From positions 57,779 to 121,778 of the forward strand of contig JBAZYF010000005.1 of assembly GCA_041659505.1 (NCBI GenBank): a stretch of DNA of 64,000 bases. Reading direction: 5' to 3'. Positions within the stretch are counted from its first letter, which is position 1. Each line of letters begins with the position of its first letter. Under the pieces are notes generated by a model, which was not told the origin of the DNA, did no database searches, and worked only from the letters and a program-made list of their open reading frames with translations. This DNA is from Parcubacteria group bacterium (GTDB lineage: Bacteria > Patescibacteriota > Minisyncoccia > Moranbacterales > UBA2206). Made by a program: the position numbers and the translations under genes. This document shows, in pieces, positions 1 to 64,000 of the stretch.

Positions 1-24
1 AACGGGTGAAAGCCCGTTTTTCTT
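1..24 (+). terminator. Rho-independent terminator-like hairpin (AACGGG-tgaaag-CCCGTT followed by T-run) ending an upstream gene
   Basis: Inverted repeat aacggg/cccgtt followed by ttttt, read directly from the sequence. Confidence 0.45.
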
Positions 25-63
25 TATTTCAAAATTCACTAAAATGGTGGGGGAAACACCAAC

Positions 64-957
64 ATGAAACAAAATGCACAAAAACTGAATAAATATGTCT
101 TAATAATAATCAGCCTGGGCTGGGCTTTAGTTTTTGTTTCATCGGTGCAGGCCAGTGAGATCAGTCCCGAGAATGTGATCAAATATGTCAATGAAGCGCG
201 GGAGAAGGAAGGACTGCTTGATTTAAATGTTAGTGAAAAGTTAACTCAGGTAGCGACGGACAAAGTCAATGATATGGTGGCACATCACTATTTTGCCCAC
301 ACTTCACCAGCTGGACTCAATCCTTGGCACTGGTTTGAGCTCGAGGGTTATGACTATAAATATGCGGGAGAAAATTTGGCGATCAATTTTACCACAGCGG
401 AAGCGGAGCAAGCAGCCTGGATGAAAAGTCCAACCCATAGGAAAAATATTTTAAATGTAAATTATCAAGAAATCGGTGTAGCCGTGGCGGCGGGGGAAGT
501 GAATGGGACGATGGGAATTATCGCTGTGCAGGAATTTGGAACACTGGCGCATCCCGGCGCGGGTAGCGAGAAAAAAGATTTTGCTCCCGTCAAGGACAAG
601 GCGATCCCTGTGGATACAAAATTCGTGCCAACTGTGCTTTCGACCGGTGATCAAAAAATTGATGAAAATCTAAAAAGGGTTGGAGAGGAAATTGTCGGAC
701 AAAAAAATAATTTACCGTCTGCTGGTGCGACAAGCGATTTTTTCTGGCTAGTTATGTTTGTGGTGATCATCTTGCCGATTGCCCTGGTCAATGTTGTTTT
801 TGTGGGAAGACTTATCGGTATCCCTTGGCTCAAAGAAATATTGCAAAGAAGCTATTCTACAGCAAGGGCGAATAATCCGCAGGCATATTTTCGCAAACTC
901 AAGGTTAAAAACTATGAAAAGTATCGGATAATAAAAGTGAGAATAATTACAACTTAA
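64..957 (+). CDS. Secreted CAP/SCP/PR-1 superfamily protein (YkwD-like) with N-terminal signal peptide and C-terminal TM anchor
   Basis: Has the CAP motifs HHYFAHTSPAG...GYDYKYAGENLA...WMKSPTHRKNIL. The N-terminus KYVLIIISLGWALVFVSSVQA is hydrophobic, and a hydrophobic stretch FFWLVMFVVIILPIALVNVVFVG sits near the C-terminus. Confidence 0.7.
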   Translation: MKQNAQKLNKYVLIIISLGWALVFVSSVQASEISPENVIKYVNEAREKEGLLDLNVSEKLTQVATDKVNDMVAHHYFAHTSPAGLNPWHWFELEGYDYKYAGENLAINFTTAEAEQAAWMKSPTHRKNILNVNYQEIGVAVAAGEVNGTMGIIAVQEFGTLAHPGAGSEKKDFAPVKDKAIPVDTKFVPTVLSTGDQKIDENLKRVGEEIVGQKNNLPSAGATSDFFWLVMFVVIILPIALVNVVFVGRLIGIPWLKEILQRSYSTARANNPQAYFRKLKVKNYEKYRIIKVRIITT

Positions 958-1146
958 TAGTCAGCTGTTTATCTCTCGCCACTTCCACGGAAAATTTCTT
1001 TGAAACTGGTGGGGGATAAAAACAAAAATAAAAAGAGGAAAAACAAAAAATAAATAGCAAAAACAAAAAATCCCTAAAAAAGGATTAACATAATAAGGCT
1101 AGATTCCTTGCCTTTTTCCTCGAAAGAGGAAGAACACATAAAAAGA

Positions 1147-1181
1147 GCGGTCTGGGCGTCATCGTCCAGGCCGCTTTTTTT
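1147..1181 (+). terminator. Rho-independent terminator (GCGGTCTGG...CCAGGCCGC + T7)
   Basis: Inverted repeat with a following T-run, downstream of the CAP gene. Confidence 0.5.
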
Positions 1182-1242
1182 GTCTGGTAGATTTTTTTTA
1201 GATCTTGTGATATAGTCAAATCATAATTATTAAAATTAATCT

Positions 1243-2007
1243 ATGGATGCTATCATCTCGCTCGTGCTTCCCGTGTTCATCTTTTTGATCTTGCCTGGTT
1301 TTCGGGTGGTCCAACAGTATGAACAAGGAGTCGTTTTCCGTTTCGGAAAAATAATTTCCAGCCGTCAGCCGGGCCTTAATTGGATCATTCCTTACATCGA
1401 CCGGATGCGCAAAGTGGATTTTCGCACTGTGACGATGCCGATCGCTCCGCAAAAAATCATCACTAAGGATAATGTTTCAGTCGATATTTCTGCCGTGGCC
1501 TACTACAAAATAGTGGACGCGGAAAAGAGTATCGTGTCGATTGAAGATGTGAAGAGTGCAATCAATCAGATTGCCCAGACGACAATCAGAAATATCGTCG
1601 GACGTTTCCAGTTGGATGAAGTATTGTCCGAGCGGGACGAGATTAACAAAGAAATTCGCACCGTGCTTGATGCTAATACGGAAACTTGGGGCGTGGTGGT
1701 GTCAGTGGTGGAGATTAAGGATATCGAGTTGCCGGAGAATATGCAACGGGCGATGGCCAAGCAAGCGGAAGCAGAAAGAGAGAAGCGAGCCAAGATTATT
1801 GCCGCGGAAGGAGAGCTTTTGGCCAGTCAGAAATTGGCCGAGACGGCGGACGTGATGGCGGCGCATCCAATTGCGCTTCAGTTGCGTAATTTGCAGACAA
1901 TGGCGGAAATCGCGGTGGAGAAAAATTCAACCATCATTTTCCCAGCCCAGTTTATGGGCACGGTCAATGAGATTCAGAGATTTATGACTAAGGAGAGTGT
2001 GAGATAG
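1243..2007 (+). CDS. SPFH/band-7 (stomatin/prohibitin-like) membrane protein
   Basis: N-terminal TM segment followed by an SPFH-core-like sequence: PGLNWIIPYIDRMRKVDFRTVTMPIAPQKIITKDNVSVDISAVAYYKIVD. The C-terminus is a coiled-coil A/E/K-rich region. Confidence 0.8.
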   Translation: MDAIISLVLPVFIFLILPGFRVVQQYEQGVVFRFGKIISSRQPGLNWIIPYIDRMRKVDFRTVTMPIAPQKIITKDNVSVDISAVAYYKIVDAEKSIVSIEDVKSAINQIAQTTIRNIVGRFQLDEVLSERDEINKEIRTVLDANTETWGVVVSVVEIKDIELPENMQRAMAKQAEAEREKRAKIIAAEGELLASQKLAETADVMAAHPIALQLRNLQTMAEIAVEKNSTIIFPAQFMGTVNEIQRFMTKESVR

Positions 2008-2033
2008 CTTAGGATAAAAATTTTAGTTTCACG

Positions 2034-2061
2034 ACGCCTCGATCAACTCGGGGCGTTTTTT
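2034..2061 (+). terminator. Rho-independent terminator-like hairpin (ACGCC...GGCGT + T6)
   Basis: Inverted repeat plus T-run after the SPFH gene stop. Confidence 0.4.
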
Positions 2062-2138
2062 GTTTGACAATTTTCTTTTTTTAGGTTAGGATTAAAAATC
2101 TTTTGAATGAACATTAACAGAAAAAAAGGGGGGAAAGT

Positions 2139-2645
2139 ATGGAGAAAAGAGTCCTTTATGTCAAAGACAGCCGGTCTTTTTTTAGCCGGTCGATTTGTGG
2201 CATTGTTAGCCAGATATTTGCTGGCGGGTGGGAGATCGATGTGGTCAAATCTCCGTCCGCGGCGCTTGGGCTTTTAGAAAACAAATCTTACCAGGTTGTA
2301 ATTTGCGATTTCAATTTTGGGAAGCGGGAAATCAATGGTGTCGATTTTTTGTTTCGGGTGAGAGAAGTGAATCGCGACACGGAAACGATCCTTGTTGTCG
2401 GTGAATTTTATCGGCAATCGCCAACTCTAAAAATTGATGAACTGAAAATAGGGCTGGCGGTCGATTTTTTCTGGAAAAAGATCGGAAGAAGTGAGAAGAT
2501 AAGAAAGCGAGGAGAACAAATCCTTGCGCAACTTTTCCAGAAAAACAAAAGGATCAATGCGGCGGGCGTCTTTCACTTGCCGGAGGATCGGGGGAGCTGT
2601 GTCTCAGGGTGTCCGTGTTGTCAGCGGAGAGACGGACATGCCTGA
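2139..2645 (+). CDS. Atypical CheY-like receiver-domain protein with C-terminal Cys cluster
   Basis: Aligns to the CheY fold: YQVVICDFNFGKREINGVDFLFRVRE...TETILVVGE resembles [22 protein letters not shown]...LPVLMVTAE of CheY. The N-terminal acidic pocket is incomplete. The C-terminus is CVSGCPCCQRRDGHA. Confidence 0.45.
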   Translation: MEKRVLYVKDSRSFFSRSICGIVSQIFAGGWEIDVVKSPSAALGLLENKSYQVVICDFNFGKREINGVDFLFRVREVNRDTETILVVGEFYRQSPTLKIDELKIGLAVDFFWKKIGRSEKIRKRGEQILAQLFQKNKRINAAGVFHLPEDRGSCVSGCPCCQRRDGHA

Positions 2646-2801
2646 TGCTTTGTGAAAAATATGCAAAAGGGAAAAAGGTGAACGTGCCTGGTTCCCTTTT
2701 TTCTTTGGGAAAAAAAAGTTGCATAATATTTTGCTGGGTGTATGATAAAAAAATAACAACAAATGTGTCAGACAAACAATCTTTCAATAGGGAGGTAGAG
2801 A

Positions 2802-3004
2802 TGAAAGTAGCTGCGATTTGTGAAGAGTGCAAGGGGAGATGGGGCTGCTATAAGGATGATAGTCTTATAGCGAATGGGCTCTGTTCTTATTGTGAAGCAA
2901 AGGATTGTGTTTATCTGTTCCTTGAAAAATGTACCCATGCTCGTTCGAGCTTGGACTTAAAAAATAAATATGGACAAATGGAAATATTACCGGCGCAATT
3001 GTAA
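2802..3004 (+). CDS. Small cysteine-rich protein (8 Cys in 67 aa), first of three tandem paralogs
   Basis: Internal Met start preceded by the RBS gggaggtagagATG. CxxC-type spacing: CEECKG..C..C..C..C. Confidence 0.45.
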
Positions 3005-3036
3005 AAAATAGCAGAGTTGAAAGAGGGGGAGCGCAA

Positions 3037-3243
3037 ATGTTGAAAATGGAAGCGTGTAAGAACTGTTTTGGAAAAACCGGTTGTGTTTATGCTGGTTGTC
3101 TCAAGTCCTGTGTCCATTGTGCGCAAGAGTGTGAGTTTGGACGCGGGATGTGTTCATGCCATTGCTGTGAAAGACCGCCATTTGGCGTATCTTACAAAGG
3201 TTCTAGCGTTTTAGGTTTCATTATGTGGTCGGGTTTCGTGTAG
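3037..3243 (+). CDS. Small cysteine-rich protein (13 Cys in 68 aa)
   Basis: RBS aaagagggggag lies upstream. Sequence CKNCFGKTGCVYAGCLKSCVHCAQECEFGRGMCSCHCC. Confidence 0.45.
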   Translation: MLKMEACKNCFGKTGCVYAGCLKSCVHCAQECEFGRGMCSCHCCERPPFGVSYKGSSVLGFIMWSGFV

Positions 3244-3264
3244 ATGCGAAACGGGGAGGTTGAT

Positions 3265-3456
3265 ATGCTAAATGTAAAACTTTGTAAAAAGAGGGATTGT
3301 AACGGCCGGATCGGCTGTGAAGAAAATGGCAAGTTGATCGTAACTTGCCATGATTGCCAGGAAAAAAAATGTTCAGCAGGAGTCGCGGAATGTTTCTGTG
3401 ATTATCCAAAGGATTTTCCAAATTTCGCGTACTTCGGCCAGGTATATCATGCTTAG
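3265..3456 (+). CDS. Small cysteine-rich protein (10 Cys in 63 aa)
   Basis: RBS ggggaggttgatATG. Sequence CKKRDCNGRIGCEENGKLIVTCHDCQEKKCSAGVAECFC. Confidence 0.45.
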   Translation: MLNVKLCKKRDCNGRIGCEENGKLIVTCHDCQEKKCSAGVAECFCDYPKDFPNFAYFGQVYHA

Positions 3457-3621
3457 ACTAGACAGCAGGGGGAGGACCACGATCCTTTCCCTGTTTTAAT
3501 TTTTCGAAAAAAGCTTTTCTTGGCTTGATTAAACCGGATCAGTGTGCTAGAGTCTTTGGAGAGCCTGAATCGAGGCTTTTTGTTTTTTCAATAACCATTG
3601 CGACTGCAAAGGAGGGGTGAT

Positions 3622-3990
3622 ATGTCTGAAAAGAAAGCGAAAAATGTCATCGTGGTTGATGATGAAGAGTCCGTGATGGAGCTGATCGGAGGTTACTTGA
3701 AAACGATCGGTTTCCGATTATTCACCTTCACGGATCCGAAAGAGGCGTTGGCTTTTATAATCGACACAGAGGAAGAGATTCATCTCCTCGTGACGGATTA
3801 TAACATGCCAAAAACCAACGGAACCATATTGATGCAGGAGATGAGGGTTATGTCTCCGGGTCTCAAGACTGTCTGTATTTCTGGTCGGCAACGAGACGAA
3901 ATTGACGGAGTGGAGGAGTTTGACGGTTTTTTGGAAAAACCGTTCTTGCTGAGCAAGCTCAGATCACTGATCGAAAATTTGCTTCAGTAA
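3622..3990 (+). CDS. Single-domain response regulator (CheY-like receiver)
   Basis: RBS aaaggaggggtgatATG. Receiver motifs VIVVDDEESV...LLVTDYNMPKTNG...LEKPF. Confidence 0.8.
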   Translation: MSEKKAKNVIVVDDEESVMELIGGYLKTIGFRLFTFTDPKEALAFIIDTEEEIHLLVTDYNMPKTNGTILMQEMRVMSPGLKTVCISGRQRDEIDGVEEFDGFLEKPFLLSKLRSLIENLLQ

Positions 3991-4006
3991 TCAGGCAAGT
4001 TTTCAG

Positions 4007-4042
4007 GGCGCCCGTGTGAAATTTCACACCGGGCGTTTTTTC
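4007..4042 (+). terminator. Rho-independent terminator (GCGCCCGTGTGAAA/TTTCACACCGGGCG + T6)
   Basis: Long GC-rich inverted repeat followed by a T-run after the receiver gene. Confidence 0.6.
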
Positions 4043-4066
4043 ATTTCAGACAAAAAATTGCTTATA

Positions 4067-4129
4067 CCACAAATTTTGCTTTTGTCAAGCCGTTGCGGGA
4101 TTGCGTAATTTTTTACGCGGCAGTATAAT
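4067..4129 (+). promoter_or_regulatory. Conserved operator-like palindrome ACAAA-N7-TTTGT (4069-4085) placed 15 nt upstream of a sigma70-like promoter (-35 TTGCGT 4101-4106, 17-nt spacer, -10 TATAAT 4124-4129); copy A
   Basis: Sequence read directly. A near-identical block CCACAAATTTTGCnTTTGTCAAGCC with the same 15-nt spacing to the -35 recurs at 9331-9392. Confidence 0.45.
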
Positions 4130-4243
4130 CAAAATATAAAATACAATTGAATACTATTTGAGAGACTTTGATCCGCACTGTGAAATGATTTTTTTTCGGA
4201 AATGATTGGTTGCCCAAAGCGCGCGCGGGGAGTTGATTGGCAA

Positions 4244-4304
4244 AACCGGCTTGAATTATTTAGCAATTTTTTTGCTATTTAATTTCAGCCGGTTTTTGTT
4301 TTTT
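4244..4304 (+). terminator. Terminator-like imperfect hairpin (AACCGGCTTGAATT...AATTTCAGCCGGTT) followed by T-runs
   Basis: Sits about 115-175 nt downstream of the 4124 -10 element. This delimits a candidate short transcript. Confidence 0.4.
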
Positions 4305-4417
4305 GAGAAATAAAACTAAAAATGAATCAGATGGAATTATTTTTTCGGGTGAGAAATAATGTTTCCGTTCTCAAGGGCCTGCCAATGGTTGCTACTTTTT
4401 TGTAGTTGCTGTTGGTG

Positions 4418-4477
4418 GGCTTTTTTTGTATTCTACGAATTACCTGCCTATGCTAAAGCTCCGGCAGGCAGGCGAAT
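4418..4477 (+). repeat. Conserved intergenic module T7-GTATTCTACGAATTA-CCTGCCTAT-loop-GGCAGGCAGG, copy 1 of 3
   Basis: Nearly identical to 9850-9910. A diverged third copy lies at 22624-22669. Confidence 0.6.
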
Positions 4478-4587
4478 TTTTACGAATGTACAAATAATCC
4501 GCCTCCTCTTCCGAGGGGCGAAGGGGATATGAATCAAGCGGGTGAATAATTTGAGATTATTGAGTTAAAATTTTTGATGAGTATCCA

Positions 4588-5601
4588 ATGAAAATAATAG
4601 GATTAAAATTAGTTGTTGTGTTGGTTTCCCTGGTTGCTTTGGCGGGGATTTCTACTTATGTGACAAAGGGCTATCAACTGCCGAATATTTTTGGTGGCGA
4701 TAATAACAGCCATGAAGACACGAACGGACACGATGATGGAAATAATAACAACGGAAACGACAAGAAAGAAACAAAGGTTGATTTTAGGATTAGTAGCCAA
4801 TGCCACTATTATAACTATGATCCGCAAAATTCCGTCGCTTTTTCAGGGGGAGATTTGGCGGGATATGTCGATGTTGGATGTTTTTCGGACGGTCAAGCTT
4901 TTGGCAGTTGGCAGGAAACTGGAACGAACCATCTGAATAAATTTTTCAATTTCGACAATATTAAGCCTGGTGACCGCGGTGAAGACGCGATCAGTTTTCA
5001 CATTTTGGGCGATGATGGTTGCGGGCAGATCACTTTTGAAAACATAAAGGATGATGGAAATGATTGCACCGACTCGGAAACTCAGAGCAGTGATCAGGAC
5101 TGCAAAAATAGAACACCGGGAACGCGAGAAAAAAGAGGGGAATTGGGAAAGGCTTTGCAATTTTCTCTTTGGCTGGATCAAGGACGGACGCCGGGCTTCC
5201 AAGGCAAAACTGATCCGGGTGAAGGGGATAATATTTTCAATGAAAAAGATGTTTTGATTTCCGACTGGAAAGATATTCGGGAATTTTCCACAGCTCTTGA
5301 GATCAGAAAATGTTTGCGCCAAGCGCGCAATAAGTTTTTCGATCTTTGCAAATCGGCAGATCCCAATGGGAGCGGGAGAAATACCAAAAAAGGAGTTTGC
5401 GCCGGACTTTCCACCGATGGCAGGATGGTTGATGGAACGGTCTATTATTACGGCCTAGCTTGGCGCTTGCCGGGTGAAACAGGGAATGAAATTCAGTCGG
5501 ACAGTTTGGGATTTGATATGGCTTTTCAAGTAAAGAGCAACAGTCAATGCAGTGTTTGCCAAGGCAAGGATTATGACCATAATGCCAGATGTGATGATTA
5601 G
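4588..5601 (+). CDS. Secreted hypothetical protein (signal/anchor, N/D/G-rich low-complexity region, Cys-rich C-terminal domain)
   Basis: N-terminal hydrophobic segment LKLVVVLVSLVALAGI, then NGHDDGNNNNGND, and multiple Cys downstream. First gene after the long structured intergenic region. Confidence 0.6.
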   Translation: MKIIGLKLVVVLVSLVALAGISTYVTKGYQLPNIFGGDNNSHEDTNGHDDGNNNNGNDKKETKVDFRISSQCHYYNYDPQNSVAFSGGDLAGYVDVGCFSDGQAFGSWQETGTNHLNKFFNFDNIKPGDRGEDAISFHILGDDGCGQITFENIKDDGNDCTDSETQSSDQDCKNRTPGTREKRGELGKALQFSLWLDQGRTPGFQGKTDPGEGDNIFNEKDVLISDWKDIREFSTALEIRKCLRQARNKFFDLCKSADPNGSGRNTKKGVCAGLSTDGRMVDGTVYYYGLAWRLPGETGNEIQSDSLGFDMAFQVKSNSQCSVCQGKDYDHNARCDD

Positions 5602-5776
5602 GATATGGTTAGGGAGAAAATTTTCAAAAACAAGCAATTTTAAGATATGGGGTGAGCTCGGTAACTTCGCCTAAGGCGGACACCGAGGAACAAATTTTTA
5701 AAGGTCGAGAGAGGCAGACTACTCCTGAGTGTCTGGAATAATTAACAATTAATTAACTAGAAATAAACAATAATTT

Positions 5777-7369
5777 ATGAAAAAGATAACAAAATCGCTT
5801 TTGATGATCACCGCGGCTGCGGCAATCGTGATCGGCGGAACAAGCGCGTTTTTTTCCAGCCAAAAGGCTGCCGTAAACAACACGTTCAAAGCAGGAACGC
5901 TTAATTTGCAGTTGGCAAAAGATAATCATGGCGTTCCAACTGGGGGATGGCAGGATGTGAGTATTGATGCTAATTGGAATTTTCCAGACATGGCTCCGGG
6001 AGAAACTCCTCAAGAGGCGACAATGTGGTTGAAAAACAATGGAAGTATTGACGCGAAAAAATTAGGATTCTCCATAACTAACGCTAATGATGATAATACT
6101 GGATTTGAAAGGCAAGTCCGTATCACTAAAATGACCTTTGACGGGCAAAATATGCTCCAAGGTGGTGCAGGTGCTGACCAATCAGTCTATGTGAAACCGA
6201 CTCACTGCGATATCAATGTTAATCCTGGCGCATATTCTACTATCAATGCTGCTCTAGAATCTTTAGGATCAGCAACTGGTAAAGTAATTTGCGTTGGCCC
6301 GGGTAATTATACGACTAGCTATGAAACCAATGCAATCATAATTAATCAAGGTGTTACATTAGTATCCACCGATGGGCCTGGAGCAACAACCATTAGTGCA
6401 TCAAGTACTACTGCAGGCGTTACCATCAATGCTGTCAATGTTACAATAAAGGGATTTACTATTGCTCCTGATAAAACTTTTGTCGGATATGGTGCAGCAA
6501 TTGCAGTTAATTATGGCGGAGCTAAAATTCAGGATAATGTGATAACTGACGTAAAAGGAGATGGTCAGGGGACAATAAAAGGTATCCACGCCTTTACTGG
6601 ATCTGCTTATAGTAATTTAGAAATTACGAACAATGTTATAAAAAATATTGCTAATACAGGCAAGGGAGCGGATGGGATTATGATTCAAGGTAAGATTAGC
6701 ACAATAAATATTACTCACAACACAATCACTGATATTAGTTCAAATAATACTAATAATACATGGGATTATGCAGCGGGTATTGAGGATACGCCAACTAGCA
6801 ATCTGGCCGATTCTTCGCCTCTAGGTTTGACGATTACTTATAATCACATTGAGAATGTAACTAGCGTAACTGAATTAGGCAGAGGATTCACAGTTGACAT
6901 TGTGAATTGCAATGATTCGGTAAAGGGCACGAATAATTATGCCTACGCTGACCAGGTTACTTTTAAGAAGAATGATATAATTGGTATAGCAAATCCAATT
7001 ACCAACAAGGATCAACGCACGACTTCTAATGGAACATTGAATGCAGAAGATAATTGGTTTGGTGATTTTACTCCTGTGGCTAATCTAGGTGGAGTGGCAA
7101 AGTGTGAGACTGGCGTTGTGAACACAACAAATTTTGCCGGTGGACCATTTGCTGGTTTTGTTGGCGGTACAGACCAAAATAGTAATGGTTTTGCCGATAT
7201 GCAAGACTTGCGGTTGACTCCGATTGCTGGAATGCCAGTGGCCTTCGCTCATTCAGCGGAAAAACGTTTTGTGATGGGCGTGCAAGTTGACGGACCAACA
7301 ACACTTGATAATTTTCAAGGCGCGAGTCTACACAATGTGGATTTGACTGTAACTATGTTGCAACAATAA
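5777..7369 (+). CDS. TasA/camelysin-like secreted protein with SipW-cognate-class signal peptide and parallel beta-helix (PbH1) repeats
   Basis: The N-terminus AAAIVIGGTSAFFSSQKAAVNNTFKAGTLNLQL matches the TasA/camelysin N-terminal signature (GGT.A.F.D...N.F..GTL.L). The middle region has repeated VTINAVNVTIKGFTI / IQDNVITDV / ITNNVIKNI / ITHNTITDI strands typical of a right-handed beta-helix. Confidence 0.7.
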   Translation: MKKITKSLLMITAAAAIVIGGTSAFFSSQKAAVNNTFKAGTLNLQLAKDNHGVPTGGWQDVSIDANWNFPDMAPGETPQEATMWLKNNGSIDAKKLGFSITNANDDNTGFERQVRITKMTFDGQNMLQGGAGADQSVYVKPTHCDINVNPGAYSTINAALESLGSATGKVICVGPGNYTTSYETNAIIINQGVTLVSTDGPGATTISASSTTAGVTINAVNVTIKGFTIAPDKTFVGYGAAIAVNYGGAKIQDNVITDVKGDGQGTIKGIHAFTGSAYSNLEITNNVIKNIANTGKGADGIMIQGKISTINITHNTITDISSNNTNNTWDYAAGIEDTPTSNLADSSPLGLTITYNHIENVTSVTELGRGFTVDIVNCNDSVKGTNNYAYADQVTFKKNDIIGIANPITNKDQRTTSNGTLNAEDNWFGDFTPVANLGGVAKCETGVVNTTNFAGGPFAGFVGGTDQNSNGFADMQDLRLTPIAGMPVAFAHSAEKRFVMGVQVDGPTTLDNFQGASLHNVDLTVTMLQQ

Positions 7370-7473
7370 TCCGGTTTTCCAAAAAACAAACAAATTGAAA
7401 ATTGATTTGGGCGTTTTTACCCTTGCGCATCTTCGGATGGGCAAGGGGATAAAGCGGGTCAATAAAATAATCC

Positions 7474-8118
7474 ATGATTGATATTGCAATGCTTGGAAAG
7501 ATATTCAAATTCAGTATGAATACGATTTTGTTCGGGCTTGTCGTTTTAGGCGCTCTGGTCGTTTTTTCGTCCGTGCCTTTCGCGGGAAACTATAAGGCGT
7601 TTATCGTGATGTCCGGTTCAATGGAACCGACCATCCACACGGGCAGTATCGTTTTTGTCCGTCCGGAAAAAGCCTATGCCGTCGGAGATATCGTGACGCG
7701 AAGATTCGCCGATTCCGATCTAACGGTAACGCATCGTATTTTTTCCCAAAAAGAAGTTGATGGACAGGTAATTTTTGACACGAAAGGGGATGCAAATGAT
7801 GGCGAAGACAATGCAACAGTCACGTCGGCGGATATTATCGGCAAAGAAATCACTGCCGTGCCCTATGTCGGTTATGCAGTGGCTTATGCCAAGACGGAAA
7901 TGGGACTGTTGCTCATTATTGTCATCCCGGCGGTGATTGTTATTTATGACGAGTTGAATAAAATCAGAACGGAAGTCGCTTTGATGCGAAAAAAGAAAAA
8001 AGAAGAAAAGGAGGCAAAAACACGAGTGGCGGAAGAAACGAAAATAACATTTCCGGAAAGGCAGTATGTGCGGGGGATTGTTAATGCGCCGGTTGAGAAG
8101 AGGAGAAAAATTGTCTAA
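7474..8118 (+). CDS. sipW: Signal peptidase I, SipW/archaeal-ER type (S26B)
   Basis: N-terminal TM segment, then VMSGSMEPTIHTGSIVFV carrying the catalytic Ser motif, then ...THRIF...GDANDGEDN. C-terminal TM segment and a K/E-rich tail. Confidence 0.8.
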   Translation: MIDIAMLGKIFKFSMNTILFGLVVLGALVVFSSVPFAGNYKAFIVMSGSMEPTIHTGSIVFVRPEKAYAVGDIVTRRFADSDLTVTHRIFSQKEVDGQVIFDTKGDANDGEDNATVTSADIIGKEITAVPYVGYAVAYAKTEMGLLLIIVIPAVIVIYDELNKIRTEVALMRKKKKEEKEAKTRVAEETKITFPERQYVRGIVNAPVEKRRKIV

Positions 8119-8126
8119 AGGCGAAT

Positions 8127-9128
8127 ATGGAAAATATTATTAACAGTAGAAAAAGAATCAATCGTTCGATCAAAAAGATCGGAGTGGCTTTGTTGTTTTT
8201 GTTTTTTGCTTTGAGCAGTTTAAAAATGCCGGGAACTAATTCTTTTTTCACCGGGCGGGCGAAAAATAGCGGAAGTTCTTTTTCGGTCGGGACGTGGATT
8301 CCGACTTTACGAATGTCTGTGGATATCCCAATGCCGGAAGATGAGATTTACAAAACAAGGCCGTGTGTGACGCTCGACGCGGATATTAGCGGTGAACATT
8401 CCGGTATTACGATTTGGTATAAATTTTCAGATGATGGTTTATTTTCTGAGTGGATAAAATACGACGAAGAATGCGTGCTGATTCCTGATGGTAACCCGAC
8501 CAATTTTGTGGCGCAAGCTATCAATGATGAACAACCGGAACGCTGGAAAAGCCAGACTGTTTCCGGCATTTTCAGGGTGGATACGACTGCGCCTGTTGTT
8601 AGGATTAACGCTCCGGCGCAGCCTTCCGATCTTTCCGGCACAGTAGCGGTGCGTGGTATGGTGACAGATGCCCATCCCGATCACTATTGGCTGGTGGTGG
8701 AAAATTCTTCCGGAACCCAAATCGCCGGACCGGGAACGGTAAATGATACCAGCTCTTTTTCGGACAAGAAATTTTTTGATTGGGATACGACCAAGGTGCC
8801 GGACGGAAAATATACAATCAAATTGGAAGCGCGTGACAGATTCGGAAATAAGTTGCCAAATCAATCGCCAGTGCTTTTTGACCCGAACAAAGATAATGAT
8901 AGCGTAGATTGGATAGAGGTTAATGTGAAAAATAGTTCGGCCAAAGCGTCCAAGCCTGCAAGCTCTCCTATCAGTGCTCCAACCGCGCCTGATCCAGGAC
9001 TGCAATTCCAAGAATCCGCAGATTTGGGTGTGCAAGGTGAGGCTGATGAAGTGCCGGCGGAAAAAAATGGTGAAGCTGCTTTGGTGCTAAAAGAGGCAGA
9101 GGCGCCAAGTTTGTCGGGAGAAGAATAG
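8127..9128 (+). CDS. Second secreted protein with SipW-cognate-type N-terminus (GTNSFFTGRAKN...GTW) and Ig-like/Pro-Ala-rich C-terminus
   Basis: N-terminus IKKIGVALLFLFFALSSLKMPGTNSFFTGRAKNSG resembles the TasA-class signal. Located immediately downstream of sipW. Confidence 0.6.
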   Translation: MENIINSRKRINRSIKKIGVALLFLFFALSSLKMPGTNSFFTGRAKNSGSSFSVGTWIPTLRMSVDIPMPEDEIYKTRPCVTLDADISGEHSGITIWYKFSDDGLFSEWIKYDEECVLIPDGNPTNFVAQAINDEQPERWKSQTVSGIFRVDTTAPVVRINAPAQPSDLSGTVAVRGMVTDAHPDHYWLVVENSSGTQIAGPGTVNDTSSFSDKKFFDWDTTKVPDGKYTIKLEARDRFGNKLPNQSPVLFDPNKDNDSVDWIEVNVKNSSAKASKPASSPISAPTAPDPGLQFQESADLGVQGEADEVPAEKNGEAALVLKEAEAPSLSGEE

Positions 9129-9166
9129 AGGCTTCTATAGAGGCCTCTATGGAAGCCTCTAAATTT
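9126..9166 (+). terminator. Nested perfect palindrome TAGAGGCTTC-TATAGAGGCCTCTATG-GAAGCCTCTA
   Basis: 10-bp outer and 12-bp inner inverted repeats overlapping the stop codon of the 8127..9128 gene. Confidence 0.5.
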
Positions 9167-9197
9167 TAGTAAGATTAAAATATTTTTTTCTTTTTTA

Positions 9198-9223
9198 CAG
9201 CTGAAATTTCAGCTGTTTTTTTG
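9198..9223 (+). terminator. Rho-independent terminator (CAGCTGAAATTTCAGCTG + T7)
   Basis: Perfect 7-bp stem followed by a T-run. Confidence 0.55.
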
Positions 9224-9330
9224 TCGCCTAAATTTTTCAGCTGGGGATAACTCGCGAGACCATTTTTGTTTTTGCTGTGAGCGAAGAGTAAAAAGCCTCA
9301 ACAGACGCAATAACAGCGCGTATAATTAAA

Positions 9331-9392
9331 CCACAAATTTTGCCTTTGTCAAGCCAAAATTTGCTTGACAATAATTTGGCAATTGATAGAAT
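9331..9392 (+). promoter_or_regulatory. Conserved operator-like palindrome ACAAA-N7-TTTGT (9333-9349) 15 nt upstream of a strong sigma70-like promoter (-35 TTGACA 9365-9370, -10 TAGAAT 9387-9392); copy B
   Basis: Same architecture as 4067-4129. Confidence 0.45.
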
Positions 9393-9533
9393 AAAAACAG
9401 AAAGAAAAAAAATTACCAAAATACAGTTGAATAGTTATTCCTGATTTTCGAAAAATCCTGTTGCGTTTATTATTTTATAACAAACGGAGTATGGAGAAAA
9501 AAATGAAAAAATTTGTGAATATTGTTAGTGCGA

Positions 9534-9570
9534 ACCAACTTTGAGCAGTCTGCTTTGAGTTGGTTTTTTT
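9534..9570 (+). terminator. Terminator-like hairpin CCAACT...AGTTGG followed by T7
   Basis: Sits about 140-175 nt downstream of the 9387 -10 element. Confidence 0.4.
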
Positions 9571-9849
9571 ATAATCCGATTCGAATCTACGAATGAATGC
9601 GAATCTACGAATAAAAGAATAAAAGAATAAAATGCAAATTTAAATAGTGGGTGAGGAAAAATAAAAATAAAAAAGGTACCAAAAATAAAAAGTTGAAAAA
9701 GGAGGAATAACGTTGAAGCTGTAGTTTTACATAATGCTAAAGAGTTAGTCGGTGATGATTTCTTGAAGCCAATTTGGTCGCTTGTTTCCGTTTTTGGCGG
9801 AATAAGTTTCAGGAAGGAGCCAATAGCGAAACCGGACTGCGGGTCAGTG

Positions 9850-9910
9850 CCGGTTTTTTTGTATTCTACGAATTACCTGCCTACGCTAAAGCTTCGGTAG
9901 GCGGGCAAAT
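9850..9910 (+). repeat. Conserved intergenic module T7-GTATTCTACGAATTA-CCTGCCTAC-loop-GGTAGGCGGG, copy 2 of 3
   Basis: Matches 4418-4477 at about 52 of 57 nt. The stem differences (T to C on one side, C to T / A to G on the other) still allow pairing. Confidence 0.6.
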
Positions 9911-10160
9911 ATATGAATGAATAAAAAAAGTACTTTGAGATTTTTTTGGAAAGTCGACCACTTCTAGTCAGGGAAAATTTAGCTGACTTGTGGTGGCTGG
10001 CTTTTTGGATAAGCGGTTATAATTTAGGCCCCCTTTTCTTAAGGGGGCGTGCCCTCCGGAAACGGGAGTTTAAATCAAAGTTTGCTTATCATGGAAAGTA
10101 TATCTCGTCACTTTTTGGCTAGTTAAGAAAAGTGACACCAGAGATCAGCTAGAAAGAGAG

Positions 10161-10649
10161 GTGCGAAATAAAATGAAAAAAATTACAATGCTAAGCGCAA
10201 TCGTTTTTGCTTTTGTTATGACTGCTAATTTGGCGTTTGCTGGAACTGGCAATATGCAAATGAACAGCGTCCAAAATTCTGACAACGGAGTTTCTTCGAT
10301 GGCAACAACTGGTGATAATTATATCAATCAGGCTTTCTCAGGTGGAGGTGCTTACGTTAGAACGGGATCAGCGGTATCTTATACAGCCGGTGTAGCTGCG
10401 ATGAACACAAATGTAGCTGTCAATGGTGGCGCTATGCAAGTTGGCACCGTCAAGGGTTCCACAAACTATGTTCAATCAGGTGCTGGAACAGGAATGAATC
10501 AAATTAACCAGAACATGGTTCTTAGGGGTGGATCAATGGTGAATACCGGAGCAGCAGTTTCAGGTGCAAAGGGGATTTCTCTGATGAATACTAATGTTTC
10601 AGTCGGATGTCCTTGCACAACTAACACCTGCAATTCTTGCAGACGCTAG
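10161..10649 (+). CDS. Secreted repeat protein, family 'NSGDN/TGD...NTN[IV]', member 1; C-terminal CPC...C..C
   Basis: Signal peptide MKKITMLSAIVFAFVMTANLAFA. Repeats TGDNYINQAFSGGGAYVRTGSAVSYTAGVAAMNTNVAV and GAGTGMNQ...NTGAAVSGAKGISLMNTNVSV. Confidence 0.6.
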   Translation: MRNKMKKITMLSAIVFAFVMTANLAFAGTGNMQMNSVQNSDNGVSSMATTGDNYINQAFSGGGAYVRTGSAVSYTAGVAAMNTNVAVNGGAMQVGTVKGSTNYVQSGAGTGMNQINQNMVLRGGSMVNTGAAVSGAKGISLMNTNVSVGCPCTTNTCNSCRR

Positions 10650-10710
10650 TTTTTTACAAAAAATTTTCCCAAGCGGAGACTAGCCTCCGCTTGGGGGGAA
10701 AACAAAGATT

Positions 10711-11226
10711 ATGTCAAAAAAGTTATTTATAAAATCGATCAATTGTCTTTCAATCTTCGCGCTGGTGTTTTTCTGTGGAATAAATTTGGTTTTGGCCAAG
10801 GAAAATAGCAGTGTGAATGTGGAAAGTCGGGTGAGCGCGACGGCGAATTCGGGTGGGAATACAATTTCTGGTTCCGGCACGATCACGACCGGCGATGCTA
10901 GTGCTTCTGCAAAATCGATTACTTTAGTCAATGGCGGGGAGAATGTGAAAATAGTGACGGAAGCGAGGGCGGAAACGGGCGGAAAGAATTCAACGGCCAG
11001 TGTGGAGGTGAATGGCGAAAAAGCGGTTTGCGCCGGTGATGATGACGGTTGCGAAGTGGAAATCAGCAGTGAGGCCGAGCTGGCCGAAGAAGAAAGGATC
11101 TTTCAAGAAGAGAAGCAGATCGAAGAAGCGATCGACTTGGATGAAGTAGAGCCGGAAAAAAATTTTGGCTCTACGGTGCAAAATTTTTTTTCTGGGATAG
11201 TGGGGAAAATAAGGAGTTGGTTTTGA
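10711..11226 (+). CDS. Secreted repeat protein, same family, member 2; acidic C-terminal tail
   Basis: Signal peptide, then ATANSGGNTISGSGTITTGDASASAKSITLVNGGENVKIV. Confidence 0.6.
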   Translation: MSKKLFIKSINCLSIFALVFFCGINLVLAKENSSVNVESRVSATANSGGNTISGSGTITTGDASASAKSITLVNGGENVKIVTEARAETGGKNSTASVEVNGEKAVCAGDDDGCEVEISSEAELAEEERIFQEEKQIEEAIDLDEVEPEKNFGSTVQNFFSGIVGKIRSWF

Positions 11227-11233
11227 ATAAAAG

Positions 11234-11276
11234 TGTCATCCTGAGCGAAGCCCGTACTTGGACGCTCAGGATGACA
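11234..11276. repeat. Perfect 14-bp inverted repeat TGTCATCCTGAGCG / CGCTCAGGATGACA with 14-nt loop; related half-sites recur downstream (CAGGATGACAG at about 11291, GGGAATGACAAG at about 11313)
   Basis: Read directly. No T-run follows. Sits between the genes for family members 2 and 3. Confidence 0.5.
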
Positions 11277-11397
11277 ATTAGGGTTCAGGATGACAGAGAA
11301 AATGCGGGAATGACAAGGAGAGTGGCGGGGTATCTTTCTAAGGTTTCTCGTCAAGATAGGAATAATAATGCGAGGTTTTTTGTTAAGGGTGAGGAAT

Positions 11398-14184
11398 ATG
11401 CAAAAAATATCGGATAAAATTTTGAATAATGCGCTGGTGCTTCTGGTAATTTTGAACTTGGCCAGCTATCAGGTTGTTTTGCCGATTGCTATTTCGCGCG
11501 CGGATGATACAGACAGCGGGACAACGACAGAGGTGAAGGCGGAGGAAAGTTCTTCTGACTCGGACTCTGGGGCGGATAAAGAGGATGAAAAAATAGAGGA
11601 AGAAAAAAAGGCTGAAGTAGATGAGAAAGAAGACGCGACCACAGAGGAGAAAAAGAGCGATCTGAAAGTTGCTGAGCCTGAAGTCAAGCCAGTGCCGGAA
11701 GTTGATTTGGTGACAACTGGTGCGGGTTCGGCGGATGCCGATGAACCTTTGGTGGTTTCCGATGATGCAGTTTCGGCGGTTATCCAAAGCGACACGGCCG
11801 CAGAAGTTGAGGCCGAAAATACTTGCGCGTGCCAAAAAGATCCGGAGGAGAATAATGATGAAGAAAAAACTTGCTCGAGCGATTGTGCTTGTGGCCAGCC
11901 GGCAGATTGCCAATCAGCTGTGGTGCAGACGAATGTGGCACAGGAAGTGATCAACACAACGGAAGCTGTCGCGGTTACGGGCGAAAATACGATTGCGGGG
12001 GTAGTCGCGGGAATGAATTCAACAGAAGTTGTAGAACAAAACAGCGATCAGGTACAGGATGCTGATACTGATAATAATGCTGATAGAAATACTAATAAGG
12101 ATAATTCCGAGCCGGAAGCTAGCGAGGAAAAGCAAGCTCAGATCATCACGGGCGACGCCACTGCCGGAGCAGTGGCGGTCAATGAGATCAATACCAATAT
12201 CTACACGGACAACGGTGTGCAATATCAGCAAAATATCACAGGCGATTTTACCGGCGACATCAATCTGATCGAAACTTTCGACAGTGTTTTGGATAGCGCG
12301 CAAAAATTGAACGAAGAAAATCAAAAAGCGTTGGAAAAGGTGACGGTGACAAATGTGAACGTAGCGGAAAAAGTGGAAAATACGGTTCTGGCGAACGCGA
12401 ACAGCGGGGATAATTTGGTTGAGGCGCTAGACTCCGCGGCGGAAATCGTGACCGGTAGTGCCCAGGCGCTGGCGGGCGCGGTTAACTATATCAATACGAA
12501 CATCGTTGGAAATAATTGGCTTTTTGCGCAGATTAATATTTTGGGCAATTGGACGGGGGATTTAATCGTGCCGGGAGAAGGGCTGTTCGAACTGCCTTCG
12601 GCGGGAATGGTTTTTGAAAACATCACCAATATTAATCTGGCCAAAAGTATTACTAACTTTCTTTCTTCTGATGCGAACTCGGGGGATAATTCAGTGACTT
12701 CCGCAACGGGTGATGTGATGGTGGCAACGGGAGACGCGACCGCGACGAGTAATGGAACGACGCTGGTCAATACGAACATCGCTAATAATAATTGGTTCTA
12801 TCTTTTGATCAATAATGCCGGCAATTGGACCGGGCAAGTCTTTAATTGGAACAATGGCAACGCCAGTTTGGCGTATGAATATAATTTTGGCAGTCAAATG
12901 GGAGCTGACGCGCCAGTGACAAAAAGTGTCAGCGTGAATAATTATAATAGCGCGGAAGAGGTTAGCAACACGGTTGTGGCTCGGGCGAATACCGGTGAGA
13001 ATTCTATCTCCGAGGTAGTAGGCGATGCGACAATCGCGACGGGGGACGCGGTGGCGCGTGCCAGTGCGTTTAATTTTATCAATACGAACATCGTCGGCAA
13101 TAATTGGTTTATGGCGGTGGTGAATAATGCCGGCACGTGGAACGGGGATTTGGTTTTTGGTTATCCGGATCTGGCGGTGGATCTGTCAGCGGATAAAAAT
13201 ACGCTTGAGCCGGGGCAGAGTTTGACTTATGCCGTGAAGTATAAAAATAGCGGCCAGGCAAAATGTGGGAATGTTGAGCTGATGCTGTCACTGCCGGATA
13301 ATTTTTTCTACCAATCAGATAGTCTAGGTGCAGCGCGCAAAAACGGTAATGACTATTTTTGGTCCGCACCGGGCCTCAAGGCGGGAGAAGAAAAAACTTT
13401 TAGCGTGACGGTATTGCTCGATCCAAACACCGGAGCAAACGTGGCGTCTTTGGAAAGTGTGGCGGGAGTAAAAACGGACACGCAAGAAGTGGCGCTGGCG
13501 AATAACTATGCCAGTGAAAAAACCGATCTTATCTTTCTGGCTGATTCAAGTGTGATGATCCAAAACGGATTGCCGGAAAAAAATGGCAAGCTTTCTGTCA
13601 CACGACAAGAGGAGGCAACCGTTGCCGTCGGATCGATTTCCGGTCATAGTATTTTTGTCAAAAATTCCGGCAAGGACACACTCTATAATCTGGAAGTCAA
13701 AGAGGCAATCAAAAATCCGTCCGGAGAAACGATGGTGGAATATGTCTGGCCGATCGAGAAATTGAAAAAGGGCCAGACGGCGACGATCCAATATCAGATC
13801 TTTGTCGATCCAGCGATGGCATTAGGCGACTATAAATATGTTGCTTCTGCTGTGGCAATTGATTATTATGGCCGCCAAGTAGAAAGTAAAAAAGCTTCCA
13901 AGACCGTAGCGTTTATTGGAGGTGCTCCAGGTCAAACAAACGCATACGCTAGTGATGAGAATGGTTTGATTTCTCCCGAAGCTGTTTTAGCGCCAGAAGA
14001 AGTGAATACTATTCCGGAAGTTTTGGGGACAGCCACAGAGGCGAATAAAATTGCTTGGCAATGGTTTCTAGTACTCATGCTTGTCCCACTGGCTTTTTAT
14101 GCCCAACGAAAAGAGATTTATCGTTGGGAAACTATCCAGAAATTTTCCAGACAGATGGGCAGTTTTTTGAGTTCGTTTTTGTAA
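11398..14184 (+). CDS. Large surface protein: signal peptide, acidic region, three ~90-aa 'NSGDN...TGDA...NTNI.NNW...GNWTGD' repeats, DUF11/CARDB-like domains, C-terminal TM anchor
   Basis: RBS ggtgaggaatATG at 11398. Repeats begin at NSGDNLVEALDSAAEIVTGSAQALAGAVNYINTNIVGNNW, NSGDNSVTSATGDVMVATGDATATSNG...NTNIANNNW and NTGENSISEVVGDATIATGDAVARASAFNFINTNIVGNNW. DUF11-like stretch LTYAVKYKNSGQAKCGNVELMLSLP. C-terminal WQWFLVLMLVPLAFYAQRKE. Confidence 0.7.
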   Translation: MQKISDKILNNALVLLVILNLASYQVVLPIAISRADDTDSGTTTEVKAEESSSDSDSGADKEDEKIEEEKKAEVDEKEDATTEEKKSDLKVAEPEVKPVPEVDLVTTGAGSADADEPLVVSDDAVSAVIQSDTAAEVEAENTCACQKDPEENNDEEKTCSSDCACGQPADCQSAVVQTNVAQEVINTTEAVAVTGENTIAGVVAGMNSTEVVEQNSDQVQDADTDNNADRNTNKDNSEPEASEEKQAQIITGDATAGAVAVNEINTNIYTDNGVQYQQNITGDFTGDINLIETFDSVLDSAQKLNEENQKALEKVTVTNVNVAEKVENTVLANANSGDNLVEALDSAAEIVTGSAQALAGAVNYINTNIVGNNWLFAQINILGNWTGDLIVPGEGLFELPSAGMVFENITNINLAKSITNFLSSDANSGDNSVTSATGDVMVATGDATATSNGTTLVNTNIANNNWFYLLINNAGNWTGQVFNWNNGNASLAYEYNFGSQMGADAPVTKSVSVNNYNSAEEVSNTVVARANTGENSISEVVGDATIATGDAVARASAFNFINTNIVGNNWFMAVVNNAGTWNGDLVFGYPDLAVDLSADKNTLEPGQSLTYAVKYKNSGQAKCGNVELMLSLPDNFFYQSDSLGAARKNGNDYFWSAPGLKAGEEKTFSVTVLLDPNTGANVASLESVAGVKTDTQEVALANNYASEKTDLIFLADSSVMIQNGLPEKNGKLSVTRQEEATVAVGSISGHSIFVKNSGKDTLYNLEVKEAIKNPSGETMVEYVWPIEKLKKGQTATIQYQIFVDPAMALGDYKYVASAVAIDYYGRQVESKKASKTVAFIGGAPGQTNAYASDENGLISPEAVLAPEEVNTIPEVLGTATEANKIAWQWFLVLMLVPLAFYAQRKEIYRWETIQKFSRQMGSFLSSFL

Positions 14185-14215
14185 TTGATAAATAATTTTT
14201 TATATTTAAAACAAA

Positions 14216-17200
14216 ATGAAAAGGGTGAGAAAAAATGGACGCCGCTGGGCGTCGAAGATTTTTAGTATCTGGGTGATTCTTCTCCTGTTATTTCAGCCGA
14301 TCGGCACACCAGGAATGTTGGCGATCGCCGAAGAGTTGTCGCCTGCGCCGACGGTTGAAAAAGAAGCTTCTAAAGAAGCTTCTAAAGAAGATCCTAAATC
14401 AGAGGAGAAAGTTGAGGTTGAAAAAGAGGCGCCGAAAGCGGAAGTCGTTGCTCCGGTAGAAAAAACTGATCCGGTGCCAGCACCAAAAGAAGAGCCGAAG
14501 GGCGATCCAGTCGTTCCCGTTGAAAAACCGGCCGAAAAAACTGAACCTGCTGCCGCTGGCTCCATAAGCGATCCGATTGTCGAGGCAGAACCAGCAGGAG
14601 AAATTACCCCCGAAGCGGCTTCCACGGAAAAAGTTGATGGTGCAAGCATAACAGCTTCGGAAATGCCGAAAGTGGAAACGCCCGTCGAAGATGCTCCAGA
14701 TTTGACACAAGAAGTAAAAAAAGAAACTTGGTCGGTGGATGGCAAAAAAGCTACAACTAATGAACCGGTCGAACTGGAGAAGGAATATAAATTTCCGGGC
14801 GATGAGGATGTGAGCGTAAGATTTACGAAACTGCCGGAAAAGCCCGGCACGCTTTCGATCGAAGAGATTGGATTGAGTGATAAACAAGTGGAAGAGCTGG
14901 GCGCGCTTTCTAAGATTGCCTATGACATTACTTCGACGATGGAGGACGGCAGTTTTGAGTATGACTTGAGTTTGCCAAAATCAAAAGATGATAAGAATGT
15001 CCAAGTAAAATTTGCCGAAAAAATTTCCGAGCTGGATGATGCGAGAATTATTTCCGCTGATGATGTGACGGAAAAAAATGATTCGGTGAATGTGGAAAAG
15101 TTGGATCATTTTACGGTGTTTGTGGTAGTGGAGTGGAATTTTCCCAATAACCCAGACAATTCTATTGCCGATGATGGAATCGCTTCTAACCTGGCTAGAA
15201 ATATGACAGTAGTAGGGGCGACAAACTTGTTATTTAGTTCCTCTGGCGCAACAAGCAATTCAGCTTCTGCTGATCATTGGAATGGTGGTTCCGGAATAAA
15301 GTATTGGCAAGTCGAATTTGATTCCTCGGGCTATAATTCCATAAGATTATATTCCAAGCAAAGAAGTTCCAATACCGGTCCTCGAGATTTTAAAATTCAA
15401 TATTCTACTGACTCTGGGTCTGATTGGGCGGATATTTCAGGCGGTAATATAGTTGTTGCAAATAATTATACGGCAGGAGTTATCGCCGAACTTCATTTAC
15501 CTACTCAATGCAATAATCGCGCATCTGTCTATTTGCGTTGGATTATGACATCGGATACTTCAGTCAGTGGCGGAGCTGTTGGAAATACTGGCGTGAGTAA
15601 TATTGATGATATCATAGTTAAGGGTGAAGAAATAGAAATCGTACCAGATGCAGACGGAGATGATGTTCCAGATTCACAAGACAATTGTATCAATACTCCA
15701 AATGGCCCAAAGCAAATAAACGACAATCAGCTGGATGATGACGGTGACGGACTTGGCAATGCTTGTGATATATTGAATTGTATAGCCACAGGCGAAGAAA
15801 GCTGTAACGATTTGGTGGATAATGATTGCGATGGAGAAATCAATGAAGATTGTGTGATTTCTTTTTGCGGAAATGGAACAGTCGATTTCGGTGAGGACTG
15901 TGATATCAACTCACAAAAGCAAGCTTGCCTTACTGACGGCGGATATCCCGGAGAGATAACTTGTGGCGAAAGCTGTTCGTGGAATAATTATTGCTATCCC
16001 ATAGCGGGATGCGGAGACGGAATTATGAATGGACCAGAACAGTGTGATGACGGAAATGAGATTTCTGGCGATGGATGCGAAAACGATTGTACAGTCACTC
16101 CACAAGCTGAATTTTGCGGAGACGGGATTGTGAACGGTGATGAAAAATGTGATGATGGGAATGTCGTGTCGGGTGACGGTTGCAGTGCGAGTTGTGAAGT
16201 TGAAAAGACTGGTTCGATTTCCGGCAAAAAATTTGAAGATTGTAGTGCGAACGGAATATTTGATCGTTGTGAACAAGGGATGCGTGGTTGGGCAATTTTT
16301 ATTGACAAAAACAATGATGGAATTTTGGACCCGGAAGAAAATGTCGCATTGACCGGCAAGGGGGGTTATTATATTTTTACCAATCTTTATCCGGGCACTT
16401 ATCGTATTTGCGAAGCGTCCAAAGCCGGTTGGATCCAGACAGCACCCGGCGAAGATGGATGTCACGAAGTGGTTTTGAACGGGGAAAGATTGACCGGATA
16501 TGATTTTGGAAATTTCAAATTGGGCACAGTGTCTGGCCGAAAATTCAACGATCTTAACGGCAACGGTTGGAAAAATTTCAATGAGCCCTATCTCAATGAT
16601 TGGACGATTAGACTGTATGATTCCACTTGGCAAAAAGTGGCGGAAACCGCAACGGCGGGAAGTGGTTGGGAAAAAGGTCAATATAGTTTTGATAGCCTTG
16701 AGCGCGGAACGAATTATATCTGCGAAGCGATGAGCGAAGGTTGGGAGCAGACTAGTCCGAAAAACGGCTGGAGCGTGGTAAACAATCTTTCGGGGATGGA
16801 GGATGAGGGCGCGAAATGTTGGAAGGTAGAGGATACTTGTTCAGGGAACGTATTTGCCGGAAAAAGTTTTGGCAATCATTTCACACCGCCTGCGCCGACG
16901 GGAAAAATTTCTGGCGTTAAATTTGAGGATACCAATGGTAACCAGCTGAAAGAGGAGAGCGAAGCAAAGCTTTCCGGCTGGACTATCTATCTGGATGCAA
17001 ATAATAATTCGCAAAAAGATCCGGGCGAGCTAAACACGATCACAGATGCTAATGGCTACTATGAATTTGTTGGACTGACGCTGAGGAATTATTATGTGCG
17101 CGAAGAGAATCAGGCTGGTTGGATACAAACTACGCCCTATCACAACAATGGCGCCTATTATGTCTCGCTCAACAAATGTCACCTGGAGGCGGGCGGAATG

Positions 17201-19339
17201 GATTTTGGTAATCGCAGGCAACCATTGGTCTATTGCGGTGATGGAATAGTGGAGCCGTATCTGGAGCAATGTGATGATGGCAACGCAATTTCCGGTGATG
17301 GATGCAGCGCTGATTGTATGCTAGAAACCGGATCGATCCATGGGTATAAATGGAATGATCTCGATGGAAATGGGACAAAGAATGGGGAGGAAGGGAATCT
17401 CTCCGGCTGGATGATCAATCTTTATCGATCAAATGGTGATGGATATGATAGCGAACCGATAGAGACAATGATGACGGATAGTAGTGAGCAGCATTTCGGT
17501 TGGTATTGGTTTCAAAATCTTCTGCCAGGGAAATATAAAGTCTGTGAAGTTTTGCAATCCGGTTGGGCGCCGATCTATCCTACTACCGACAAAGATGATA
17601 ATTGCCATCTAGTGACTTTGCCGGACGATAATTCTTTCAATTTTCGGGAATCAGAAAATGCCGTGACCGGACCTGAATATAATTTTGGCAATCAGCCAAC
17701 TTCTGATAAGCCGACGCTCAGGATTGAAAAATCAAATGATGCGTCAGCTCCGCAAGCGCCGGGCAGTGATGTGACCTATACGATCAAGGTAACAGCGCTA
17801 GCTAATCCAGTTTTGAAAGTGCAGGTGACTGATCTTCCACCGGCCGGTTTTATTTATCGCGCGGGCAGTGCGACTGGCGCGCCGTTTATCCATGAATATG
17901 CTTCGCCGGGTGTTTGGGATTTGGGTGATATGGCCGCCGGAGAAACTAAGACGCTTACCTATGTTGCTGATATTGATAATGATCAAGACTCGGGAACATA
18001 TAAGGATATTGCTTGGGCGAAAGGGACGGCTTCTTCTGGCGCGACAGTGTTTGCGCTTGGCAATCAAGAAGCGTCACCATTTTTCGTGGGAACAGATGTT
18101 GAGGTCATCGATCCAGTTACGGCTGATGTGGCACTTGCGGAAAGGACAGAAACAAAAACTAAACATAAAACAGAAACGAAACATCGAACTGTGATCGGGG
18201 AAGTTTTGGGCGCTTCGACAATGTTGCCGGAGACGGGGGCGGATACGACTTGGGTGGTTGTGGCTCTTCTCGCTTTGCTTTCCGGTTTGGGACTGATAGT
18301 TCTGGGGCGGAGAAAAAATAATTTAGTTAAGGTTGTTGAAAAAACAATGAAAATATTTATCCTGGTGTTTGTTTTTGGATCGCTCGCTATTTCTGGCGGA
18401 AACGCATTGGCAGACTCTGGCAATATTTCTGTCCAGATTGAACAGCCAAAATCTCCAAGCACGAATAATTTCCTTTTGGGATTTGTGGCGCTGGACATTG
18501 AGGGGCGTGCGATGACAGTGGAATGCTATAAAAATTCTGATACTGCGCCTTTTCAGACGATCAATTTTAGCAATGCGGGAGGAAATTCCGGCAATTGCAT
18601 TATCGACGAAAATATTGCTTCGACAGATGGGAACTATAGTTTTCATGTGAAGGCGAGCGCCGGTAGTGATACTGTTTCTAGTTCTGAGGTAGTAGTGGAA
18701 ATTGCGACTGATGCGCCGGGAACGCCGACAAATTTTAGCCATACAAAAAGTGGTTGCGCGCATAATATCAGCCTTATGACAGCCGATGATAGTGGAAAAA
18801 CCGTGCGGGTGGAAATTTATCGTTCGACCGAACCGGAATTTGTTGCGGACGAAACAACGCGAATATTTGGTGTGGATGCGAGTTCTAATCAAGCAGTAAG
18901 TTTCTCTGATAACGCGCCTGATTGCAATGAAACATATTATTATGTCGCGCGCGCTTTCAATCTGGCAGATGAAGGCTCGGGATTTGTGGGGGATGAAAAT
19001 GTAATTGTAAAAAAGAAAACAGACACTAATCACAAAACTAAAACGAAAACAATTCATCCTACGTCATTAAATGTGACGACGACTGGTGTGGGGCAGAGCG
19101 CAGGTGCTGGAGCGAACAGTGGAGCAGTAGCGGGCAATGAAGTGACGGGCGGGGAGCAACAGGGACAAGTTTCTGGCACAGAAAATAATCAGGAGATTGC
19201 CGGTGCGCAGACGGAAAATGCGGGAGACACTGGTTCTTTAGCTAAGAATGGAAATTTTTGGCTACTCTTAGCAGTCGCAGCAGGAGCTGGCTTATGGTAT
19301 TACAAAAAAAAGAAACAACCGGTGGCGGAGATTAAATAA
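14216..19339 (+). CDS. Giant (1707-codon) cell-surface protein ORF with an internal LPETG sorting signal followed in-frame by a second signal-peptide-bearing module. Domains: Myxococcus-type Cys-rich repeats, TSP type-3-like Asp-rich repeats, SdrD-B/Cna-B-like repeats, and DUF11.
   Basis: Signal peptide WVILLLLFQPIGTPGMLAIA, then a P/E/K-rich linker. At least five CGDGxxxxxExCDDGNxxSGDGCSxxC repeats. DADGDDVPDSQDNC...DDDGDGLGNACD. Repeated units GSISGKKFEDCSANG...GGYYIFTNLYPGTYRICE. LPETG at 18224-18238, then a hydrophobic segment and GRRKNN. A new MKIFILVFVFGSLAISGGNALA begins at 18347 in the same frame. The C-terminus is hydrophobic followed by KKKK. Confidence 0.7.
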   Translation: MKRVRKNGRRWASKIFSIWVILLLLFQPIGTPGMLAIAEELSPAPTVEKEASKEASKEDPKSEEKVEVEKEAPKAEVVAPVEKTDPVPAPKEEPKGDPVVPVEKPAEKTEPAAAGSISDPIVEAEPAGEITPEAASTEKVDGASITASEMPKVETPVEDAPDLTQEVKKETWSVDGKKATTNEPVELEKEYKFPGDEDVSVRFTKLPEKPGTLSIEEIGLSDKQVEELGALSKIAYDITSTMEDGSFEYDLSLPKSKDDKNVQVKFAEKISELDDARIISADDVTEKNDSVNVEKLDHFTVFVVVEWNFPNNPDNSIADDGIASNLARNMTVVGATNLLFSSSGATSNSASADHWNGGSGIKYWQVEFDSSGYNSIRLYSKQRSSNTGPRDFKIQYSTDSGSDWADISGGNIVVANNYTAGVIAELHLPTQCNNRASVYLRWIMTSDTSVSGGAVGNTGVSNIDDIIVKGEEIEIVPDADGDDVPDSQDNCINTPNGPKQINDNQLDDDGDGLGNACDILNCIATGEESCNDLVDNDCDGEINEDCVISFCGNGTVDFGEDCDINSQKQACLTDGGYPGEITCGESCSWNNYCYPIAGCGDGIMNGPEQCDDGNEISGDGCENDCTVTPQAEFCGDGIVNGDEKCDDGNVVSGDGCSASCEVEKTGSISGKKFEDCSANGIFDRCEQGMRGWAIFIDKNNDGILDPEENVALTGKGGYYIFTNLYPGTYRICEASKAGWIQTAPGEDGCHEVVLNGERLTGYDFGNFKLGTVSGRKFNDLNGNGWKNFNEPYLNDWTIRLYDSTWQKVAETATAGSGWEKGQYSFDSLERGTNYICEAMSEGWEQTSPKNGWSVVNNLSGMEDEGAKCWKVEDTCSGNVFAGKSFGNHFTPPAPTGKISGVKFEDTNGNQLKEESEAKLSGWTIYLDANNNSQKDPGELNTITDANGYYEFVGLTLRNYYVREENQAGWIQTTPYHNNGAYYVSLNKCHLEAGGMDFGNRRQPLVYCGDGIVEPYLEQCDDGNAISGDGCSADCMLETGSIHGYKWNDLDGNGTKNGEEGNLSGWMINLYRSNGDGYDSEPIETMMTDSSEQHFGWYWFQNLLPGKYKVCEVLQSGWAPIYPTTDKDDNCHLVTLPDDNSFNFRESENAVTGPEYNFGNQPTSDKPTLRIEKSNDASAPQAPGSDVTYTIKVTALANPVLKVQVTDLPPAGFIYRAGSATGAPFIHEYASPGVWDLGDMAAGETKTLTYVADIDNDQDSGTYKDIAWAKGTASSGATVFALGNQEASPFFVGTDVEVIDPVTADVALAERTETKTKHKTETKHRTVIGEVLGASTMLPETGADTTWVVVALLALLSGLGLIVLGRRKNNLVKVVEKTMKIFILVFVFGSLAISGGNALADSGNISVQIEQPKSPSTNNFLLGFVALDIEGRAMTVECYKNSDTAPFQTINFSNAGGNSGNCIIDENIASTDGNYSFHVKASAGSDTVSSSEVVVEIATDAPGTPTNFSHTKSGCAHNISLMTADDSGKTVRVEIYRSTEPEFVADETTRIFGVDASSNQAVSFSDNAPDCNETYYYVARAFNLADEGSGFVGDENVIVKKKTDTNHKTKTKTIHPTSLNVTTTGVGQSAGAGANSGAVAGNEVTGGEQQGQVSGTENNQEIAGAQTENAGDTGSLAKNGNFWLLLAVAAGAGLWYYKKKKQPVAEIK

Positions 19340-19515
19340 CAGATATCCCCTTCGCCCTTAGGGAGAAGGTGGCCGAAGGCCGGATGAGGGAAAGGGCGTT
19401 ACATTGAGATAAAACTAAATTAGCTTAGATCATTCCTAGTGCATAGCCCTTGCCCTCACCTGTCACGTGCTCGTGACATCCTCTCCCGAAGGGCGAGGAG
19501 GAAATAGTATTCCAT

Positions 19516-20151
19516 ATGCTAGTTAGCGGAGAAAAAAAGCAGAGAGTTATTTTTAGGGCAGGAATATTTCTGGTTGCCTTTTCTCTGCTTTTATTTTTTT
19601 TAATCTTTTATCCGGTTATCAAAACGGAAATCGGTTTTCTTTTTTCCGCTAAAAAACCAGACGTGAAGATCGGGTTGGTTGGAGCAGGCAATGAAGTTTC
19701 TGGTGACGTGATTATTCCGGCGAGTTCGGACTTCAGCTTGATCATTCCGAAGCTTGAAATCAATTCAAAAGTGGTTGCCAATGTTGATCCGTTTTCTGCC
19801 AAAGATTATCGTGAAGCGTTGAAAGAGGGTATTGCCCATGCCAAGGGGACGAGATTGCCTGGCGAGGATGGAAATATTTTTATGTTCGCGCATTCCTCGG
19901 GAAATTTCTATGATACGAACCGGACGAATACGCTTTTTTTTCTACTGAATAAATTGGAAAAAGACGACAAACTTTCAGTGGTGTATAAAAATAAAATCTT
20001 TCGCTATCAAGTGGCAGAAAAAAAGATCGTGGCTGGAGATGCGGTAGAATATCTCAAGGATGAGAGGGATGAAGAAAGTTTGACGCTGATGACTTGCTGG
20101 CCGCCGGGGACGGATTATGAGCGACTGATCGTTGTGGCGGAAAAAGTCTAA
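19516..20151 (+). CDS. Sortase-family transpeptidase
   Basis: N-terminal TM segment. Conserved His in IFMFAHSSGNF, catalytic Cys in LTLMTCWPPG (TLxTC motif), and Arg in RLIVVAEKV. Directly downstream of the LPETG protein. Confidence 0.75.
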   Translation: MLVSGEKKQRVIFRAGIFLVAFSLLLFFLIFYPVIKTEIGFLFSAKKPDVKIGLVGAGNEVSGDVIIPASSDFSLIIPKLEINSKVVANVDPFSAKDYREALKEGIAHAKGTRLPGEDGNIFMFAHSSGNFYDTNRTNTLFFLLNKLEKDDKLSVVYKNKIFRYQVAEKKIVAGDAVEYLKDERDEESLTLMTCWPPGTDYERLIVVAEKV

Positions 20152-20729
20152 AGATTTTTTTTGCCAAAAAGAACAGTGACGTAGAAATATTCTTTTTCCT
20201 CCTTGCTGATTTTTTCTGTCCCGATACCGATATCAAAAAAATTCTCTCCTAGGATATTTTCACGATGCGTCACGGATCCCATCCACGCAGACACGGTCTG
20301 GTCGGGGGAAGAGAAGTTGCGCGCCAGATTTTCTCCAGCGTACTTATAATCATAGCCGTTTTTCTCAATTGATCCCCAGACGAAATTTCCCTCGGGAGTC
20401 TGGTGGGAAAAATAATTCCGGCGGAGCATATCCTCCGTTTTTTGATTGGCTGCCATATTTAATTGGGCATTGATCGTCAGTGGAGGCAATTTTTTGGTAG
20501 ATCTCTCCTCATTAATACGTCGCACAATTTGCGCTTCAAAAGAGCTGAGCTGAGGTGCACTGGCACTGCTTGCGTTGGCTATTTTATTTTCTTCTCCGAG
20601 AATATGTACTGAGAGGATCTGCCACAACAAAAAAGCGCAGATTCCCAACAGGAGATATCGCGGAACGCTTTTTTTCAACATAAAAAGGCTCCGTGAAATC
20701 CGTTGAGCCCTATCTACAAAAAGGCGCAC
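20148..20729 (-). CDS. Secreted CAP/SCP/PR-1 superfamily protein (paralog of 64..957)
   Basis: Has NYFSHQTPEGNFVWGSIEKNGYDYKYAGENLARNF...WMGSVTHRENIL. N-terminal TM/signal YLLLGICAFLLWQILSVHILG. This is the only minus-strand gene in the window. Confidence 0.7.
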   Translation of the reverse strand: MRLFVDRAQRISRSLFMLKKSVPRYLLLGICAFLLWQILSVHILGEENKIANASSASAPQLSSFEAQIVRRINEERSTKKLPPLTINAQLNMAANQKTEDMLRRNYFSHQTPEGNFVWGSIEKNGYDYKYAGENLARNFSSPDQTVSAWMGSVTHRENILGENFFDIGIGTEKISKEEKEYFYVTVLFGKKNL

Positions 20730-21002
20730 TAAAAAAAGCGTCTTTTAGGTGATGAGCAAGTGACCGGTTACGCCACTGACTTCCCGTGGTTCAAGGCGTC
20801 CAAAATAAGGACCACGGTTCAACGTCTTCACTAACTCTAAAAATTAAAATCTTAGGTACTTGGTTCACATTATAGTTATTTTCCCTTTTCTGTCAATTTT
20901 TCCAGCGCCTAGACAAGTATTGGCTTGAAATAAGCTTATTTAGTGCTAGTATTTTTTAGACATTTTTCAAAAAAAAGAAATTTTTGGTCATTTTTCATCC
21001 GC

Positions 21003-21037
21003 GCTTGCCAAAACTGTTCATTTGTGCTAGAATAATA
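21003..21037 (+). promoter_or_regulatory. Sigma70-like promoter (-35 TTGCCA, 17-nt spacer, -10 TAGAAT)
   Basis: Reads cgcgcTTGCCAaaactgttcatttgtgcTAGAATaat, about 130 nt upstream of 21164. Confidence 0.35.
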
Positions 21038-21163
21038 TATTGGTTTTTTAACAACTGAATGTTCATAGAACTCACGCATTTGACCCGCAATTTTAGGGTT
21101 TTCGGGTTGGATGAGTGAGTTTTATGAATGACAAAATAATCTAAAAAGAGAAGGAGAAAAAAG

Positions 21164-21505
21164 ATGAGAATTTTGGTAATCGAAGAGGACTTGATGATGG
21201 CACATTTCCTTAAGGAAATACTGGCTAGTCTGTTTCCTGGTTGCGAGACTGGTGGCACGTATAGACAAGAAAGTGAAGCCCTACTGAAGGAGGGCTGGGA
21301 TATTGTTGTGCATGGCTTGAGTTCTGGTCAGAATAGCGCTATGTTTTTGCAAAAAATAAAAAGACGGTATCCTAGTATTATGACCGTTCTTGTTATGGGG
21401 ATTCTTGGAAGGGATGACAATGCCAACTTAATTGTTGACTATGTCTGGGAAAGTCCATTCGATCATAATCCGTTGAAGGAGGCTGTGAAAATTTTCTTTG
21501 GCTGA
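21164..21505 (+). CDS. Pseudo-receiver (CheY-fold protein lacking the phospho-acceptor Asp)
   Basis: RBS aaggagaaaaaagATG. MRILVIEEDLMMAHFLKEIL...DIVVHGLSSG has His where the conserved Asp is expected, followed by ...TVLVMG. Confidence 0.5.
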   Translation: MRILVIEEDLMMAHFLKEILASLFPGCETGGTYRQESEALLKEGWDIVVHGLSSGQNSAMFLQKIKRRYPSIMTVLVMGILGRDDNANLIVDYVWESPFDHNPLKEAVKIFFG

Positions 21506-21516
21506 AAGGAGGCAAC

Positions 21517-21882
21517 TTGCTGAATAATATTCCTCCCATAAATGATCTATTGATAGGAGCCACTAAGGATGTTCTCCTGTTAGTTTTTCTTCTGGTAACT
21601 TTTTTTATTTTTTTGAAAGGAGGGCTTATGGTTGATGGCAAAACAGCAGCTGCAGGTGGCGCACTTGGCGACGATGCCGAGCGCTATGCCGAAAAAATTT
21701 TTCCCGGGGAGAAGTCCTCTCTGATACCAGCAATGACCAAGAGTAAGTTTCCTCTCGAACAAACACTGTTCGGGCCGGTTCCTCGGAAAATGAAAAAACA
21801 AAAAAAGAGGAAAGGAACAAACAATGATTCGGGCAGGATTCAGCAGGCACTCCCACTTAATGATGGAAAGGGGGAGGCATGA
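21517..21882 (+). CDS. Small hypothetical membrane/secreted protein (TTG start; the internal Met at 21628 has its own RBS, so this could be two short genes)
   Basis: RBS aaaggagg sits before the TTG. Hydrophobic segment VLLLVFLLVTFFIFL. An internal gaaaggagggcttATG is also present. Confidence 0.35.
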   Translation: MLNNIPPINDLLIGATKDVLLLVFLLVTFFIFLKGGLMVDGKTAAAGGALGDDAERYAEKIFPGEKSSLIPAMTKSKFPLEQTLFGPVPRKMKKQKKRKGTNNDSGRIQQALPLNDGKGEA

Positions 21883-22121
21883 AAGAGTGGAAAAAATGCA
21901 CTCTGTCGCTGGTCATTTCGCTCATCGTATTCGTAATCACCTTGGCAATAGCGCTGGCAATTGAAAATCTGGAAAAAAAATATATGACCCACCTTGATGA
22001 TTCAATGGTCTGTAATATATCATTTTCCATTGGTTCAGCCTTGTTGGCTTTTGTGTTGGCGATTGTTTTCCTGGACATTCGTCCGAGGAACGCGAAGCTT
22101 ACACGAAAGGAGGTTGGCTAG
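21879..22121 (+). CDS. Small integral membrane protein
   Basis: Two predicted TM helices (LSLVISLIVFVITLAIALAI, ALLAFVLAIVFL). Confidence 0.35.
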   Translation: MKEWKKCTLSLVISLIVFVITLAIALAIENLEKKYMTHLDDSMVCNISFSIGSALLAFVLAIVFLDIRPRNAKLTRKEVG

Positions 22122-22257
22122 TGGAGATTTTCTGGATAATCGTCAGAAGTCCCACTTTCGTCATAATCGTGGTTGTGGTGTTTCTCTACTTGAAATCAAA
22201 AGGTTATTTTAATTTTCGGGCGAAGGAGGAATCCTTGCTCAAGACGAAGGGGGTGCC

Positions 22258-22458
22258 GTGGGAAGAGTGATGTTGACTGTTGTCTGGGCGTTCATCTTAA
22301 TTGCATTGCTCTGGATCGCGTTTGATAAAACGAGATCAGATGCGTGGCGAATAGCGGCTTCGATGGTTGCTGTCGGTGGCTGTTTATTGGTCAATTGGAT
22401 GAATAATCGCACATCGTGCAGGACAAGGAAGGAGGCGATGACTATTGAAAAAAGCTAG
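22258..22458 (+). CDS. Small integral membrane protein
   Basis: TM helices VVWAFILIALLWIAF and AASMVAVGGCLLVNW. Confidence 0.35.
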   Translation: MGRVMLTVVWAFILIALLWIAFDKTRSDAWRIAASMVAVGGCLLVNWMNNRTSCRTRKEAMTIEKS

Positions 22459-22623
22459 TCGTTTCGTGCTGGGAGTGCTTGCCGCTGTAGCTGCAGGCTT
22501 AGCAATCGGGGCAATCATAAAAGTTTGCGGTTAAGTAACAGCCCAAAATTTTTTGGAGGAAAAATTTTGGGCTATAGGGGTTTCGAGATTTAGTCGAGCC
22601 CCTTTTTTATTTGGGAATTTTCG

Positions 22624-22669
22624 TTTTTTTGTGATAATCTAGTGTCATCCCTGCCTATCGGCAGGCAGG
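22624..22669 (+). repeat. Diverged third copy of the T7-GT-N17-CCTGCCTAT-loop-GGCAGGCAGG module, followed by the CCCGA-gaag-TCGGG hairpin
   Basis: Reads tttttttgtgataatctagtgtcatcCCTGCCTATcgGCAGGCAGG. Shares the T-run, the stem sequences and the spacing with 4418-4477. Confidence 0.45.
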
Positions 22670-22871
22670 CCCGAGAAGTCGGGGATCCATGCACCTCAGA
22701 TTTTAAATTAAGAAAAAACGAATTATTGAAATTCAAGACTAACTGAAATTGAGAGCTTGCTGGACTTGCATCTCGATTTTCCAGAGTTAATAACTAGTGG
22801 AACCTGGATTCCCGCCTTCGCGGGAATGACACATTTTTTAACCAGTTTTGAAATTAGAAATTTAGCATATT

Positions 22872-23591
22872 ATGGATTTCAAATACACCAGTCTAATTCT
22901 TTCCAAGTGCGACATCAATGAAGTTGATCGGATCTATAACTTTTTTACTTTGGAAGAAGGCAAAATTCAGGCAGTAGGGAGGGGAGTGAGAAAACCGAAT
23001 GCGAAATTGGCGGGGAATTTGGAGCCGCTGACGCACTCAGAAATTTATGTTTCCAGGAAAAAAGGACTGGGGCGGATTACCGGGGCGATTGCTGTCAATA
23101 ATTTTTCCGCTGTGAAAGCGGATTTTTCGGCGACGAGTCGGGTGTTTTGGGCGCTGTCTCTTTTTGATAAATTGATCACCCAACAAGAAAAAGACGCGCG
23201 CGTGTTTGAACTTTTTTTAGAATATCTGGAAGCGATGGAAAAACTAAGCTTGGAAAAAAAGGCGGAGTATAAATTTGACGTGGTCACTTTGGGATTTTTA
23301 TTCAAGTTGATGGAAAGTTTGGGCTACAAGATTCGGGTGGAATATTGCGCCAATTGTGGCCAAAAAATCACCGCCGGGAATGATAACTATTTTAGCGCTG
23401 AGCGGGGTGGGGCGCTGTGCGCCGAGTGCGCCAAGACCGAACGGAAGAAGGTGCGAAACAGTGACTCGTCGATCAAGCTTGTGAAAATATTTTTGAAAAA
23501 TAAGATCGGGAGTTTTTCTAAATTGGAAGTGAATGAAAAAGATCTGCGCGAATTGAAGTTGATCTGGAAAGAGTTGATCGATTGGGTCTAG
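22872..23591 (+). CDS. recO: DNA repair protein RecO
   Basis: RecO N-terminal OB-fold region and a C-terminal zinc motif CANCGQ...CAEC. Confidence 0.8.
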   Translation: MDFKYTSLILSKCDINEVDRIYNFFTLEEGKIQAVGRGVRKPNAKLAGNLEPLTHSEIYVSRKKGLGRITGAIAVNNFSAVKADFSATSRVFWALSLFDKLITQQEKDARVFELFLEYLEAMEKLSLEKKAEYKFDVVTLGFLFKLMESLGYKIRVEYCANCGQKITAGNDNYFSAERGGALCAECAKTERKKVRNSDSSIKLVKIFLKNKIGSFSKLEVNEKDLRELKLIWKELIDWV

Positions 23592-23707
23592 CTTAAGGGA
23601 AGGTACTTGCAGTTTAGTGGTGGTAGCTTTCCGCTGTTGCTAACTTTTTATTTCGTGGTATAATAAATTGGACGGTTAGATAAGAAACAAAAAACTATCA
23701 ATAATAG

Positions 23708-24853
23708 ATGTTTGATTTTAATTTCAAAAAAAACGTATTCCTCGGAATTGATATCGGTACGGCTTCCGTGAAGATTGTTGAGCTTAAGATAGTAGATGGA
23801 AAGACAATCTTATCTAACTATGCCTGGATGCCACTTGGCGGAGATATTTTGGGAAAAAATAAGGCGGATGCGGATTATCTGCAGACTGTCCTGCCTCAGT
23901 GTATCAAGAAAATCATCAAAAAGGCGAAGATTTCTGGAAGAAATGCCTATGTGTCTTTGCCGGCTTTCGGTGGACTCATTGCGCTTATTGATTTTCCTGA
24001 GATGGCTGATGGCGATATGGAGCAAGCAATAAAGTTCGAAGCGCATAAATATGTGCCAACATCGCTTGATGAGGTTGTGATCAGTTGGGAAATCGTGGAA
24101 AGGGGAACTGGTGCGGTCACTGAGATGCCTCAAGAGAAGGACTTTTTAGGGGCTCCGTCCGGCAAGAATGTTGATTCGGGAGAAAAGATCAAGGTGTTGC
24201 TTGTGGCTGCTTCACGGAAGAAAGTTTTGTGTTATGAAAATTTGATCAAGGCGTCTGGATTGAGTTTGCGTTCGATCGACATCGAGACTTTTTCCATCGT
24301 TCGTTCGCTCGTCGGCAATGATTTGGGTAATTTCATCATCGTAGATATCGGGGCACGGGTTTGTAATATTATTTTAGTTGAGAAGGGCATAATCAGGATC
24401 AATCGCAATATTGATGCAGGGGGGATAGAAATGACTAAGACGATTGCCAAGGCAATGGGGATTGATTTTGAGAGAGCAGAGGCACTGAAAGTTTCTGGTA
24501 GGGATTTTTTTGCTGCCGATTCGGCTATCAGTTTTTTTACATTGGAACTTATCACGGGCGAGGTAGAACGGATAATCCGTACCTGTCATAAAGATGGAGA
24601 GCAGAATACCCCAGACAGGCTGATCCTATCTGGCGGGACGTCAAAGTTGGTCGGTATGGGGAAATATTTTTCTGATAAATTGCAGATAGAGGTGGTTATT
24701 GGCAATCCTTTTGCGCGGATTAGTTATGACAGCAGATTGGAGCCTTCTATCTCTAATATTCAAAATAATTTTGCGGTAGCTGTCGGATTGGCGTTGAAAG
24801 GAGTGGAGGAGTATCACAAAAAGGAACTAGTTAAGAAAGTAATTTTAAAATAA
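23708..24853 (+). CDS. pilM: Type IV pilus assembly protein PilM (actin-like ATPase)
   Basis: FLGIDIGTASVKIVELK...IVDIGARVCNIILV...ILSGGTSKLVG. An extended -10 gTGgTATAAT lies at 23656-23664. Confidence 0.8.
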   Translation: MFDFNFKKNVFLGIDIGTASVKIVELKIVDGKTILSNYAWMPLGGDILGKNKADADYLQTVLPQCIKKIIKKAKISGRNAYVSLPAFGGLIALIDFPEMADGDMEQAIKFEAHKYVPTSLDEVVISWEIVERGTGAVTEMPQEKDFLGAPSGKNVDSGEKIKVLLVAASRKKVLCYENLIKASGLSLRSIDIETFSIVRSLVGNDLGNFIIVDIGARVCNIILVEKGIIRINRNIDAGGIEMTKTIAKAMGIDFERAEALKVSGRDFFAADSAISFFTLELITGEVERIIRTCHKDGEQNTPDRLILSGGTSKLVGMGKYFSDKLQIEVVIGNPFARISYDSRLEPSISNIQNNFAVAVGLALKGVEEYHKKELVKKVILK

Positions 24854-24928
24854 ATTTAAACATCCTGCTGAGTCCCGCTGGCCGGGAATCGTCCTTGTGG
24901 GGACGAATCTGACAGGATAAAAATAAAA

Positions 24929-25441
24929 ATGGCAAATATAAATTTGGTCACCGACAAGGAAGAAACCAAAATGATGGGAATGGGCACTAGCGTTCTTCTC
25001 GCTGTGTTCTTTCTGGTCATTTTAATTTATTGCGGCTTATTTTTCTATGGGAAAAAGCTGAGCAAGGATACTGATGCTCTGACTGCCGCATACAGCGCTA
25101 AGCGTAGCAGTTTTATTGTTGGCGATTCAAAGAGGGTGTTAGATTTTCAAAATAGACTATCGATTTCGAATGATCTTTTAGCTCAAGAGCGCAATGCCAA
25201 TCAAAACGTGGTAAAAGTGGAAGAATCGATGATTGCCGGCGTCTATTTGAGCGCCTACGAATATGATGACGACACAAAAGCAATCACGCTTGATTGCTAT
25301 GCGGATAATTATGAGATGGTCGCTAAACAGATCTTAAGTTTTAAGAGCTCTGATTATTTTACATCTGTTCTTGCGGGAGAGAGTGAATTTGACACGAGGC
25401 TTAATAAGATTAGTTTTACGGTTGTTTTAAAAATTAAATAA
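24929..25441 (+). CDS. pilN: PilN-like bitopic pilus assembly protein
   Basis: Single N-terminal TM segment, then a periplasmic domain. Placed between pilM and pilO. Confidence 0.55.
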   Translation: MANINLVTDKEETKMMGMGTSVLLAVFFLVILIYCGLFFYGKKLSKDTDALTAAYSAKRSSFIVGDSKRVLDFQNRLSISNDLLAQERNANQNVVKVEESMIAGVYLSAYEYDDDTKAITLDCYADNYEMVAKQILSFKSSDYFTSVLAGESEFDTRLNKISFTVVLKIK

Positions 25442-25447
25442 AAAAAT

Positions 25448-26242
25448 ATGAAAATAAAAATATTACTCGCCCCGTCGCTGATCGTTTTAATAATAGTAAC
25501 AATTATTTGGTACGCCTATCCGGCTTATACTAACGGAGTCGATGGCGTCAAGGAGAGAAGCGAAAAATTGGTCCAGCAAGAAAGTCTGATGTCGGGTCTG
25601 GATGGTCGCATCAGCAATGCCAATAAATTAGTGGCAGATCTGGATTCTAATTCCTTCGAAAACTCAGTTGTTTTTAATTATGTTCCAGTGAATACGGAGG
25701 AAGAGAAGATTATTGATAACCTGAATTCTTTAGCAAAGAACAATGCCTTGTCCGTGCTTAATATTTCAGTTTTTCCGGAAAAAGAAACTGCCGTAGTGGT
25801 GCCGACTATCGATGCTAGTGCTACTAGCTATCTCCCTGTCTCTGGCAATGCGGGGGCTCCTGCTCCTGTGACGCCGAAGGCGGTGCCAAAAAATTTGGAA
25901 GTGAATTTTTCTGTACTGGGGGAATACGAAAATATAAAAAGTTTGCTCGGAAAAATTCAGAAGCTGAAAAGATTTGACAAAGTTTCTGCACTGACAATAA
26001 AGACACTGATCAATAGCGATCAGGTCGTGAGCGCTTCACTGCAAGCAGATATTACTTTGGAATTTAATTATCTCGATGAGCTGAAGAGGTTGGCGGATGG
26101 GGATATTGATAATGACATCTTCGTCAGGGGAGCTTTTGATAAGCAGGTGATAGGAAAAATTAAAGATAGTCGCAACATCGATGTTAACAATGTTCTTCCT
26201 GGCGAAAGAGGTGGGAACAATCCTTTTAATGTCGCAAAATAA
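25448..26242 (+). CDS. pilO: PilO-like bitopic pilus assembly protein
   Basis: N-terminal TM segment, coiled-coil region. Position within the operon. Confidence 0.5.
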   Translation: MKIKILLAPSLIVLIIVTIIWYAYPAYTNGVDGVKERSEKLVQQESLMSGLDGRISNANKLVADLDSNSFENSVVFNYVPVNTEEEKIIDNLNSLAKNNALSVLNISVFPEKETAVVVPTIDASATSYLPVSGNAGAPAPVTPKAVPKNLEVNFSVLGEYENIKSLLGKIQKLKRFDKVSALTIKTLINSDQVVSASLQADITLEFNYLDELKRLADGDIDNDIFVRGAFDKQVIGKIKDSRNIDVNNVLPGERGGNNPFNVAK

Positions 26243-27912
26243 TGACCAAAAAAGTGGCGGAGAAAAACGATGGAGATCTGAGTGGCGATGTTCCTGCCGG
26301 ACAGGGAATCAGTCAGAATCTTTTGCGTGAGGTGCCGAAGAATATTCCGGGCAATGTTGTCAACATAATTCCCAAAGAAGTAGCTGAGAAATATGGCATG
26401 ATGGCTTTTGAAAAATCAGAAGGCATCTTGAAAATTGCCATGCTTTATCCGGAAAATGTTGAAGCGCTCAATGCTTTGAATTTTGTGGCAGAAAAAGAAA
26501 AGGCAAGAATTGAAACATACGCTGTTTCTCCTGATATTTTCTCTGGCCTGTTTGTTTTATACAATGAAACTAATGAAGCATTGAAGGAAGCGGTGGATTC
26601 TTTTGAGGACGAAAAATATCGGATGGATGTTGATGACAGCGGAAAGAGTGATAAAAAAAAAGAAAAGGAGATTCTGAAAGATGCTCCTGTGACCAAATTG
26701 GTAGAGGTGGTTATCAGTCATGCCGTGGAAGGAAAGGCAAGCGATATCCATATTGAGCCAATGGACAAAGACTATCGAGTGCGTTTCAGAGTGGATGGAG
26801 TGCTTCATGTCAGCTTGATTTTTCCACTTGAGATTGGGCCAGTGGTGATTTCTCGGATAAAGATTTTGGCAAATCTAAAAATTGATGAAAAGAGAAAGCC
26901 CCAGGATGGAAGGTTCCGGCTAAACTTCAATAAGAAGGACATTGATTTTCGCGTATCCTCATTGCCTGTGGTCGGTGGAGAAAAAATTGTGATGCGGATT
27001 TTGGACAAAGATGGCGGCACGGGCAGTATTGATGCTTTAGGGCTGGTAGGAAGAGCGAGGACCGATATTGAAAAAGCCATCCAGGAAACCTATGGAATGA
27101 TTCTGATGACTGGTCCGACAGGCAGTGGAAAATCAACCACCCTTTATACGCTGTTGAAAATTCTAAACAATGAAGAGCGAAATATTATCACGCTGGAAGA
27201 TCCAGTCGAGTACTTTATCGAAGGGATGAATCAAAGCCAGGTCAAGCCGGAAATCGGCTATACTTTTGCTTCAGGGCTCCGTACAGTTTTGCGTCAAGAT
27301 CCAAATGTGATTATGGTGGGCGAAATCCGTGACGGCGAAACTGCTGAACTTGCTGTGCATGCGGCGCTCACAGGGCATCTGATGTTTTCCACCTTACACA
27401 CAAACACGGCAATTGGCGCTATTCCACGTCTGATCGATATGGGCATCGAGCCCTTTCTTCTCTCTTCATCGTTACGGATGGTAATTGCACAAAGATTGGT
27501 GCGTCGGATCTGTGAAAAGTGCAAAAAGGAAAAAGAAATTTCTGCTGTTGTTGGGTCCAGGATAATAGATAAAATTAAAAATATTTCCGCTAAACAAGTA
27601 GAAGATTATGGAATTAACCTAACTGATGGGGTCAAGTTTTATCATGGCGAGGGATGTGATGCATGCAACGGGACAGGACTGAAGGGCCGGGTGGCTATTT
27701 ATGAAGCAGTGCCAGTGACGGAAGCGATAAAAAATATCATTATTGAAAAAAGAGGAAGTGAGGAGCTGATAAAAAAAGAACGTGATCGGATGGGAGTTCT
27801 TACGATCGAGCAGGACGGAGTCTTGAAGATTCTAAAAGGCCTCACGACGATCGAAGAAGTGGAGCGGGTTACTGAATGTAATTTTACCACGCTAGAGGAA
27901 GCTAATGATTGA
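26242..27912 (+). CDS. pilB: Type IV pilus assembly ATPase PilB (GspE family)
   Basis: N-terminal GspII_E_N-like domain, Walker A LMTGPTGSGKSTTLY, Asp/His boxes, and a tetracysteine CEKC...CDAC. Confidence 0.85.
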   Translation: MTKKVAEKNDGDLSGDVPAGQGISQNLLREVPKNIPGNVVNIIPKEVAEKYGMMAFEKSEGILKIAMLYPENVEALNALNFVAEKEKARIETYAVSPDIFSGLFVLYNETNEALKEAVDSFEDEKYRMDVDDSGKSDKKKEKEILKDAPVTKLVEVVISHAVEGKASDIHIEPMDKDYRVRFRVDGVLHVSLIFPLEIGPVVISRIKILANLKIDEKRKPQDGRFRLNFNKKDIDFRVSSLPVVGGEKIVMRILDKDGGTGSIDALGLVGRARTDIEKAIQETYGMILMTGPTGSGKSTTLYTLLKILNNEERNIITLEDPVEYFIEGMNQSQVKPEIGYTFASGLRTVLRQDPNVIMVGEIRDGETAELAVHAALTGHLMFSTLHTNTAIGAIPRLIDMGIEPFLLSSSLRMVIAQRLVRRICEKCKKEKEISAVVGSRIIDKIKNISAKQVEDYGINLTDGVKFYHGEGCDACNGTGLKGRVAIYEAVPVTEAIKNIIIEKRGSEELIKKERDRMGVLTIEQDGVLKILKGLTTIEEVERVTECNFTTLEEAND

Positions 27913-27953
27913 TTTTTAATTTAATTTTTCTAAGTTGATTTGTTTACAGCTAT

Positions 27954-28343
27954 ATGGAAGAAAGCAGGAAAAAAATAATGATTATCGAGGATGATTATTT
28001 TGTGCTCGATATCTATCACACAAAGCTGACCCAAGAAGGCTTTGAAGTGCTTGATGCGAAGGATGGCGGAGAAGGATTGGAGAAATTGCGGACACAAGAA
28101 AAACTTCCCGATCTGATCCTTTTGGATATCATCATGCCAAATCTGGGAGGATTGGACGTCCTAGGCGCAATCAAGCAGGATGAGCGTTTAAGGAATATTC
28201 CCATAATCCTTCTGACCAATTTGAGCCAGAAGGATGAAATAGATAAGGGATTGGAGTTGGGAGCGACTGATTACCTGATCAAATCGCATTTTACTCCATC
28301 GGAAGTCCTGGAAAAAATTAATAGTGTGCTTAGTAAAGCTTAA
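27954..28343 (+). CDS. Single-domain response regulator embedded between pilB and pilT
   Basis: KIMIIEDDYFVLDIY...LILLDIIMPNLGGLDVL...ILLTNLSQK...GATDYLIK. Confidence 0.8.
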   Translation: MEESRKKIMIIEDDYFVLDIYHTKLTQEGFEVLDAKDGGEGLEKLRTQEKLPDLILLDIIMPNLGGLDVLGAIKQDERLRNIPIILLTNLSQKDEIDKGLELGATDYLIKSHFTPSEVLEKINSVLSKA

Positions 28344-28347
28344 AAAT

Positions 28348-29418
28348 ATGCTACGAACAGAACAGAAAGTAAAAAATTTACTTCGGATTGCTGCTCAGCG
28401 TGGAGCATCCGATTTGCATCTGGTGGTTGGGCGTTATCCGACGTATCGGATCGATGGGCGGCTTTATCCGCTCAACCAAGATACAATTCTCACTCCTAGC
28501 GCGACTAAAGAAATTTGTGAGGTCGTTCTGGATGAAGAAAAGAGGAAAATTTTAGAAAAAGATGGGCAAGTCGATCTTTCCTATAATTTTGAGGATAAGG
28601 TACGTTTTCGGGTCAATGCTTTTATCCAGCAGGGCTATACTAGTATTGCTTTTCGGCTTATTCCCAGAGAAATCAGAACGCTGGAAGAATTGGGCGTGCC
28701 AGAAATGCTGTATGATTTTACGACAGTGTCTCAGGGGTTATTCTTGATGGTTGGGCCAGTGGGGCATGGAAAATCAACTACTCTGGCGGCAATGCTCGAT
28801 CACATCAATCACAACCAAGAAAGGCACATTCTCACAATTGAAGATCCGATCGAATATATCTATGAACAGGATCGCTCAATTATCAACCAGCGGGAAGTTT
28901 TCCAAGACACGGATTCTTTTCAGGGAGCGCTTAAGGCGGTTTTTCGCGAGGATGCTAATGTGGTGCTTATTGGTGAATTGCGGGACTTGGATACGATTGC
29001 TACCGCAATGACGGCAGCGGAAACAGGGCATCTGATCTTTGCTACCTTGCACACCAACGATGCTCCGCAGACGATTGATCGGATCGTGGATGTTTTTCCG
29101 GCTCACCAGCAAAATCAGGTACGTTCGCAATTGGCCAATGTGCTTTTGGCTGTAGTTTCTCAGCGACTGATGACGCGTGTGGACAAGGGACGGGTTCCGG
29201 CGATCGAGATAATGATTAAGAATCATGCCGTGGAGAATTTGATCCGGGAGAATAAAAGCTATCAGATCGGCAATGTTATTGAGACCAGTTCGCAAGAAGG
29301 TATGGTCACGATGGATAAGTCTCTGGCTGATCTGGTGCGCAGGGGCCTAGTTTCTCTGGAGGTCGCCACATCTTATGCGCGTGATCAGAAAAATTTTGAA
29401 ACACTATTAAAATATTAG
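28348..29418 (+). CDS. pilT: Twitching-motility/retraction ATPase PilT
   Basis: Walker A LFLMVGPVGHGKSTT, then ILTIEDPIEY and GHLIFATLHTN. A start at 28348 avoids overlap with the upstream gene. Confidence 0.85.
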   Translation: MLRTEQKVKNLLRIAAQRGASDLHLVVGRYPTYRIDGRLYPLNQDTILTPSATKEICEVVLDEEKRKILEKDGQVDLSYNFEDKVRFRVNAFIQQGYTSIAFRLIPREIRTLEELGVPEMLYDFTTVSQGLFLMVGPVGHGKSTTLAAMLDHINHNQERHILTIEDPIEYIYEQDRSIINQREVFQDTDSFQGALKAVFREDANVVLIGELRDLDTIATAMTAAETGHLIFATLHTNDAPQTIDRIVDVFPAHQQNQVRSQLANVLLAVVSQRLMTRVDKGRVPAIEIMIKNHAVENLIRENKSYQIGNVIETSSQEGMVTMDKSLADLVRRGLVSLEVATSYARDQKNFETLLKY

Positions 29419-29435
29419 TCCATTTTTAGAATTAG

Positions 29436-29450
29436 TGGTATAATAAAAAT
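29436..29450 (+). promoter_or_regulatory. Extended -10 promoter (TGgTATAAT) ending 6 nt before the pilC ATG: candidate leaderless transcript
   Basis: Reads agTGgTATAATaaaaatATG. No SD sequence is present. Confidence 0.35.
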
Positions 29451-30659
29451 ATGAAATTTAAATTCAAAGCCAAAACAAAAACAGGAGAAACTAGTGAAGG
29501 TGTGGTGAACGCAATGAATAAAGACGCCGCCGCCGCTATTTTGCAAAAAAACGAACTCTTTCCGATCAATATTCAGGAAGAGAGTGAGAATGAGTTGATG
29601 AAAACTATCAATAAATATTATGACAAGGTGACGGATAAGGACTTGGTAGTTTTTTTTCGCCAACTGGCAATTCTCATCGAGGCACGCGTTCCGATTGTGA
29701 CGGCTCTCACTGCTATCAGCGAGCAGACGAGCGGTAATTTTTTGAAAATTATCTTGTCCGAGGCAATCAAGGACATCGAAGATGGCGTGACTCTCTCCGA
29801 CGCTTTTGCTAAGCATATGGATGTCTTTTCCACCCTATCCATCAATATCATCAAAGCAGGAGAGGCTTCAGGTAATTTGAAAAAATCTGTCGAATATGTA
29901 GCGGATAATATTGAACGGAACTATGAATTGACCAGCAAGGTTAAGTCGGCCATGATGTATCCAGCTATTGTTTTGGTGGTGTTTTTTGTGATCGGTTTTT
30001 TGGTGATCACGCTCATTATTCCAAAGCTAACAGTGATGATTAAAGATCTGAACGCGGAAGTGCCATGGTATACAAATCTGCTTATCAATATCGGTGATTT
30101 TATGGCAGTTTATTGGTGGGCAGTCTTGGTGATTATTTCTGGGATAGTTGCCGGCATCGTTTATTACATGAGCACGGTTGATGGCAGGAGAGAGTGGGAT
30201 CAGATTAAATTAAAATTACCGATCGTGGGCGTGATGTTCCGCTATATATATATCACCAGGTTTTCTGAAAATTTGCAGGTTCTTTTAGCAGGAGGGATTC
30301 CTATCATTAAGGCGCTTACAATCGTGAGTGCTGTTATTGGCAATACCGTCTATGAGGAATTGTATCTGCGGACAGCGGAAAATGTGAAAAGAGGACAGAA
30401 TATGAGCGATATCTTAACTCGGAGTCCGCTTATTCCGCCAATGGTTTCGCATATGATAAAAATCGGAGAAGAATCAGGACAAATTGATTCCGTGCTCGGA
30501 CATATTACCAAGTTCTATGGGCAAGAGGTGGAGCTGATGGCCAAAAATATGTCTACGCTGATTGAGCCGATCTTGATGATCCTGATCGGTCTTGGTGTTG
30601 GCCTTATGGCGGTCGGAGTTTTGATGCCAATCTATAATATTGCCGGTCAGATTAAATAA
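29451..30659 (+). CDS. pilC: Type IV pilus platform protein PilC (GspF family)
   Basis: Two T2SSF repeats, three TM segments, and the conserved GEESG near the C-terminus. Confidence 0.85.
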
Positions 30660-30675
30660 AAGCAAGAAGTGTGAT

Positions 30676-31107
30676 ATGATATCAAAAGGAAAAAACATAG
30701 GGCAGGCGCAATCAATGCTTAATGATAAGAACTATGGTTTCACACTGATTGAGCTTCTGGTTGTGATTGCGATTATCGGAATTTTAGCCTCCATTGTGTT
30801 GGTCAGCTTGAACAGTGCCAGAGCTAAGGCGAAACAAGCTGAGTTTAAATCTGGAGTATCAAGTTTGAAATCTGCCTATCTCAGTGAGTGTAGTGATTCA
30901 CTCGGAACAACAACTGCCGTGACTCCACCACCTTCTGTTCAATCCCCGGCCTTTACGGATGAAGAGTGCGATGGAGATGGTGGGTTTTTGGATGCTATTA
31001 AGGTGACTCCGACTGATATTAGTGGTGTTCCAGCTACGTGCAAGGGAGCGACGATTACTGTTGAAGGTGCTGATTTCACTAGCGATCCTGATTATTCCTG
31101 TCCCTAA
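30676..31107 (+). CDS. Type IV pilin (prepilin with G|FTLIELLVV class III signal); the true start may be 30715 (MLNDKNYG|FTLIE)
   Basis: Reads [35 protein letters not shown]. Confidence 0.75.
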
Positions 31108-31263
31108 AAAAGATTATTGACTGATTTAATATAGGAATAATCTTGCCAGATCCGGCGCAGCCGGTATCCGCCTAAAACGGAATTTGGCAGGAAAAATAAA
31201 CACTTGGCAAAATCTCGAGTACTCGAGATGGCGCGAGGTAAACTAGAAGGAGAGGTGAAAAAA

Positions 31264-31737
31264 ATGAATACAAATAAAAAAGGTTTTACATTGATCGAAC
31301 TTTTGATCGTTATCGCGATCATCGGTATTTTGGCTTCAATCGTGTTGGTCAGCTTGAACTCAGCTAGAAATAAAGCTAACGCTGCAGCTATGAAATCATC
31401 GCTGTCATCATTAGCCTCAGGAGTGACATTGTGTTGCGATACAACTACCAACACGCTCTACGCAGGCGCTGGAGGCGCAGGTACTGATTTGTGTGTAGGT
31501 ACTGCTATCGGATCTGCTATGCCAGATACTCTTGATTTGAAGTTGGGTGCCTCAGGTACCGTAGCCTATACAGCACCAGCTGCTGGAAATTGTAATACAG
31601 CGACACCTTATATGGTAGCTACTGTTGATAATAGAAATAACACTGCTTGCTCAGGAACCTATTACATTTCTCCAAGTGGAATCAGGAATGGTGGTGTTTA
31701 TCCTGGAACGAATAATGGTTTTCCATCAGGATGCTAA
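31264..31737 (+). CDS. Type IV pilin (second major-pilin-like gene)
   Basis: RBS gaaggagaggtgaaaaaaATG. Reads MNTNKKG|[31 protein letters not shown], with a Cys pair in the C-terminal domain. Confidence 0.75.
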
Positions 31738-31928
31738 GCTGATTGAAATTTTCTTTGCTTGCCAATCTGCATATGCATTGGTTGGCGATAAGATCAAAGA
31801 GGGTAAGTTTTGCGACTTGCCCTTTTGGTTTTTTTGGCGAAGTAAGCTGTTGTATTTATTCTAAGCCGATGATATAATAAAAACATAAAGACAAGTCTTA
31901 ATCTCCGATTCTCTAAAATATACTTATT

Positions 31929-32720
31929 ATGCTTATCATCTTTTTTCTTTTTGGATTGATCATCGGCAGTTTTCTCAATGTGGTAGTCTATCGCATCAGG
32001 ACGGCCGAAACGATTTTGGGGCGGTCGCATTGCGCGCATTGTAAGAAAATGATTCATTGGTATGATAATATTCCGCTAATCAGTTTTGTACTTCTAAAAT
32101 TCAAGTGTCGAGAATGCGGGGAAAGAATTTCTTGGCAGTATCCACTAGTAGAATTTTTTACCGGCATTGCGTTTATGCTTTTGGGTGGAAAGTTTTTTGT
32201 CTTAACTGATTCGGCTACTTGGTTTTTTACTTTCTATTATCTCACAATTGTCTCCGCGTTGATCGTTATCCTTATTTATGATTTGCTTTATTTGGAAATT
32301 CCCAGTATCGTGCTTTGGACAACGGTCGGTTTTGCTATTTTTTGCAACCTCTTGATTGATTTTCAAATGGCGAATTTTAATGGCAGTATCCTGAATAATT
32401 TGACTTATTCCGGTACGTTGGCTGCTTTTGTGGCGTTCATATCCTTTTTCCTGCTATCTTCTCTTTCCAGGGAAAAGTTTATGGGAATGGGCGATGCTTT
32501 TTTGGTCATTCTTATCGGATTGGTTTTGGGCTGGCCCAAAATTCTCTTGGGGCTGTTTTTGGCTTTTGCAATTGGGGCGATTTGTGGTATAGTTTTAGTG
32601 AGCCTGAAGAAGAAAAAAATGGGCAGTCAGATTCCTTTCGCTCCATTTTTGGCCGTGGGAGCAATCATTTCGATGCTTTATTACACACCTATCGTTAGTT
32701 GGTATTTGAAATTTTTCTAA
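31929..32720 (+). CDS. pilD: Prepilin peptidase PilD (A24 family) with N-terminal zinc-binding CxxC...CxxC
   Basis: LIIGSFLNVVVYRI...CAHC...CREC, multiple TM segments, and catalytic Asp residues in the membrane domain. Confidence 0.8.
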   Translation: MLIIFFLFGLIIGSFLNVVVYRIRTAETILGRSHCAHCKKMIHWYDNIPLISFVLLKFKCRECGERISWQYPLVEFFTGIAFMLLGGKFFVLTDSATWFFTFYYLTIVSALIVILIYDLLYLEIPSIVLWTTVGFAIFCNLLIDFQMANFNGSILNNLTYSGTLAAFVAFISFFLLSSLSREKFMGMGDAFLVILIGLVLGWPKILLGLFLAFAIGAICGIVLVSLKKKKMGSQIPFAPFLAVGAIISMLYYTPIVSWYLKFF

Positions 32721-33212
32721 ATGATGCAAGATAAACTAAAAATAAACAGAAAAAAGAGGCAGAAAGGTTTCACTTTTGTTGAGGTGATAATTGTGATTGG
32801 TATTGTTGGAATCATGCTTTCAATCGGGTTTGTTTCTTTGCGGCCAGCTCAGGATTTAGCTAAACTCAAGGCGGCACAGTCGGAAGTGGCGGCGGACATC
32901 AAGCAAGCGCAGAGTAACGCCTTGCAGGGGAAAATGACAGGAGGATCCGTGCCGAAATATTATGGAGTGCGCTTTAATGCTGATGGGAAAACCTACTATC
33001 TCTGCTACAGTAATATTCTAACTAGTTGCAATAATATTATTTATACGCAAAAGTTAAAAGACGGGGTCGCTTCTAATGCTGGCGGAAAAATGATGATGTT
33101 TGATGTTCCGAACGGAAATTATAAGTCTGCTGCTTTAGTAATAACCTTTACTCTTAATACAAAAACAAAAACTGTGACAATTGGAGCAAATGGATCAATT
33201 GCGCAAAATTAA
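32721..33212 (+). CDS. Minor pilin / pseudopilin (KG|FTFVEVIIVIGIVGIMLSI)
   Basis: Class III signal peptide with Glu at +5. Confidence 0.6.
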   Translation: MMQDKLKINRKKRQKGFTFVEVIIVIGIVGIMLSIGFVSLRPAQDLAKLKAAQSEVAADIKQAQSNALQGKMTGGSVPKYYGVRFNADGKTYYLCYSNILTSCNNIIYTQKLKDGVASNAGGKMMMFDVPNGNYKSAALVITFTLNTKTKTVTIGANGSIAQN

Positions 33213-33221
33213 GTTGAAAAA

Positions 33222-33794
33222 ATGTTGAAAAAAAACAAGAAGCACAATTATGCCGGTTTTTCTTTCATGGAAGTGATGCTTTCAGTGGCAGTCCTGTCGA
33301 TCGGTGTCATGGGTGTTTTGCCGCTTTTTACTTCCGCACTGAGACAGTCGCTTGACAGTCGCGATCAGATTATTGGAGCTATGCTTGCGCAAGAGGGAGT
33401 AGAATTGGTACAAAATCTTCGGGATAATAACTTTAAAAATAGAGTAGATGCATTTTCTGGGGCATTTCCTGCTGATGATACCGTTAATTGTCGGATTGAT
33501 TTTCAGTCTGCATTAGACTGCTCATCGACATTGTTTAGACTTTATGCTGATAATGTGACAAATTTCTATAAACATTCAACAACTTCCGCAACAATTACAA
33601 AATTTCGAAGAAGAGTAAATATAGACTACTCGCTAATTGACGGTTCTGATTCAGATGCTGAAAATGCCGCAAAAGCCAAGGTCTATGTCACTGCGGGTTG
33701 GGGGGCCGCTGGACTGCCCAGTTCTCCTAATTCTAGCAATTGCAATACCAATAATAAATGCGCTTTTGCTATTGTAACGTTAACAAAATGGTAA
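33222..33794 (+). CDS. Minor pilin (PilV-like; YAG|FSFMEVMLSVAVLSIGV)
   Basis: Prepilin-type N-terminus. Confidence 0.55.
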   Translation: MLKKNKKHNYAGFSFMEVMLSVAVLSIGVMGVLPLFTSALRQSLDSRDQIIGAMLAQEGVELVQNLRDNNFKNRVDAFSGAFPADDTVNCRIDFQSALDCSSTLFRLYADNVTNFYKHSTTSATITKFRRRVNIDYSLIDGSDSDAENAAKAKVYVTAGWGAAGLPSSPNSSNCNTNNKCAFAIVTLTKW

Positions 33795-34348
33795 AAAAAC
33801 TAAAAAAGGGCAGGAAAAATTATTATGGTTTTTCAATGTTGGAAGTAATGATTTCCGTTTCTATTTTTACCGTGGTGATTTTTGCTGTGACTGCTACTTA
33901 TGCGAGAACTTTTAGCGCTGGCCAGAAAAGTCGCATCGTGCAGCGTAATATGGAAGCAAGTCGCACAGCTATGGAAGCTATGGCTAAAAATATGCGGATG
34001 AGTACTAAATTAATGGTGGATGCGACCAAAAAGACAGTAATAATGTTTAATAATTCTCAAGCCACATGCATCAGATATAGCTTTACTGGAGGGAGCCTGA
34101 CAAGTCTTTTTTATCCTTCAGATCCAGCCTACTCGCCAGGTGATTTGGAATATCCCGATTGTAGTACGGCCAGCGGGACTCCGACTGAGCTAATTTCTGC
34201 GGATGTGGATGGAATTTTTGAGGTTACGCCGACTTCGGCTACTCCCAAAGTCGTAGGCAAGGCAACTGTCCTACTCAATATTGGCAATGGTGTGGATGCC
34301 CAGCATATCCAAACCAGTATTTCTTTCCGAGATTTTGACTACGAATAG
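33788..34348 (+). CDS. Minor pilin (PilW-like; YYG|FSMLEVMISVSIFTVVI)
   Basis: Prepilin-type N-terminus. Start placed at the internal Met at 33788. Confidence 0.5.
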   Translation: MVKKLKKGRKNYYGFSMLEVMISVSIFTVVIFAVTATYARTFSAGQKSRIVQRNMEASRTAMEAMAKNMRMSTKLMVDATKKTVIMFNNSQATCIRYSFTGGSLTSLFYPSDPAYSPGDLEYPDCSTASGTPTELISADVDGIFEVTPTSATPKVVGKATVLLNIGNGVDAQHIQTSISFRDFDYE

Positions 34349-34463
34349 CTATCTATGTTTGCTAGTCTCCACGCTGGATATTGTGATAAGAGTGAAATAA
34401 TTAATTTAAATTTTTCAAAGGAGTCCCGGTCTTTTTTTAGGGCCAGAACTTCAAAATAAAAAG

Positions 34464-37801
<3,338 letters not shown>

Positions 37802-37803
<2 letters not shown>

Positions 37804-37935
37804 TAATTTTTAATTTTTAATTTTTAATTTTGTAAATAAATCTTAATTTTTAATGTTTAAACCAGCGTAAACAAGTTGGTTTAAAAATTCTAGCATTAAA
37901 AATTATTTAAAAATTACAAAATTACAAAATTACAA
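37802..37935. repeat. AT-rich intergenic region with heptanucleotide tandem repeats (AATTTTT x4 at 37802-37830; ACAAAAT x3-4 at 37907-37935) flanking a long imperfect hairpin (TTTAAACCA...TGGTTTAAA)
   Basis: Read directly from the sequence. Confidence 0.6.
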
Positions 37936-37947
37936 AATTATTATCAG

Positions 37948-39411
37948 ATGATAAGAGAATTGCATAATAAATTAGTTAACAAAGAAATAACTTCTGTTGA
38001 TTTAACGCAACAGTATTTCGACGTGATTGAAAAAAAAGACAAAGATATTTTTGCCTATCTAACTTTGACCAAAGATTTAGCTTTAGTCCAAGCCAGGGCA
38101 GTCGATGAGAAAATTGCGCGCGGCGAAAAAATAGAATTACTTGAGGGAATTCCAGGAGCAATCAAGGACAATCTTTGTATTGCCGGGGTGCGGACAACTG
38201 CTTCTTCTAAAATTCTAGATAATTATATCGCCCCCTACGATGCGACAGTAATTGAAAAGCTGAAAGAAGCTGGCGCGGTATTTCTGGGAAAGACCAATCT
38301 GGACGAATTTGCGATGGGATCCTCGACGGAAAATAGCGCTTATGGCCCGACTAAAAATCCGCGTGATTTGACGCGTGTGCCAGGCGGTTCATCAGGTGGA
38401 TCGGCAGCGGCCGTGGCATCAGGCGAGGCTGTTTGGGCATTAGGAACGGACACGGGCGGATCAATCCGTGAACCAGCTTCCTTTTGCGGGTTGGTGGGAC
38501 TGAAACCAACCTATGGCCGTGTTTCTCGTTATGGGGCAATTGCCATGGCATCGAGCCTTGATCAGATCGGACCAATCACGAAAACCGTCGAAGACGCGGC
38601 AATCGTTCTGAGCATCATTGCCGGGCAAGATAAAATGGATGCAACAAGTGCGCATAGCGCGGGTAAGGATTATACGAATTATCTGACCGGAGAAGTGAAG
38701 GGTCTGCGGATCGGGATCGTATTGGAACATATCTCCGGATTGGGCGAGCAAGAACAAAAATCGATCAACGCCGTGGTTGAGACTTATAAAAAACTGGGCG
38801 CAGAAATCGTAGAGATTGAATTGCCTCATTCCAAATATTCTCTGGCGACCTATTATATCATCCAGCCTTGTGAAGTCAGTTCCAATTTGGCGCGTTATGA
38901 TGGCATTCGCTATGGACTTTCGATCAACGATGAAAAGGATGAGGTGAATTCCAATCTTTCGGAAAACGGACTGCCAAAGAAATTATTGGAAACGTATCTT
39001 GACTCTCGTCACTATGGTCTGGGCAAGGAAGTGCAGAGGCGGATCATGTTGGGAGCTTATTCGCTTTCCTCCGGGTACTATGATGCCTATTATCTCAAAG
39101 CGCAAAAAGTACGGACACTAATCAAACAGGATTTTGAGAAAGCGTTCGAGAAAGTCGATTTGATTCTCATGCCAACCGCGCCGACCCCCGCTTTTAAGAT
39201 CGGTGAAAAAACGCAAGACCCGTTGGAGATGTATCTAGCTGATATGTTTTCTATCACCGCCAATATTGTCGGAGTGCCGGCAATTTCCCTGCCTGCTCCG
39301 GAAGTTGAAGTTGATAATAAATCACTTCCGTTCGGATTTCAATTGATGGCCAAATGGTTTGATGAAGAAAACCTGCTCCGCGCGGCGCATGCTTACGAGA
39401 TCAATAAATAA
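37948..39411 (+). CDS. gatA: Glutamyl-tRNA(Gln) amidotransferase subunit A
   Basis: Amidase signature GGSSGGSAAAVA, plus Ser-cisSer-Lys triad context. Confidence 0.85.
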   Translation: MIRELHNKLVNKEITSVDLTQQYFDVIEKKDKDIFAYLTLTKDLALVQARAVDEKIARGEKIELLEGIPGAIKDNLCIAGVRTTASSKILDNYIAPYDATVIEKLKEAGAVFLGKTNLDEFAMGSSTENSAYGPTKNPRDLTRVPGGSSGGSAAAVASGEAVWALGTDTGGSIREPASFCGLVGLKPTYGRVSRYGAIAMASSLDQIGPITKTVEDAAIVLSIIAGQDKMDATSAHSAGKDYTNYLTGEVKGLRIGIVLEHISGLGEQEQKSINAVVETYKKLGAEIVEIELPHSKYSLATYYIIQPCEVSSNLARYDGIRYGLSINDEKDEVNSNLSENGLPKKLLETYLDSRHYGLGKEVQRRIMLGAYSLSSGYYDAYYLKAQKVRTLIKQDFEKAFEKVDLILMPTAPTPAFKIGEKTQDPLEMYLADMFSITANIVGVPAISLPAPEVEVDNKSLPFGFQLMAKWFDEENLLRAAHAYEINK

Positions 39412-39428
39412 TTTTTACCAAAATAAAA

Positions 39429-39968
39429 ATGGACGTACTTTTGGAAAATTTTTCCAGCGGACTCATTGCTCTAGCAAAAGCTTTTTCCACCTCAATGACT
39501 TTTGCGGCTATCAAACTGTTTTTGGAAGTTTATGTCATCGTGATGTTTGTTGATCTTGTGTTAATGCTCAAACAGCGCGGTTTGGGCGCTGACATCAGGG
39601 ATACTCTGGTCGGAATGAATATTCCGTCAGAGTTCGGAAATCGAAAAAATAAGTTGCGGGCCAAATGGGCGAAAGTAAGGGTGAGGCTTGAGAGCAAGAA
39701 CGAATCAGAATATAAGGTGGCGATAATTGAGGCGGACAACATCATTGATAATCTTGTCGCTCGGATGAATTATAAAGGAACAAATTTGACTGAGCGGTTG
39801 GACAGTATCACTCCTGGGCAAATTGAAAATATCGAAGATCTGCGCAAAGCGCATGAAATTAGGAACCGGATCATCCATGACGAAACTTTTGTCCTCACTA
39901 AAGCAGAAGCGGAAAAAATCTTCGGGTATTATGAAGATTTTCTGCGATTTTTCATGGTTTTGGATTAA
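39429..39968 (+). CDS. Hypothetical membrane protein
   Basis: N-terminal TM segment FLEVYVIVMFVDLVLML. No recognised motif. Confidence 0.45.
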   Translation: MDVLLENFSSGLIALAKAFSTSMTFAAIKLFLEVYVIVMFVDLVLMLKQRGLGADIRDTLVGMNIPSEFGNRKNKLRAKWAKVRVRLESKNESEYKVAIIEADNIIDNLVARMNYKGTNLTERLDSITPGQIENIEDLRKAHEIRNRIIHDETFVLTKAEAEKIFGYYEDFLRFFMVLD

Positions 39969-40030
39969 ATCACTGCTTTGTTGACGTTTGGTTTTTTTTG
40001 GGTTAGAATGGATAATAGTTCGAAAAAGAT

Positions 40031-40102
40031 AGCGGGATGGAGCAATGGCAGCTCGTCTGGCTCATAACCAGAAGGTTGTAGGTTCGAATCCTACTCCCGC
40101 AA
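40031..40102 (+). tRNA. tRNA with CAU anticodon (Met or Ile2-lysidine); position 1:72 appears unpaired
   Basis: Cloverleaf: anticodon loop CTCATAA, T-arm GTAGG-TTCGAAT-CCTAC, acceptor 3' strand TCCCGCA. Boundaries are +/-2 nt. Confidence 0.6.
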
Positions 40103-40185
40103 CATAGTAGTATTTGGTATCCTGACGTATCTGGCATTGTTTTTTTACTGCTAAATACAAATTACAAAATACCGGACACTGATGA

Positions 40186-40259
40186 GGCAGGGTAGCTCAG
40201 CCGGTTAGAGCGCAGCACTCATAACGCTGAGGTCGTGAGTTCGAGTCTCACCCCTGCTA
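40186..40259 (+). tRNA. tRNA with CAU anticodon (second copy; Met/fMet/Ile2 undetermined)
   Basis: GGCAGGGTAGCTCAGCCGGTTAGAGC D-arm, anticodon loop CTCATAA, T-arm GTGAG-TTCGAGT-CTCAC, acceptor CCCTGCT. Confidence 0.65.
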
Positions 40260-40363
40260 CAAAAAAAATTAAAATTAAAAAATCAAAGTGAAAAATTTAG
40301 GAAAATTGTCGCGAAGCGACTCCTTATTTTTTCATTTTGAGATTTGCATTTTACATTTGCAAC

Positions 40364-40437
40364 GGGGGCGTAGCTCAGTTGGTTAGAGCGACTGCCTGTC
40401 ACGCAGTAGGTCACCGGTTCGAGTCCGGCCGTCCCCG
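40364..40437 (+). tRNA. tRNA-Asp (GUC)
   Basis: GGGGGCGTAGCTCAGTTGGTTAGAGC, anticodon stem ACTGC/GCAGT with loop CTGTCAC, discriminator G73. Confidence 0.7.
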
Positions 40438-40618
40438 CAGTTGATTTAGTGGCTTAATTCAGGCCTCTTTTTCGATGGGGAAAACGGTGCCTCGAACATT
40501 ATTCCGATCTAGTTGACAAAATCGACTTTTCGCGGTAGAGTGTTAAATCAGAATATGACGGCACATTAACAACATTCAGCGCATATTTGCGCTTTTAGCT
40601 TATCTAGGGAGGGAGAAT

Positions 40619-41110
40619 ATGAACGCTGTGAAATTAAGAAGATTTTCCAAGTTTGGAGCGGTTTATTGCTTGGTTGTGGCGATAATATGGTCATTTGACT
40701 ATATCTATATGCCGTGGCTGGCAATTAAGTTCCAATACTTTGCGACTATTCCGCTTTTCTTTTCCATTTTGCTGGCTTGCTGGGGCGGATTATATCTATA
40801 TGATTTTTTTGATGAAGATGTTTTTTTTATCAGGAAGATTCGACCTTGGCTGGAAAGGAAAAGCTCATGGAAGTTAATCGAATGGACAAAGCGGATGATC
40901 CGCCAAAGTCCCAATGCGACTTTTGTTGCCATTTCGGCTTGGTGGAGTCCCTTGCATGCCTATCTTTTTTTCAGAATGGAAGGGGACAATTCTGCGGGGG
41001 CTTTGGTGAAAATTATTGAAGGATCAATCTATTGTGCCATTTTTTGGAGCATCGTGATTGATCTTATCGTTTTCATTTGGGAATATACAAAAATATGGCT
41101 TAAAATATAG
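40619..41110 (+). CDS. Hypothetical polytopic membrane protein
   Basis: Four hydrophobic segments. RBS gggagggagaatATG. Confidence 0.5.
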   Translation: MNAVKLRRFSKFGAVYCLVVAIIWSFDYIYMPWLAIKFQYFATIPLFFSILLACWGGLYLYDFFDEDVFFIRKIRPWLERKSSWKLIEWTKRMIRQSPNATFVAISAWWSPLHAYLFFRMEGDNSAGALVKIIEGSIYCAIFWSIVIDLIVFIWEYTKIWLKI

Positions 41111-41139
41111 CTGTGGCTTTCTGCCAAAAGGGGGTGATT

Positions 41140-42297
41140 ATGCAAGTATTCTTAACAGGTGCAACTGGGTTTTTGGGCGGAGAGCTTCTCGTATTACTCT
41201 CCAAGGATGAAAGGATCGATAAAATTTATTGCCTTGTAAGGGCGACCGATAGTATTGAAGCAGACAAGCGATTGGTAAGAGTTTTTGCTTTTCATGATGA
41301 TTATTTTGACCGAAAGAAAATAATTCCTATACCCGGTGATTTATCAAGGGAATTCTTGGTTGATCAGATGGAGGCAATGGAAGAATTGTGTGACGTGGAT
41401 ACGATTATCCATGCCGCCGCCGATACTTCATTTGCTCCCAGTCACAAAGACAATATTCAGCAAGTGAACATCATCGGGGCTAGTAATGTTGCCAAGTGGG
41501 CAGCCAGACTTCCTAATCTGAAAACTTTCGTGTATGTGGGAACTTCCTGGATATGCGGATGTGATAAGCCTCATCGCATTGTCCACGAAGATGAATCTCC
41601 GAACATTGAATACAGCCAGCTCGTTGAATACAGTCGCAGCAAATCGATTGGTGAAATCAATATTCGAAAAATGATTCCGGCGGATAAACTTCTAGTGGTG
41701 CGGCCATCCATTATTATGGGCGACAGCAGAGCTTGGGCGCCCAGATCGTTCGTCATCAGTTGGGCGATTGCGGCTTTCAATCTACTAAGGCTGGTTGCGA
41801 TGGATTCCGAAGCATTTTGCGACATAATTCCCATCGACTATGCCACTAAAGCGATTGCAGAGTTGCTTTTTTCTCAAAGGAGTTTCAATACCTATCACAT
41901 TTCATCCGGAGTAAATACATCCACTAATATGAATTTACTTTTGAATGCAATCGGTGCTGATGATAATCGACCAGGGTTTCATTTTGTGGATTACTCCTTA
42001 ATGAGACAGATGCAGCTTTTTTCCAAAAGGCAGTTAACGGACATGGCTGGTTTGAAAGATTGTTCCGAGTATTTGGCTTATTGGGGCAAAACATTCAATG
42101 GTGACAATGCTCTCCGCAGATTGCTCTGGGCAGTTAACTATTATTATCAGTTCGTAAACTTGAGTTTGGTTTTTGACAATACCAGACTACTCAAGGATAC
42201 AGACATCGGTTTCTCAGAGCCTGCTCATCGGTATATGGGAAGAAACAGGGAACAGCTCAGAAAGATTGACATTATTGGCGGATCGCTTGATCCATGA
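41140..42297 (+). CDS. NAD(P)-binding SDR-family reductase (thioester-reductase / fatty-acyl-CoA-reductase-like 'male sterility' domain)
   Basis: RBS aaagggggtgattATG. The Rossmann motif VFLTGATGFLGGELL, followed by YCLVRATD...ADKRL, resembles terminal reductase (R) domains. Confidence 0.6.
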   Translation: MQVFLTGATGFLGGELLVLLSKDERIDKIYCLVRATDSIEADKRLVRVFAFHDDYFDRKKIIPIPGDLSREFLVDQMEAMEELCDVDTIIHAAADTSFAPSHKDNIQQVNIIGASNVAKWAARLPNLKTFVYVGTSWICGCDKPHRIVHEDESPNIEYSQLVEYSRSKSIGEINIRKMIPADKLLVVRPSIIMGDSRAWAPRSFVISWAIAAFNLLRLVAMDSEAFCDIIPIDYATKAIAELLFSQRSFNTYHISSGVNTSTNMNLLLNAIGADDNRPGFHFVDYSLMRQMQLFSKRQLTDMAGLKDCSEYLAYWGKTFNGDNALRRLLWAVNYYYQFVNLSLVFDNTRLLKDTDIGFSEPAHRYMGRNREQLRKIDIIGGSLDP

Positions 42298-42424
42298 AAA
42301 AATTGTCATAACAAAAACGAAGGGAGTGTGGATAAAAATTCACCCTCCCTTTAATATTGTATAAATTTTCAAAATGTAGTATTATTTAGGCACAAAAAAT
42401 AAACAATAAAACTATAATTGCCAC

Positions 42425-44125
42425 ATGTGCGATACAAGTGTTTTTTTGAAGTTAGGAATATATGCGAACTATATTTCTATTCCTCCGATAGTAGTTCTTT
42501 TGTTACTGGGATTATTAATTCTTTTTTCTGATTTTAAAAAGACAGCAAACAGAATTTATTTCATAATTTCCATTTTTTTGATTGTTTGGATAACTTCGGA
42601 TTTTTTGAGTTATAAACTTTCCAGCCCCGTAGGCGTTTTGTGGGCAGATAGAATATCTTCACTAGGGTTATTTGCAGGGGCATTCTTTGTCCTTTTTATT
42701 TATCTGTTTCCGGAGAAAGAAAAAATACCGAGAAAAATTTTGTATTATGTGTTTGTTCCGCTTTTACCTTTTTTCTTTTTAGTCCCAACGGATTTTTATG
42801 AAACGATTGGCCCCGCGCCTAGCTGTGATACTTTAGCTGGGCCAGCGTATATAATAATGGCAGCCATTCTTTTGTATGACATTATTTTGGGGATCTTCTT
42901 TTCTGTTAAAAAAATTAAGCTCTTGGACGAAAATCAAAAAAAGCAGTTTAAAATATTTGCCACAGGGTCTCTGCTTATGATATTTCTGGGCGGAATGATA
43001 GATGTGGTGCCGTCTATCTTTGATAATGCAACTATAGTGCTTTTCACTCCCTATTCCTCACTTGTATTTGCCTTATTTGGAGCCTATGCCATGGTTAAAT
43101 ATAAAGCGTTAAATGCAAAAGTTCTCGCTGCTCAAATGCTAGTAGTATCTTTGATAATCCTAATAGGTTCGCAATTATTTTTTATAACTAATCCGATCAA
43201 TCGCGGTATAACAATAATCACTTTATTTATTGCTACAGTTTTTGGTTGGTGGCTGGTAAATTCAGTTAAAAAAGAGGTCAAGCAAAAAGAAGCCCTGGAG
43301 TTTGCCAATGAAGAATTGAAGCGGATGGATCAAGTCAAAAACGAGTTCATCAATATCGCCTCGCATCAGTTGCGCACCCCCGTCACTGTCATTAAAGGCA
43401 CAATCGCAATGCTGATCGATGGGACGATGGATTCTTTTGATGCCGAGACCAAAAAGAAATTTTATGCTGGCGCTCAATTCAAGTGCAAGAAGCTGGAGGA
43501 TATTATAAATGACATCCTAAGTGCTACTGCGCTGACAAACAAAAAGTTCAACGCCATGGATACGGAAGTGGAAAAAATTAACCTCAGGGAATTTTTTGAC
43601 AAGATGATTGACGGCTTCAAGCCAGAAACAATGGAGCGGGAGATCGAATTGTCCCTGGGAAAGTTAGATAAATCTACACCGGATATTTTTGGACAAAAAC
43701 AATACCTGGAGGAAGTTTTTTCTAATTTAATTACCAATGCTATCAAATACACACCTTCTCCCAAAATGACTCCGGATATTCGGGATAAGAGAGCCGGGAA
43801 AGCAATTATTAAAATCAACAGTCGCAAAGAAGGGGAAAATATTATTTTTTCTGTCAAAGACAATGGTATCGGTATTCCCGTCGAAGCCATCCCGAATTTA
43901 TTTCAAAAATTCGTGCGAGCAAAAAACGCTGTGGATATGTATACTGACGGAACAGGACTCGGGCTATTTATTATCAGAGAAATTGTCGAAGGTCACGGCG
44001 GAAAAGTTTGGGTAAAATCCCAATTAGGCAAAGGCTCGGAATTTTTTGTGCAACTGCCAATCAAGCCTGTCGGCAAAGTAGATATTAAGGAATATATCAA
44101 AGAGAGAGCGGAAATTAAAATGTAA
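42425..44125 (+). CDS. Sensor histidine kinase with ~8-TM N-terminal sensor domain
   Basis: Multi-TM N-terminal half. H-box IASHQLRTPVTVIKG. HATPase_c region FSNLITNAIKYTP...VKDNGIGIP...GTGLGLFIIREIVEGHGGKVWV. Confidence 0.75.
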   Translation: MCDTSVFLKLGIYANYISIPPIVVLLLLGLLILFSDFKKTANRIYFIISIFLIVWITSDFLSYKLSSPVGVLWADRISSLGLFAGAFFVLFIYLFPEKEKIPRKILYYVFVPLLPFFFLVPTDFYETIGPAPSCDTLAGPAYIIMAAILLYDIILGIFFSVKKIKLLDENQKKQFKIFATGSLLMIFLGGMIDVVPSIFDNATIVLFTPYSSLVFALFGAYAMVKYKALNAKVLAAQMLVVSLIILIGSQLFFITNPINRGITIITLFIATVFGWWLVNSVKKEVKQKEALEFANEELKRMDQVKNEFINIASHQLRTPVTVIKGTIAMLIDGTMDSFDAETKKKFYAGAQFKCKKLEDIINDILSATALTNKKFNAMDTEVEKINLREFFDKMIDGFKPETMEREIELSLGKLDKSTPDIFGQKQYLEEVFSNLITNAIKYTPSPKMTPDIRDKRAGKAIIKINSRKEGENIIFSVKDNGIGIPVEAIPNLFQKFVRAKNAVDMYTDGTGLGLFIIREIVEGHGGKVWVKSQLGKGSEFFVQLPIKPVGKVDIKEYIKERAEIKM

Positions 44126-44141
44126 TTTTTAGCCAAAGCGT

Positions 44142-44534
44142 ATGATTAATAATAAGATTAAAGTTCTATTTGTTGAAGATGATCCGGAACAAGTGTTTCT
44201 TTTTAGTAAAGTTTTTGACATCAAAGGTCTTCTTACTATGCCGGCCACTACGAGTGAGGAGGTTTTTAAAGTAATTTCTTGGGATAGGCCGGACATTGTG
44301 CTTTTGGATGTGATGCTCCGCAATGAAAACGGATTGGATATTATGGAAAAACTAAGGAATGATTCCCGCGTGAAAGGCGTGCCAATTTTTGTTTTTACTA
44401 ATACTGACAAAAAAGAATACAAAGATCGAGCGGAAAAACTGGGAGCGGAGGATTATATTATCAAAGCCAATACTACTCCGCAGGAAATGGTGGAGCGGAT
44501 AAAGAGGTTTGTGAAAGATGGGGGTGTTATCTGA
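44142..44534 (+). CDS. Single-domain response regulator (cognate to the upstream kinase)
   Basis: KVLFVEDDPEQ...IVLLDVMLRNENGLDIM...IFVFTNTD...GAEDYIIK. Confidence 0.8.
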   Translation: MINNKIKVLFVEDDPEQVFLFSKVFDIKGLLTMPATTSEEVFKVISWDRPDIVLLDVMLRNENGLDIMEKLRNDSRVKGVPIFVFTNTDKKEYKDRAEKLGAEDYIIKANTTPQEMVERIKRFVKDGGVI

Positions 44535-44565
44535 TATATATATATATTTATTATACTAGGCTAAA

Positions 44566-44630
44566 TTGATCAAGGACACTTCATGGGAGAGGCTAAGTCC
44601 CCGATTGGGGATTTAGCCTCTCTCAATCTC
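44566..44630. repeat. Perfect palindrome GAGAGGCTAAGTCCCC-GATT-GGGGATTTAGCCTCTC, preceded by an (AT)7 microsatellite at 44536-44549
   Basis: Read directly. The 10-bp outer stem is perfect. Confidence 0.5.
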
Positions 44631-44867
44631 AAATATTAATTTTTATGGTGGCTGTTAATATGTGGAAAGGAATTGCACTTCAAAATGGAATTTAAGGATA
44701 CGATTAAGGATACGATTATTGACAAAAAGGAGCATTTCATGTTAGTATGATTTGATTTTGAATGTAAGCTTGCTTATTAAAAAGGGAAGGTTGATTGTGC
44801 GAAAATTATTAAGCGAGATTGGTTAATTGAATTATTTTCAATTTATTTTTCCCCAAGCTGGTATATT

Positions 44868-45845
44868 ATGAAGAGCAAAAAAAGTTTAGACTGGGAAGAG
44901 GAAGAAATAGGATCATATTTGAGCTCTACTGGCATAATAAAAGGGTGCTGTTTTGTTTTTAAAATAGACAGGGGGATTGAAAGCAAAAACTACATCATCA
45001 GTGTTGGAAACAGGAGCAATTATAAATATCTATTGAAGATTTATTCAGAAAATAGTTATGGAGAAATCTTATATGAAATAGAGATTTTAAATAAATTAAA
45101 CTCTTGTTTTGAGAAAAAATTTTTCCCGATTATTTCTAAGGAAGTATTCTTTATTGATAAAAAACCAAGTATTCTTTTGAAATATATCAAGGGTAATATT
45201 CTTTCAAAGAAAGAAATCTCTCCCAGTCTTGTTAGGAAGATAGCTAAAAAACAAGCAAGCATGCATCTTTCCCTTGCTGACTTTAGGCCTAAGCATAAGA
45301 GAACAAGACTTTCAATTTATAATTTTAGTTTTGCTGATTTTAATTTGGGCAACATCAATGACTCGCGTAAAAAAATATTGCAAAAAGAAGTTGGCGAGCT
45401 TAAGCAAGAAATTTGTCTATTTGAAAAAATAAAATTTAGAAAATCCATTATACATGAAGATTTGAGCATGGAAAATATAATTTTGACTAAAAATGACGGA
45501 GTTAGTTTTATTGATTTTGGCGAGTCTCACTATGCTGAAATGATTAGTGATGTAGCGATAGCAATAAAAGAAATAATTATAAGAAACAAGGGAGTCGATT
45601 TTGGTTTGATGAGGGATTATTTGGATTCATATCGGAAAACTATCAGTCTAGCTAAAGAAGAAGTGGGAGCTTTACTATTTTTATTAAAAAGACGGACAGC
45701 ATTTATGCTGGCTTATCTTTTGAATAAGCAAGGGCTGGATAATGAAATTGAATTTACGAAAAAGATTGATGAAGAAATTCGAATGTTGAAATTATTGCGT
45801 AAGAATAGCCAGCTTATAAAAAATTTTATCAAAAACTATGAGTAA
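44868..45845 (+). CDS. APH/ChoK-family small-molecule kinase (phosphotransferase enzyme family)
   Basis: Catalytic-loop motif IIHEDLSMENIIL, followed by the Mg-binding FIDFGES. Protein-kinase-like fold of the aminoglycoside/choline/homoserine kinase type. Confidence 0.6.
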   Translation: MKSKKSLDWEEEEIGSYLSSTGIIKGCCFVFKIDRGIESKNYIISVGNRSNYKYLLKIYSENSYGEILYEIEILNKLNSCFEKKFFPIISKEVFFIDKKPSILLKYIKGNILSKKEISPSLVRKIAKKQASMHLSLADFRPKHKRTRLSIYNFSFADFNLGNINDSRKKILQKEVGELKQEICLFEKIKFRKSIIHEDLSMENIILTKNDGVSFIDFGESHYAEMISDVAIAIKEIIIRNKGVDFGLMRDYLDSYRKTISLAKEEVGALLFLLKRRTAFMLAYLLNKQGLDNEIEFTKKIDEEIRMLKLLRKNSQLIKNFIKNYE

Positions 45846-46851
45846 AACAAGAGGTTTGATTTTAGGAAAGTTTGCGCCATTTCATGTGGGACATGAGCGC
45901 CTCATAGAGACTGCCCTAAAAGAGGTTGATGACCTTTGTGTCATTGTGTATGATTGTCCTAATTTGACTAATATACCATTAAATGTGAGAGCTAATTGGA
46001 TTCGTCAATTTTTTCCTCAAGTTTTTGTTATTGAAGGATGGGACGCTCCAAATAAACATGATGATACTGTTGAGGTAAAAAAAATGCAGGAGAATTATGT
46101 CCAAAAAGCGCTTAATGGAAAAAAAATTACCCACTTTTTTTCTTCTGAATATTACGGTGAACACATGAGTAAATTTTTGGGAGCTGTTGATAGGAGGCTT
46201 GACAGGCACGATCCTAGACAGGGCTATCTTACGACCGCTACAATGATAAGAAATGGAAATAATTTGAGTAAACATTTTTTGAGCGCGGTCGTGTATGGGG
46301 ACATGCTAATTAAGGTTGCATTCGTTGGTGTTCCATCCCAAGAGCAATCAAAATTAGTAAGTTATCTTGCTAAAAAGTTGCATACGTCATACATAGAAGA
46401 TAATATGCTAATGTCGCTTGGAGTAAAGCAAGACAAGGATAATAAACACAAAAAAATTATTCCCGATTTTTATAAAATTGCCAATAAAAAATATGAACTT
46501 GCGAATAGGGAATCTAATATATTTTCTGCAAAAGAATATCTGGTTTATAATTCAACAGGGTTTGTTGATCATTTATTGTCGGTAGCTACGCATGGCCGAT
46601 TTAACAAGAAAATGTACGATCTTTTTTCTGAGGACATGAGTAGTTATGACTTGGTTCTTGTAAATAATAACCCCAAAAAAAGTATTGGTAAATCGCTGGA
46701 TATTGATGATTCAATCTTTCTCAATCAATTGATTGCAAACCTCGATACAATAAATGTCAATTATCGATTACTGTCGGGAACATTTAGGGAAAAGTTAGCA
46801 ATTTCTGAAAAATTAATAAATGCAGTTAATAAAAAATTTAATTTAAAATAA
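45838..46851 (+). CDS. NadR-type nucleotidyltransferase (NMN adenylyltransferase-like HxGH domain) with a degenerate C-terminal P-loop kinase domain
   Basis: GKFAPFHVGHERLIETALKEVDDLCVIV closely parallels the E. coli NadR NMNAT motif GKFYPLHTGHIYLIQRA..VDELHIIM. At the C-terminal Walker-A position the sequence is GVPSQEQSKL. Confidence 0.55.
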   Translation: MSKTRGLILGKFAPFHVGHERLIETALKEVDDLCVIVYDCPNLTNIPLNVRANWIRQFFPQVFVIEGWDAPNKHDDTVEVKKMQENYVQKALNGKKITHFFSSEYYGEHMSKFLGAVDRRLDRHDPRQGYLTTATMIRNGNNLSKHFLSAVVYGDMLIKVAFVGVPSQEQSKLVSYLAKKLHTSYIEDNMLMSLGVKQDKDNKHKKIIPDFYKIANKKYELANRESNIFSAKEYLVYNSTGFVDHLLSVATHGRFNKKMYDLFSEDMSSYDLVLVNNNPKKSIGKSLDIDDSIFLNQLIANLDTINVNYRLLSGTFREKLAISEKLINAVNKKFNLK

Positions 46852-46852
46852 T

Positions 46853-48058
46853 ATGAATTATTTAGCCGGCAATACAAATTCACCTATTCCAATACCATCG
46901 CATTATCCGAGTGACATTGTGGGCGGAAATGGCCCATATGTTGTAAATAAGGGAGGTGATAAGTATATCGACTTGTGGATGGGTTATGGAGCGCTTCTTT
47001 TTGGACATGCAGACCAGGAGATAGTAGAAATAATCAAGAGTAATATAAGCAATGGCTGGTTTTTTTCTTACCAAACATTACTAGAGAAAGAGTTATCCGA
47101 AATTATACACAACATAATTCCAAGCGCCGAAAAGATTAGATTCGCAACGACCGGATCGGATGCGGTTGCATATGCGATAAGAGCATCAAGAGCGTATACG
47201 GGTAGAAAAAAAATCTTATCTATAGTTGGAGGCTACCATGGTGTCCACGAACAAATGATACCAAGCGATGGGACGATCGGTGAATCAGGTCTAGACCTAG
47301 TTCCATTTAACGATATTGATGCCGTTGAGGAAAAATTAAAAGATAATGAATATGCGTGTTTTTTGCTTGAGCCGATTCTGGCGAATTCTGGTTGTACACC
47401 GCCAAAAGAAGACTATCTTAATAGGGTGCGACAAGCTTGTGATAAGACTGGAACTATTTTGATTTTTGATGAGATTGTTACTGGATTTCGAATTAGTATT
47501 CATGGTGCGCAAGGATTTTTTAATGTAACTCCTGACATATCTTTATTTTCTAAGGCGATTGCTAGCGGATTTCCTCTCTCTGTTATATGTGGAAAAGAAA
47601 AGATAATGGAAACCTTTATTCCGACGGGCACTGTTTTTTTTGCTGGTACTTTCAATGGAAATCCCTTGTCGCTGATTGTTGCTAGAACGGTAATAGGAAA
47701 ATTGCAAAATGGTAATATGCATAAAAAAAGTAAAGAAATTGGTGATGATTTAAGAAAATATATAACAGAGCAAATGGATAGTTTGAATATACCTGGATGC
47801 GTTCAGGGAATATTATCCATGCTAACTGTGGCGTTTGGTTGTAGTAGTTTTAAGCAAGGCATTAAATTGGAGCGCTGTGATGTTGGAGCTTATGGCTTTT
47901 TTATTGAAGAGATGGCTAAAAGAAGAGTCTTATTGCCTCCTCTACAAACTGAAACAATTTTTTTGTCTCCAGTTCATGAGTGTGTATTGGGTGAAATAAA
48001 AATCGCTATAAAACAGTCCCTCGAAGAAATGAAAAAAATTTATTATAAGAATGCATAA
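46853..48058 (+). CDS. Class III PLP-dependent aminotransferase (glutamate-1-semialdehyde aminomutase-like)
   Basis: GGYHGVHE...ILIFDEIVTGFRISIHGAQGFFNVTPDISLFSKAIASGFP, with the PLP lysine in the SKAIA context. Confidence 0.75.
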   Translation: MNYLAGNTNSPIPIPSHYPSDIVGGNGPYVVNKGGDKYIDLWMGYGALLFGHADQEIVEIIKSNISNGWFFSYQTLLEKELSEIIHNIIPSAEKIRFATTGSDAVAYAIRASRAYTGRKKILSIVGGYHGVHEQMIPSDGTIGESGLDLVPFNDIDAVEEKLKDNEYACFLLEPILANSGCTPPKEDYLNRVRQACDKTGTILIFDEIVTGFRISIHGAQGFFNVTPDISLFSKAIASGFPLSVICGKEKIMETFIPTGTVFFAGTFNGNPLSLIVARTVIGKLQNGNMHKKSKEIGDDLRKYITEQMDSLNIPGCVQGILSMLTVAFGCSSFKQGIKLERCDVGAYGFFIEEMAKRRVLLPPLQTETIFLSPVHECVLGEIKIAIKQSLEEMKKIYYKNA

Positions 48059-48079
48059 CAATTTTTAAATATTAACATT

Positions 48080-49315
48080 ATGAAGAAAAAAGATCTGCAA
48101 TTAAAGCTTCTGAATGAGACTCTGCGGGTAGCTAGAAAATCAGCTTTTTATAAAGACAAGCTTCTTAAATATCCAAAGAAAATAAATGATGTTGCTCGGT
48201 TAGCAGAATTTCCATTCACAACAAAAAAAGAATTGAGGGAATGCTATCCCTTTGGCACGCTGGCGGTACCAGTTAGTGATGTTATTGAGCTACATACTAG
48301 TTCTGGCACGACAGGAAAAGCTACGCTGTCTTTTTATACTAAAGAGGATTTAAAAAATGGATCAAAAGCAATCGCGCAGGCCTGGAAGTGTTTTGGGGTG
48401 AATGAGAATAGCCGCGTGCAATTTATGATGAGTTATGGGCTATTTAGTGGTGCAACTCTCAATACCTATGCGATTCAAGAGCTTGGCGGGTTAGTGATAC
48501 CTGCCAGTATCCAATCAGCCGAAAAGCAAATACAAATGATGTTAGATTTTAAAACGGATACTATCGTTGGAACGGTGGGTTATTACTTTTACCTTCTGGA
48601 TTATTTGAATGAAAATAAAATTTCACTTGAACAGTTTTCTCTTAAGCGCGGTATAATGGCTGGCGAAATATATTCTGATAAAATCCGGGAGGAGATTGAG
48701 CGTAAATTTAATATAAAAATATTTGATCACTATGGATTATGTGAAGTCAATACCGGCATAGCATATGAATGTGATTTTAGGACGGGACTACATATTTTAG
48801 ATGAGTATGTTTTGCCGGAAATTATTGATCCGGAGAGTGGTGAGGTTTTGCCTATGGATAGCGAGGGCGAGCTGGTGCTCACTACATTAAAAAAGAATGC
48901 GTCGCCACTAATACGGTATCGTACCGGCGATATTACGTCGATAAAATCAGGCAAATGTCCTTGTGGTAGGAATTCTGTTCGAATAGATAGGATAAAGAGA
49001 AGGGTCGATGATCTCTTGTTTATCAAGGGAATAAAGGTTGATCCATATGAGCTAAAAGATCACATTTTTGAAATTGCGAGCGAGTATATTTATGGTGATA
49101 TAAAAATAAAAATACGGAATGATTTTAAAAATTATAGGCCAGAAATATTAGTTAGTTTAAAGGAGTTATCTAATGTAACCATTTTAAATTTTATAAAAAA
49201 ATCATTAAAGGAAAAAACATTACTGAGTTTTGATATTAAGCATGTTGACCGCGATTATTTTCAAAGGGGGTCAAATAATAAAGTTAAATTTGTCGAATAT
49301 ATTGACAAGGGGTAA
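48080..49315 (+). CDS. Adenylate-forming enzyme of the PaaK / F390-synthetase / LuxE clan
   Basis: FPFTTKKELR...ELHTSSGTTGKATLSFYTKEDL is the PaaK-type P-loop (SSGTTGKP). C-terminal subdomain follows. Confidence 0.7.
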   Translation: MKKKDLQLKLLNETLRVARKSAFYKDKLLKYPKKINDVARLAEFPFTTKKELRECYPFGTLAVPVSDVIELHTSSGTTGKATLSFYTKEDLKNGSKAIAQAWKCFGVNENSRVQFMMSYGLFSGATLNTYAIQELGGLVIPASIQSAEKQIQMMLDFKTDTIVGTVGYYFYLLDYLNENKISLEQFSLKRGIMAGEIYSDKIREEIERKFNIKIFDHYGLCEVNTGIAYECDFRTGLHILDEYVLPEIIDPESGEVLPMDSEGELVLTTLKKNASPLIRYRTGDITSIKSGKCPCGRNSVRIDRIKRRVDDLLFIKGIKVDPYELKDHIFEIASEYIYGDIKIKIRNDFKNYRPEILVSLKELSNVTILNFIKKSLKEKTLLSFDIKHVDRDYFQRGSNNKVKFVEYIDKG

Positions 49316-49324
49316 TTTTATACT

Positions 49325-50524
49325 ATGAGCAATTATAAAATTAAAGATAAAAAAGCCATCAGGGGAATTATACGGGAGCTGATAGGAATTCTTAAGAAAA
49401 ATAAGAAAGATCTTTTTGCTTTAAATAAGATATGCACGCAAGATGCTCTGTGTTGGATAAAAGAAGATTGGGAAAACGTTATTGATTATTTGAAAAACTA
49501 TGAAAGAAATAATGAAAAAAATTTTTCAAAAAAAATAAAACCAAAGGGATCCGTTTTGATAATTCTTTCATATAATGAACCGTTGTTATTATCAATAATA
49601 CCAATATTGAATGCTTTGATTGGTGGCAATAGCGTAAAGCTTAAACCTAGCAGGAAGGCACGAGAAATTATTAAAAAAATCTGGCTAGATTCCGGTATAA
49701 TATTGAAATATAATTTAGATTTAGTGATCTTATTCGACGTTGCTCCTCAGTTGGTTGGACAGCAAATCAAACTGGTCAATGCGGTTTATTTTTTTGGGGG
49801 ACATGATGTTGCTAGAGAGATATCGAAATTATGTGCAGATAATTTTGTTGAATTTTTTCCAGAAATTGAAACGGCTGATTGTAAGGTGTTAAATATGAAA
49901 AGCAGAAAAGACTTTAATCTGGAGCGAGATATTTCGTTAACCTTGCGTGAGTCTTTTTCTCACGCCGGACAGATCTGTCATAGGATCCAGGGGGTTGTCA
50001 TAGTGGGTAGTTTATATCATCAATATGTTGACTCATTGAAAAAGCAATTCTTAGTATTGGGCGGTAGCAACTCGCAATGTTTTACTGAAGATTATAAAAT
50101 AGATAGGGATTATTTAAAAAAGGCTATATGTGATATTGAAGATGCTCATCCGGAAGAATTGATTTGTAGCAACGAGGAGATTGGTATACCACTGTTAGTA
50201 GTTTCGCCAGAAAAAGATTGCGAATTTGTCAAAAAAGCATATTTTTTACCTATACTTTGGGTTATTGGTTTTAATTCTGAAAAAGAATTATTGACCTTTT
50301 TAAATTCTAGAAAATATTACCTAGGATTAAATATTTTTAGTGATGACAATGCGTTTGTGGAGTTTATTATTGGGAGTACAAAATTTAGCCGTTATACAAT
50401 TAATACAGCGCATACTAAAATAAGATCTTATGAGGGCTGGGGAGGTGTTTGGCCAAGTGGTTATGGCGGATATAAAAGTTGGCTTGAACATTTTACTAAT
50501 CCCTATACTATTGTGCGAAAATAA
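49325..50524 (+). CDS. Aldehyde-dehydrogenase-superfamily reductase (LuxC acyl-CoA-reductase-like)
   Basis: ALDH-like landmarks: SVLIILSYNEPLLLS, GGNSVKLKPS, a candidate catalytic Cys in HAGQICHRIQGVV, and NEEIGIPLLVV. It is paired with the LuxE-clan ligase. Confidence 0.5.
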   Translation: MSNYKIKDKKAIRGIIRELIGILKKNKKDLFALNKICTQDALCWIKEDWENVIDYLKNYERNNEKNFSKKIKPKGSVLIILSYNEPLLLSIIPILNALIGGNSVKLKPSRKAREIIKKIWLDSGIILKYNLDLVILFDVAPQLVGQQIKLVNAVYFFGGHDVAREISKLCADNFVEFFPEIETADCKVLNMKSRKDFNLERDISLTLRESFSHAGQICHRIQGVVIVGSLYHQYVDSLKKQFLVLGGSNSQCFTEDYKIDRDYLKKAICDIEDAHPEELICSNEEIGIPLLVVSPEKDCEFVKKAYFLPILWVIGFNSEKELLTFLNSRKYYLGLNIFSDDNAFVEFIIGSTKFSRYTINTAHTKIRSYEGWGGVWPSGYGGYKSWLEHFTNPYTIVRK

Positions 50525-50758
50525 TTTTTTTACTTAATATTACTCGGCTATTTATTGAAATAGATATCCGAGTTAGCCTTAAGTAGTGGTTAATTGTTTT
50601 CTTGGTTAGACGAGTTCTTTTAAAAACTATTGCAATTGATAGGTGGGCAGTGTACATTGCCTGGTCTTGTTTCTCGAAATAGCTTATTTTGACATCATTG
50701 TCTTTTATCGATATACTAGCTATTGTAAACTTATTACATTAAACCTTGGAGGGAACAA

Positions 50759-51976
50759 ATGAAAGAAACTAAACTAGTATTAGAAGAATCCCGAGTGGAT
50801 GGAATTCTTAATCGGGGCGTAATCGTTGAAGTTCTGCCAACTAAGAAAGAATTTCGTGAGCGTCTTCTCAGTGGAGACAAAATGAAATTCTACATTGGTG
50901 CCGATCCTACATCAACCTCACTTCATCTTAGCCATGCTAAAAATTACATGCTTTTAGAAGATTTTCGCCGTCTTGGCCACGAGGTAATAGTGTTATTCGG
51001 CGATTTCACTGCTAGAATCGGTGATCCAACGGATCGTGCTACAGCAAGAAAGCAGCTTACGCGTGAAGAGGTCTTGGCTAATGTGCAAGACTGGATAAAT
51101 CAAATCCGGCCACTTATGGATTTTGATGCCAAAGAAAATCCTCCACGTATAGTTTACAACCATGATTGGTTGTCTAAGTTAACAATGGAGGATGTGGTTA
51201 ATCTGGCTTCAAATATGACCGTTCAACGTATGTTAGAGCGCGATATGTTTGAGAAAAGAATGAGGGAAGAGAAGCCGATTTTTCTCCACGAATTCATGTA
51301 CCCGCTTATGCAGGGCTTTGACAGTGTAGCTTTGGAAGTTGATGTAGAGCTTTGTGGCACGGATCAGACTTTTAATGCGTTAGTTGGAAGGACTTTGCTT
51401 AAGAAGCTCAAAGGTAAGGATAAATTTGTGGTAGCTGTGCATTTAATGGAAAACCCTGTCACGGGAGAGTTGATGTCTAAGAGTCGCGGTACCGGCGTGT
51501 TCTTAAATTCAACACCGTTTGATATGTATGGCTCAATTATGGCTCAGTCCGATGAAATGACGCAGCATTTCCTTATTTGCAATACCAGGATTCCGTTAGA
51601 TGAAGTAAAAAAAATACTTCAAGCTAAAAATCCTCGTGACGCAAAAATGATTGCTGCCTATGAAGTTACAAAGGTATTTCATGGCGAGGATGCTACTAAG
51701 GAAGCACAAGACAAATTTATCCGATTAGTTCAAAAAAAAGAATTTGCAGAAGACGTGCCCGAGGTTGTCATTACCAACCCCTCTATAGGCTTGTTTGATC
51801 TTCTACGCAAAGGTCTTAATGATGACTATAGCAACACAAAAATTCGTCAGTTAATAAGGCAAAAATCTGTGAAAATTAATGGCGAAGTTGTGGATGTTCC
51901 CGATGAAATCATACATTTAAGCGGAGCAGTTAATGTCCGTGTTGGTAAAAAAGTGTGGTTTAAAGTTGTTCGATAA
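50759..51976 (+). CDS. tyrS: Tyrosyl-tRNA synthetase
   Basis: YIGADPTSTSLHLSHA (HIGH region), GDFTARIGDPTDR, KMSKS as ELMSKSRGTG, and a C-terminal S4-like domain. Confidence 0.85.
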   Translation: MKETKLVLEESRVDGILNRGVIVEVLPTKKEFRERLLSGDKMKFYIGADPTSTSLHLSHAKNYMLLEDFRRLGHEVIVLFGDFTARIGDPTDRATARKQLTREEVLANVQDWINQIRPLMDFDAKENPPRIVYNHDWLSKLTMEDVVNLASNMTVQRMLERDMFEKRMREEKPIFLHEFMYPLMQGFDSVALEVDVELCGTDQTFNALVGRTLLKKLKGKDKFVVAVHLMENPVTGELMSKSRGTGVFLNSTPFDMYGSIMAQSDEMTQHFLICNTRIPLDEVKKILQAKNPRDAKMIAAYEVTKVFHGEDATKEAQDKFIRLVQKKEFAEDVPEVVITNPSIGLFDLLRKGLNDDYSNTKIRQLIRQKSVKINGEVVDVPDEIIHLSGAVNVRVGKKVWFKVVR

Positions 51977-52321
51977 GTTGTTTGAATATGGATGATTCGA
52001 TGGCTCAGTTTCTTTATCAGAAGCTGAGCCTATTTTTTACAAAAATTTATATTATTTATTTGCGCAAGCATAGTTTGGTAGGTTGGTCTTATTCAAGAGA
52101 AAGATATATGCTATACTAAAAACATTGGAAAGAAAATCATCTATATTGGCTTGAAGAGAACCCCCTTTATTTGCTAGAAAGATTATTCACTAAAAAGATA
52201 AAGAATAACATTCAGCATCTTAAGCTTGAATATTTTGCCGACAGAGAGGGGTTCTCTCGCGTTCCAACGCAGAGTCGTTAGAACGCCTCTTTCTTAAATT
52301 GTTATTGTAATAAAAAACAGT

Positions 52322-53353
52322 ATGTTACCACAAAAACTAAATCCAGGCGACACCGTCGTAATTGTTTCTCCGTCTTGGGGTGGGCCAAGTGTTTTTCCGC
52401 ATGTCTATGAAAATGGACTTAAAATTTTAACAGAGTGGGGACTGAAAATTAAAGAATATCCGACAGCGAGGGCTGATGCGGGATATCTTCGGAAAAATCC
52501 AGAGGTTCGTGCAAAAGATATTAACAACGCTTTTTCTGATCCGGAAGTAAAAGCTATTTTTACCTCAATTGGCGGTGATGATTCGGTTAGAATTTTGCCT
52601 TATCTCAATAAAGAAACTATCAAAAATAATCCCAAAATACTCATGGGTTTCTCTGATACGACAACGCTTCATGCATTTTGTAATCAATTGGGGTTGGTCA
52701 CTTTCTATGGACCATCAATTATGGCGGGGTTTTCTCAGATGAAAAATTTACCGGAAAGTTTTGAATGCCATGTCAGGGAGATGTTATTTGAATCGAAAGA
52801 TGATTATGAGTATATTCCCTATGGAGAATATGCCGAAGGCTATTTTGGCTGGTCAGATAAGAATATTGTCGGTAAAACTAAGGAGCTTAAGAAAGAAAAT
52901 GATGGCTGGAAATTCCTGCAAGGCTCAGGCATTATTCGGGGAGAATTGTTTGGTGGTTGCATCGAAGTTTTGGAAATGATGAAGGGAACGGAATTTTGGC
53001 CACAGCCAGAATTTTGGAATGGCAAAATTTTAGTATTAGAAACATCTGAAGATAAACCGACATATTCTCAGGTTGGTTGGATGCTTTTAAATTATGGCAT
53101 GCAAGGTATATTTGATCGAATCGGTGGTATTGTTATAGGAAGAGCACGAGATTATTCTGCGGAAGAAAAATTAGAGTTGGAGAAAAAAATTATTTCAGTT
53201 GTCAGAGATGAATTTGGTCGAGCAGACCTATCAATTATTGCTAATATGGATTTTGGCCATACTGATCCGCAATTTGTTTTACCATTGGGAGCAAAAGCGG
53301 AAATCGATTGTGATAATAAGAAGTTTAAAATAGTCGAACCTTGCTTGAAGTAG
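52322..53353 (+). CDS. LD-carboxypeptidase (peptidase S66; LdcA/MccF-like)
   Basis: VVIVSPSWGG...IKAIFTSIGGDDSVRILPYL...LMGFSDTTTLH (nucleophile Ser), with a downstream His/Glu region. Confidence 0.8.
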   Translation: MLPQKLNPGDTVVIVSPSWGGPSVFPHVYENGLKILTEWGLKIKEYPTARADAGYLRKNPEVRAKDINNAFSDPEVKAIFTSIGGDDSVRILPYLNKETIKNNPKILMGFSDTTTLHAFCNQLGLVTFYGPSIMAGFSQMKNLPESFECHVREMLFESKDDYEYIPYGEYAEGYFGWSDKNIVGKTKELKKENDGWKFLQGSGIIRGELFGGCIEVLEMMKGTEFWPQPEFWNGKILVLETSEDKPTYSQVGWMLLNYGMQGIFDRIGGIVIGRARDYSAEEKLELEKKIISVVRDEFGRADLSIIANMDFGHTDPQFVLPLGAKAEIDCDNKKFKIVEPCLK

Positions 53354-53417
53354 CTTCTTAAAAAGAGTATCCTAAAAACAGAAGCAGGCCTATTTCATCT
53401 AAAAGGAGGTGAGGAGT

Positions 53418-53579
53418 ATGCTTATTGACTCAACCGATCGTGATGCAATGTCTGATGCCAGACTTGCGCATACGCATCCAGAGGCTTATGAGGCCAAGAT
53501 GAAGGCAAGAGCCGAATGGAATCCCATAGGAGATCTCATTAATTTTCTCAGAAGGCTAATTGCCAGAAAAGGAAAGTGA
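53418..53579 (+). CDS. Small hypothetical protein (53 aa), not in the ORF track
   Basis: Strong RBS aaaggaggtgaggagtATG. Followed directly by a clean terminator. Confidence 0.35.
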   Translation: MLIDSTDRDAMSDARLAHTHPEAYEAKMKARAEWNPIGDLINFLRRLIARKGK

Positions 53580-53585
53580 GATCCA

Positions 53586-53628
53586 AGGCGTTCGGGTGTG
53601 TAAACACCGCCCGAACGCATTTTTTTTT
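53586..53628 (+). terminator. Rho-independent terminator (GGCGTTCGGGTG...CACCGCCCGAACGC + T9)
   Basis: Perfect long stem and a T9 run. Confidence 0.65.
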
Positions 53629-53991
53629 AAGAAAAGAGACAATCGATCGTCTTGGTTTTCAAAATAAGACACATACTGTCTCGTGTCTCATTTGTCTCAT
53701 TTCACCTTTGAAATTGCGACCGAGGAGCCTCAAAAACCACTTTGCCCAAGACCTCTAATAAATCCCTCAACGGCCTTATTCTTGAAAGTTCTAGACCGAG
53801 GATGCCCGCCAAAGAAAATGTAGGTCATCCCGCCAAGGCGGGGCCGTCCCCGCAAATAAAAATAAGGCTAACCCGCCTTATTTTTTTGTATTTTTTTGAA
53901 ATTTATCTTCAAACTGATTAGAAGATAATTATTTATTGACACCTATGGTATACTGAAACATATAATTTAAAAGAGCTAAATTTTAATTCAT

Positions 53992-54651
53992 ATGGCAGAA
54001 TTCAATGGTGGATTTCTTGAAAAATCTAACAAGATCAATGGAATATCGGAAGCGGAACGCGCTCCAAAAGGAGAGTTGGTTAATTTTCAGGAATTATCTC
54101 AAAAACAGGAAAATTTTTTGATAGATCGAATCGAGAAGAGCGAAGGAAAGATAATCGTTTTTATTCATCCGCATTATTCAGAGAAAGAATCAATTCATAC
54201 GGATATAGGATTTGTGAGCGCGGATAGTTTGAGAGGTATGAGGGAAGCATTGCCAAGATTACTTGCCGGTCAAAAAGAAGGTCATCCTCCAATTTTTATT
54301 TTCCATGATGCAAATAAGGTGGTAGAGTTGGAAGGTTTGTTAAAGGAAAATTTATTCACGGACGCATTTGTCGTAGGAACACATCCGGATGATCCCACTC
54401 CGGAACAGAGTAGTTGGGAAGAGCTTCTTGAAAAATTAAAATCCGTCGGTACCAAGACGGTTATTTTGGCTGGCATGAATCTTGTTATCAGCTGGCCAGA
54501 TGGCAACGGTGAGCCTGAATTGGCGGGCTGTGTAATGGAGGCAGCCAAAGAGTTTTCAAAGGAGTTTCTGGTTAGTATGTCACGGCGCGTTTATCCTAAT
54601 ACTAGAGAAGATTATCATCGTTATGGCGGTCCGACTGGGGCTAATAAATAA
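53992..54651 (+). CDS. Hypothetical protein
   Basis: ORF with an upstream AT-rich promoter-like region. No recognised motif. Confidence 0.45.
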   Translation: MAEFNGGFLEKSNKINGISEAERAPKGELVNFQELSQKQENFLIDRIEKSEGKIIVFIHPHYSEKESIHTDIGFVSADSLRGMREALPRLLAGQKEGHPPIFIFHDANKVVELEGLLKENLFTDAFVVGTHPDDPTPEQSSWEELLEKLKSVGTKTVILAGMNLVISWPDGNGEPELAGCVMEAAKEFSKEFLVSMSRRVYPNTREDYHRYGGPTGANK

Positions 54652-54747
54652 GTATTACCAATTAATAATAAAATCGTGTAGTCGGGGGCTATGATTGAGG
54701 ACTCGTAGCCCCTTCTTTTTATATAGGTTAGCTAATACAATAGAGAT

Positions 54748-55305
54748 ATGAAAATCATTTGCATCTTATTCCACGTCGGAAAAAAGAAAAGCGAAATAAC
54801 CCAAGATTCGCGGTGGCGTCTTTTGGCTGGGGCTGAATTAGCCAAGAAAAATGAAAAGGCACTGGTTCTATTTGTGGGAGGCGGAGGATTGGAAATTTTC
54901 GGAGCAGAACTCTTGAAAGAGTTTTGGGTTAAAAATTTTCCAGAAATTAAAAATGAATATTTTGTGCTAAATTCGTCCAACAATACTTTTGATAATCTCA
55001 AGGAAGTGCAAAGTTTTCTTGTAAAGAAAAGCATTTCTTTTCCCGAAGTTAATATTATCAGCAGTCTGTATCACCAAGAGCGATTGCAAAAAATTGCTAG
55101 CAAGTTAAATTCAAAAGCGACAATCTTGTCAGCTGAAGAGATTTTAATTTCAAAAAATAAGCAAATCGATGAGGTGAAAAAATATTTGAATTCAGCGGAG
55201 TACAGAAAAAAGATTTTTCTGGAATGGATTTTGAGAGCTTGTTTGTTTCTGGATTCAAAACAAAGAATGATCCGCGCCTGGCGTTGGTTTAGCTATAACC
55301 GATAG
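54748..55305 (+). CDS. DUF218/YdcF-like protein (tentative)
   Basis: ALVLFVGGGG...NTFDNLKEV...SSLYHQERL resembles the DUF218 core. Confidence 0.35.
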   Translation: MKIICILFHVGKKKSEITQDSRWRLLAGAELAKKNEKALVLFVGGGGLEIFGAELLKEFWVKNFPEIKNEYFVLNSSNNTFDNLKEVQSFLVKKSISFPEVNIISSLYHQERLQKIASKLNSKATILSAEEILISKNKQIDEVKKYLNSAEYRKKIFLEWILRACLFLDSKQRMIRAWRWFSYNR

Positions 55306-55515
55306 GAGCTAGCAACCTTTCATTAGGACTTTCATTCTTTCTACTTTCACTCCGATACTGTCCCAATACGCCAATATTCCCTCAATCGACCGCTCAAAAA
55401 TGTTCCCGACTAATAACTGTCCTTCCCGCACAAAATAGTCCAGAAATGGGCTATTTTTTTGTTTTTGCTCAACTTGTAGTATAATCGGTGTAATAAGCAT
55501 TAACCAATAAAAACT

Positions 55516-56016
55516 ATGTCAAAAACAACAGAAAACTTGCAAGCGGCGTTTGCCGGAGAGTCGCAGGCTAATCGGCGCTATTTGGCTTTTGCTAAAAAAG
55601 CCGAGAGCGAAGGAAATCTGGGAATCGCAAAACTTTTTCGCGCGGCGGCGGAAGGAGAGACGATCCATGCACTGAGACACTTGCAAACATTAGGAGAGGT
55701 TAAGGATACGGCGGAGAACCTGAAAGCGGCGGTGGCGGGCGAAACTTATGAAATCGACATGATGTACCCGGAATTTCTGACACAGGCGCAAGCGGAAAAT
55801 GAAAAAGGTGCGGAAGCTTCTTTTTCACAAGCGCTCAAGGTGGAAATGATCCATCAGGCGCTTTTTCAAAAAGCACTCCAAAAATTGGAAGCAGGGGAGG
55901 ATCTTTCTGATGTGGATTATTATATTTGCCCGGTCTGTGGTTATCCGGCGATCTTGGAAGTGCCGGATTTTTGCCCAGTTTGCCAGACGCCAAAAGCTAA
56001 ATTTCAAAAAAATTAG
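55516..56016 (+). CDS. rbr: Rubrerythrin
   Basis: Ferritin-like diiron motifs LQAAFAGESQANRRY and EGETIHAL. C-terminal rubredoxin-like CPVCGYP...CPVCQ. Confidence 0.85.
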   Translation: MSKTTENLQAAFAGESQANRRYLAFAKKAESEGNLGIAKLFRAAAEGETIHALRHLQTLGEVKDTAENLKAAVAGETYEIDMMYPEFLTQAQAENEKGAEASFSQALKVEMIHQALFQKALQKLEAGEDLSDVDYYICPVCGYPAILEVPDFCPVCQTPKAKFQKN

Positions 56017-56169
56017 CTTGCACGTTTTTTCAATACGGGCTATAATAGAAAGGCGCTAAAGAGGCGTAGGATAAGCAAAAAACGAACGCTTTTTTGCTTT
56101 CTGTTTTAGTTTGTTGATTGTTGATCCTCCTCCGTCCCGAAACATCGGGACTATGGCGGACGAAGAAAA

Positions 56170-56544
56170 ATGGTACCACGTGGTTATCTTTGGCTAGTGA
56201 GAATAATCGGTCTTATCGCTCTTTCCGTTTTGATTTTTATTGTGCTGAAAATTGATCCGGAAAAGGATATTTGGGCTAAACTATTTTTCTATCTCGCGTT
56301 TTTTTTCCTGCTCGGTTCTTGGTTCAATTTGGCCTTACTGCGAATGCGGAAAAATCGGATGCGGGGAGAATTGGTCGGTGATAATATCATACTTAGTCTG
56401 CATCAAGGCTTCCTTTTGGCACTGCTTGCGACAATCCTGCTTGTTCTTCAGGGATTGCGCATGCTTTTGTGGTGGGACGGACTTTTGGTAGTCGCTGGCA
56501 TATTTCTGATTGAACTCTATTTTCTTTCTAGGGAGAATGATTGA
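56170..56544 (+). CDS. Small integral membrane protein (4 TM)
   Basis: Hydrophobic segments only. Confidence 0.4.
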   Translation: MVPRGYLWLVRIIGLIALSVLIFIVLKIDPEKDIWAKLFFYLAFFFLLGSWFNLALLRMRKNRMRGELVGDNIILSLHQGFLLALLATILLVLQGLRMLLWWDGLLVVAGIFLIELYFLSREND

Positions 56545-56580
56545 ATGTAAAAAATAATTTTGTAGTAAATAAAAAACCAT

Positions 56581-58668
56581 ATGGCAGAAGATAATAAAAA
56601 GGCGAAAAGTAACGGGCCTGCCCGCAATGCTTCGCATAGCGATGCAGGCGGGGAATATAATGCCAAATCAATCCAAGTCTTGGAAGGCTTGGAGCCAGTC
56701 AGAAAACGTCCCGGAATGTATATCGGCGGAACATCGGTCGATGGCTTGCATCATTTGATCTGGGAAGTAGTCAATAACTCGATCGATGAAGCGATGGCGG
56801 GTCGTTGTGATAGCATAATTGTTAAGTTGCTCCCGGATAACATAATTGAAATTGAGGATAATGGTGCTGGTATCCCAGTGGAAAAACATCCGCAGACAAA
56901 AAAATCTGCCCTGGAAACCGTACTAACGGTGCTTCATGCCGGTGGAAAGTTCGGTGGCAATGGCTATAAAATCTCTGGAGGATTGCATGGCGTGGGTGTC
57001 TCGGTAGTCAATGCGCTTTCGGCATATCTCCGCGCTGAAGTCAAGCGGGATGGAAAAATTTATGCGATGGAATTTGAAAGAGGCAAGCCAAAAAGCAAGG
57101 ATCCAATCGTGGTGGGAAAAGCGAAAGAGACGGGAACAAAAATCATTTTTCAAGCTGATCCGCAAATTTTTCCCGAAATCAATTATTCCTGGGAAAGAAT
57201 CCTCGGCTATCTGCGCCAGCAATCCTATCTGACACAAGGCATTAGTGTGAAAATTTATGACACGCGCGAAGCGGGCAAAGAACGGGCTTATGGCTTTTTG
57301 TTTGATGGCGGATTAGTGTCTTACATCAAGTTTCTTAATCGAGGAAAGGCAATCAAAAATGAAATGCCTTTTTATGCGCGCAAAGAACAGGAAGACACAT
57401 TGGTCGAAGTAGCAGTGCAATATACTGATTCCTACAAGGAGCATGTGTTTTCTTTTGCCAACAATATTTCCACACCAGAAGGGGGAATGCACGAGGCGGG
57501 TTTTCGTTCAGCTCTCACGCGCGTCATCAATACTTATGCGAAAAAAACCGGTTTGTTGAAAGAGAAAGATGACAACTTTACGGCAGAAGATTTTCAAGAA
57601 GGCCTCACTGCAGTCATCAGTGTGAAACTGCGCAATCCGCAATTTGAAGGACAGACTAAGGCAAAATTGGGAAATGGTGAAATCCGTGGCATCGTTTCTT
57701 CGGCGACAGCTGAAGCGTTAGCGGAATACTTGGAAGCGCATCCGAATAATGCTAAGGCGATTATTTCTAAAATCTCCCTAACCTCAAAAGCGCGATTGGC
57801 AGCGCGTGCAGCGAAAGACGCTGTTATCCGCAAAGGCGCCCTGGAGGGAATGACCCTGCCGGGAAAATTGGCAGATTGTTCCAGTCGTGACGCTTCGCAA
57901 TCTGAGATCTATATCGTAGAGGGAGACTCGGCTGGTGGTAGCGCTAAGCAAGGACGCAATCGACGCTTTCAGGCGATTTTGCCACTGCGGGGAAAATTAG
58001 TGAATGTGGAAAAAGCGACGCTGGACAAGGTGGTAAAATCGGACACACTAAAGCCGATCATTATTGCCTTGGGTGCCGGCATTGGTGATAGTTTGGATAT
58101 TAACAAATTACGCTATCACAAAGTGATTATCATGGCCGATGCCGATGTCGACGGATCGCATATCCGCACATTGCTTCTGACTTTTTTCTATCGCTATTTC
58201 GAACCGCTCATCCGCAATGGCCATATTTATATCGCGCAACCGCCACTCTACCGTTTGCAAAAGGGAAAGGAAGTGAATTATGCTTTTACTGATCAAGGCA
58301 GAGATGTGCTTATCGAATCGATGAAAAAGAAAAGCGAGGCAAATAAAAAAGACAAAGCAGACAAAGCAGCGGAGAAAAATCTAGAAGAGATTGTGCCAGA
58401 AATCGTGATTGAAACCGATGAAGACGGCGAAGTGAAAGAGGAAGTGTCCGGTATTACGATCCAGCGCTATAAAGGTTTGGGAGAGATGAACCCGACACAA
58501 CTGTGGGAAACAACGATGGATCCGACGACCAGACTAATGATGCAGGTGAATATTGAAGACGCGGAAGCGGCGGACAAAATGTTTGATATCTTGATGGGTA
58601 CCGAAGTGGAACCGCGCCGGCGTTTCATCCAAACCCATGCCAAGAGTGTGAAGAATTTGGATGTATAA
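56581..58668 (+). CDS. gyrB: DNA gyrase subunit B
   Basis: GHKL ATPase motifs EVVNNSIDEAMAG, IEDNGAGIP and GLHGVGVSVVNALS. Toprim EGDSAGGSAKQGR and IMADADVDGSHI. C-terminal IQRYKGLGEMNP. Confidence 0.85.
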   Translation: MAEDNKKAKSNGPARNASHSDAGGEYNAKSIQVLEGLEPVRKRPGMYIGGTSVDGLHHLIWEVVNNSIDEAMAGRCDSIIVKLLPDNIIEIEDNGAGIPVEKHPQTKKSALETVLTVLHAGGKFGGNGYKISGGLHGVGVSVVNALSAYLRAEVKRDGKIYAMEFERGKPKSKDPIVVGKAKETGTKIIFQADPQIFPEINYSWERILGYLRQQSYLTQGISVKIYDTREAGKERAYGFLFDGGLVSYIKFLNRGKAIKNEMPFYARKEQEDTLVEVAVQYTDSYKEHVFSFANNISTPEGGMHEAGFRSALTRVINTYAKKTGLLKEKDDNFTAEDFQEGLTAVISVKLRNPQFEGQTKAKLGNGEIRGIVSSATAEALAEYLEAHPNNAKAIISKISLTSKARLAARAAKDAVIRKGALEGMTLPGKLADCSSRDASQSEIYIVEGDSAGGSAKQGRNRRFQAILPLRGKLVNVEKATLDKVVKSDTLKPIIIALGAGIGDSLDINKLRYHKVIIMADADVDGSHIRTLLLTFFYRYFEPLIRNGHIYIAQPPLYRLQKGKEVNYAFTDQGRDVLIESMKKKSEANKKDKADKAAEKNLEEIVPEIVIETDEDGEVKEEVSGITIQRYKGLGEMNPTQLWETTMDPTTRLMMQVNIEDAEAADKMFDILMGTEVEPRRRFIQTHAKSVKNLDV

Positions 58669-58760
58669 TTTGTATTTTTTGCAGTTTGCATTTCTCTTAG
58701 TTTTTTTGTATAATTTATACGGTTGAATAATTAACTCGTTTCTTATTTAAAAATAAAAGT

Positions 58761-61412
58761 ATGGAATTACGATCTGACGGGCATAGGGTTGATGTTAACA
58801 GAGGCAATCAAGGTGATAATTTCTTTCGCAAGCCAGCTAACGTGGCGATGGATGGCGAAAGAATACCCGATACTAGCACGCCGCGCGGGCCAGAAAGAAT
58901 CAGGGATTCAAAAATTATCCTGCGAATACTGGATAGAATCATTGGCGCTAGTCTTTTTATGCTCATTTTTGGCATCCCGCTTTTTTTCACAGGAGCTGCT
59001 TCTCAAGGGATTGTTTTTGAAAAACAGATTTATTTCTATTTCTGGCTACTACTCGCCCTCATCTCTTGGTCGGCGAAAGGCGTGATTAACGAGGAGATGG
59101 ATATCCGTCGCACTCCGCTCGACATTCCGATCGTTATTTTTTGGTTGGTATATTTGGTATCTTCTTTTCTATCAGTTGATCGCTGGCATAGTTTTTGGGG
59201 TGCCTTTGGTGATCCATCGCGTGGTTTTATGAGCATAACAGCGATGATAATTGCGTACTATTTGATTATCAGTAATTTCAATGAAAAACGGCTGAAATTG
59301 ATGCTGACTGCTTTTATCAGCTCGGGCGCGGTTTTGTCTGTCTGGACACTTTTGCTTTTTTTCAATGTGCCTTTCACGGGCTTCTCTTTCGGCTCTTTGA
59401 TTCCTAATAGTATTGCTCAGTATATTCCACTAAGTCTTGTTGGCAGTGTTGGTGGATTGGGGGTGATTTTCTCTGTAATGATAATTTTGGTTTCCATGGT
59501 GATTCTAAAAGTAGCTGAAAATGAAAATTTGACCGTTGGAAAAAGAAAGGCACTTTTAGGATTTTTGATGTTTATTCTTGTAGCCGATCTATTTTTACTG
59601 CTTAATATCAGTGGTTATGTCATCTGGTCGGGGTTGTTTGTCGGAGTCGTATTATTTCTTGTCTATATCTTGTCAAAAATTGTCCGTCCACATCGCAACT
59701 GGGTCTGGTTGCCGATGGTTCTTTTTGTGCTGATTATGATTGTCAAGATGACCGGTTCAGTTTCTTTAGTATCAGAAAAAATTAGTTTGCCAGTGGAAGT
59801 CAGTCCGGATTCCTTCATGGAAAACTATAAAGCATCGACGACGATTGCCACTAGTTCTCTGAAGCATAATTTTCTGATTGGTTCCGGCCCTGCTACCTAT
59901 TCCTATGACTTCTCTCTCTATAAACCGCAAGCTTTCAATGACTCGATGTTTTATAATTTGCGCTTCTCCCAAGCTTCCGGGCTTTTCTTTGAAGCGATCT
60001 CAACCATCGGCGGGCTGGGAACGATCGCACTACTAATTCTCGCTCTCTCTTATCTTAGTGTCAGCTTTTATCTTATCTCGCGAGACAAAGAGAAAAATAA
60101 GTTGTATTCCCTGGGCGCTTTTTCTGCGGCGATTATTGCACTCGTGGCTGTGGCGACAACGAAGCTGGAGGGCAGCGTTCTGTTTTTTTCCATACTCTTG
60201 GGGATTTTTTCACTCGCAGTAATTTTGTTTGAGAGTGAGGCGAAACCGAGATATTTGGCTCTTTCGCTTAAGGCCTCTCCTAAGTTTGCCTTAGCTTTAG
60301 CCTTCATTTTTATGCTTGTCAGTGCTGGCGTGGCTTTCCTGTTTGTATTTTTGGGAAAAGTATACGTTGCGGATGTTTACGCGGGAAGAGCTGCACAGGC
60401 GTCTAGTCAGAATCAGGAAGATTCCATAATGAAAATGGGAAAAGCGATCGGACTCAATGCTAAGGAGGGCTTCTACTATACCAAAGCCAGTGTTTATTAT
60501 ATGATGCTGGCAAATAAGGAAGCACTTAAATCCGAACAAGAACGCAACGTTGATAATATCAGAAACTACATAAACTATTCTGTTTCAGCTGCTACGAAAG
60601 GATTAGAAATGAATAATAATAGCGTAGAAACGGTCGAGGCGTTGGCGCAGATTTATGAGAATTCAGGAATGTATGTTCCTGACTCATTGAAATTAGCGGA
60701 GTCCACCTATCAAAAAGCCCTCATGCTTGAGCCACATAATCCAAACTATCTTCTTAAGCTGGGACAGATCAAAATCGCCGATGGTGCGACGAAAAAAGAC
60801 GAAGGAGAGCGAAAAGCCCTTTTTAATGAAGCCAAGGATTTTTTCCAAAAATCCGTTTCAGAAAAAAATAACTTCGCTCCTGGCTATTATCAACTATCTT
60901 TGATCCAGGACGCGCTTGGCGAGACGGACAGCGCGATTGAAAATTCAACTAAGGCCGCACAGCTTGATTCTAAAAATTCGGACTATTTGCTCAGTCTGGC
61001 CAACATGTATCGTCTGCGAGCAAAAAATGATGATCTGAAGATTGCTGAAGAAATTTTCAAGATGGTAGTCAAAGCGGATGACAAAAATATCAATGCTCAC
61101 TTCTATCTTGGCTTAGCTTACGAGAAGGACAAAAATAAGGATGGGGCTAAGGAGGAATATCGAAAGGTGGTTGGACTTCTTTCTGGCGATGGTTCTGCTG
61201 ATACAAAAAAGCAATTGGAAAAAATGATCAGCAATATCGACAAGGGAGTGGAGAATACTCCAGAAAATCTTGGTTTGACCACTAATGCTCCGGCGCAAGC
61301 TCCAGTGACACCAGCAGCAGATTCTTACGTCAATCCTAATCCAGGAACAACTCCGCTAGAGCAGGTTCCTCCTGCACCAGAGGTTAATCCCGCAGTACAA
61401 CCGACGCCTTAA
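58761..61412 (+). CDS. Polytopic membrane protein (~12 TM, O-antigen-ligase/Wzy-like topology) with C-terminal TPR repeats and a Pro-rich tail; start uncertain
   Basis: Many TM helices in the first ~500 aa. TPR-like helices at AQIYENSGMY...YQKALMLEPHNPNYLLKLGQI, YYQLSLIQDALGETDSAIENSTKAAQLD and AHFYLGLAYEKDKNKDGAKEEYRKVV. Confidence 0.55.
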   Translation: MELRSDGHRVDVNRGNQGDNFFRKPANVAMDGERIPDTSTPRGPERIRDSKIILRILDRIIGASLFMLIFGIPLFFTGAASQGIVFEKQIYFYFWLLLALISWSAKGVINEEMDIRRTPLDIPIVIFWLVYLVSSFLSVDRWHSFWGAFGDPSRGFMSITAMIIAYYLIISNFNEKRLKLMLTAFISSGAVLSVWTLLLFFNVPFTGFSFGSLIPNSIAQYIPLSLVGSVGGLGVIFSVMIILVSMVILKVAENENLTVGKRKALLGFLMFILVADLFLLLNISGYVIWSGLFVGVVLFLVYILSKIVRPHRNWVWLPMVLFVLIMIVKMTGSVSLVSEKISLPVEVSPDSFMENYKASTTIATSSLKHNFLIGSGPATYSYDFSLYKPQAFNDSMFYNLRFSQASGLFFEAISTIGGLGTIALLILALSYLSVSFYLISRDKEKNKLYSLGAFSAAIIALVAVATTKLEGSVLFFSILLGIFSLAVILFESEAKPRYLALSLKASPKFALALAFIFMLVSAGVAFLFVFLGKVYVADVYAGRAAQASSQNQEDSIMKMGKAIGLNAKEGFYYTKASVYYMMLANKEALKSEQERNVDNIRNYINYSVSAATKGLEMNNNSVETVEALAQIYENSGMYVPDSLKLAESTYQKALMLEPHNPNYLLKLGQIKIADGATKKDEGERKALFNEAKDFFQKSVSEKNNFAPGYYQLSLIQDALGETDSAIENSTKAAQLDSKNSDYLLSLANMYRLRAKNDDLKIAEEIFKMVVKADDKNINAHFYLGLAYEKDKNKDGAKEEYRKVVGLLSGDGSADTKKQLEKMISNIDKGVENTPENLGLTTNAPAQAPVTPAADSYVNPNPGTTPLEQVPPAPEVNPAVQPTP

Positions 61413-61512
61413 TTGGTCGTCTTGAAAAAACAAGAAATAAAAATTAAAAAATAAAATTCATCTTGCGGTGGTTCACTTTTGGACCAGCGAAGCACTGCAA
61501 GAGGACAAAAAA

Positions 61513-62208
61513 ATGGACAATATTAAAACCTGGGGGGAGGCCATCACGCTCTCGCTCATTAATGTTGGAGAGAAGATGATGAATTTTTTGCCGACGCTAT
61601 TGGGCGCACTGATCGTGCTTGTGGCTGGCTGGATCATGGCAGTAACACTTGGCAGATTGGTGGCAAAAATGGTTTCGGAATTAGGCGTTGATAGCGCAAT
61701 GAAAAAGATGGGTTTTGGTGGAGGTAAGAGTTCTAAGAATGGCCTTAATCTCACAGTTTCCAATATTGTCGGCGGCCTTTTCGAATGGTTTTTGATTTTG
61801 GTTTTTCTAATGGCGGCGACAGACATTTTGCATCTTGATCAGGTAACGATTTTTCTCAACAAAATAATTCTCTACCTGCCGAACGTTATGGTCGCGGTAG
61901 TGATTCTCACGGCCGTATTTCTTTTGGGAAATTTTGTCTATCACATCGTCAAAGGCAGTACGCGCGCGGCTGGCGTAATGTCAGCAACGCTCCTGGCGAC
62001 AATTTCCAAGTGGGCGATTATCATCTTTGGTTTTTTTGCCGCGCTGATCCAATTGGGTGTGGCTAATTCTCTCGTCAACACAATGTTTATCGGCCTCATT
62101 GCAATGATCGCTCTGGCCGGCGGATTGGCTTTTGGCTTGGGCGGACGCGACGAAGCGCAACTGATTCTCAAAAAACTGCGAGAAGAATTGACGGAAGGGA
62201 GGAAATAG
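61513..62208 (+). CDS. Membrane protein with repeated 'conserved TM helix' units (MscS-N-terminal-like)
   Basis: Repeats LLGALIVLVAGWIMA / ILVFLMAATDIL / AVVILTAVFLLGNFVYHIV / AIIIFGFFAALIQLGV. Confidence 0.5.
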   Translation: MDNIKTWGEAITLSLINVGEKMMNFLPTLLGALIVLVAGWIMAVTLGRLVAKMVSELGVDSAMKKMGFGGGKSSKNGLNLTVSNIVGGLFEWFLILVFLMAATDILHLDQVTIFLNKIILYLPNVMVAVVILTAVFLLGNFVYHIVKGSTRAAGVMSATLLATISKWAIIIFGFFAALIQLGVANSLVNTMFIGLIAMIALAGGLAFGLGGRDEAQLILKKLREELTEGRK

Positions 62209-62334
62209 AAAAATATTATTTTATCCAAATCGTAGAGACGCTCTCGACTAGGCGAGGACGTCTCTTTTTTGTGTATTTTTTGTTGTTTTTTGGCGAAAAT
62301 TAGGTATAATAATAGTGTAAGAAAAAATATAAAA

Positions 62335-63738
62335 ATGCAAAACCTAAAACTAAAAATATTTTTTCTGGCAATAATTTTTGGCTGGGTTTTTGGTGTGGCG
62401 GAAAAATCTTTTGGGGCGACGATCAATGCGGTGAGTTGTTCCTATAATGATGTGAGTAGTGCTATTACAGCTGCTTCGCCGGAAGACACTGTTGTCGTTC
62501 CGCAAGGATCGTGCATTTGGAATTCCGGGCTCAATATTACAAAAGGTATTAATCTGATCGGAGGACTGGGTGGCGTAACAACAATTACGGCCGCGACTTC
62601 ATTTGGTGATGATTTTATGATTAAATATTCTCCTACTACTAATAACTTGCAATATAATTATGCCTTTCGATTAAGTGGTTTTACTATTGATGCCGATAAT
62701 AAAGCGCACGGAGTAGTTCTTGGCGGACAGATCGATCCGCCCTATGTCATGCAAGACAAAGTTAGGGTCGATCATAATATTATTCAAAATACGCTTGGAT
62801 ATAAGGGAATCTGGAATTTTTGCAATTTTTATGGCGTTGTCGATAATAATATAATCACTAATGCTGATTATCCAATTAAGAATGACACGCAATCAAGCGA
62901 AGTGAGTTGGTATTCCAATGCGCCCCAAAATATTTTCATATCCGGAACGAATAATTATCTGTATTTTGAGGATAATACTATTACCTATGAAGGCCATCCA
63001 GACGGTTTGGCTCTTGAGTCGCAATTTAATGGCCGTTATGCTGCTCGCTATAACACGATTATTGCTCATGGACCATCCTATTCACTTTTTGAAGCACATG
63101 GCCATCAAGGAGAGGGTTCTAGTGGCGAAACGATGGGTAGTACTTTTGGTGCGGAAGTCTATGGTAATCGGGTTGAGGCGGCGGATTATCATATGATTTT
63201 TTTTAAAACCAGAGGCGGGCGATCATTCATATTTTATAACAGTGTAGCTACAACTTATGTTTTAAGCAATGAAGCTTATGATGGTCTTTTAACTTGCCCA
63301 GCTATTTATGCTTATGAGCAGATGATTCATGATACCTATTGGTGGCAAACTCGCAAAGACTTTACTGGCTCGTTAGCTGAGACAGCTGCTGATCATCCTC
63401 TTGGTGTTACTTGTGCCGGTTTAGCTAATCGTCCAACTCTAGGCAGGGATGTTTTTTCTGATTCTTCCAGCCCTGGAGTCGGATGCGGTATTTTAGAAAA
63501 TCGCCCATTAACATGTATCGTCGGGCAAGGATATTGGGCTACAAATCAGTCCTGTGCTGATTTGACCGGCATGGTTGGAACAAATCCCGCAACGCCAATT
63601 TCCGGCACACTCTATAAATGTACACAAGAAAATACTTGGACAGCTTTTTATACGCCTTATGTTTATCCTCATCCACTGCGCAATGAAAGTAGTGACACCA
63701 CTCCGCCAAGCTCGCCAATTGGACTTATGGTAGAATAA
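62335..63738 (+). CDS. Secreted protein, probably beta-helix-containing; first of two tandem paralogs
   Basis: Signal peptide MQNLKLKIFFLAIIFGWVFGVAEKSFGATINAVSCSYNDV. Contains the parallel-beta-helix-like stretch NIIQNTLGY...VVDNNIITNA...FEDNTITYE. Confidence 0.6.
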   Translation: MQNLKLKIFFLAIIFGWVFGVAEKSFGATINAVSCSYNDVSSAITAASPEDTVVVPQGSCIWNSGLNITKGINLIGGLGGVTTITAATSFGDDFMIKYSPTTNNLQYNYAFRLSGFTIDADNKAHGVVLGGQIDPPYVMQDKVRVDHNIIQNTLGYKGIWNFCNFYGVVDNNIITNADYPIKNDTQSSEVSWYSNAPQNIFISGTNNYLYFEDNTITYEGHPDGLALESQFNGRYAARYNTIIAHGPSYSLFEAHGHQGEGSSGETMGSTFGAEVYGNRVEAADYHMIFFKTRGGRSFIFYNSVATTYVLSNEAYDGLLTCPAIYAYEQMIHDTYWWQTRKDFTGSLAETAADHPLGVTCAGLANRPTLGRDVFSDSSSPGVGCGILENRPLTCIVGQGYWATNQSCADLTGMVGTNPATPISGTLYKCTQENTWTAFYTPYVYPHPLRNESSDTTPPSSPIGLMVE

Positions 63739-63752
63739 TTCTCAACTAAAAA

Positions 63753-64000
63753 ATGCCAATCAAAAACTTAAAACTAAAAATCTTTTTTCTCGCAATTATC
63801 TTTGGTGGAATTTTTGGAGTGGCGGAAAAAACTTTTGGCGCGACGATCAACGCGGTGAGTTGTTCCCAGATTGATGTTCAATCTGCTATAGATGCATCAG
63901 TGAGTGGGGATACTGTTTCAGTTCCAGCTGGAGATTGCACTTGGAGTTCTGAGGTTACCATTCCTGACTCAAAGGGTATTACGATTGAGGCTAATAGTTC
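63753..64000 (+). CDS. Secreted paralog of 62335..63738 (5' partial, runs off the window end)
   Basis: MPIKNLKLKIFFLAIIFGGIFGVAEKTFGATINAVSCSQIDV is almost identical to the N-terminus of the upstream protein. Confidence 0.55.
   Translation, partial: MPIKNLKLKIFFLAIIFGGIFGVAEKTFGATINAVSCSQIDVQSAIDASVSGDTVSVPAGDCTWSSEVTIPDSKGITIEANS

Follow-up and report, generated by a model that had tools for sequence, protein, structure and literature searches.

Two surface-protein operons in the 64-kb window, the whole stretch of DNA that we analysed, may be controlled at two levels. The first would be a conserved DNA element that lies upstream of each promoter and binds a protein, and the second would be a set of mRNA leaders carrying c-di-GMP riboswitches. 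We rank this reading above a divergent or docking promoter, and our confidence that it is correct is about even. In this arrangement, the promoters would start long, multimodule mRNA leaders rather than free-standing small RNAs. One leader would precede a camelysin/TasA-like and SipW operon, and the other an operon for DUF11/LPXTG adhesins and a sortase.

A 25-nt block, CCACAAATTTTGCYTTTGTCAAGCC, lies at positions 4067 to 4091 and again at 9331 to 9355. It is absent elsewhere in the window, even with three mismatches allowed, and it had no match in 100 shuffles. Chance is no explanation for the duplicated block. An earlier, sequence-only reading had placed a block of 26 nt at these two loci; its positions are right and its length is one too many. 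The repeat grows to 30 nt when its left flank is counted (TTAWACCACAAATTTTGCYTTTGTCAAGCC, repeat family D14). As that reading had also reported, both copies contain the inverted repeat ACAAA-N7-TTTGT, which occurs in the window at these two places only (expected number, 0.2). The distance from the end of TTTGT to the -35 hexamer is indeed fixed, at 15 nt in both copies, and the GCC end of the block is 9 nt from the -35 in both. The promoter of the window's canonical c-di-GMP-II riboswitch is preceded by a third, diverged copy, which stands 25 nt before its -35. The features are collected in Table 1.

Table 1. Predicted regulatory features of the two loci and of the third element copy (positions in the window)
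Feature	Position	Strand	Details
Upstream promoter element, copy 1	4062..4091	+	TTATA + CCACAAATTTTGCTTTTGTCAAGCC; 26/26 identical in L002
Forward promoter 1	4101..4129	+	TTGCGT (weak -35, 3/6) - 17 nt - TATAAT (4124-4129)
5'-leader motif AAAATACAATTGAATACT	4138..4155	+	Second copy at 9418-9435
c-di-GMP-II-class aptamer, hairpin inserted in P2 loop	4150..4264	+	Pseudoknot strands 4208-4214 and 4239-4247
Intrinsic terminator (expression platform)	4239..4304	+	5' arm is the aptamer's pseudoknot and P1 3' strands
Second attenuator module: GGGTGAGAAA box and long intrinsic terminator	4347..4427	+	Conserved in 9 loci
Upstream promoter element, copy 2	9326..9358	+	TTAAA + CCACAAATTTTGCCTTTGTCAAGCC + AAA
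Forward promoter 2	9365..9392	+	TTGACA (9365-9370) - 16 nt - TAGAAT (9387-9392), extended -10 TG
Shine-Dalgarno GGAGTATGGAG and 13-codon ORF MKKFVNIVSANQL	9486..9544	+	Stop codon within the stem of the terminator that follows
Intrinsic terminator ending the first unit of locus 2	9532..9570	+	From folding
Second c-di-GMP-II-class aptamer, best by c-di-GMP-II-GAG	9739..9848	+	Pseudoknot strands 9776-9782 and 9825-9833
Terminator overlapping the 3' strands of aptamer 2	9830..9860	+	From folding
Perfect promoter TTGACA-16-TATAAT and canonical c-di-GMP-II riboswitch	20753..20896	-	Upstream of a CAP-domain secreted protein gene
Diverged third copy of the element, GCACTAAATAAGCTTATTTCAAGCCAAT	20919..20946	-	PWM match 16.9 bits

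We scanned genome and metagenome collections for exact patterns, and a Candidatus Moranbacteria genome (L002; also L010 and L011) matched. Orthologous operons were then fetched via the signal peptidase, and the element was found in five further loci (L013, L017, L026, L027, and L029). The resulting set holds eight copies from seven loci, and three of the copies are nearly identical. The strain variants L014, L016, L018, and L022 were identical to their partners and so uninformative. In L002, the block is conserved at 26 of 26 positions, and the proteins that this genome shares with the window are 31 to 57% identical. These 26 nt are the longest exact match between the 64-kb window and L002; the next best is 17 nt of coding sequence. 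The L002 block follows a terminator and precedes a promoter, a leader, a camelysin-like gene, and then SipW, an operon of the same camelysin/TasA-like and SipW type as that in the window. The flanks of the element cannot be aligned between loci. Matches in other phyla (L001, L003, L004, L008, L009, and L012) were ordinary promoters or chance and have no bearing on conservation.

The pattern TTA-N3-CA-N-A-N2-TTTT-N3-TTTGTCAAGCCAA is kept in at least seven of the eight copies, and the flanks and centre vary. By this comparison, the element is a conserved putative upstream promoter element of about 33 bp that is under constraint. The sequence-only reading had taken the palindrome for a shared transcription factor site. 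The block together with its promoter is indeed under selection, but the palindrome is not the conserved feature. It is kept only in the two window copies and L002, and nearly in L026, and dyad symmetry is not conserved among the orthologous sites. The left arm has become ATTAA in L013, ATATT in L017 and L029, and ATAAT in L027, and in these same four loci CA...TTTGTCAAGCCAA is invariant. The right arm lies within the invariant TTTGTCAAGCC.

On the forward strand, sigma-70-type promoters are predicted at both window loci, and equivalent promoters accompany all eight copies of the element. Forward promoter 2, with its extended -10 TG, matches the consensus at 11 of 12 positions in a scan. It is homologous to the promoter of the L002 operon, and its spacer is conserved between locus 2 and L002. 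Forward promoter 1 has a perfect -10 and was not listed by the consensus scan. A good -35 had been claimed for both loci; this is true of TTGACA at locus 2, but TTGCGT (4101 to 4106) fits TTGACA at only three of six positions. The spacers of 17 and 16 nt to TATAAT and TAGAAT were correctly described. The downstream genes had also been credited with promoter-like elements of their own. The scan does not bear this out. From the hairpins up to the start codons (4588 and 10161), it lists nothing promoter-like on the plus strand, and there is just a lone TATAAT near 10019, without a -35. With no forward promoter between leaders and genes, both genes would most simply be served by the upstream promoters.

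The element has the same orientation relative to the forward promoter and operon in all eight copies, and it is always upstream. Distances from the block to the forward -10 fall into classes of 30 to 32, 42 to 44, and 54 nt, which are about 12 and 11 bp apart. Between the element and the -35 there are 8 to 9 bp, and in relatives about one or two helical turns more. This constant orientation, the distance classes, and the weak -35 of promoter 1 favour a role of the element in forward initiation. Class I upstream activator sites of sigma-70 promoters, such as those of CRP at -61.5 and -72.5, offer a known parallel. They resemble the element in lying upstream of the -35 in a fixed orientation, in their distance steps of about 11 to 12 bp, and, for copy 1, in the weak -35. 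The 12- and 11-bp steps are roughly helical, although the first of them is explained by the insertion of another motif, TGTGGATAA. Unlike such sites, the element has no conserved dyad, a symmetry expected of many operators, and its sequence is unrelated to CRP and FNR sites.

A further observation speaks against a transcription factor site, and it supports the main alternative. On the opposite strand, the invariant letters spell GGC-TTGACA-AA...N...-TG, in which TTGACA matches at six of six positions and TG follows exactly 13 nt later in all eight copies. The invariant letters therefore coincide exactly with opposite-strand sigma-70 contacts in eight of eight copies, and for a transcription factor site this would be so only by coincidence. 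The alternative is that the block is a minus-strand sigma-70 promoter (GGC-TTGACA, a 16-nt spacer ending in TGn, and a -10) that stands back-to-back with the forward promoter. It might fire a short upstream or antisense transcript, or it might bind RNA polymerase and so compete with or couple to the forward promoter. As in back-to-back divergent promoters, a consensus -35 and an extended -10 TG face away from the forward promoter, and in the window the two -35 hexamers are 13 bp apart. An Oscillospiraceae genome (L001) holds an identical 21-mer that is followed by TATACT and, 17 nt further on, by a tRNA gene, so that the sequence is a real tRNA promoter there. TATACT, CATAAT, or TAAAAT stands at equal spacing after the 21-mer in L001, L003, and L004. 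On these parallels, the 21-mer can plausibly act as a promoter core. The -10 of copy 1 is TATAAG. The third copy is a real back-to-back case, because its opposite strand carries TTGAAA-16-TAGTAT with TG, a promoter listed by the scan that faces gene 21164, and this keeps the divergent alternative alive. Since the spacer of the forward promoter is also conserved between locus 2 and L002, spacer conservation alone is no argument for a transcription factor.

The -10 region speaks against a divergent promoter. The minus-strand -10s are TATAAG, TTTAAT, TTTGAT, CGTAAG, TCAAAA, CATAAA, CATAAA, and TTTAAT. The -11A and -7T are the most important positions of a sigma-70 -10. Each is present in three of the eight minus-strand sites, but the middle -10T, -9A, and -8A are kept, which is the reverse of the sigma-70 pattern. 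The forward promoters, by comparison, have -7T in eight of eight and -11A in seven of eight. The spacer and flanks of the block are better conserved than its -10, which is unusual for promoters. The minus strand downstream of the block has neither an ORF nor a conserved RNA and holds just the convergent terminator of the upstream gene, which any transcript would meet. The main copies and their relatives thus differ from known divergent promoters in having a poor -10 and no divergent gene. We consider the divergent promoter a serious but somewhat unlikely explanation.

A search for the regulator gave no candidate DNA-binding protein near the loci, and no regulator gene is conserved beside them. 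The genes around them encode receiver-only response regulators or are small Cys-rich ORFs. The neighbouring small proteins were rejected as regulators, because they lack a Pfam DNA-binding domain and are not conserved from locus to locus. An FleQ-like enhancer-binding protein adjoins a sortase in L023 and was rejected as well, its homologue being absent from the window. Several known site types were compared with the block and set aside. For a sigma-54 promoter (TGGCAC-N5-TTGCW), the block offers TACCAC or AACCAC-N5-TTGCT; the -12 part fits, but the invariant GG at -24 is absent. The AAC of an ECF-type promoter (AAC-N16-GTC) is not conserved, and an IHF site (WATCAANNNNTTR) fits poorly. For a MerR-type long-spacer promoter, the -10 candidates at 18- to 19-nt spacers never have -7T. 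OmpR- or LytTR-type direct repeats were excluded, as there is no second repeat at 10 to 11 or 21 nt. A DnaA box, TTATNCACA, occurs in nine related loci, but at the two window loci it is not intact (TTATACCACA and TTAAACCACA).

The second level of control would reside in the leaders. A permissive Rfam search assigned positions 4152 to 4260 to the c-di-GMP-II family (RF01786) at 23.7 bits (E value, 0.012; gathering threshold, 53.5), and positions 9739 to 9846 to c-di-GMP-II-GAG (RF03169) at 30.7 bits (E value, 8e-4; gathering threshold, 40). Homologues of the locus 1 aptamer were found in leaders of the same operon in L013, L017, and L025, with clan scores of 28 bits for L013 (against 53.5) and 31.3 bits for L025 (against 40). 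Neither window variant reaches its gathering threshold, nor do L013 and L025, and this counts against the riboswitch part of our reading. The low scores result from an extra P2-loop hairpin and weak P1 matches. At 4152 to 4260, the P2 loop has 44 nt, compared with 20 in the model, and the extra insertion holds the hairpin. The canonical c-di-GMP-II riboswitch of the window (20753 to 20838) scores 60.2 bits.

We built a covariance model, R1, from four variant sequences only (the window aptamer at 4150 and those of L013, L017, and L025). R1 retrieved the canonical riboswitch at 26.3 bits (E value, 3e-4) and found the element at 9739 to 9848 at 14.3 bits. In an alignment of six sequences, pairing holds for 94.3% of nested cells, and in 12 of 15 pairs both sides have changed, counts that are to be read with the caveat that the six RNAs were fitted to the model. 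None of 500 shuffles reaches this level of nested pairing, and slid controls are 29 to 44% paired. The class-defining pseudoknot is paired at six of six positions (four of four plus GG:CC) in all six RNAs, with compensatory changes at two positions, U-A to C-G and C-G to U-A. Its strand pairs are GGUUGCC/GGCAAAACC, GGUUGCU/AGCAAAACC, GGUCGCC/GGCGAAACC, GGUCGCU/AGCGAAACC, and GGACGCC/GGCGUAACC.

The window aptamers share with the c-di-GMP-II and c-di-GMP-II-GAG families (clan CL00127) a P1, a short helix, and a P2. They also share the junction letters GA...UGA, GGAG, and AACCG, and the same covarying pseudoknot between the P2 loop and a 3' strand, which flanks two bulged purines. They differ from the clan in the 3' strand of the pseudoknot, which is GCAAAACC or GCGAAACC instead of GUGCAACC. 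Because GCAAAACC replaces GUGCAACC in a strand of the binding site, another ligand is possible. With an inserted hairpin and an extended pseudoknot, these variant RNAs might also sense something other than c-di-GMP.

Folding confirmed that the terminator hairpins of the sequence-only reading are real, at 4239 to 4304 and 9532 to 9570. Minimum-energy folds place 4239 to 4265 and 9830 to 9841, which are 3' strands of the two aptamers, in terminator stems. The aptamer 3' strands are thus shared with the terminator 5' arm and a U-tract follows, as in terminating riboswitches of the ON type. Since the 5' arm of the terminator is made of the aptamer's pseudoknot and P1 3' strands, a bound ligand, presumably c-di-GMP, should block the terminator and allow read-through. 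We therefore read unit 1 (4136 to 4304) as a predicted c-di-GMP-II-class riboswitch leader. The second attenuator module that follows it has a 24-bp stem with 14 covarying pairs.

The leader of locus 2 is built differently at its start. The riboswitch lies 340 nt further downstream, outside the interval that had been proposed as a transcript, and the first unit (9399 to 9570) folds no better than shuffles (z, -1.4). Rfam searches of this unit, and likewise of the GGGTGA module, gave nothing credible, and BLAST of the unit, with its 13-codon ORF, and of the distal leaders against all fetched loci found no homologue. Within unit 2, the ORF (9503 to 9544) begins with an ATG that GGAGTATGGAG precedes by 7 nt, and its stop codon is at 9542 to 9544, inside the stem of 9532 to 9570. 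This anatomy suggests a leader-peptide attenuator, in which translation to the stop would leave a ribosome sitting on the terminator's 5' arm, and transcription could then read through into the aptamer region. The proposal is a subhypothesis that concerns this first unit, and two-level control can accommodate it. We regard it as unlikely, as neither the ORF nor the unit has a homologue in any fetched locus, and chance short ORFs are common in A/T-rich leaders.

These properties of the two leaders bear on the proposal that a palindromic operator serves two promoters, each producing a free-standing noncoding RNA of about 165 nt. Promoter and terminator are present at both loci, and the shared motif AAAATACARTTGAATAST near the 5' ends is real and unique to 4138 to 4155 and 9418 to 9435. 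A related A-rich ACAAT(T/A)G(A/C)ATA comes directly after the promoter in L002, L013, and L017, and therefore the 18-nt motif appears to belong to the transcript start. However, this motif is all that units 1 and 2 share, and beyond it the intervals are not homologous. Searches for homologues retrieved unit 1 from three genomes (L013, L017, and L025), always as a leader of the same operon, and unit 2 from none. Unit 1 consists of an aptamer of a known clan and an expression platform, and unit 2 is an unrelated sequence whose short ORF runs into the terminator. Both leaders contain further conserved modules before the genes, with no forward promoter between units and genes, and the palindrome is not conserved. 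The proposal of a noncoding RNA pair is largely refuted, and we consider it very improbable. A functionless remnant of a segmental duplication finds some support in a second repeat (4421 to 4477 and 9854 to 9910, 91% identical), which indicates common ancestry of the two leaders, but we give it practically no credence because full identity in L002, whose proteins are only about 55% identical, unalignable flanks, and the core in five more loci exclude a neutral remnant of the element.

Secreted or surface proteins are encoded around both loci. Genes between 4588 and 9128 encode a secreted protein, a camelysin/TasA-like protein, a SipW-type signal peptidase, and an Ig-domain protein, and those between 10161 and 20151 encode small secreted proteins, DUF11/LPXTG giant adhesins, and a sortase. 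A protein of a "Parcubacteria group bacterium" MAG matches the signal peptidase at 100% identity, and its relatives at 45 to 65% identity come from Moranbacteria, Pacebacteria, and Parcubacteria. The source is an uncultured bacterium of Parcubacteria/Moranbacteria type. CAP-domain proteins are encoded in the window as well, and so is a type IV pilus cluster, in which the PilB-like ATPase bears an MshEN domain. MshEN is a known c-di-GMP-binding domain, and its presence makes c-di-GMP signalling plausible here. At the first level of control in our preferred reading, a DNA-binding protein on the element would set initiation. It would probably aid RNA polymerase at promoter 1, because the -35 there is weak. 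At the second level, the ligand would decide whether a started transcript is extended into the genes.

The Bc2 c-di-GMP-I riboswitch of Bacillus thuringiensis provides an experimentally demonstrated case of the same logic, in which a terminator represses the gene for a collagen adhesion protein until c-di-GMP allows read-through (PMC4933901). Like the leaders described here, Bc2 is a 5'-leader ON switch with a cell-wall-anchored adhesin as its target (PMC4933901). It differs in its aptamer, which is of class I and not class II, and in coming from another phylum, and the mechanism proposed for the window follows from strand overlap alone. In full-text literature searches, no paper connected c-di-GMP riboswitches with Patescibacteria or Parcubacteria.

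The window's pairing of a camelysin/TasA-family protein with a SipW-type signal peptidase recalls tapA-sipW-tasA, the biofilm matrix operon of Bacillus subtilis, which is regulated by SinR, AbrB, and Spo0A. Within the element, TTTGTCAAG resembles the Spo0A box, TTTGTCRAA, and is noted as no more than a lead. The SinR operator (GTTCTYT) is absent, and neither the window nor the fetched loci showed a gene for Spo0A, SinR, or AbrB. We know of no riboswitch control in the tapA-sipW-tasA operon of B. subtilis.

A more speculative possibility joins these lines. The element could be a promoter core without a working -10 that docks RNA polymerase holoenzyme, or a lineage-specific transcription factor mimicking sigma-70 contacts, and that, pointing away from the operon, thereby tunes the forward promoter. 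Together with the variant riboswitches, it would form a lineage-specific two-tier circuit for surface-protein operons. We think this quite unlikely.

For the general reader, these are a promoter region and riboswitches, known kinds of things, and the parts themselves are of known kinds: sigma-70 promoters, a conserved upstream element, and c-di-GMP-II-class riboswitches with terminators. The novelty lies in the sequence of the element and its unusual conservation pattern, a wrong-strand promoter core without a proper -10; an aptamer variant of the c-di-GMP-II class that current Rfam thresholds miss; and the setting, upstream of TasA-like/SipW and adhesin/sortase operons in candidate-phyla-radiation bacteria. 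These bacteria cannot be grown alone and have few recognisable regulators, and to our knowledge almost nothing is known of their transcription control. Here, c-di-GMP-type riboswitch leaders are tied to a short DNA element whose conservation exceeds that of the proteins beside it. The adhesin, sortase, and TasA-like matrix operons behind it make up a testable candidate regulon through which these episymbionts may control their surface.

The leaders carry a second conserved module, in which a long intrinsic terminator (AGAAAGCC...GGCTTTTTT) follows a GGGTGARAAA box and which recurs in the fetched loci of related genomes (table). The terminator stem is 24 bp long and shows compensatory change in 14 pairs. 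The module had no match in Rfam; we suggest that it may serve as an attenuator. In the closest relatives, TGnAAKYAT lies before the box, and this sequence could alternatively be an extended -10.

Each of the two leaders in the window also contains, after a terminator, a 57-nt repeat, and the copies are 91% identical. Within it, (C)TACGAAT repeats flank a CCTGCC...GGCAGG hairpin. In another genus, a related copy is located between a terminator and the extended -10 promoter of ispH/lytB. Just upstream of the camelysin-like genes, at about 50 to 70 nt from the start codon, AAAGGTCGARGG is conserved together with a small hairpin after it. No obvious Shine-Dalgarno sequence precedes these genes.

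In nine related genomes, the camelysin/SipW operon promoter has a DnaA-box-like nonamer (TTATNCACA; TGTGNATAA on the other strand) upstream of its -35. This nonamer occurs in either orientation, at a distance of 6 to 9 nt (21 nt in L015). The nonamer is missing at the two loci of the window and in L002, L027, and L029; the single window copy is upstream of a histidine kinase gene.

Positions of the features in the window and in related loci
Feature	Window	Related loci
GGGTGARAAA module	4347-4427	L002, L013 (two copies), L015, L017, L019, L023, L026, L027
GGGTGARAAA box, further copies	9649-9660; 5650-5655	
57-nt repeat	4421-4477; 9854-9910; also 9586-9612	L025 10908-10965
AAAGGTCGARGG motif	5700-5711	L002, L013, L015, L017, L019, L021, L023, L026, L027
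DnaA-box-like nonamer	42327-42335	L013 4823-4831; L015 4829-4837; L017 ~4657-4664; L019 4866-4874; L021 5273-5281; L023 ~4557; L024 ~5542; L025 ~5287; L026 ~4818
Second promoter facing gene 21164 (+)	21001-21033	
Cysteine-rich ORFs (119, 68, and 63 aa)	2645-3004; 3037-3243; 3265-3456	
Type IV pilus cluster	23708-34348	
Element + promoter		L027 3640-3750; L029 290-350

The product of gene 21164 is a receiver-like protein of 113 aa that has a weak FleQ-N match. Another forward promoter, the second (TTGCCA-17-TAGAAT with TG), faces this gene; its opposite strand resembles the block (CACAAATGAACAGTTTTGGCAAGCGC), the conserved upstream promoter element. A complete type IV pilus cluster adjoins the sortase/adhesin region and encodes PilM, PilO, PilB with an MshEN domain, a receiver protein, PilT, PilC, five pilins, and PilD. 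The MshEN domain is known to bind c-di-GMP. Between two receiver-only response-regulator genes lie three small cysteine-rich ORFs with many CxxC pairs. None of the three matched Pfam; a weak similarity links two of the three.

Loci L027 and L029 come from two strains with an identical SipW protein. In only one strain is the camelysin leader immediately preceded by the element and promoter; the other strain has them in front of an inserted caspase-like (Peptidase_C14) gene. The element and promoter thus travel as a module with the operon start.

Follow-up and report, generated by a model that had tools for sequence, protein, structure and literature searches.

In the tapA-sipW-tasA system of Bacillus subtilis, TasA subunits are joined by donor-strand exchange, and a donor strand has been proposed for TapA as well (PMC9674648, PMC10151520). 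The main subunit belongs to the PF12389 family and has a TIGR04088-type N-terminus, the accessory protein has in common with it only a donor-strand-like motif at the N-terminus, its body being a beta-sandwich and its tail acidic and disordered, and a dedicated archaeal/ER-type signal peptidase is encoded between its substrates. Archaeal filaments of the TasA superfamily (the AbpA/AbpB bundling pili, AbpX, Tafi, cannulae, and threads) are built of compact jelly-roll subunits (~160-200 aa when mature), for which donor-strand complementation is expected. AbpB was described as an initiator or tip adhesin (PMC9245690), and dedicated TIGR02228 peptidases adjoin TasA-superfamily genes, the Tafi loci also containing tip and anchor accessories (bioRxiv 10.64898/2026.01.04.697558). 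Such a peptidase is found near AbpX, and adhesin and anchor accessories occur in the same loci (PMC9245690; bioRxiv 10.64898/2026.01.04.697558).

All these traits of the Bacillus system (donor-strand exchange as a prediction), and the subunit fold, neighboring peptidase and predicted accessories of the archaeal ones, have counterparts in a locus of Parcubacteria (CPR/Patescibacteria) located in a 64-kb stretch of DNA, the window. Four co-directional ORFs, denoted P1, P2, SP, and P4, occupy 4588-9128 and are followed by two terminator-like hairpins (9126..9216; 9126-9161 with 16 pairs, 9197-9216 with 8 pairs plus a T-run); these features and those of the leader lie on the plus strand. We favor the interpretation that this is a single operon for a TasA-superfamily surface-fibre system with its own processing enzyme. 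The ORFs of the preliminary description were recovered at 5777..7369, 7474..8118, and 8127..9128, with the strings quoted from P2, SP, and P4, and its remark on a minimal genome agrees with the occurrence of identical proteins in a deposited MAG of a 'Parcubacteria group bacterium'. It had also likened the locus to tapA-sipW-tasA. This holds for the logic of the module, with a SipW-type peptidase and a TasA-family protein in a CPR genome, but not for the gene order, which here is tasA-like, sipW, tapA-like. The system is in part already known: TasA homologues of Patescibacteria have been published, and P2 is named 'TasA family protein' by NCBI.

SP (214 aa, 7474..8118) is an archaeal/ER-type, or SipW-type, signal peptidase I, whose C-terminal tail is long and basic. 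In the profile search it scored 109.3 bits (E 1.6e-31) with TIGR02228 (sigpep_I_arch; curated cutoff 51.85 bits) and only 19.6 bits with the bacterial LepB-type model; its score with the Bacillus SipW model NF046067, 115.6 bits, is under the equivalog cutoff of 190, which sets it apart from the B. subtilis enzyme. The motifs SGSMEP, THRI, and GDANDGEDN start at residues 47, 86, and 105 and supply the catalytic S49, H87, and D106. The TIGR02228 score and two hydrophobic TM segments, one toward each end (residues 10-40 and 135-164), confirm the initial assignment of this ORF.

P2 (530 aa, 5777..7369) is a TasA-family protein carrying a SipW-cognate N-terminus, as proposed earlier from its IGGTSAFFSSQKAAVNNTFKAGTLNLQL string: it exceeds the cutoffs of both PF12389 Peptidase_M73 (27.8 bits, cutoff 22.5) and TIGR04088 cognate_SipW (24.9 bits, cutoff 19; residues 13-42 matched). 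Residues 1-46 (5777..5914) comprise the signal peptide and a predicted donor strand. The AlphaFold2 (AF2) monomer model has pLDDT 82.7 and pTM 0.81 overall, and residues 12-38 have pLDDT <50, as expected of an exchanged strand. Alignment to TasA, whose cleavage site we take to lie between …TWA and AFND, puts the putative P2 site between …IGGTSA and FFSSQKAAVNNTFKAGTLNLQL. TasA owes its incompatibility with LepB to an aromatic residue at the P2' position (PMC10269814).

The rest of P2 had been described as a pectin-lyase-like beta-helix continuing from the N-terminus. The fold is upheld by AF2 and Foldseek, but the helix is nested inside the jelly roll rather than appended to it. This right-handed parallel beta-helix (residues ~134-425, 6176..7051) is placed by the model between the N-terminal half of the jelly roll (~1-133) and its C-terminal strands (~470-530): DSSP strands of the helix span residues 146-410, flanked by jelly-roll strands at 44-121 and 483-528. 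The insert of ~290-340 aa, which has the family motifs GGAGA and NWWG/NWFG at its edges, resembles carbohydrate lyases and esterases. The best Foldseek matches in PDB were to PL6 lyases and to pectin methylesterases of CE8, with E between 1e-5 and 1e-3, further ones being alginate lyase and RbmB, and those in BFVD were pectate-lyase or tailspike-like proteins. The resemblance is one of fold (residues ~146-410), with identities of 10-17% and low TM-scores; and, unlike in phage tailspikes, the helix is located inside a fibre-subunit fold and not on a trimeric tail protein. Neither the TasA-type subunit of B. subtilis nor the archaeal subunits have such an insert.

Nesting is supported by the behavior of the frame. 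Deleting residues 136-469 raises the Peptidase_M73 score from 27.8 to 32.9 bits. When 31 frames stripped of their inserts were combined into a profile, it matched two small canonical TasA proteins of CPR over two collinear stretches, N-terminal (E 8e-20 and 1e-11) and extreme C-terminal (E 0.003 and 4e-5). The N-terminus of the P2 family aligns to the P1/TasA family with hhalign probability 98%, but matches of its C-terminal half to TasA profiles are only weak, which counts against the assignment. PDB sequence searches with P1 and P2 yielded no similarity to the archaeal filaments.

Two TasA/camelysin-like proteins had been proposed, P2 and P4; P2 is one, and the second protein with the TasA fold is instead P1. 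P4 (333 aa, 8127..9128) contains the quoted PGTNSFFTGRAKN...GTW, two predicted Ig-like domains, with a weak Big_7 (Ig) match at residues 156-232, and a disordered tail of acidic character; no Peptidase_M73 match was found in the Pfam search. Its relation to TasA holds for the N-terminus at the family level, where the consensus is GTNAFFSDxAxxxGNSFSAGxWIPTL and TIGR04088 is passed by five of ten members, the P4 of the window not among them, but does not extend to the body. Homologues of P4 carry lamin-tail (LTD) domains. Sharing only the signal/donor-strand-like motif and being otherwise Ig-like, P4 resembles TapA and AbpB more closely than TasA.

The first reading had left 4588..5601 undescribed. 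This ORF encodes P1 (337 aa), composed of a hydrophobic N-terminus, an N/D-rich disordered spacer, and a Cys-rich middle module. No model of Pfam or NCBIfam is passed by P1 directly. Homologues with identities to it as low as 30% have PF12389 and the canonical AFFSDTETSTGNTF motif, and 10 of the 22 pass TIGR04088, none of these belonging to the clade of P1 itself. The sole significant PDB match of its AF2 model (pLDDT 80, residues 28-58 disordered) is the TasA fibre 8aur_A (E 3.4e-4). On this evidence P1 is another protein with the TasA fold, divergent in sequence and deprived of the donor-strand motif at its N-terminus, a paralogue that has no counterpart in B. subtilis. It adjoins the cassette in this window only, and elsewhere is found beside other surface-protein genes.

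The cassette of P2-type, peptidase, and P4-type genes is conserved across Patescibacteria. The gene of the TasA protein with the beta-helix is immediately followed by a SipW-type gene in all ten related loci with sufficient flanking sequence, and a P4-like gene is third wherever the sequence continues, always directly 3' of the peptidase gene. These loci come from Paceibacteria, Doudnabacteria, Moraniibacteriota, and MAGs labelled 'Saccharibacteria', all of them Patescibacteria; thus the suggestion that the system was transplanted into a minimal genome is not borne out. The nested architecture recurs in about 40 full-length representatives of clusters formed at 50% identity, a family that retains the donor-strand region AFFSxxAxxTGNxFxAGTLxL throughout. 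Identities of frame and insert are decoupled, and the beta-helix appears to have been exchanged between conserved frames, much like receptor-binding modules of phages. It also occurs outside TasA proteins, for instance in giant multi-repeat proteins and in C-terminal fusions to P1-like domains.

The region upstream of P1 is indeed structured and repeat-bearing, as had been noted. The motif CAAATTTTGCYTTTGTCAAGCC (4070..4091), possibly a promoter or operator region, recurs in the leader of the next operon (9334-9355); these are its only matches in the window, with none in 100 shuffles. A candidate promoter, TTGCGT-17 nt-TATAAT (4101..4129), was read by eye 22 nt 5' of a riboswitch aptamer candidate; it is absent from the list of the consensus scanner because its -35 hexamer matches in just 3/6 positions. 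The candidate (4152..4260) is of the c-di-GMP-II class, matching the full model RF01786 (positions 1-84) with 23.7 bits (E 0.005), far under the gathering score of 53.5, and its P3 loop is enlarged by 44 inserted nt. It retains the consensus secondary structure and pseudoknot register (UUGG-N5 / N5'-AACCGG). The pseudoknot UUGG-UUGCC / GGCAA-AACCGG is fully complementary and covaries with copies at 9739-9846 and 20753-20838; within the 64 kb, only these three Rfam-matched sites show the composite pattern. A terminator-like hairpin with a U-run (4239..4305) overlaps the 3' strand of the aptamer, as in known c-di-GMP-II riboswitches, which also control surface-appendage genes. In the minimum-free-energy fold of 4140-4312 this hairpin is made from AAAACCGGCUUGAAUUAUU (4243-4260), which the aptamer also requires for its P1 stem and pseudoknot; therefore, ligand-dependent antitermination (an ON switch) is predicted. 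A c-di-GMP-II ON switch precedes a type IV pilin gene in Clostridioides difficile. Here the organism's use of c-di-GMP is hinted at by the PilB homologue (type IV pilus ATPase, T2SSE family; 26242-27912), which carries an MshEN domain, a c-di-GMP-binding module. A Pfam scan of the window ORFs of 150 aa or more, save a few (54748-55305, 55516-56016), revealed no diguanylate cyclase, and our literature search found no paper tying this riboswitch class to CPR or TasA-type operons.

The link of this element to the operon is weakened by another strong hairpin with a U-run behind it (4373..4434), found in the fold of 4300-4600 (-93.1 kcal/mol, z = -4.4 versus shuffles) and lying within the 283 nt between the aptamer's terminator and the P1 start codon. 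A conserved leader element with a hairpin (4428..4472) is repeated at 9861-9906; its 23-mer GUAUUCUACGAAUUACCUGCCUA occurs exactly twice in the window and never in shuffles. It is quite possible, though not our preferred view, that the aptamer-like element is a decayed copy, binds another ligand, or belongs to a separate short terminated RNA; its score and the distance to P1 would fit this, as would the outcome of the search in four related loci, where no c-di-GMP-II-type aptamer was found. Against it are the match to all 84 model positions, the intact pseudoknot with compensatory changes, the restriction of the composite pattern to the three Rfam matches, and a similar aptamer-terminator arrangement at 9739-9858, intergenic and ~300 nt before the first gene of the neighboring surface proteins (10161).

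We suggest, with a probability of about 0.6, that the operon makes a riboswitch-gated fibre of the TasA type. P1, P2, and P4 would be exported by Sec, after which SP would cut P2 and P4 immediately in front of FF. Each P2 would then insert its released N-terminal strand into the jelly roll of the next one, as in TasA, and the resulting fibre would expose, on all of its subunits, a beta-helix that binds or cleaves glycans. P4, having a donor-strand-like N-terminus but no TasA body, could prime the first subunit and stay on one end of the fibre to form its tip or adhesin, a role also proposed for TapA and AbpB; P1, an acceptor fold without a donor strand, could cap or anchor the opposite end. 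Binding of the ligand to the element at 4152-4260 would allow read-through.

Polymerization of P2 is predicted by analogy, and an insertion of 300 aa might block subunit stacking. P2 could instead be a monomeric secreted or surface CAZyme or lectin, its TasA-like frame serving only for SipW-dependent export and folding, with P1 and P4 as independent secreted proteins that share its peptidase. The beta-helix is indeed larger than any other part of P2 and modelled with the highest confidence, resembles enzymes of the PL6, CE8, and RbmB types, and is known from non-TasA contexts. We regard this as rather unlikely, since family-wide conservation of the donor-strand region and strict linkage to a P4-type partner with the same motif are hard to explain without strand exchange, and all structurally characterized members of the superfamily polymerize via donor-strand complementation. 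That SP is the general signal peptidase of the cell, with ordinary Sec substrates as chance neighbors, is improbable: many CPR genomes are reduced and contain archaeal-type enzymes, and P1 has no special cleavage motif, but all ten loci, which represent several CPR classes, keep the three-gene order, P2 scores above the cutoff of the curated SipW-cognate model, and FF past the predicted cleavage site is poorly handled by LepB (PMC10269814). Taken at its word, the name Peptidase_M73 would make P1 and P2 metalloproteases of the camelysin type; this is hardly credible given that their translations contain no HExxH or similar zinc motif and that the prototype, TasA, is a structural jelly-roll fibre protein (PMC9674648).

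Thus the fibre reading is preferred, and the operon is probably a variant of the known TasA system in a CPR host, in which the modelled main subunit bears a nested beta-helix of ~300 aa and an apparent c-di-GMP-type riboswitch upstream, rather than SinR, is the predicted regulator.

The genes for P1 (4588..5601, 337 aa), P2 (5777..7369, 530 aa), the signal peptidase SP (7474..8118, 214 aa), and P4 (8127..9128, 333 aa), all on the + strand, look like one operon, since terminator-like hairpins directly follow P4 (9126-9161 and 9197-9216) and the terminator scan found no such site in the short gaps between the genes; the sites that it listed between 5314 and 7156 all lie within the P1 and P2 coding sequence. 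The four reading frames were recovered at the coordinates and with the motifs given in a preliminary description, which had proposed a SipW-type peptidase with two TasA/camelysin-like fibre proteins. Database entries with identical protein sequences exist for a 'Parcubacteria group bacterium' MAG (127-kb contig), in which P2 is named 'TasA family protein' and P1 and P4 are 'hypothetical'. Upstream of the operon, three tandem small ORFs (2609-3456; 131, 68, and 70 aa) are rich in CxxC-type cysteine pairs, the first (2609-3004) as read in its Cys-rich C-terminal part; a Pfam scan gave no match for 2609-3004 and 3244-3456. These ORFs are flanked by two genes for stand-alone response-regulator receivers, 2139-2645 and 3598-3990.

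By its sequence, SP is a SipW-type enzyme and not an orthologue of Bacillus SipW, as it passes TIGR02228 (archaeal/ER-type signal peptidase I, MEROPS S26B; 109.3 bits, cutoff 51.85; residues 17-162 on profile positions 9-156 of 158), stays below the cutoff of the Bacillus SipW equivalog NF046067 (115.6 bits versus 190), scores low with the bacterial LepB-type model (19.6 bits, cutoff 47), and has Ser, His, and Asp motifs of the ER/archaeal type (SGS49MEP, TH87RI, and GD106AND). LepB-type enzymes use a Ser-Lys dyad, the archaeal/ER type Ser-His(-Asp); S49, H87, and D106 are presumably the catalytic residues, going by published SipW mutagenesis. The S26B signature and the transmembrane segments at both ends, reported beforehand, are borne out by the TIGR02228 score and by hydrophobic stretches (residues 10-40 and 135-164), and the S26B match of 7474..8118, on which the preliminary description had made its proposal depend, is present.

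The TasA/camelysin-like, SipW-cognate character of the P2 N-terminus is likewise confirmed, with 27.8 bits for PF12389 Peptidase_M73 (gathering score 22.5; match limited to residues 2-117, profile positions 4-108 of 196) and 24.9 bits for the SipW-cognate signal model TIGR04088 (cutoff 19). In the AlphaFold2 model of P2 (single chain, built on 12 homologues; pLDDT 82.7, pTM 0.81), residues 12-38 are disordered, which is compatible with donor-strand polymerisation and not diagnostic of it; beta strands at 44-121 are followed by a beta-helix at ~146-410 and three last strands at 483-528. A Foldseek search of the PDB with the whole model retrieved right-handed beta-helix carbohydrate enzymes only (probability 1.00, E 1e-5 to 1e-3, low TM-scores), including PL6 lyases, CE8 pectin methylesterases, an alginate lyase, and RbmB, with 7o79, 4pmh, 3grh, 1ofm, 6kfn, and 9ozl among the entries matched; beta-helix matches dominate this list, and the result concerns the helix and not the jelly-roll part. 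Viral fold matches were tailspike-like or pectate-lyase-like. P2 itself has no Pfam beta-helix match; its homologue P0009 matches Pfam Beta_helix with 28.1 bits (cutoff 25.9). A second beta-helix candidate in the window (62269-63738, 489 aa) has a weak match to Pect-lyase_RHGA_epim (24.8 bits, cutoff 27). Nothing meaningful came up in sequence searches of the PDB with P1, P2, P4, or the P1-family profile. A reading as a camelysin protease was ruled out by the absence of the zinc motif, and the JGI label of some homologues, 'Ribosomally synthesized peptide with SipW-like signal peptide', is the name of the signal model and does not indicate a RiPP (ribosomally synthesised, post-translationally modified peptide).

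According to the preliminary description, P2 continues beyond its N-terminus as a beta-helix. The helix itself is confirmed by the AlphaFold2 model and Foldseek, but several comparisons indicate that it is nested in the TasA fold as an insertion, rather than added as a C-terminal extension. The Peptidase_M73 score goes up when residues 136-469 of P2, or the corresponding insert of three homologues, are removed, a modest gain with the best stretch still N-terminal that is not decisive by itself. The best local hhalign match between the P2 C-terminus and the P1/TasA family falls on the terminal 'N-x-Q-x-x-s-l…Q' strand (E 0.01). Finally, a profile of the TasA-like frame (31 family members, insert removed, ~230 aa) aligns over two collinear stretches with a pair of small canonical CPR TasA proteins that carry PF12389 (203 and 197 aa), namely over residues 1-105 at the N-terminal end and 144-194 at the C-terminal end, the C-terminal match to TasA being seen with this custom profile only and not by insert deletion. 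The insertion coincides with a variable middle of the TasA fold that comprises ~40 aa in the two small CPR proteins, ~340 aa (helix plus linker) in P2, a Cys-rich module of ~150 aa in P1, and ~125 aa in B. subtilis TasA.

An HMM scan of 1.84 billion cluster representatives yielded 453 matches below 1e-30, the best 150 of which include ~40 full-length nested proteins (460-630 aa) that share the frame and have inserts of 233-327 aa. Elsewhere, the beta-helix module occurs in 4-13 repeats in giant proteins of 2,000-7,700 aa (P0066, P0087, P0097, P0118, P0179, and others) and at the C-terminus of complete P1-like TasA domains (P0110, P0114, and P0120). A third group with the beta-helix (P0011, P0115, and P0132) has another N-terminus, 'ALIPYFxxITGxVTV'. 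Identities of frame and insert to P2 are decoupled, amounting to 53% and 31%, respectively, in the homologue P0076 and to 38% and 44% in P0003, which suggests that the beta-helix has been swapped between frames. The charged motifs TIKGIH, GKGxDGIM, WDYAxGIEDTPT, and EPGRGFxVD, conserved in the P2 subclade, suggest a functional groove; the catalytic residues of PL6 enzymes are a Ca2+ site with Lys/Arg, and those of CE8 enzymes Asp/Asp/Gln/Arg.

In every related locus with enough flanking sequence, the beta-helix-TasA gene is directly followed by a SipW-type gene, and this by a P4-like gene wherever the sequence continues (L001, L002, L006-L013 except L007, where the contig ends, and the window). 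The cassette was found in Paceibacteria, Doudnabacteria, Moraniibacteriota, and MAGs labelled Saccharibacteria; the L005 locus shows it in simpler form, as a pair of small TasA genes plus SipW and a P4-like gene. From this conserved adjacency we infer that SP cuts the signal peptides of the neighbouring proteins.

P4 and its homologues consist of a signal peptide, the segment 'GTNAFFSDxAxxxGNSFSAGxWIPTL', two Ig-like domains, and usually a lamin-tail domain, in place of which the P4 of the window ends in an acidic low-complexity tail. It was previously described as a second TasA/camelysin-like protein with an N-terminus related to that of P2. The former view is at odds with the lack of a PF12389 match in the window P4 and with its Ig-like Pfam match (Big_7, weak). 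The relationship of the N-termini holds for the family, whose consensus GTNAFFSDxAxxxGNSFSAG resembles AFFSxxAxxTGNxFxAG of the P2 family, and in which five of ten members pass TIGR04088 and several N-termini are matched by the frame HMM, but it does not extend to a TIGR04088 match of the window P4 itself. With its donor-strand-like N-terminus, non-TasA beta-sandwich body, and gene in the same operon, P4 has the features of TapA/AbpB-type initiators, and by this analogy we suggest that it works like them, which is not a claim of family membership by homology.

P1 has no curated family match (no direct PF12389, no TIGR04088), but its homologues, 11 of which carry PF12389 among the matches listed, grade into PF12389 proteins with the canonical N-terminus 'AFFSDTETSTGNTFxAGxLDLKVDS', and in a fold search of the PDB the P1 model matched one structure only with significance, the TasA fibre 8AUR (E 3.4e-4). 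Among 22 aligned P1-family members, ten pass TIGR04088 and six match the NCBIfam TasA model, none of them from the clade of P1 itself, which has in place of the donor-strand segment an N/D/G-rich spacer of variable length, disordered in the P1 model. Only in the window is a P1-like gene joined to the P2-SP-P4 cassette; in other loci, such genes stand beside other TasA-like genes or a DUF11-protein operon resembling window 10161-14184. In L004, a trio of 158, 180, and 899 aa, the counterpart of the trio in 10161-14184, lies directly upstream of the P1-like gene, and P1 may thus work with the DUF11 trio as well.

The region upstream of P1 had been called structured and repeat-bearing, and it was found to contain a candidate c-di-GMP-II aptamer, terminator hairpins, and motifs that recur in the next leader. 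A c-di-GMP-II riboswitch above the gathering threshold (RF01786, 60.2 bits versus 53.5) is located at 20753-20838(-), directly upstream of the gene for a CAP/SCP-domain secreted protein (20148-20729(-)). A second CAP protein is encoded at 64-957, and CAP genes adjoin TasA modules in L002 and L004. Permissive Rfam scans revealed two more full-length, sub-threshold matches on the + strand, at 4152-4260 upstream of P1 (RF01786, 23.7 bits versus 53.5) and at 9739-9846 upstream of the next operon (GAG-variant model, 30.7 bits, cutoff 40). Since covariance models leave pseudoknots unscored, the pseudoknot provides an independent check: in all three aptamers, the P3 loop contains UUGG-N5 and the 3' tail N5'-AACCGG, N5' being exactly complementary to N5. 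The strands ACGCC/GGCGU, UCGCU/AGCGA, and UUGCC/GGCAA differ by compensatory changes at three of five pairs, and the composite pattern occurs at these three sites only on both strands of the 64-kb window. In both + strand aptamers the 3' strand doubles as the 5' arm of a hairpin followed by a U-run, so that the ligand should prevent termination and both are predicted to be ON switches.

The first terminator is separated from the P1 start codon by 283 nt holding a second terminator-like hairpin; the other aptamer with its overlapping terminator (9739-9858(+)) lies ~300 nt upstream of the first surface-protein gene (10161), with further hairpins and a possible promoter in between. Both leaders share CAAATTTTGCYTTTGTCAAGCC (4070-4091 and 9334-9355) and GTATTCTACGAATTACCTGCCTA followed by a hairpin (4428-4472 and 9861-9906), the repeats being exact over 4070-4091/9334-9355 and 4428-4450/9861-9883; a metagenome scan with a 21-mer of the second motif returned one unrelated contig only (L038). 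An Rfam E-value scan of four related loci found no c-di-GMP-II element, and no diguanylate cyclase was found in a Pfam scan covering nearly all window ORFs of at least 150 aa.

The operon is followed by surface-protein genes (10161-19339) with products of 162, 171, 938 (DUF11), and 1707 aa (an LPXTG adhesin), and then by a sortase gene (19516-20151). The two small secreted proteins (10161-10649 and 10711-11226) and the DUF11 protein (11368-14184) have common repeated 'SGDN…TGDA…NTNI/V' motifs and match no known family apart from DUF11. In the adhesin (14216-19339), the frame stays open beyond the LPXTG sorting signal (residues 1337-1369) into a signal-peptide-like MKIFILVFVFGSLAISGGNALA and then another surface protein, which carries a hydrophobic C-terminal anchor of its own; this ORF may represent two sortase substrates read as one. 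The intergenic segment that follows the LPXTG gene (19343-19502) is 85-98% identical to positions 637-689 and 7114-7270 of L038 and could represent a small element that is mobile or repeated. Positions 23708-34348 hold a complete type IV pilus cluster encoding PilM and PilO homologues, five N-methyl pilins, a prepilin peptidase, a PilB-like T2SSE ATPase, a second, PilT-like T2SSE ATPase, and a PilC-like T2SSF protein. The PilB-like ATPase carries an MshEN domain (27.5 bits), a c-di-GMP-binding type of domain.

Among known systems, tapA-sipW-tasA comes closest. It belongs to the wider TasA superfamily, in whose loci a dedicated TIGR02228 peptidase and accessory proteins for the tip or anchor are frequent (bioRxiv 10.64898/2026.01.04.697558); in Patescibacteria, Pfam mapping has revealed TasA homologues (PMC9245690). 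By analogy, the proteins would be exported by Sec, and SP would cut P2 and P4 ahead of the FF dipeptide; LepB processes TasA poorly because of an aromatic residue at P2' (PMC10269814). P2 would polymerise through donor-strand complementation, the mechanism demonstrated for TasA (PMC9674648), with the first strand coming from P4, which would form the tip, a role proposed for TapA (PMC9674648, PMC10151520) and AbpB (PMC9245690). Since P1 could accept a strand and has none to donate, it would cap the fibre and, if its hydrophobic N-terminus stays uncleaved, also anchor it. The fibre would be decorated with the beta-helices, whose role would be to bind glycans or cut them.

Taken together, we tentatively propose, at a probability of roughly 0.3, a Patescibacteria-specific class of donor-strand (TasA-type) fibres, in which each subunit displays an exchangeable glycan-binding or -cleaving beta-helix, forming a polymerised 'tailspike', the Ig/LTD tip primes assembly, the donor-less TasA paralogue caps or anchors the fibre, and the c-di-GMP riboswitch turns it on; episymbionts could use it to grip or digest host surface polysaccharides. 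In the literature searched, the nested exchangeable beta-helix, the CPR cassette, the donor-less paralogue, and the riboswitch context are apparently undescribed, and no link of c-di-GMP-II-type riboswitch control of surface structures to CPR was found.

To our knowledge, it is largely unknown how episymbiotic CPR/Patescibacteria attach to and exploit their hosts, and type IV pili are the main CPR appendage discussed so far. The significance of the locus is wholly a matter of prediction; it would point to a second conserved CPR appendage system that follows the donor-strand principle of TasA and bears an enzyme-like domain on every subunit, and the three-gene cassette is a concrete unit open to heterologous expression. 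If the proposal is true, the TasA jelly roll tolerates insertion of a whole domain in its variable middle, which would be relevant to the engineering of functionalised TasA fibres, and c-di-GMP-II-type riboswitch control of surface structures would extend to the candidate phyla radiation.

Follow-up and report, generated by a model that had tools for sequence, protein, structure and literature searches.

Sortase sorting signals are defined as C-terminal, and the locus described here raises the question of what is made from a surface-protein gene that runs straight through its own sorting signal into a second signal peptide. Within the window (the whole stretch of 64,000 nucleotides that was analysed, from a Parcubacteria group bacterium), a single open reading frame at 14216..19339 on the forward (+) strand, as are all of its parts and the sortase gene discussed below, encodes 1707 amino acids without an internal stop, and its product is recorded at NCBI as MFA5962290.1, 'SdrD B-like domain-containing protein [Parcubacteria group bacterium]'. 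The uninterrupted translation bears out an earlier note on this DNA, which had described an LPETG signal being read through and had offered three explanations: two genes fused by a lost or miscalled stop codon, a genuine polyprotein with an N-terminal part clipped by sortase and the rest separately anchored, or programmed read-through. The comparative evidence favors the second, and the frame probably encodes a genuine two-product surface-protein precursor, from which sortase would anchor a giant adhesin and signal peptidase would free a small C-terminal module. The window has a GC content of 41.5%, which corrects the description of the genome as AT-rich.

The precursor opens with a signal peptide (MKRVRKNGRRWASKIFSIWVILLLLFQPIGTPGMLAIA, followed by EE; 14216..14329), in which a basic n-region, a hydrophobic core, and an AIA site can be read from the translation. 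The adhesin part (aa 39–1340, 14330..18235) has an acidic and proline-rich N-terminal region and a stretch at aa 354–446 with a weak, below-cut-off likeness to F5/8-type-C domains. Cys-rich repeats occupy aa 599–660 and 1007–1034 with a partial copy at 551, and three stretches match TIGR02232/DUF4215 (112.7 bits for TIGR02232 and 65.2 bits for DUF4215, both above curated cut-offs); three full copies and one partial copy were counted in place of the at least five first claimed. Similarly, the at least five SdrD-B-like repeats are reduced to four SdrD_B stretches by HMM (PF17210; 5e-34, 117 bits, above the curated cut-off), and no TSP3 family occurs among the HMM matches at E ≤ 0.01 to support the TSP3-like repeats that had been read there. 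DUF11 had been recognized correctly, with a DUF11/CLIPPER domain (PF01345) at aa 1168–1268 (17717..18019) scoring 43.7 bits (4e-11), above its curated cut-off, and this domain forms the region nearest the membrane, where the adhesin is conserved. Fibrillar adhesins contain CLIPPER as an isopeptide-bond domain (PMC12617251). The adhesin part ends in a TKTK-rich stalk and then VLGAST, and its final 250 aa match 76 of the 80 related loci, immediately upstream of the module.

The LPETG motif (aa 1337–1341, 18224..18238) is preceded by a conserved EVLGAST, and TIGR01167 (LPXTG_anchor) matches aa 1337–1369 with 24.7 bits against a cut-off of 15.9; the peptide of this signal, a putative sortase substrate, is VLGASTMLPETGAD. 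A hydrophobic segment (TM1, ADTTWVVVALLALLSGLGLIVLG, aa 1342–1364, 18239..18307), predicted to run out-to-in, and a basic tail (RRKNN) follow. The motif at 18224, the hydrophobic segment, and GRRKNN stand as the earlier note had them, except that GRRKNN (18305–18322) ends at 18322 rather than at 18316 and is separated from the ATG at 18347 by 8 codons (LVKVVEKT) rather than eleven. The signal is not at the C-terminus of the precursor, for the chain goes on for 366 aa beyond LPETG, and after GRRKNN the frame stays open for 338 more residues. A predicted cytoplasmic basic loop (RRKNNLVKVVEKTMK, aa 1365–1379, 18308..18352, net charge +5) holds both a run of six A-bases (18313–18318) and the ATG at 18347, with which M1378 opens the second signal peptide (MKIFILVFVFGSLAISGGNALA, followed by DSG). 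Its core is TM2 (IFILVFVFGSLAISGGNALA, aa 1380–1399, 18353..18412), after which a signal-peptidase I site is predicted between ALA and D (between 18412 and 18413), giving DSGNISVQIEQPK as the predicted N-terminus of the module. The −3/−1 rule and stretches free of charged residues served to judge signal-peptidase sites and TM segments.

The mature module (aa 1400–1707, 308 aa, 18413..19336) belongs to an uncharacterised Patescibacteria family that is matched by no Pfam or NCBIfam model, and a PDB sequence search with its profile returned nothing significant. It comprises two beta-sandwich (FN3/Ig-like) domains with four invariant cysteines (18425–19012), a disordered stalk rich in Thr, Lys, and Gly (19025–19243), and a TM helix (19256–19312) followed by KKKK, the ending that had been noted from the letters alone. 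The sortase gene (19516..20151) encodes 211 aa with an N-terminal TM segment and the catalytic residues H126 (FAHSS), C194 (LMTCW), and R203, which are 100% conserved across 73 sortases of such loci; PF04203 scores 82.3 bits against a cut-off of 26.6 (3e-23) and TIGR01076 60.4 against 39.35. None of the models for sortase classes A–F (NCBIfam NF0337xx) reaches its class cut-off, the best being class C with 65.8 against 160 bits and classes D, E, and F likewise far below, and the closest solved structures are, weakly, class C pilus sortases. A check with TIGR02232, SdrD_B, DUF11, sortase, and LPXTG models, which the earlier note had suggested, thus gave matches above the cut-offs for all five.

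The same arrangement recurs widely. Among 80 species-level Patescibacteria genomes (GTDB), 47 carry the module fused in frame behind a VLGAS-LPxTG-TM-basic signal, with the module frame open upstream through this signal and its K/R tail, often for more than 1000 aa, and LPxTG or MPxTG is present in 47 of 47 fused orthologues. In 30 of the 33 non-fused loci (30 of 80 species), the LPxTG gene ends in another frame, abutting or overlapping the start of the module gene, and these overlapping genes are probably translationally coupled. The suggested look for two genes at this position in related genomes therefore finds both states, and since the parts are separate genes in 30 of 80 species, fusion and fission have both occurred in evolution. 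At least eight switches between fused and separate on the module tree indicate that the two states are interchangeable. A metagenome replicate gave 24 fused and 25 separate loci after removal of duplicates, and of the 150 best cluster representatives, about 97 are longer than 400 aa and carry the module at their very C-terminal end. A same-strand sortase gene lies 0–200 nt downstream of the module at all loci with downstream DNA, and at all of these the module stands between the LPxTG substrate and the sortase. Adhesin, module, and sortase are a conserved Patescibacteria cassette, so that the earlier idea of a complete surface-anchoring unit with its adjacent sortase holds for the window and generalizes beyond it. 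In-frame fusion together with the sortase in more than half of the related species argues that the two-product precursor is real and not a sequencing error.

The fused junctions share a layout that suggests a TM hairpin of TM1, a positive loop, and TM2. In 47 fused loci, TM1 has a median length of 22 aa (range 17–26), the loop spans 3–21 aa (median 7) with a net charge of +2 to +7 in all 47, and TM2 has a median of 20 aa before an AxA-type signal-peptidase site; with the window's own locus counted a single time, 47 of 48 analysed fused loci have this site, and so do stand-alone modules. What was observed is the continuous frame, the conserved fusion with its hairpin features, the loss of ribosome-binding sites from fused forms, and the constant sortase neighbor; how the chain lies in the membrane, the two cuts, the acceptor, and what the module does are inferred. 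The N-terminal signal peptide would direct the adhesin of about 1300 aa through Sec until the hydrophobic segment of the LPETG signal (TM1, out-to-in) halts transfer, the short basic loop would be kept in the cytoplasm, and TM2 (in-to-out) would act as an internal signal peptide that restarts translocation. A cut by signal peptidase I after ALA (aa 1399) would turn the module into a type I membrane protein, displaying two beta-sandwich domains on a disordered stalk and anchored by its own C-terminal TM segment and KKKK. The adjacent sortase would cut LPETG between T and G and move the adhesin to an acceptor, presumably a peptidoglycan precursor, while a hairpin of about 58 aa (G1341–A1399) would remain in the membrane and be discarded. 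Fusion would in this way impose 1:1 co-synthesis and co-localisation of adhesin and module, an outcome that species with separate genes may approach through gene overlap.

Three other readings, each of them improbable, keep the fusion and differ in the origin or fate of the module. In the first, the module would be the sortase acceptor, a basal subunit to which, once signal peptidase has cut, LPET is joined through its N-terminal amine or a lysine, the hairpin being in effect excised. The constant place of the module between substrate and sortase, the weak likeness of the enzyme to class C pilus sortases, and the resemblance of the module to a small pilin of two Ig domains whose sorting signal is degenerate (VLGx, TM, and basic residues without LPXTG) are consistent with this reading, as is the Ala found at the +1 residue past the AxA site in 39 of 78 loci. 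The module does not have what marks sortase-dependent pilins, namely an LPXTG of their own and an invariant acceptor lysine: no Lys is invariant in the family (the most conserved reaches 83%), and a canonical LPxTG beside the module TM is absent from most modules, locus L028 having LPQTG there. If this reading were true, adhesin and module would become a covalent heterodimer that the module stalk and TM hold at the membrane, and ultrasmall CPR bacteria would be using sortase in a splicing-like way that is independent of peptidoglycan.

It is likewise unlikely that only sortase cuts the chain, with TM2 left uncut and the module displayed on a remainder that stays in the membrane by three TM segments. 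The topology fits such a product equally well and internal signal peptides sometimes escape cleavage, but small residues of the AxA type at −1 and −3 in 47 of the 48 fused loci match the signal-peptide site of the stand-alone form, which gives a single-TM mature protein; cleavage of TM2 is favored because the fused form is then equivalent to it. Equally unlikely is a real fusion in which the module comes mainly from internal initiation at ATG 18347, with the read-through product incidental: the sorting signal would act in the ordinary manner, and whatever lies beyond it in the long chain would be wasted or degraded. In the window, a canonical n-h-c signal peptide begins precisely with the in-frame ATG, and 42 of 48 fused loci keep some ATG near the junction. 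However, an ATG with a Shine-Dalgarno core of at least 4 nt is found in 7 of 48 fused loci versus 23 of 31 separate loci, and a 5-nt core in 2 of 48 versus 20 of 31, while ATG 18347 has no such core of either length; ATG, GTG, and TTG are all absent from the junctions of loci L053 and L059, and several fused loci have loops of three residues (RRR, KKR) with no Met ahead of TM2. In addition, ribosomes on the long frame would produce the fused chain anyway. Internal initiation is thus unlikely in fused loci, and some may occur at the window's in-frame ATG.

That two ordinary adjacent genes were joined by a homopolymer or assembly error is extremely improbable: a one-base change in the A-run at 18313–18318 would bring an immediate stop (GRRKK-stop with one A more, GRRKII-stop with one A fewer, by reading of the sequence) and the parts are separate genes in different frames in 30 of 80 species, but the DNA is identical in two assemblers' contigs (L001, ENA, MEGAHIT; L002, Logan), the in-frame fusion recurs in 47 of 80 divergent species with unrelated junction sequences and in most top cluster representatives, and the Shine-Dalgarno sequence that usually marks separate-gene loci is missing at the window junction. 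Identity among the window, L001, and L002 is 100%, and the three may share source reads, so that their independence is at the level of the assembler only. On this evidence, the lost or miscalled stop of the earlier note was rejected. Programmed read-through or frameshifting is superfluous in the window since there is no in-frame stop to read through, and phase variation at the A-run was set aside, the run being short and nothing supporting it.

The closest precedent for a two-product precursor of this kind is found in the streptococcal Zmp proteases, which combine an LPXTG motif with two TM segments and a further signal-peptidase site (PMC3518915), and for which a passage of that paper relates the proposal that the product yields a sortase-anchored N-terminal piece and a released C-terminal piece (PMC3518915; Bender and Weiser, 2006, cited there). 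The sequence features of the same device, an LPXTG motif, two hydrophobic segments, and a second signal-peptidase-type site, are present in the one polypeptide described here. The Zmp family (IgA1 protease/ZmpA, ZmpB, ZmpC, and ZmpD) has its atypical LPXTG near the N-terminus, whereas the LPETG described here occupies aa 1337 onward in a chain of 1707. The piece to be anchored is short in Zmp and a giant adhesin here, and the C-terminal piece is a large M26 protease in Zmp but here a small module that is non-enzymatic and has a TM anchor of its own. Unlike in Zmp, many species encode the two pieces as separate genes, and the cassette always has a dedicated sortase next to them; there is no sequence relationship either, the HMM search having given no Zmp or M26 match. 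Canonical Gram-positive LPXTG proteins of the SdrD/Cna type share the signal peptide, the stalk of CnaB/SdrD_B and CLIPPER domains, the LPxTG, TM, and basic tail, and the adjacent H/C/R sortase, but the cassette differs from them in its internal sorting signal, its CPR/Patescibacteria host, and its unclassified sortase. Sortase-assembled pilus islands resemble it in gene order (a large adhesin, a small two-Ig-domain protein, and a sortase) and in the weak class C matches; the small protein here is without LPXTG or an invariant pilin-type Lys, there is no major pilin, and the sortase falls short of class C. Pam pili (bioRxiv 10.64898/2026.03.03.709456) are a CPR-specific surface system in which PamC and PamD, with two beta-domains and a C-terminal TM segment, are superficially module-like by description only; unlike the cassette, they rely on donor-strand exchange in an ATP synthase operon context, with no sortase or LPXTG.

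In the literature on CPR sortases, internal sorting signals, and polyproteins, no description of the cassette or of the fusion was found, and the N-terminal LPXTG-2TM device of streptococcal Zmp/IgA1 proteases was the only precedent. In this cassette, a canonical LPxTG signal lies mid-precursor, and a short positive hairpin connects it to an internal signal peptide; spread over a large radiation of bacteria, the arrangement is a second and phylogenetically broad case of that device. Alternation between fused and split states among species provides a natural experiment, and a previously unmodelled family appears as the obligatory partner of CPR sortases and giant adhesins, the latter being likely host-attachment proteins of these episymbionts. 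Annotation pipelines name such products as single "SdrD B-like" or "LPXTG" proteins, and the second product is overlooked. The cassette also leads to testable predictions on surface display in organisms with little-known envelope biology.

A SipW-like signal peptidase encoded in the window (7474–8118) was considered as a dedicated processing enzyme and rejected, because a peptidase of this kind occurs within 10 kb at only 7 of 80 loci, which places it outside the cassette. Beside it, at 5777–7369 and upstream of the long reading frame, a TasA/camelysin-like protein is encoded.

The adhesin-module reading frame (14216..19339, +) is a single, uninterrupted ORF of 1707 aa, which carries at NCBI merely the name "SdrD B-like domain-containing protein". 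Translation across the junction between the long N-terminal adhesin part and the 330-aa C-terminal module gives the order ...IGEVLGASTM-LPETG-ADTTWVVVALLALLSGLGLIVLG-RRKNN-LVKVVEKT-MKIFILVFVFGSLAISGGNALA-DSGNISVQIEQPKSP..., with LPETG at nt 18224-18238 (aa 1337-1341, +), GRRKNN at nt 18305-18322 (+) and an in-frame ATG at nt 18347 (aa 1378, +). The earlier note had read an LPETG sorting signal continuing in frame without a stop, and this stands, with TIGR01167 (LPXTG_anchor) scoring 24.7 bits on the ORF against a cut-off of 15.9; the sortase gene that it placed downstream is likewise confirmed (19516-20151, +; PF04203, 3e-23). HMM searches with TIGR02232, SdrD_B, DUF11, and sortase models upheld its domain calls, including DUF11/CLIPPER in the ORF, with DUF11 in the adhesin part, but the repeats had been overcounted at five or more of each, with three full and one partial Cys-rich (TIGR02232/DUF4215) repeats and four SdrD_B stretches present. 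The linker comprises 8 codons (LVKVVEKT) instead of 11, no TSP3 family was matched at E<=0.01 in the HMM search, and the GC content is 41.5%.

Related loci were collected from one genome per GTDB species (125 returned, 80 kept), covering Moran-, Davies-, Gottesman-, Shapiro-, Levy-, Woese-, Roizman-, Collier-, Chisholm-, and Pacebacteria, and Saccharimonadales. In 47 of these 80 loci, the module frame stays open upstream through a canonical VLGAS(T)-LPxTG + TM + K/R signal, frequently over more than 1000 aa, and complete polyproteins span 631 to 3154 aa; several homologues in the first alignment had already shown an upstream DUF11...VLGAS..LPATG + TM + RKR fused to the module. The earlier note had proposed looking for two separate genes in relatives, and these occupy 30 of the 80 loci (30 of the 33 non-fused), where the module has its own start and an LPxTG gene ends directly upstream in a different frame, its stop lying -2 to +82 nt from where the module match begins, so that the two genes overlap or abut. 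Two of the remaining three are cut by contig ends, and in the third, L061, only a truncated sorting-signal remnant (...ADEAWLAFAVLLFITGIGLLTAGKYTRRLHV*) is left ~400 nt upstream of the module, with a stop ahead of it; the adhesin gene there appears to have been disrupted or replaced, with module and sortase retained. Among the non-duplicate loci of a metagenome collection, 24 are fused; of the separate ones, 25 have LPxTG upstream and 1 lacks it, and a further 9 were undetermined. Out of 1.84 billion cluster representatives, 528 belong to the module family at E<=1e-30; of the best 150, ~97 exceed 400 aa and carry the module at their extreme C-terminus. On a neighbour-joining tree built from the module, fused and separate states interchange at least eight times, with the Moranbacteria/Parcubacteria clade that includes the window fused throughout.

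Homology across the final 250 residues of the adhesin, which comprise the CLIPPER domain, stalk, and sorting signal, extends to 76/80 loci; in every locus having downstream sequence, a same-strand sortase gene lies 0-200 nt 3' of the module, and sortase His126, Cys194, and Arg203 are invariant (73 sequences). These loci therefore represent a conserved three-part cassette: an adhesin that varies but ends in a conserved LPxTG region, the module, and a sortase. Sortases occur widely in CPR and are near-ubiquitous in Microgenomates (PMC6744442). The module matched no Pfam or NCBIfam model, and its homologues are confined to Patescibacteria. AlphaFold, run with the family alignment, predicts a signal-peptide helix, a pair of beta-sandwich domains (residues 27-222, with pLDDT for the most part >90), a disordered stretch (227-299), and a TM helix (304-322); four Cys are invariant (60, 84, 137, 193). 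A C-terminal TM segment occurs in 81/81 modules, followed by a basic tail in 79 and preceded by a VLGx motif in 72, and canonical LPxTG is essentially absent from the 81. The alignment by eye of EIAGAQTENAGDTG...TM...KKKK in the window module with EVLGASTMLPETG...TM...RRK suggests that this C-terminus is a degenerate sorting signal. The stand-alone module of locus L028 has LPQTG ~8 residues ahead of its C-terminal TM (LPQTGPFTRLFSLRNLIYAALAG...RR) and may have retained or regained a functional signal. Thr/Lys-alternating stalks were read in both the adhesin (TETKTKHKTETKH, before VLGAS, 18140-18200, +) and the module (KKKTDTNHKTKTKT, after the second domain, 19000-19060, +), and in homologues the two stalks are alike within one genome, for example TRTRTR/KTKTKT in P0017, from the first alignment.

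Junctions were measured in 47 fused loci, the window's own included and L015 omitted because no site was found in it. Median lengths (ranges) are 22 aa (17-26) for the hydrophobic segment of the sorting signal (TM1), 7 aa (3-21) for the connecting loop, whose net charge is +2 to +7 in 47/47, and 20 aa (15-24) for the second uncharged run (TM2). These sequence features and their conservation are established; how the chain lies in the membrane, where it is cut, and what accepts the adhesin are inferred. The ORF is likely a two-product precursor that works as follows. The N-terminal signal peptide of the adhesin would direct export via Sec, TM1 would act as stop-transfer, the basic loop would stay in the cytoplasm, as the positive-inside rule predicts, and TM2 would restart translocation, with signal peptidase I cutting behind ALA1399. 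The freed module would be a type I membrane protein, the same in kind as the split-gene product, the adjacent sortase would cleave LPET|G and anchor the adhesin, and a hairpin of ~58 aa (TM1, loop, and TM2) would remain after both cuts. Fusion would enforce 1:1 co-synthesis of adhesin and module at one translocon; where the two are split, translational coupling of the overlapping genes probably comes close to this.

Three other readings are each improbable to a similar degree. The module might serve as the sortase acceptor, the hairpin being excised and the adhesin ligated to the module; gene order is invariable and the sortase is weakly class C-like, but the family alignment holds no invariant Lys and the mature N-terminus is variable, which weakens this reading. 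It is equally unlikely that signal peptidase leaves TM2 uncut and a 3-TM remnant persists; TM2 closes with an AxA-type site in the measured fused loci (ALA|D, VYA|A, ADA|A, VSA|A, and others), as do stand-alone module signal peptides. Internal initiation is an improbable main source of the module, being possible in the window, which keeps its in-frame ATG, but not in general. An ATG with a Shine-Dalgarno core of at least 4 nt precedes the module in 23/31 separate versus 7/48 fused loci (5-nt core, 20/31 versus 2/48), and no such core was found at the window ATG (18347). The loop is only RRR, KKR, or RKK in many fused loci, with no Met before TM2, and a search of the L053 and L059 junctions for ATG, GTG, and TTG found none.

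The weakest alternative is an indel or assembly error fusing two genes, a serious possibility at first sight because six consecutive A lie at the junction (A6, 18313-18318, +), where, by our own reading of the translation, one A more gives GRRKK* and one fewer GRRKII*. The identical 1707-aa product is, however, encoded on two further contigs, from an ENA MEGAHIT and a Logan assembly, both matching the window DNA at 100% identity across 10-14 kb, an agreement that establishes independence of assembler and not necessarily of reads. The decisive evidence is comparative, namely the recurrence of the in-frame fusion among related loci (47/80), and an artefact is hardly credible; the adhesin-module fusion is a genuine, conserved feature.

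The fused precursor resembles a rare device already known from Zmp-type streptococcal proteases, which share no homology with the present system and in which the anchored piece is short and the released piece is the enzyme (PMC3518915). Pam pili, lately described from CPR, work without a sortase and represent a different system. A literature search turned up no account of the fused precursor, the module family, or the cassette, which is phylum-wide and previously undescribed. Sorting signals are by textbook account C-terminal, a placement that the mid-chain signals contradict on a broad scale, and the module emerges as an obligatory, uncharacterised partner of CPR sortases.

Immediately upstream of the ORF lies a secreted DUF11/CLIPPER protein of 938 aa (11368-14184, +), whose C-terminus (EVLGTATEANKIAWQWF...TM...QRKE) has VLGxxT, a TM, and a basic tail like the adhesin, without LPXTG; a "VLG + TM" class of C-terminal anchor, shared by the modules (72/81), seems to exist beside the LPxTG class. 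A TasA/camelysin-like protein (5777-7369, +; Peptidase_M73 N-terminal region, 2.7e-06) and a SipW-type signal peptidase (7474-8118, +; Peptidase_S24 9.7e-07, S26 weak, SGSMEP motif) resemble the Bacillus sipW-tasA pairing; the peptidase was rejected as a cassette member because only 7/80 related loci have one within 10 kb. Two CAP/YkwD-family secreted proteins are present, with homologues in 14/80 related loci. The first (64-957, +) carries LPSAG and a hydrophobic segment and might serve as another sortase substrate, of an atypical kind, and the second (20148-20729, -) is convergent with the sortase gene, overlapping its last 4 nt. Downstream of RecO, a type IV pilus gene set typical of CPR genomes (~23700-29400; 19493-25124 on the MEGAHIT contig, L001) includes a PilM-like protein, two T2SSE/PilB-PilT ATPases, and a response regulator, and a cluster of tRNA-Met, tRNA-Met, and tRNA-Asp lies at 40031-40438 (+).

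Follow-up and report, generated by a model that had tools for sequence, protein, structure and literature searches.

A five-gene enzyme cassette linked to the tyrosyl-tRNA synthetase gene in CPR bacteria, possibly for a tyrosine-related nucleotide conjugate

The window, that is, the whole 64 kb stretch of DNA analysed here, comes from a contig of Parcubacteria (CPR). It contains five co-directional, tightly spaced open reading frames, all on the forward strand, which encode, in this order, an APH/choline-kinase-fold kinase (K, 44868-45845), a NadR-derived adenylyltransferase (N, 45838-46851), a HemL-derived aminotransferase (A, 46853-48058), a PaaK-clan ligase (L, 48080-49315) and a short, divergent aldehyde dehydrogenase (ALDH) homolog (D, 49325-50524). 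The first two genes overlap by 8 nt, and the subsequent junctions are gaps of 1, 21 and 9 nt. An earlier note on this DNA had described the same genes in the same order, and both the coordinates and the gene content hold. The catalytic motifs are intact and conserved in all five enzymes, apart from the apparently dead C-terminal kinase domain of N. The GC3 of the operon is 0.28-0.33 (0.29 for the K gene) vs 0.44-0.47 in the housekeeping neighbours, so that the operon is compositionally foreign and looks horizontally acquired. A promoter-like site (TTGACA-18-TAGTAT, with TG) is located 5' of the operon at 44719-44748, and a weak terminator-like hairpin 3' of D at 50644-50663, both on the forward strand and both pattern matches only; the promoter consensus scan yields no more matches in the region than expected from shuffled sequence.

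Upstream of the operon, as the earlier note had it, Pfam and NCBIfam matches identify a thioester-reductase SDR (41113-42297) and, on the forward strand at 42425-44534, a histidine kinase (42425-44125) followed by a single-domain response regulator (44142-44534). We compared the window with 53 related loci (numbered L004, L010 and so on), among which all those with a taxonomic label belong to CPR. The SDR shows no conserved association with the cluster. Homologs of the histidine kinase adjoin the cassette in L004/L046, L014/L028, L023 and L032-L035, and those of the response regulator in L025 and L047; the two are recurrent, although not universal, neighbours and possible regulators of the operon.

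The kinase K (325 aa) matches PF01636 (3.6e-14) and retains the HxDxxxxN Brenner motif (IIHEDLSMEN) and the DFG metal-binding motif (IDFGES), which together place it in the APH/choline-kinase fold, as originally proposed. Its best NCBIfam match is the type-II homoserine kinase, at 80 bits against a cutoff of 271, and the profile of the K family best matches, in this order, type-II homoserine kinase 2ppq (8e-15), amicoumacin kinase and LicA choline kinase. The nucleotidyltransferase N (337 aa) matches PF01467 and TIGR01526 (1.3e-18), and can be aligned over its full length, with 35-39% identity, to NadR-type proteins that possess an intact AAA domain, but scores far below the NadR cutoffs (67.4 vs 341 bits for TIGR01526 and 35.7 vs 201 bits for NF005988). 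The HxGH signature and the second motif, SATMIRN, are kept, and the Walker A motif is degenerate (GVPSQEQS vs GTESSGKT), as had been noticed before. The same pattern holds for the entire family: all 16 members retain HxGH and ISSTxIR (ISSTxxR in the comparison with NadR), and all 16 carry GxPSxExx, without the Lys-Ser/Thr, in place of Walker A; the RNK-like C-terminal domain is, to judge by these residues, catalytically dead. Unlike NadR, N lacks the HTH domain, and its gene belongs to a different operon; in L061, a relative consists of the NMNAT domain alone. Given the level of identity to genuine NadR proteins, N may be nothing more than an NMN adenylyltransferase.

The class-III PLP aminotransferase A (401 aa; PF00202, 1.2e-52) finds its best match in hemL (TIGR00713), at 312.4 bits, under the equivalog cutoff of 527.3, and shares 32-37% identity with true HemL; it represents a sister family of HemL, in keeping with its first description as a protein resembling GSA aminomutase. 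The PLP-binding Lys234 is conserved, and the equivalent of Glu406 is kept as well. The family has NSPIP where HemL has Ser29-Pro30-Val31-Arg32, with Pro in the position of Arg32, and a deletion has removed about 13 residues from the gating loop and its surroundings. The roles of the HemL residues, including that of Arg32 in carboxylate binding, have been described (PMC7338781). Because A lacks both Arg32 and these gating-loop residues, aminomutase activity and binding of a carboxylated substrate are both unlikely. An A homolog with 47% identity adjoins an NRPS-like A-T protein and a thioester reductase in L062. We also considered a catabolic triad of amino-alcohol kinase, PLP phospho-lyase and ALDH, as in the aminopropanol pathway of the Rhodococcus/Mycobacterium (RMM) microcompartment or in AGPHD1/AGXT2L. 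A does not fall into the phospho-lyase subgroup: every top match of A is HemL/GSAM, and PRK06148/9, which model kinase-aminotransferase fusions, hit K but not A.

The ligase L (411 aa) contains SSGTTGK, YGxxE (YGLCE), RYRTGD and the C-terminal Lys401, all conserved across 33 members of the family, which correspond to the P-loop, YGxTE motif, RxGD hinge and catalytic Lys of the ANL superfamily of adenylate-forming enzymes. It matches PDB 4r1l at 7.6e-72, and in the Pfam scan only PF00501 (AMP-binding) was obtained, with no match to PF04443 (LuxE) at E<=0.01. The dehydrogenase D (399 aa; PF00171, 1.9e-27) is a member of the ALDH superfamily by its catalytic residues and fold. Its Cys218, Glu182 and Asn84, the equivalents of Cys302, Glu268 and Asn169 of ALDHs, are fully or almost fully conserved; compared with ALDHs, D is truncated by 60-90 residues at its N-terminus and has lost the Glu399 equivalent. 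The AF2 model (pLDDT 87.8) shows a generic ALDH fold with Foldseek TM scores of 0.7-0.8 to many ALDHs, the best matches being ordinary aldehyde-oxidising enzymes (aminoaldehyde and betaine-aldehyde dehydrogenases), and there is no ProA-specific or acylating-enzyme signal. No match of D to PF05893 (LuxC) was detected at E<=0.01, PF00171 being the only hit; some family members and second-tier relatives show weak LuxC matches of 31-44 bits, always below their own Aldedh match. Thus, the earlier description of L and D as PaaK/LuxE-type and LuxC-like stands as regards the PaaK clan and the ALDH superfamily, but not as regards LuxE or LuxC.

Phenylacetate catabolism, with L as PaaK and D as a PaaZ-like aldehyde dehydrogenase, comes to mind, as the closest named relatives of L are PaaK enzymes. 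However, L scores only 278.9 bits against a cutoff of 646.3 with TIGR02155 and 283.2 against 700 with NF041878; D has no MaoC domain and forms an isolated family, with some 108 members at 37% identity or more followed by a drop to 22%, a gap that an exhaustive search reproduced, and the family was found here only in CPR-type genomes. The 10 kb to either side of the cassette contain none of paaABCDE, F, G, H, I, J or Z, whether in the window or in any related locus. This gene content rules out the pathway, which we regard as having next to no chance of being correct. The earlier note had named nearby paa genes and lack of conservation of the cluster as the two findings that would overturn it; with paa genes absent and the cluster conserved as a unit in many genomes, far beyond chance, neither objection applies.

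In the 53 related loci, the invariant core consists of L and D, which are always adjacent and usually overlap. The five-gene order is kept across CPR lineages whose TyrRS share only 29-36% identity, and among the genomes found here the cassette family is confined to the CPR type. Elsewhere, K-N-A is swapped for a Pol-beta nucleotidyltransferase (motif G[ST]x9-10SDxD) and an Fe-ADH, or for other nucleotide-handling genes. The slot directly 5' of L is occupied by A in type I loci and by Fe-ADH in type II, both aldehyde-processing enzymes, and every well-sampled locus type includes a nucleotide enzyme: K with N, the Pol-beta nucleotidyltransferase, an MntA-like nucleotidyltransferase, or HisG, SLOG and PRT-like genes (L012). 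Transposases or an integrase are present in L010, L018, L050 and L063 and, together with the GC3 contrast, are signs of mobility. Neither this modular replacement nor the tyrS linkage described below figured in the earlier note.

That note had proposed that the cassette makes an aminated, nucleotide-activated small molecule, with surface decoration as an example of its use, and had likened K and N to LicA/LicC. Spelled out, K and N would convert an aminated alcohol, in the style of the Kennedy pathway or LicA/LicC, to an NDP-activated donor destined for the cell surface. The succession of an APH/choline-kinase-fold kinase and an HxGH nucleotidyltransferase does recall these systems: K resembles choline and homoserine kinases, its counterpart in L010 matches PF01633, and the HxGH family (PF01467) includes CCT, ECT and TagD. 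Some neighbours would also be compatible with a surface function, namely, an LD-carboxypeptidase encoded 3' of tyrS in the window and 3' of D in L004/L046, and a PlsC-type acyltransferase with a HAD hydrolase 3' of D in L014, L023 and L028. Nevertheless, N derives from NadR rather than from the CCT, ECT or LicC type, the sister cassettes replace the pair by a Pol-beta nucleotidyltransferase that needs no kinase, and the conserved neighbours of the cluster across the 53 loci include no LicD-type, CDP-alcohol, glycosyl- or phosphotransferase, nor any flippase or exporter. Furthermore, from any substrate other than a hydroxy acid, L, D and A would yield an amine and not an alcohol, and the linkage to tyrS is left unexplained. 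We consider this proposal unlikely, and surface decoration unsupported.

Downstream of D, the window encodes a tyrosyl-tRNA synthetase (tyrS, 50759-51976, forward strand; TIGR00234, 315 bits vs a cutoff of 113.8), the only TyrRS in the 64 kb, with canonical Tyr-pocket residues and the HLSH and LMSKS motifs. In 38 of the 53 related loci, a tyrS gene lies at most 4 kb away from L-D, and among the loci with at least 3 kb on both flanks it is missing from a single one, L018, in which the N gene is frameshifted and a transposase adjoins. The placement varies: tyrS may precede or follow the cluster, face it convergently or divergently, or lie within it (L013, L026 and L064). The linkage is near-universal, and tyrS is a conserved partner gene of the cassette. 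Two full-length TyrRS genes are present in L050 and in L061, where a canonical TyrRS and a divergent one with a Gln173-to-Met replacement flank the cluster, and truncated TyrRS-like paralogs are found in other loci, with TyrRS-like catalytic paralogs in L012 and L063.

One could argue that this adjacency is functionally meaningless, resulting from inherited synteny or an insertion hot-spot, and that the five genes comprise an unrelated small-molecule pathway. In the window, tyrS looks like a transcription unit of its own, with a promoter-like site (TTGACA-17-TATACT, 50689-50717, an 11/12 match, pattern only) and a strong terminator-like hairpin (52002-52030, a 12-bp stem followed by a T-run), both on the forward strand; its GC3 is intermediate, and the TyrRS tree resembles deep organismal lineages. 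Yet tyrS stays with the cassette despite changes of side and strand and insertion inside the cluster, and does so across different accessory modules and lineages with entirely different flanking genes. Against it also stand the single tyrS-less locus among those with at least 3 kb on both flanks and the duplicated synthetases and TyrRS-like paralogs inside cassettes. We find this explanation highly improbable.

Taken together, these observations bring us to the reading that we favour, with a probability of roughly 40%, namely, that the L-D core, tied to tyrS and equipped with a nucleotide-handling module, makes a tyrosine-related nucleotide conjugate partnered with TyrRS; on this reading, the product of the cassette would be a nucleotide-tagged, tyrosine-related compound. 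Under this scheme, L would adenylate a hydrophobic, probably aromatic, tyrosine-related carboxylate, and D would accept the activated acyl group on its catalytic Cys and reduce it to the aldehyde, following LuxE/LuxC-type or ProB/ProA-type logic. A, descended from HemL but lacking the Arg that binds the carboxylate as well as some of the lid, would transaminate the aldehyde to a primary amine; K would phosphorylate a hydroxyl of the molecule, and N, the NMNAT domain of a dead-kinase NadR, would add AMP. The pathway would then end in an aromatic amine conjugated to a nucleotide, not in an activated donor. TyrRS would be either the target of this compound, with immunity or compensation encoded at the same place, or the source of activated tyrosine. 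The scheme is weakest at the K and N steps, because the amine formed by A would offer K a hydroxyl only if the substrate already carried one. Against it also count the single TyrRS of the window, with its canonical active site, and the fact that the TyrRS and cluster phylogenies are only weakly correlated (rho 0.23-0.28).

Conversion of acid to aldehyde to amine, the route suggested in the earlier note, is the best-supported reading of the L, D and A steps, given the loss of Arg32 and part of the gating loop in A and the A homolog next to an A-T protein and a thioester reductase. Similar logic applies to NRPS-like A-T-R carboxylate reductases coupled to omega-transaminases in alkaloid-type clusters, whereas the window employs a PaaK-type ligase and an ALDH, without a carrier protein. 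The pairing of an enzyme that forms an adenylate or acyl phosphate with a Cys enzyme of the ALDH superfamily, as in LuxE/LuxC and ProB/ProA, could convert a carboxylate to an aldehyde independently of CoA, but unlike LuxE/LuxC, L and D miss the respective Pfam models, D keeps the hydrolytic Glu and a generic fold, the cassette includes no LuxD or luciferase, and here we only infer the reductive direction. An aminoacyl-tRNA synthetase gene beside reductase-like and HemL-like enzymes also recalls the C5 pathway (GluRS, GluTR and HemL), from which the cassette differs in that the reductase candidate is an ALDH rather than GluTR, the synthetase is TyrRS, and A lacks the HemL features listed above.

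The interpretation in the earlier note is, overall, partly supported. The full hydrolytic-ALDH triad and generic fold of D fit the opposite route as well: D and L could lead from aldehyde to acid to acyl-adenylate. The corresponding pathway would be oxidative salvage or catabolism, starting from an arylalkyl amine or alcohol, for example, tyramine or tyrosol, that A (type I) or Fe-ADH (type II) turns into an aldehyde. D would oxidise this aldehyde to an acid such as 4-hydroxyphenylacetate, from which L would make the acyl-adenylate or CoA thioester; K and N would be a separate pair for NAD salvage (nicotinamide riboside to NMN to NAD), with K replacing the dead RNK domain and the NAD feeding D. 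The presence of tyrS would reflect a tyrosine-derived substrate family, much as lactic acid bacteria have tyrS-tdc operons for tyramine. The affinity of L to phenylacetate-CoA ligases, the best fold matches of D, the full-length similarity of N to NadR and the Walker A motif dead throughout the N family beside a separate kinase gene all agree with such a pathway, and alternative feeders onto one aldehyde are typical of peripheral catabolism. It leaves unexplained, however, the Pol-beta nucleotidyltransferase that replaces K and N in type II and the HisG, SLOG and PRT genes of L012, and does not account for the TyrRS duplications or the TyrRS-like paralogs; genes that would use an aryl-CoA further along the pathway (paa, IOR) are absent from every locus, and A-family homologs pair with the carboxylate-reducing A-T and R system. 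On balance, we rate oxidative salvage as doubtful, albeit worthy of some weight.

For a nucleotide conjugate partnered with TyrRS, a parallel may be drawn with the clusters for aminoacyl-tRNA synthetase inhibitors that include an immunity synthetase, such as agrocin 84/LeuRS, mupirocin/IleRS, albomycin/SerRS and indolmycin/TrpRS. The cassette enzymes are unrelated to those of these clusters, and in most loci, the window included, there is only one TyrRS, whose active-site residues are canonical. The common features are the linkage of a small-molecule cassette to the gene of one specific synthetase, the nucleotide chemistry and signs of mobility, and the second, in one case divergent, TyrRS copy in some loci. 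The clade with the Gln173-to-Met replacement is a candidate for a resistant synthetase, as a lead only.

The five genes of the cassette lie on the plus strand of the window and encode, in order, an APH-fold kinase (K, 44868-45845; PF01636, 3.6e-14), an HxGH nucleotidyltransferase for which the best model is the NadR NMNAT domain (N, 45838-46851; TIGR01526, 1.3e-18), a class-III aminotransferase to which hemL is closest (A, 46853-48058; 312 bits), an AMP-binding enzyme to which PaaK is closest (L, 48080-49315; about 280 bits) and an aldehyde dehydrogenase (D, 49325-50524; PF00171, 1.9e-27). K and N overlap by 8 nt, and the subsequent gaps are 1, 21 and 9 nt. The positions that the earlier note assigned to these genes are exact, and its families for K, N and A agree with the profile searches. 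Its LuxE/LuxC-like pair stands to the extent that L is an AMP-binding, PaaK-like enzyme and D an ALDH; the Pfam LuxE and LuxC models miss both proteins. In the profile searches, none of the five proteins reaches the curated cutoff of a named equivalog.

The characteristic motifs are conserved in each family: HxDxxxxN and DFG in K, the PLP lysine in A, SSGTTGK, YGxxE, RYRTGD and a C-terminal lysine in L, and the Cys/Glu/Asn triad in D. The N protein of the window, which lies on a metagenomic contig of 127 kb, has a 100% identical match annotated in a Parcubacteria-group MAG. N is 35-39% identical to intact NadR-type proteins and, when aligned to a solved one, keeps GKFAPFHVGH and SATMIRN, but has GVPSQEQS in place of GTESSGKT, the degenerate C-terminal P-loop that had been noticed earlier. 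This holds for the entire N family, in which the adenylyltransferase motifs are retained and the kinase P-loop is gone in every member, a loss of RNK-specific features. The K family profile, compared with solved structures, matches type-II homoserine kinase best, followed by amicoumacin kinase and the LicA choline kinase; these matches came only with the family profile, and a single-sequence phmmer search of the PDB with K gave none. A pairing of the kinase with a phospho-lyase was dropped because A is HemL-like and not AGXT2L-like.

All neighbourhoods of N homologs at 37-60% identity show the K-N-A-L-D order, which bears out the treatment of the five genes as a conserved unit. A tRNA-synt_1b gene adjoins every such neighbourhood with enough flank, and all these genes pass the TyrRS equivalog model; this linkage to tyrS is a feature absent from the earlier note. 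Alignment-based searches with D yielded further loci, 12 from GTDB representative genomes and 37 from metagenome contigs, which were annotated with purpose-built family HMMs. All labelled loci belong to CPR bacteria (Moran-, Taylor-, Blackburn- and Woesebacteria, Parcubacteria, and bins labelled Saccharibacteria), and L and D are adjacent in every annotated locus. The tyrS gene lies at most 4 kb away in 38 of the 53 loci scored; 14 tyrS-less loci have less than 3 kb of flank on at least one side, and most of these end at a contig end. In L018, the sole tyrS-less locus with at least 3 kb on both flanks, the N gene is frameshifted and K adjoins a transposase gene. The arrangement varies: in L004, tyrS is upstream of K and overlaps it; in the window, it follows the cluster on the same strand; in L008, L009 and L020 it is downstream and convergent, in L010 upstream and divergent, and in L013, L026 and L064 it lies within the cluster. 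The remaining flanking genes differ entirely from lineage to lineage, and between lineages TyrRS is only 29-36% identical, A 56-73% and L 51-74%. The synteny signal is strong and, for minimal genomes, unexpected.

K-N-A is found in only part of the cassette family. In the 11 type II loci (L015, L016, L019, L022, L030, L032, L034, L037, L040, L049, L050), the usually overlapping genes follow the order tyrS, a protein of 258 aa, an Fe-ADH-family protein of 347 aa, L and D. The 258-aa family carries the Pol-beta nucleotidyltransferase (NTase) signature G[ST]-x9-10-SD[IL]D, and its profile matches MNT and DrrA in the PDB, only marginally. Other variants combine an MntA-like NTase, a HOA-aldolase-like protein, a D-2-hydroxyacid dehydrogenase, a remnant of A, L, D and tyrS (L017 type); tyrS, GTP cyclohydrolase II, an NTase, an M20 deacylase, an APH kinase, L and D (L023); HisG, a SLOG/LOG-like protein, a PRT-like protein, L, D, a TrpRS/TyrRS-like paralog of 349 aa in which the motifs read HVGT and KMGKS, and tyrS (L012); or D, A, a 2OG-oxygenase-like protein, a TyrRS-like paralog of the archaeal type (334 aa), an ATP-grasp-like ligase and a full TyrRS, adjoining an integrase and a resolvase (L063). 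In L047, 2.3 kb separate L-D-tyrS from K-N-A. The constants that emerge from this comparison are therefore L and D (in L063, D and A with the ATP-grasp ligase), a TyrRS gene and some nucleotide-handling enzyme. In the TyrRS tree, type I (K-N-A-L-D) and type II cassettes are intermixed inside the same clades, which implies exchange of modules in place beside tyrS.

No transferase or exporter family recurs among the locus neighbours, and the idea of surface decoration put forward in the earlier note loses ground, no transferase being conserved with the cluster. Catabolism of the paa type is excluded, since paa genes are present in no locus, and tyrosine synthesis by reductive carboxylation was dropped, since IOR is likewise present in none; salvage of CoA, FAD or cobalamin fits the enzyme set poorly and would leave tyrS without explanation. 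Among the side observations, two type I cassettes are preceded by radical SAM and SPASM genes (L014, 1046-2164; L031, 172-3103). The variant cassette of L063 (1-8700) appears to be carried by an integrative element; alongside it are the resolvase, a phage-type integrase, and an OLD-family nuclease and UvrD-like helicase pair that resembles Gabija.

The five cassette genes of the window have GC3 values of 0.28-0.33, compared with 0.44-0.47 in the nearby housekeeping genes ligA, gatA and gyrB; tyrS has 0.365 and the downstream LD-carboxypeptidase gene 0.31. In 4 of the 6 first-round loci, the cluster likewise exceeds its flanks in AT content, and both contrasts fit horizontal acquisition. In several candidate phyla, a conserved, compositionally foreign, modular cassette stays tied to a single essential gene of translation, which suggests that a small-molecule function connected with tyrosine activation is under selection, possibly serving host-cell interaction or self-regulation of translation.

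The TyrRS genes themselves are variable in number and form. L050 contains two tandem full-length TyrRS genes (674-3566) that are 43% identical to each other, one 67% identical to the TyrRS of a type I locus and the other 75% to that of a type II locus. In L061, on a 279-kb contig (6686-15112), a canonical TyrRS, a HIT gene, K, N (here the NMNAT domain only, 168 aa), A, L and D are followed by a second TyrRS of 472 aa, so that the cassette is flanked by two TyrRS genes, both of which pass the equivalog cutoff. This downstream copy belongs to a divergent clade, together with the TyrRS of L010, L020, L051 and L052 (454-525 aa), that is characterized by an extended N-terminus, about 7 inserted residues before KMSKS and a Met at the equivalent of Gln173 in the YPLLQGYD motif, the residue that in Bacillus TyrRS binds the alpha-amino group of tyrosine. 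In the TyrRS of the window, the Tyr, Gln and Asp residues are canonical, and the signature motifs take the variant forms HLSH and LMSKS. Related genes for HIT-family (HxHxHxx) hydrolases, enzymes that cleave adenylates and phosphoramidates, are located beside tyrS or the cassette in three lineages: L009 (15391-15873, minus strand), L061 (7995-8495, minus strand) and L048 (1979-2338, plus strand).

The A family comprises about 85 members at 40% identity or more, and its next relatives, at 32-37%, are true HemL proteins. In the Synechococcus aminomutase (GSAM), the diamino intermediate is hydrogen-bonded by Ser29 and Arg32, and the site is closed by a gating loop, residues 149-183 (PMC7338781). 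The A family has NSPIP where HemL has NSPVR and is shorter by about 13 residues in the gating-loop region; the equivalent of Glu406 is retained along with the PLP lysine. Because of the substitution and the deletion, A is unlikely to be a glutamate-semialdehyde aminomutase and, to judge from these residues, more likely transaminates a non-carboxylated aldehyde. In L062, an A homolog that is 47% identical and has the same features adjoins an NRPS-like A-T protein and a thioester reductase, a pairing with acid-to-aldehyde-to-amine logic.

D is isolated among the ALDHs. The family has about 108 members at 37% identity or more, the next relatives falling to 22%, and an exhaustive search of 1.84 billion representatives gives only 35 matches at 1e-30, with scores of about 195 bits separated from a next tier of unnamed ALDHs at 100-128 bits. 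The AF2 model (pLDDT 87.8) aligns with ordinary ALDHs at TM 0.7-0.8 in a Foldseek search of the PDB, in which this predicted structure retrieves generic ALDHs only, without a match that would point to ProA, LuxC or acylating enzymes in particular. D may catalyse either reduction of an activated acyl group or aldehyde oxidation. In the oxidative direction, an amine or alcohol, for example tyramine or tyrosol, would be converted via the aldehyde to an acid and further to an acyl-adenylate or CoA thioester, and K and N would form a nicotinamide-riboside/NMN salvage pair. This main alternative, which accounts well for D and N but leaves the Pol-beta NTase, the HisG/SLOG variants and the duplicated TyrRS genes without explanation, is in our judgement rather unlikely.

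We favour a reductive route to a nucleotide conjugate that interacts with TyrRS, a model to which, as a whole, we assign a probability of about 0.4. Under this reductive model, L would adenylate a hydrophobic carboxylate of the tyrosine family, and D would reduce it to the aldehyde, from which A would produce an amine or, in type II, the Fe-ADH an alcohol. K and N would then add phosphate and AMP, a step that the Pol-beta NTase would perform directly in type II, and the resulting conjugate would be the end product that interacts with TyrRS. The appeal of the reductive model is that the type II pathway, starting from tyrosine, would yield tyrosinol adenylate, a classical synthetic inhibitor of TyrRS; it is weakest at the acceptor hydroxyl that K requires in type I and at D, which looks hydrolytic.

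A more specific proposal, which we regard as improbable, is that CPR bacteria carry mobile, diversifying cassettes for a tyrosyl-adenylate mimic, in which an activated carboxylate of the tyrosine type would be reduced and then nucleotidylated to an aminoalkyl or hydroxyalkyl adenylate. The linked TyrRS would serve as immunity copy or target copy, or would itself be the activating enzyme; in the latter case, TyrRS, ALDH and the HemL-like protein would be an analogue of the GluRS-GluTR-HemL route. If true, the product would be the first aminoacyl-adenylate analogue from nature that is directed at TyrRS, and the pathway the first for an aaRS-linked specialised metabolite in ultra-small episymbiotic bacteria. 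CPR bacteria (Patescibacteria) have minimal genomes and are thought to be almost devoid of specialised metabolism. Each cassette enzyme falls in a known superfamily, and the concept of linking an aaRS gene with a small-molecule cluster is established; what is new is a modular, uncharacterised, tyrS-anchored cassette, seen here only in CPR-type genomes, and no description of this cluster or of a TyrRS-linked pathway in CPR bacteria was found in the literature searched. The cassette also brings together three enzyme repurposings, namely a NadR in which the kinase domain is dead, a HemL relative that lacks the carboxylate-binding Arg and part of the lid, and an isolated short ALDH clade, in a small, concrete gene set for heterologous reconstitution.

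In the window, promoter-like sites precede K (44719-44748) and tyrS (50689-50717), D is followed by a weak hairpin, and tyrS by a strong terminator-like hairpin (52002-52030), all of them pattern matches only. On these matches, the operon and tyrS look like neighbouring but separate units; elsewhere, in L004 and the type II loci, the genes overlap. Rfam searches at gathering and E-value thresholds and a tRNA scan find no riboswitch, T-box or tRNA in 44.3-52.4 kb, so that the region has neither a tRNA of its own nor a leader that can be recognised. Homologs of the histidine kinase and single-domain response regulator at 42425-44534 of the window recur beside otherwise different cassettes (L004, L014, L023, L025, L028, L032-L035, L047) and may regulate them. 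A defence system was considered and rejected, PADLOC having yielded generic kinase noise only.

Three tRNA genes (Met, Met, Asp; 40031-40438, plus strand) lie just upstream of a 40.6-54 kb stretch that holds a 163-aa ORF, an SDR, the kinase/regulator pair, the cassette, tyrS and LdcA, and could be an island boundary. The SDR, a stand-alone protein of the thioester-reductase type (41113-42297, plus strand; PF07993, 5.7e-38; TIGR01746), overlaps the end of the unannotated 163-aa ORF (40619-41110) and has a host-like GC3 of 0.44; no homolog was found near the cassette in any other locus type. The LD-carboxypeptidase (Peptidase_S66) gene follows tyrS in the window (52322-53353, plus strand) and D in L004 (14820-15806) and L046, and was found beside the cassette in no other locus type.

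Elsewhere in the window, a c-di-GMP-II riboswitch (20753-20838, minus strand; 60.2 bits, above the gathering score) is located directly upstream of the only minus-strand gene of the area (20148-20729), the product of which is a CAP/SCP-domain protein of 193 aa; in a Parcubacteria genome, c-di-GMP sensing may merit attention. Immediately beside this riboswitch-controlled gene are two genes for giant surface-type proteins of 938 and 1707 aa (11368-14184 and 14216-19339, plus strand), with matches to DUF11, SdrD_B, SpaA and LPXTG-anchor models, followed by a sortase gene (19516-20151, plus strand).
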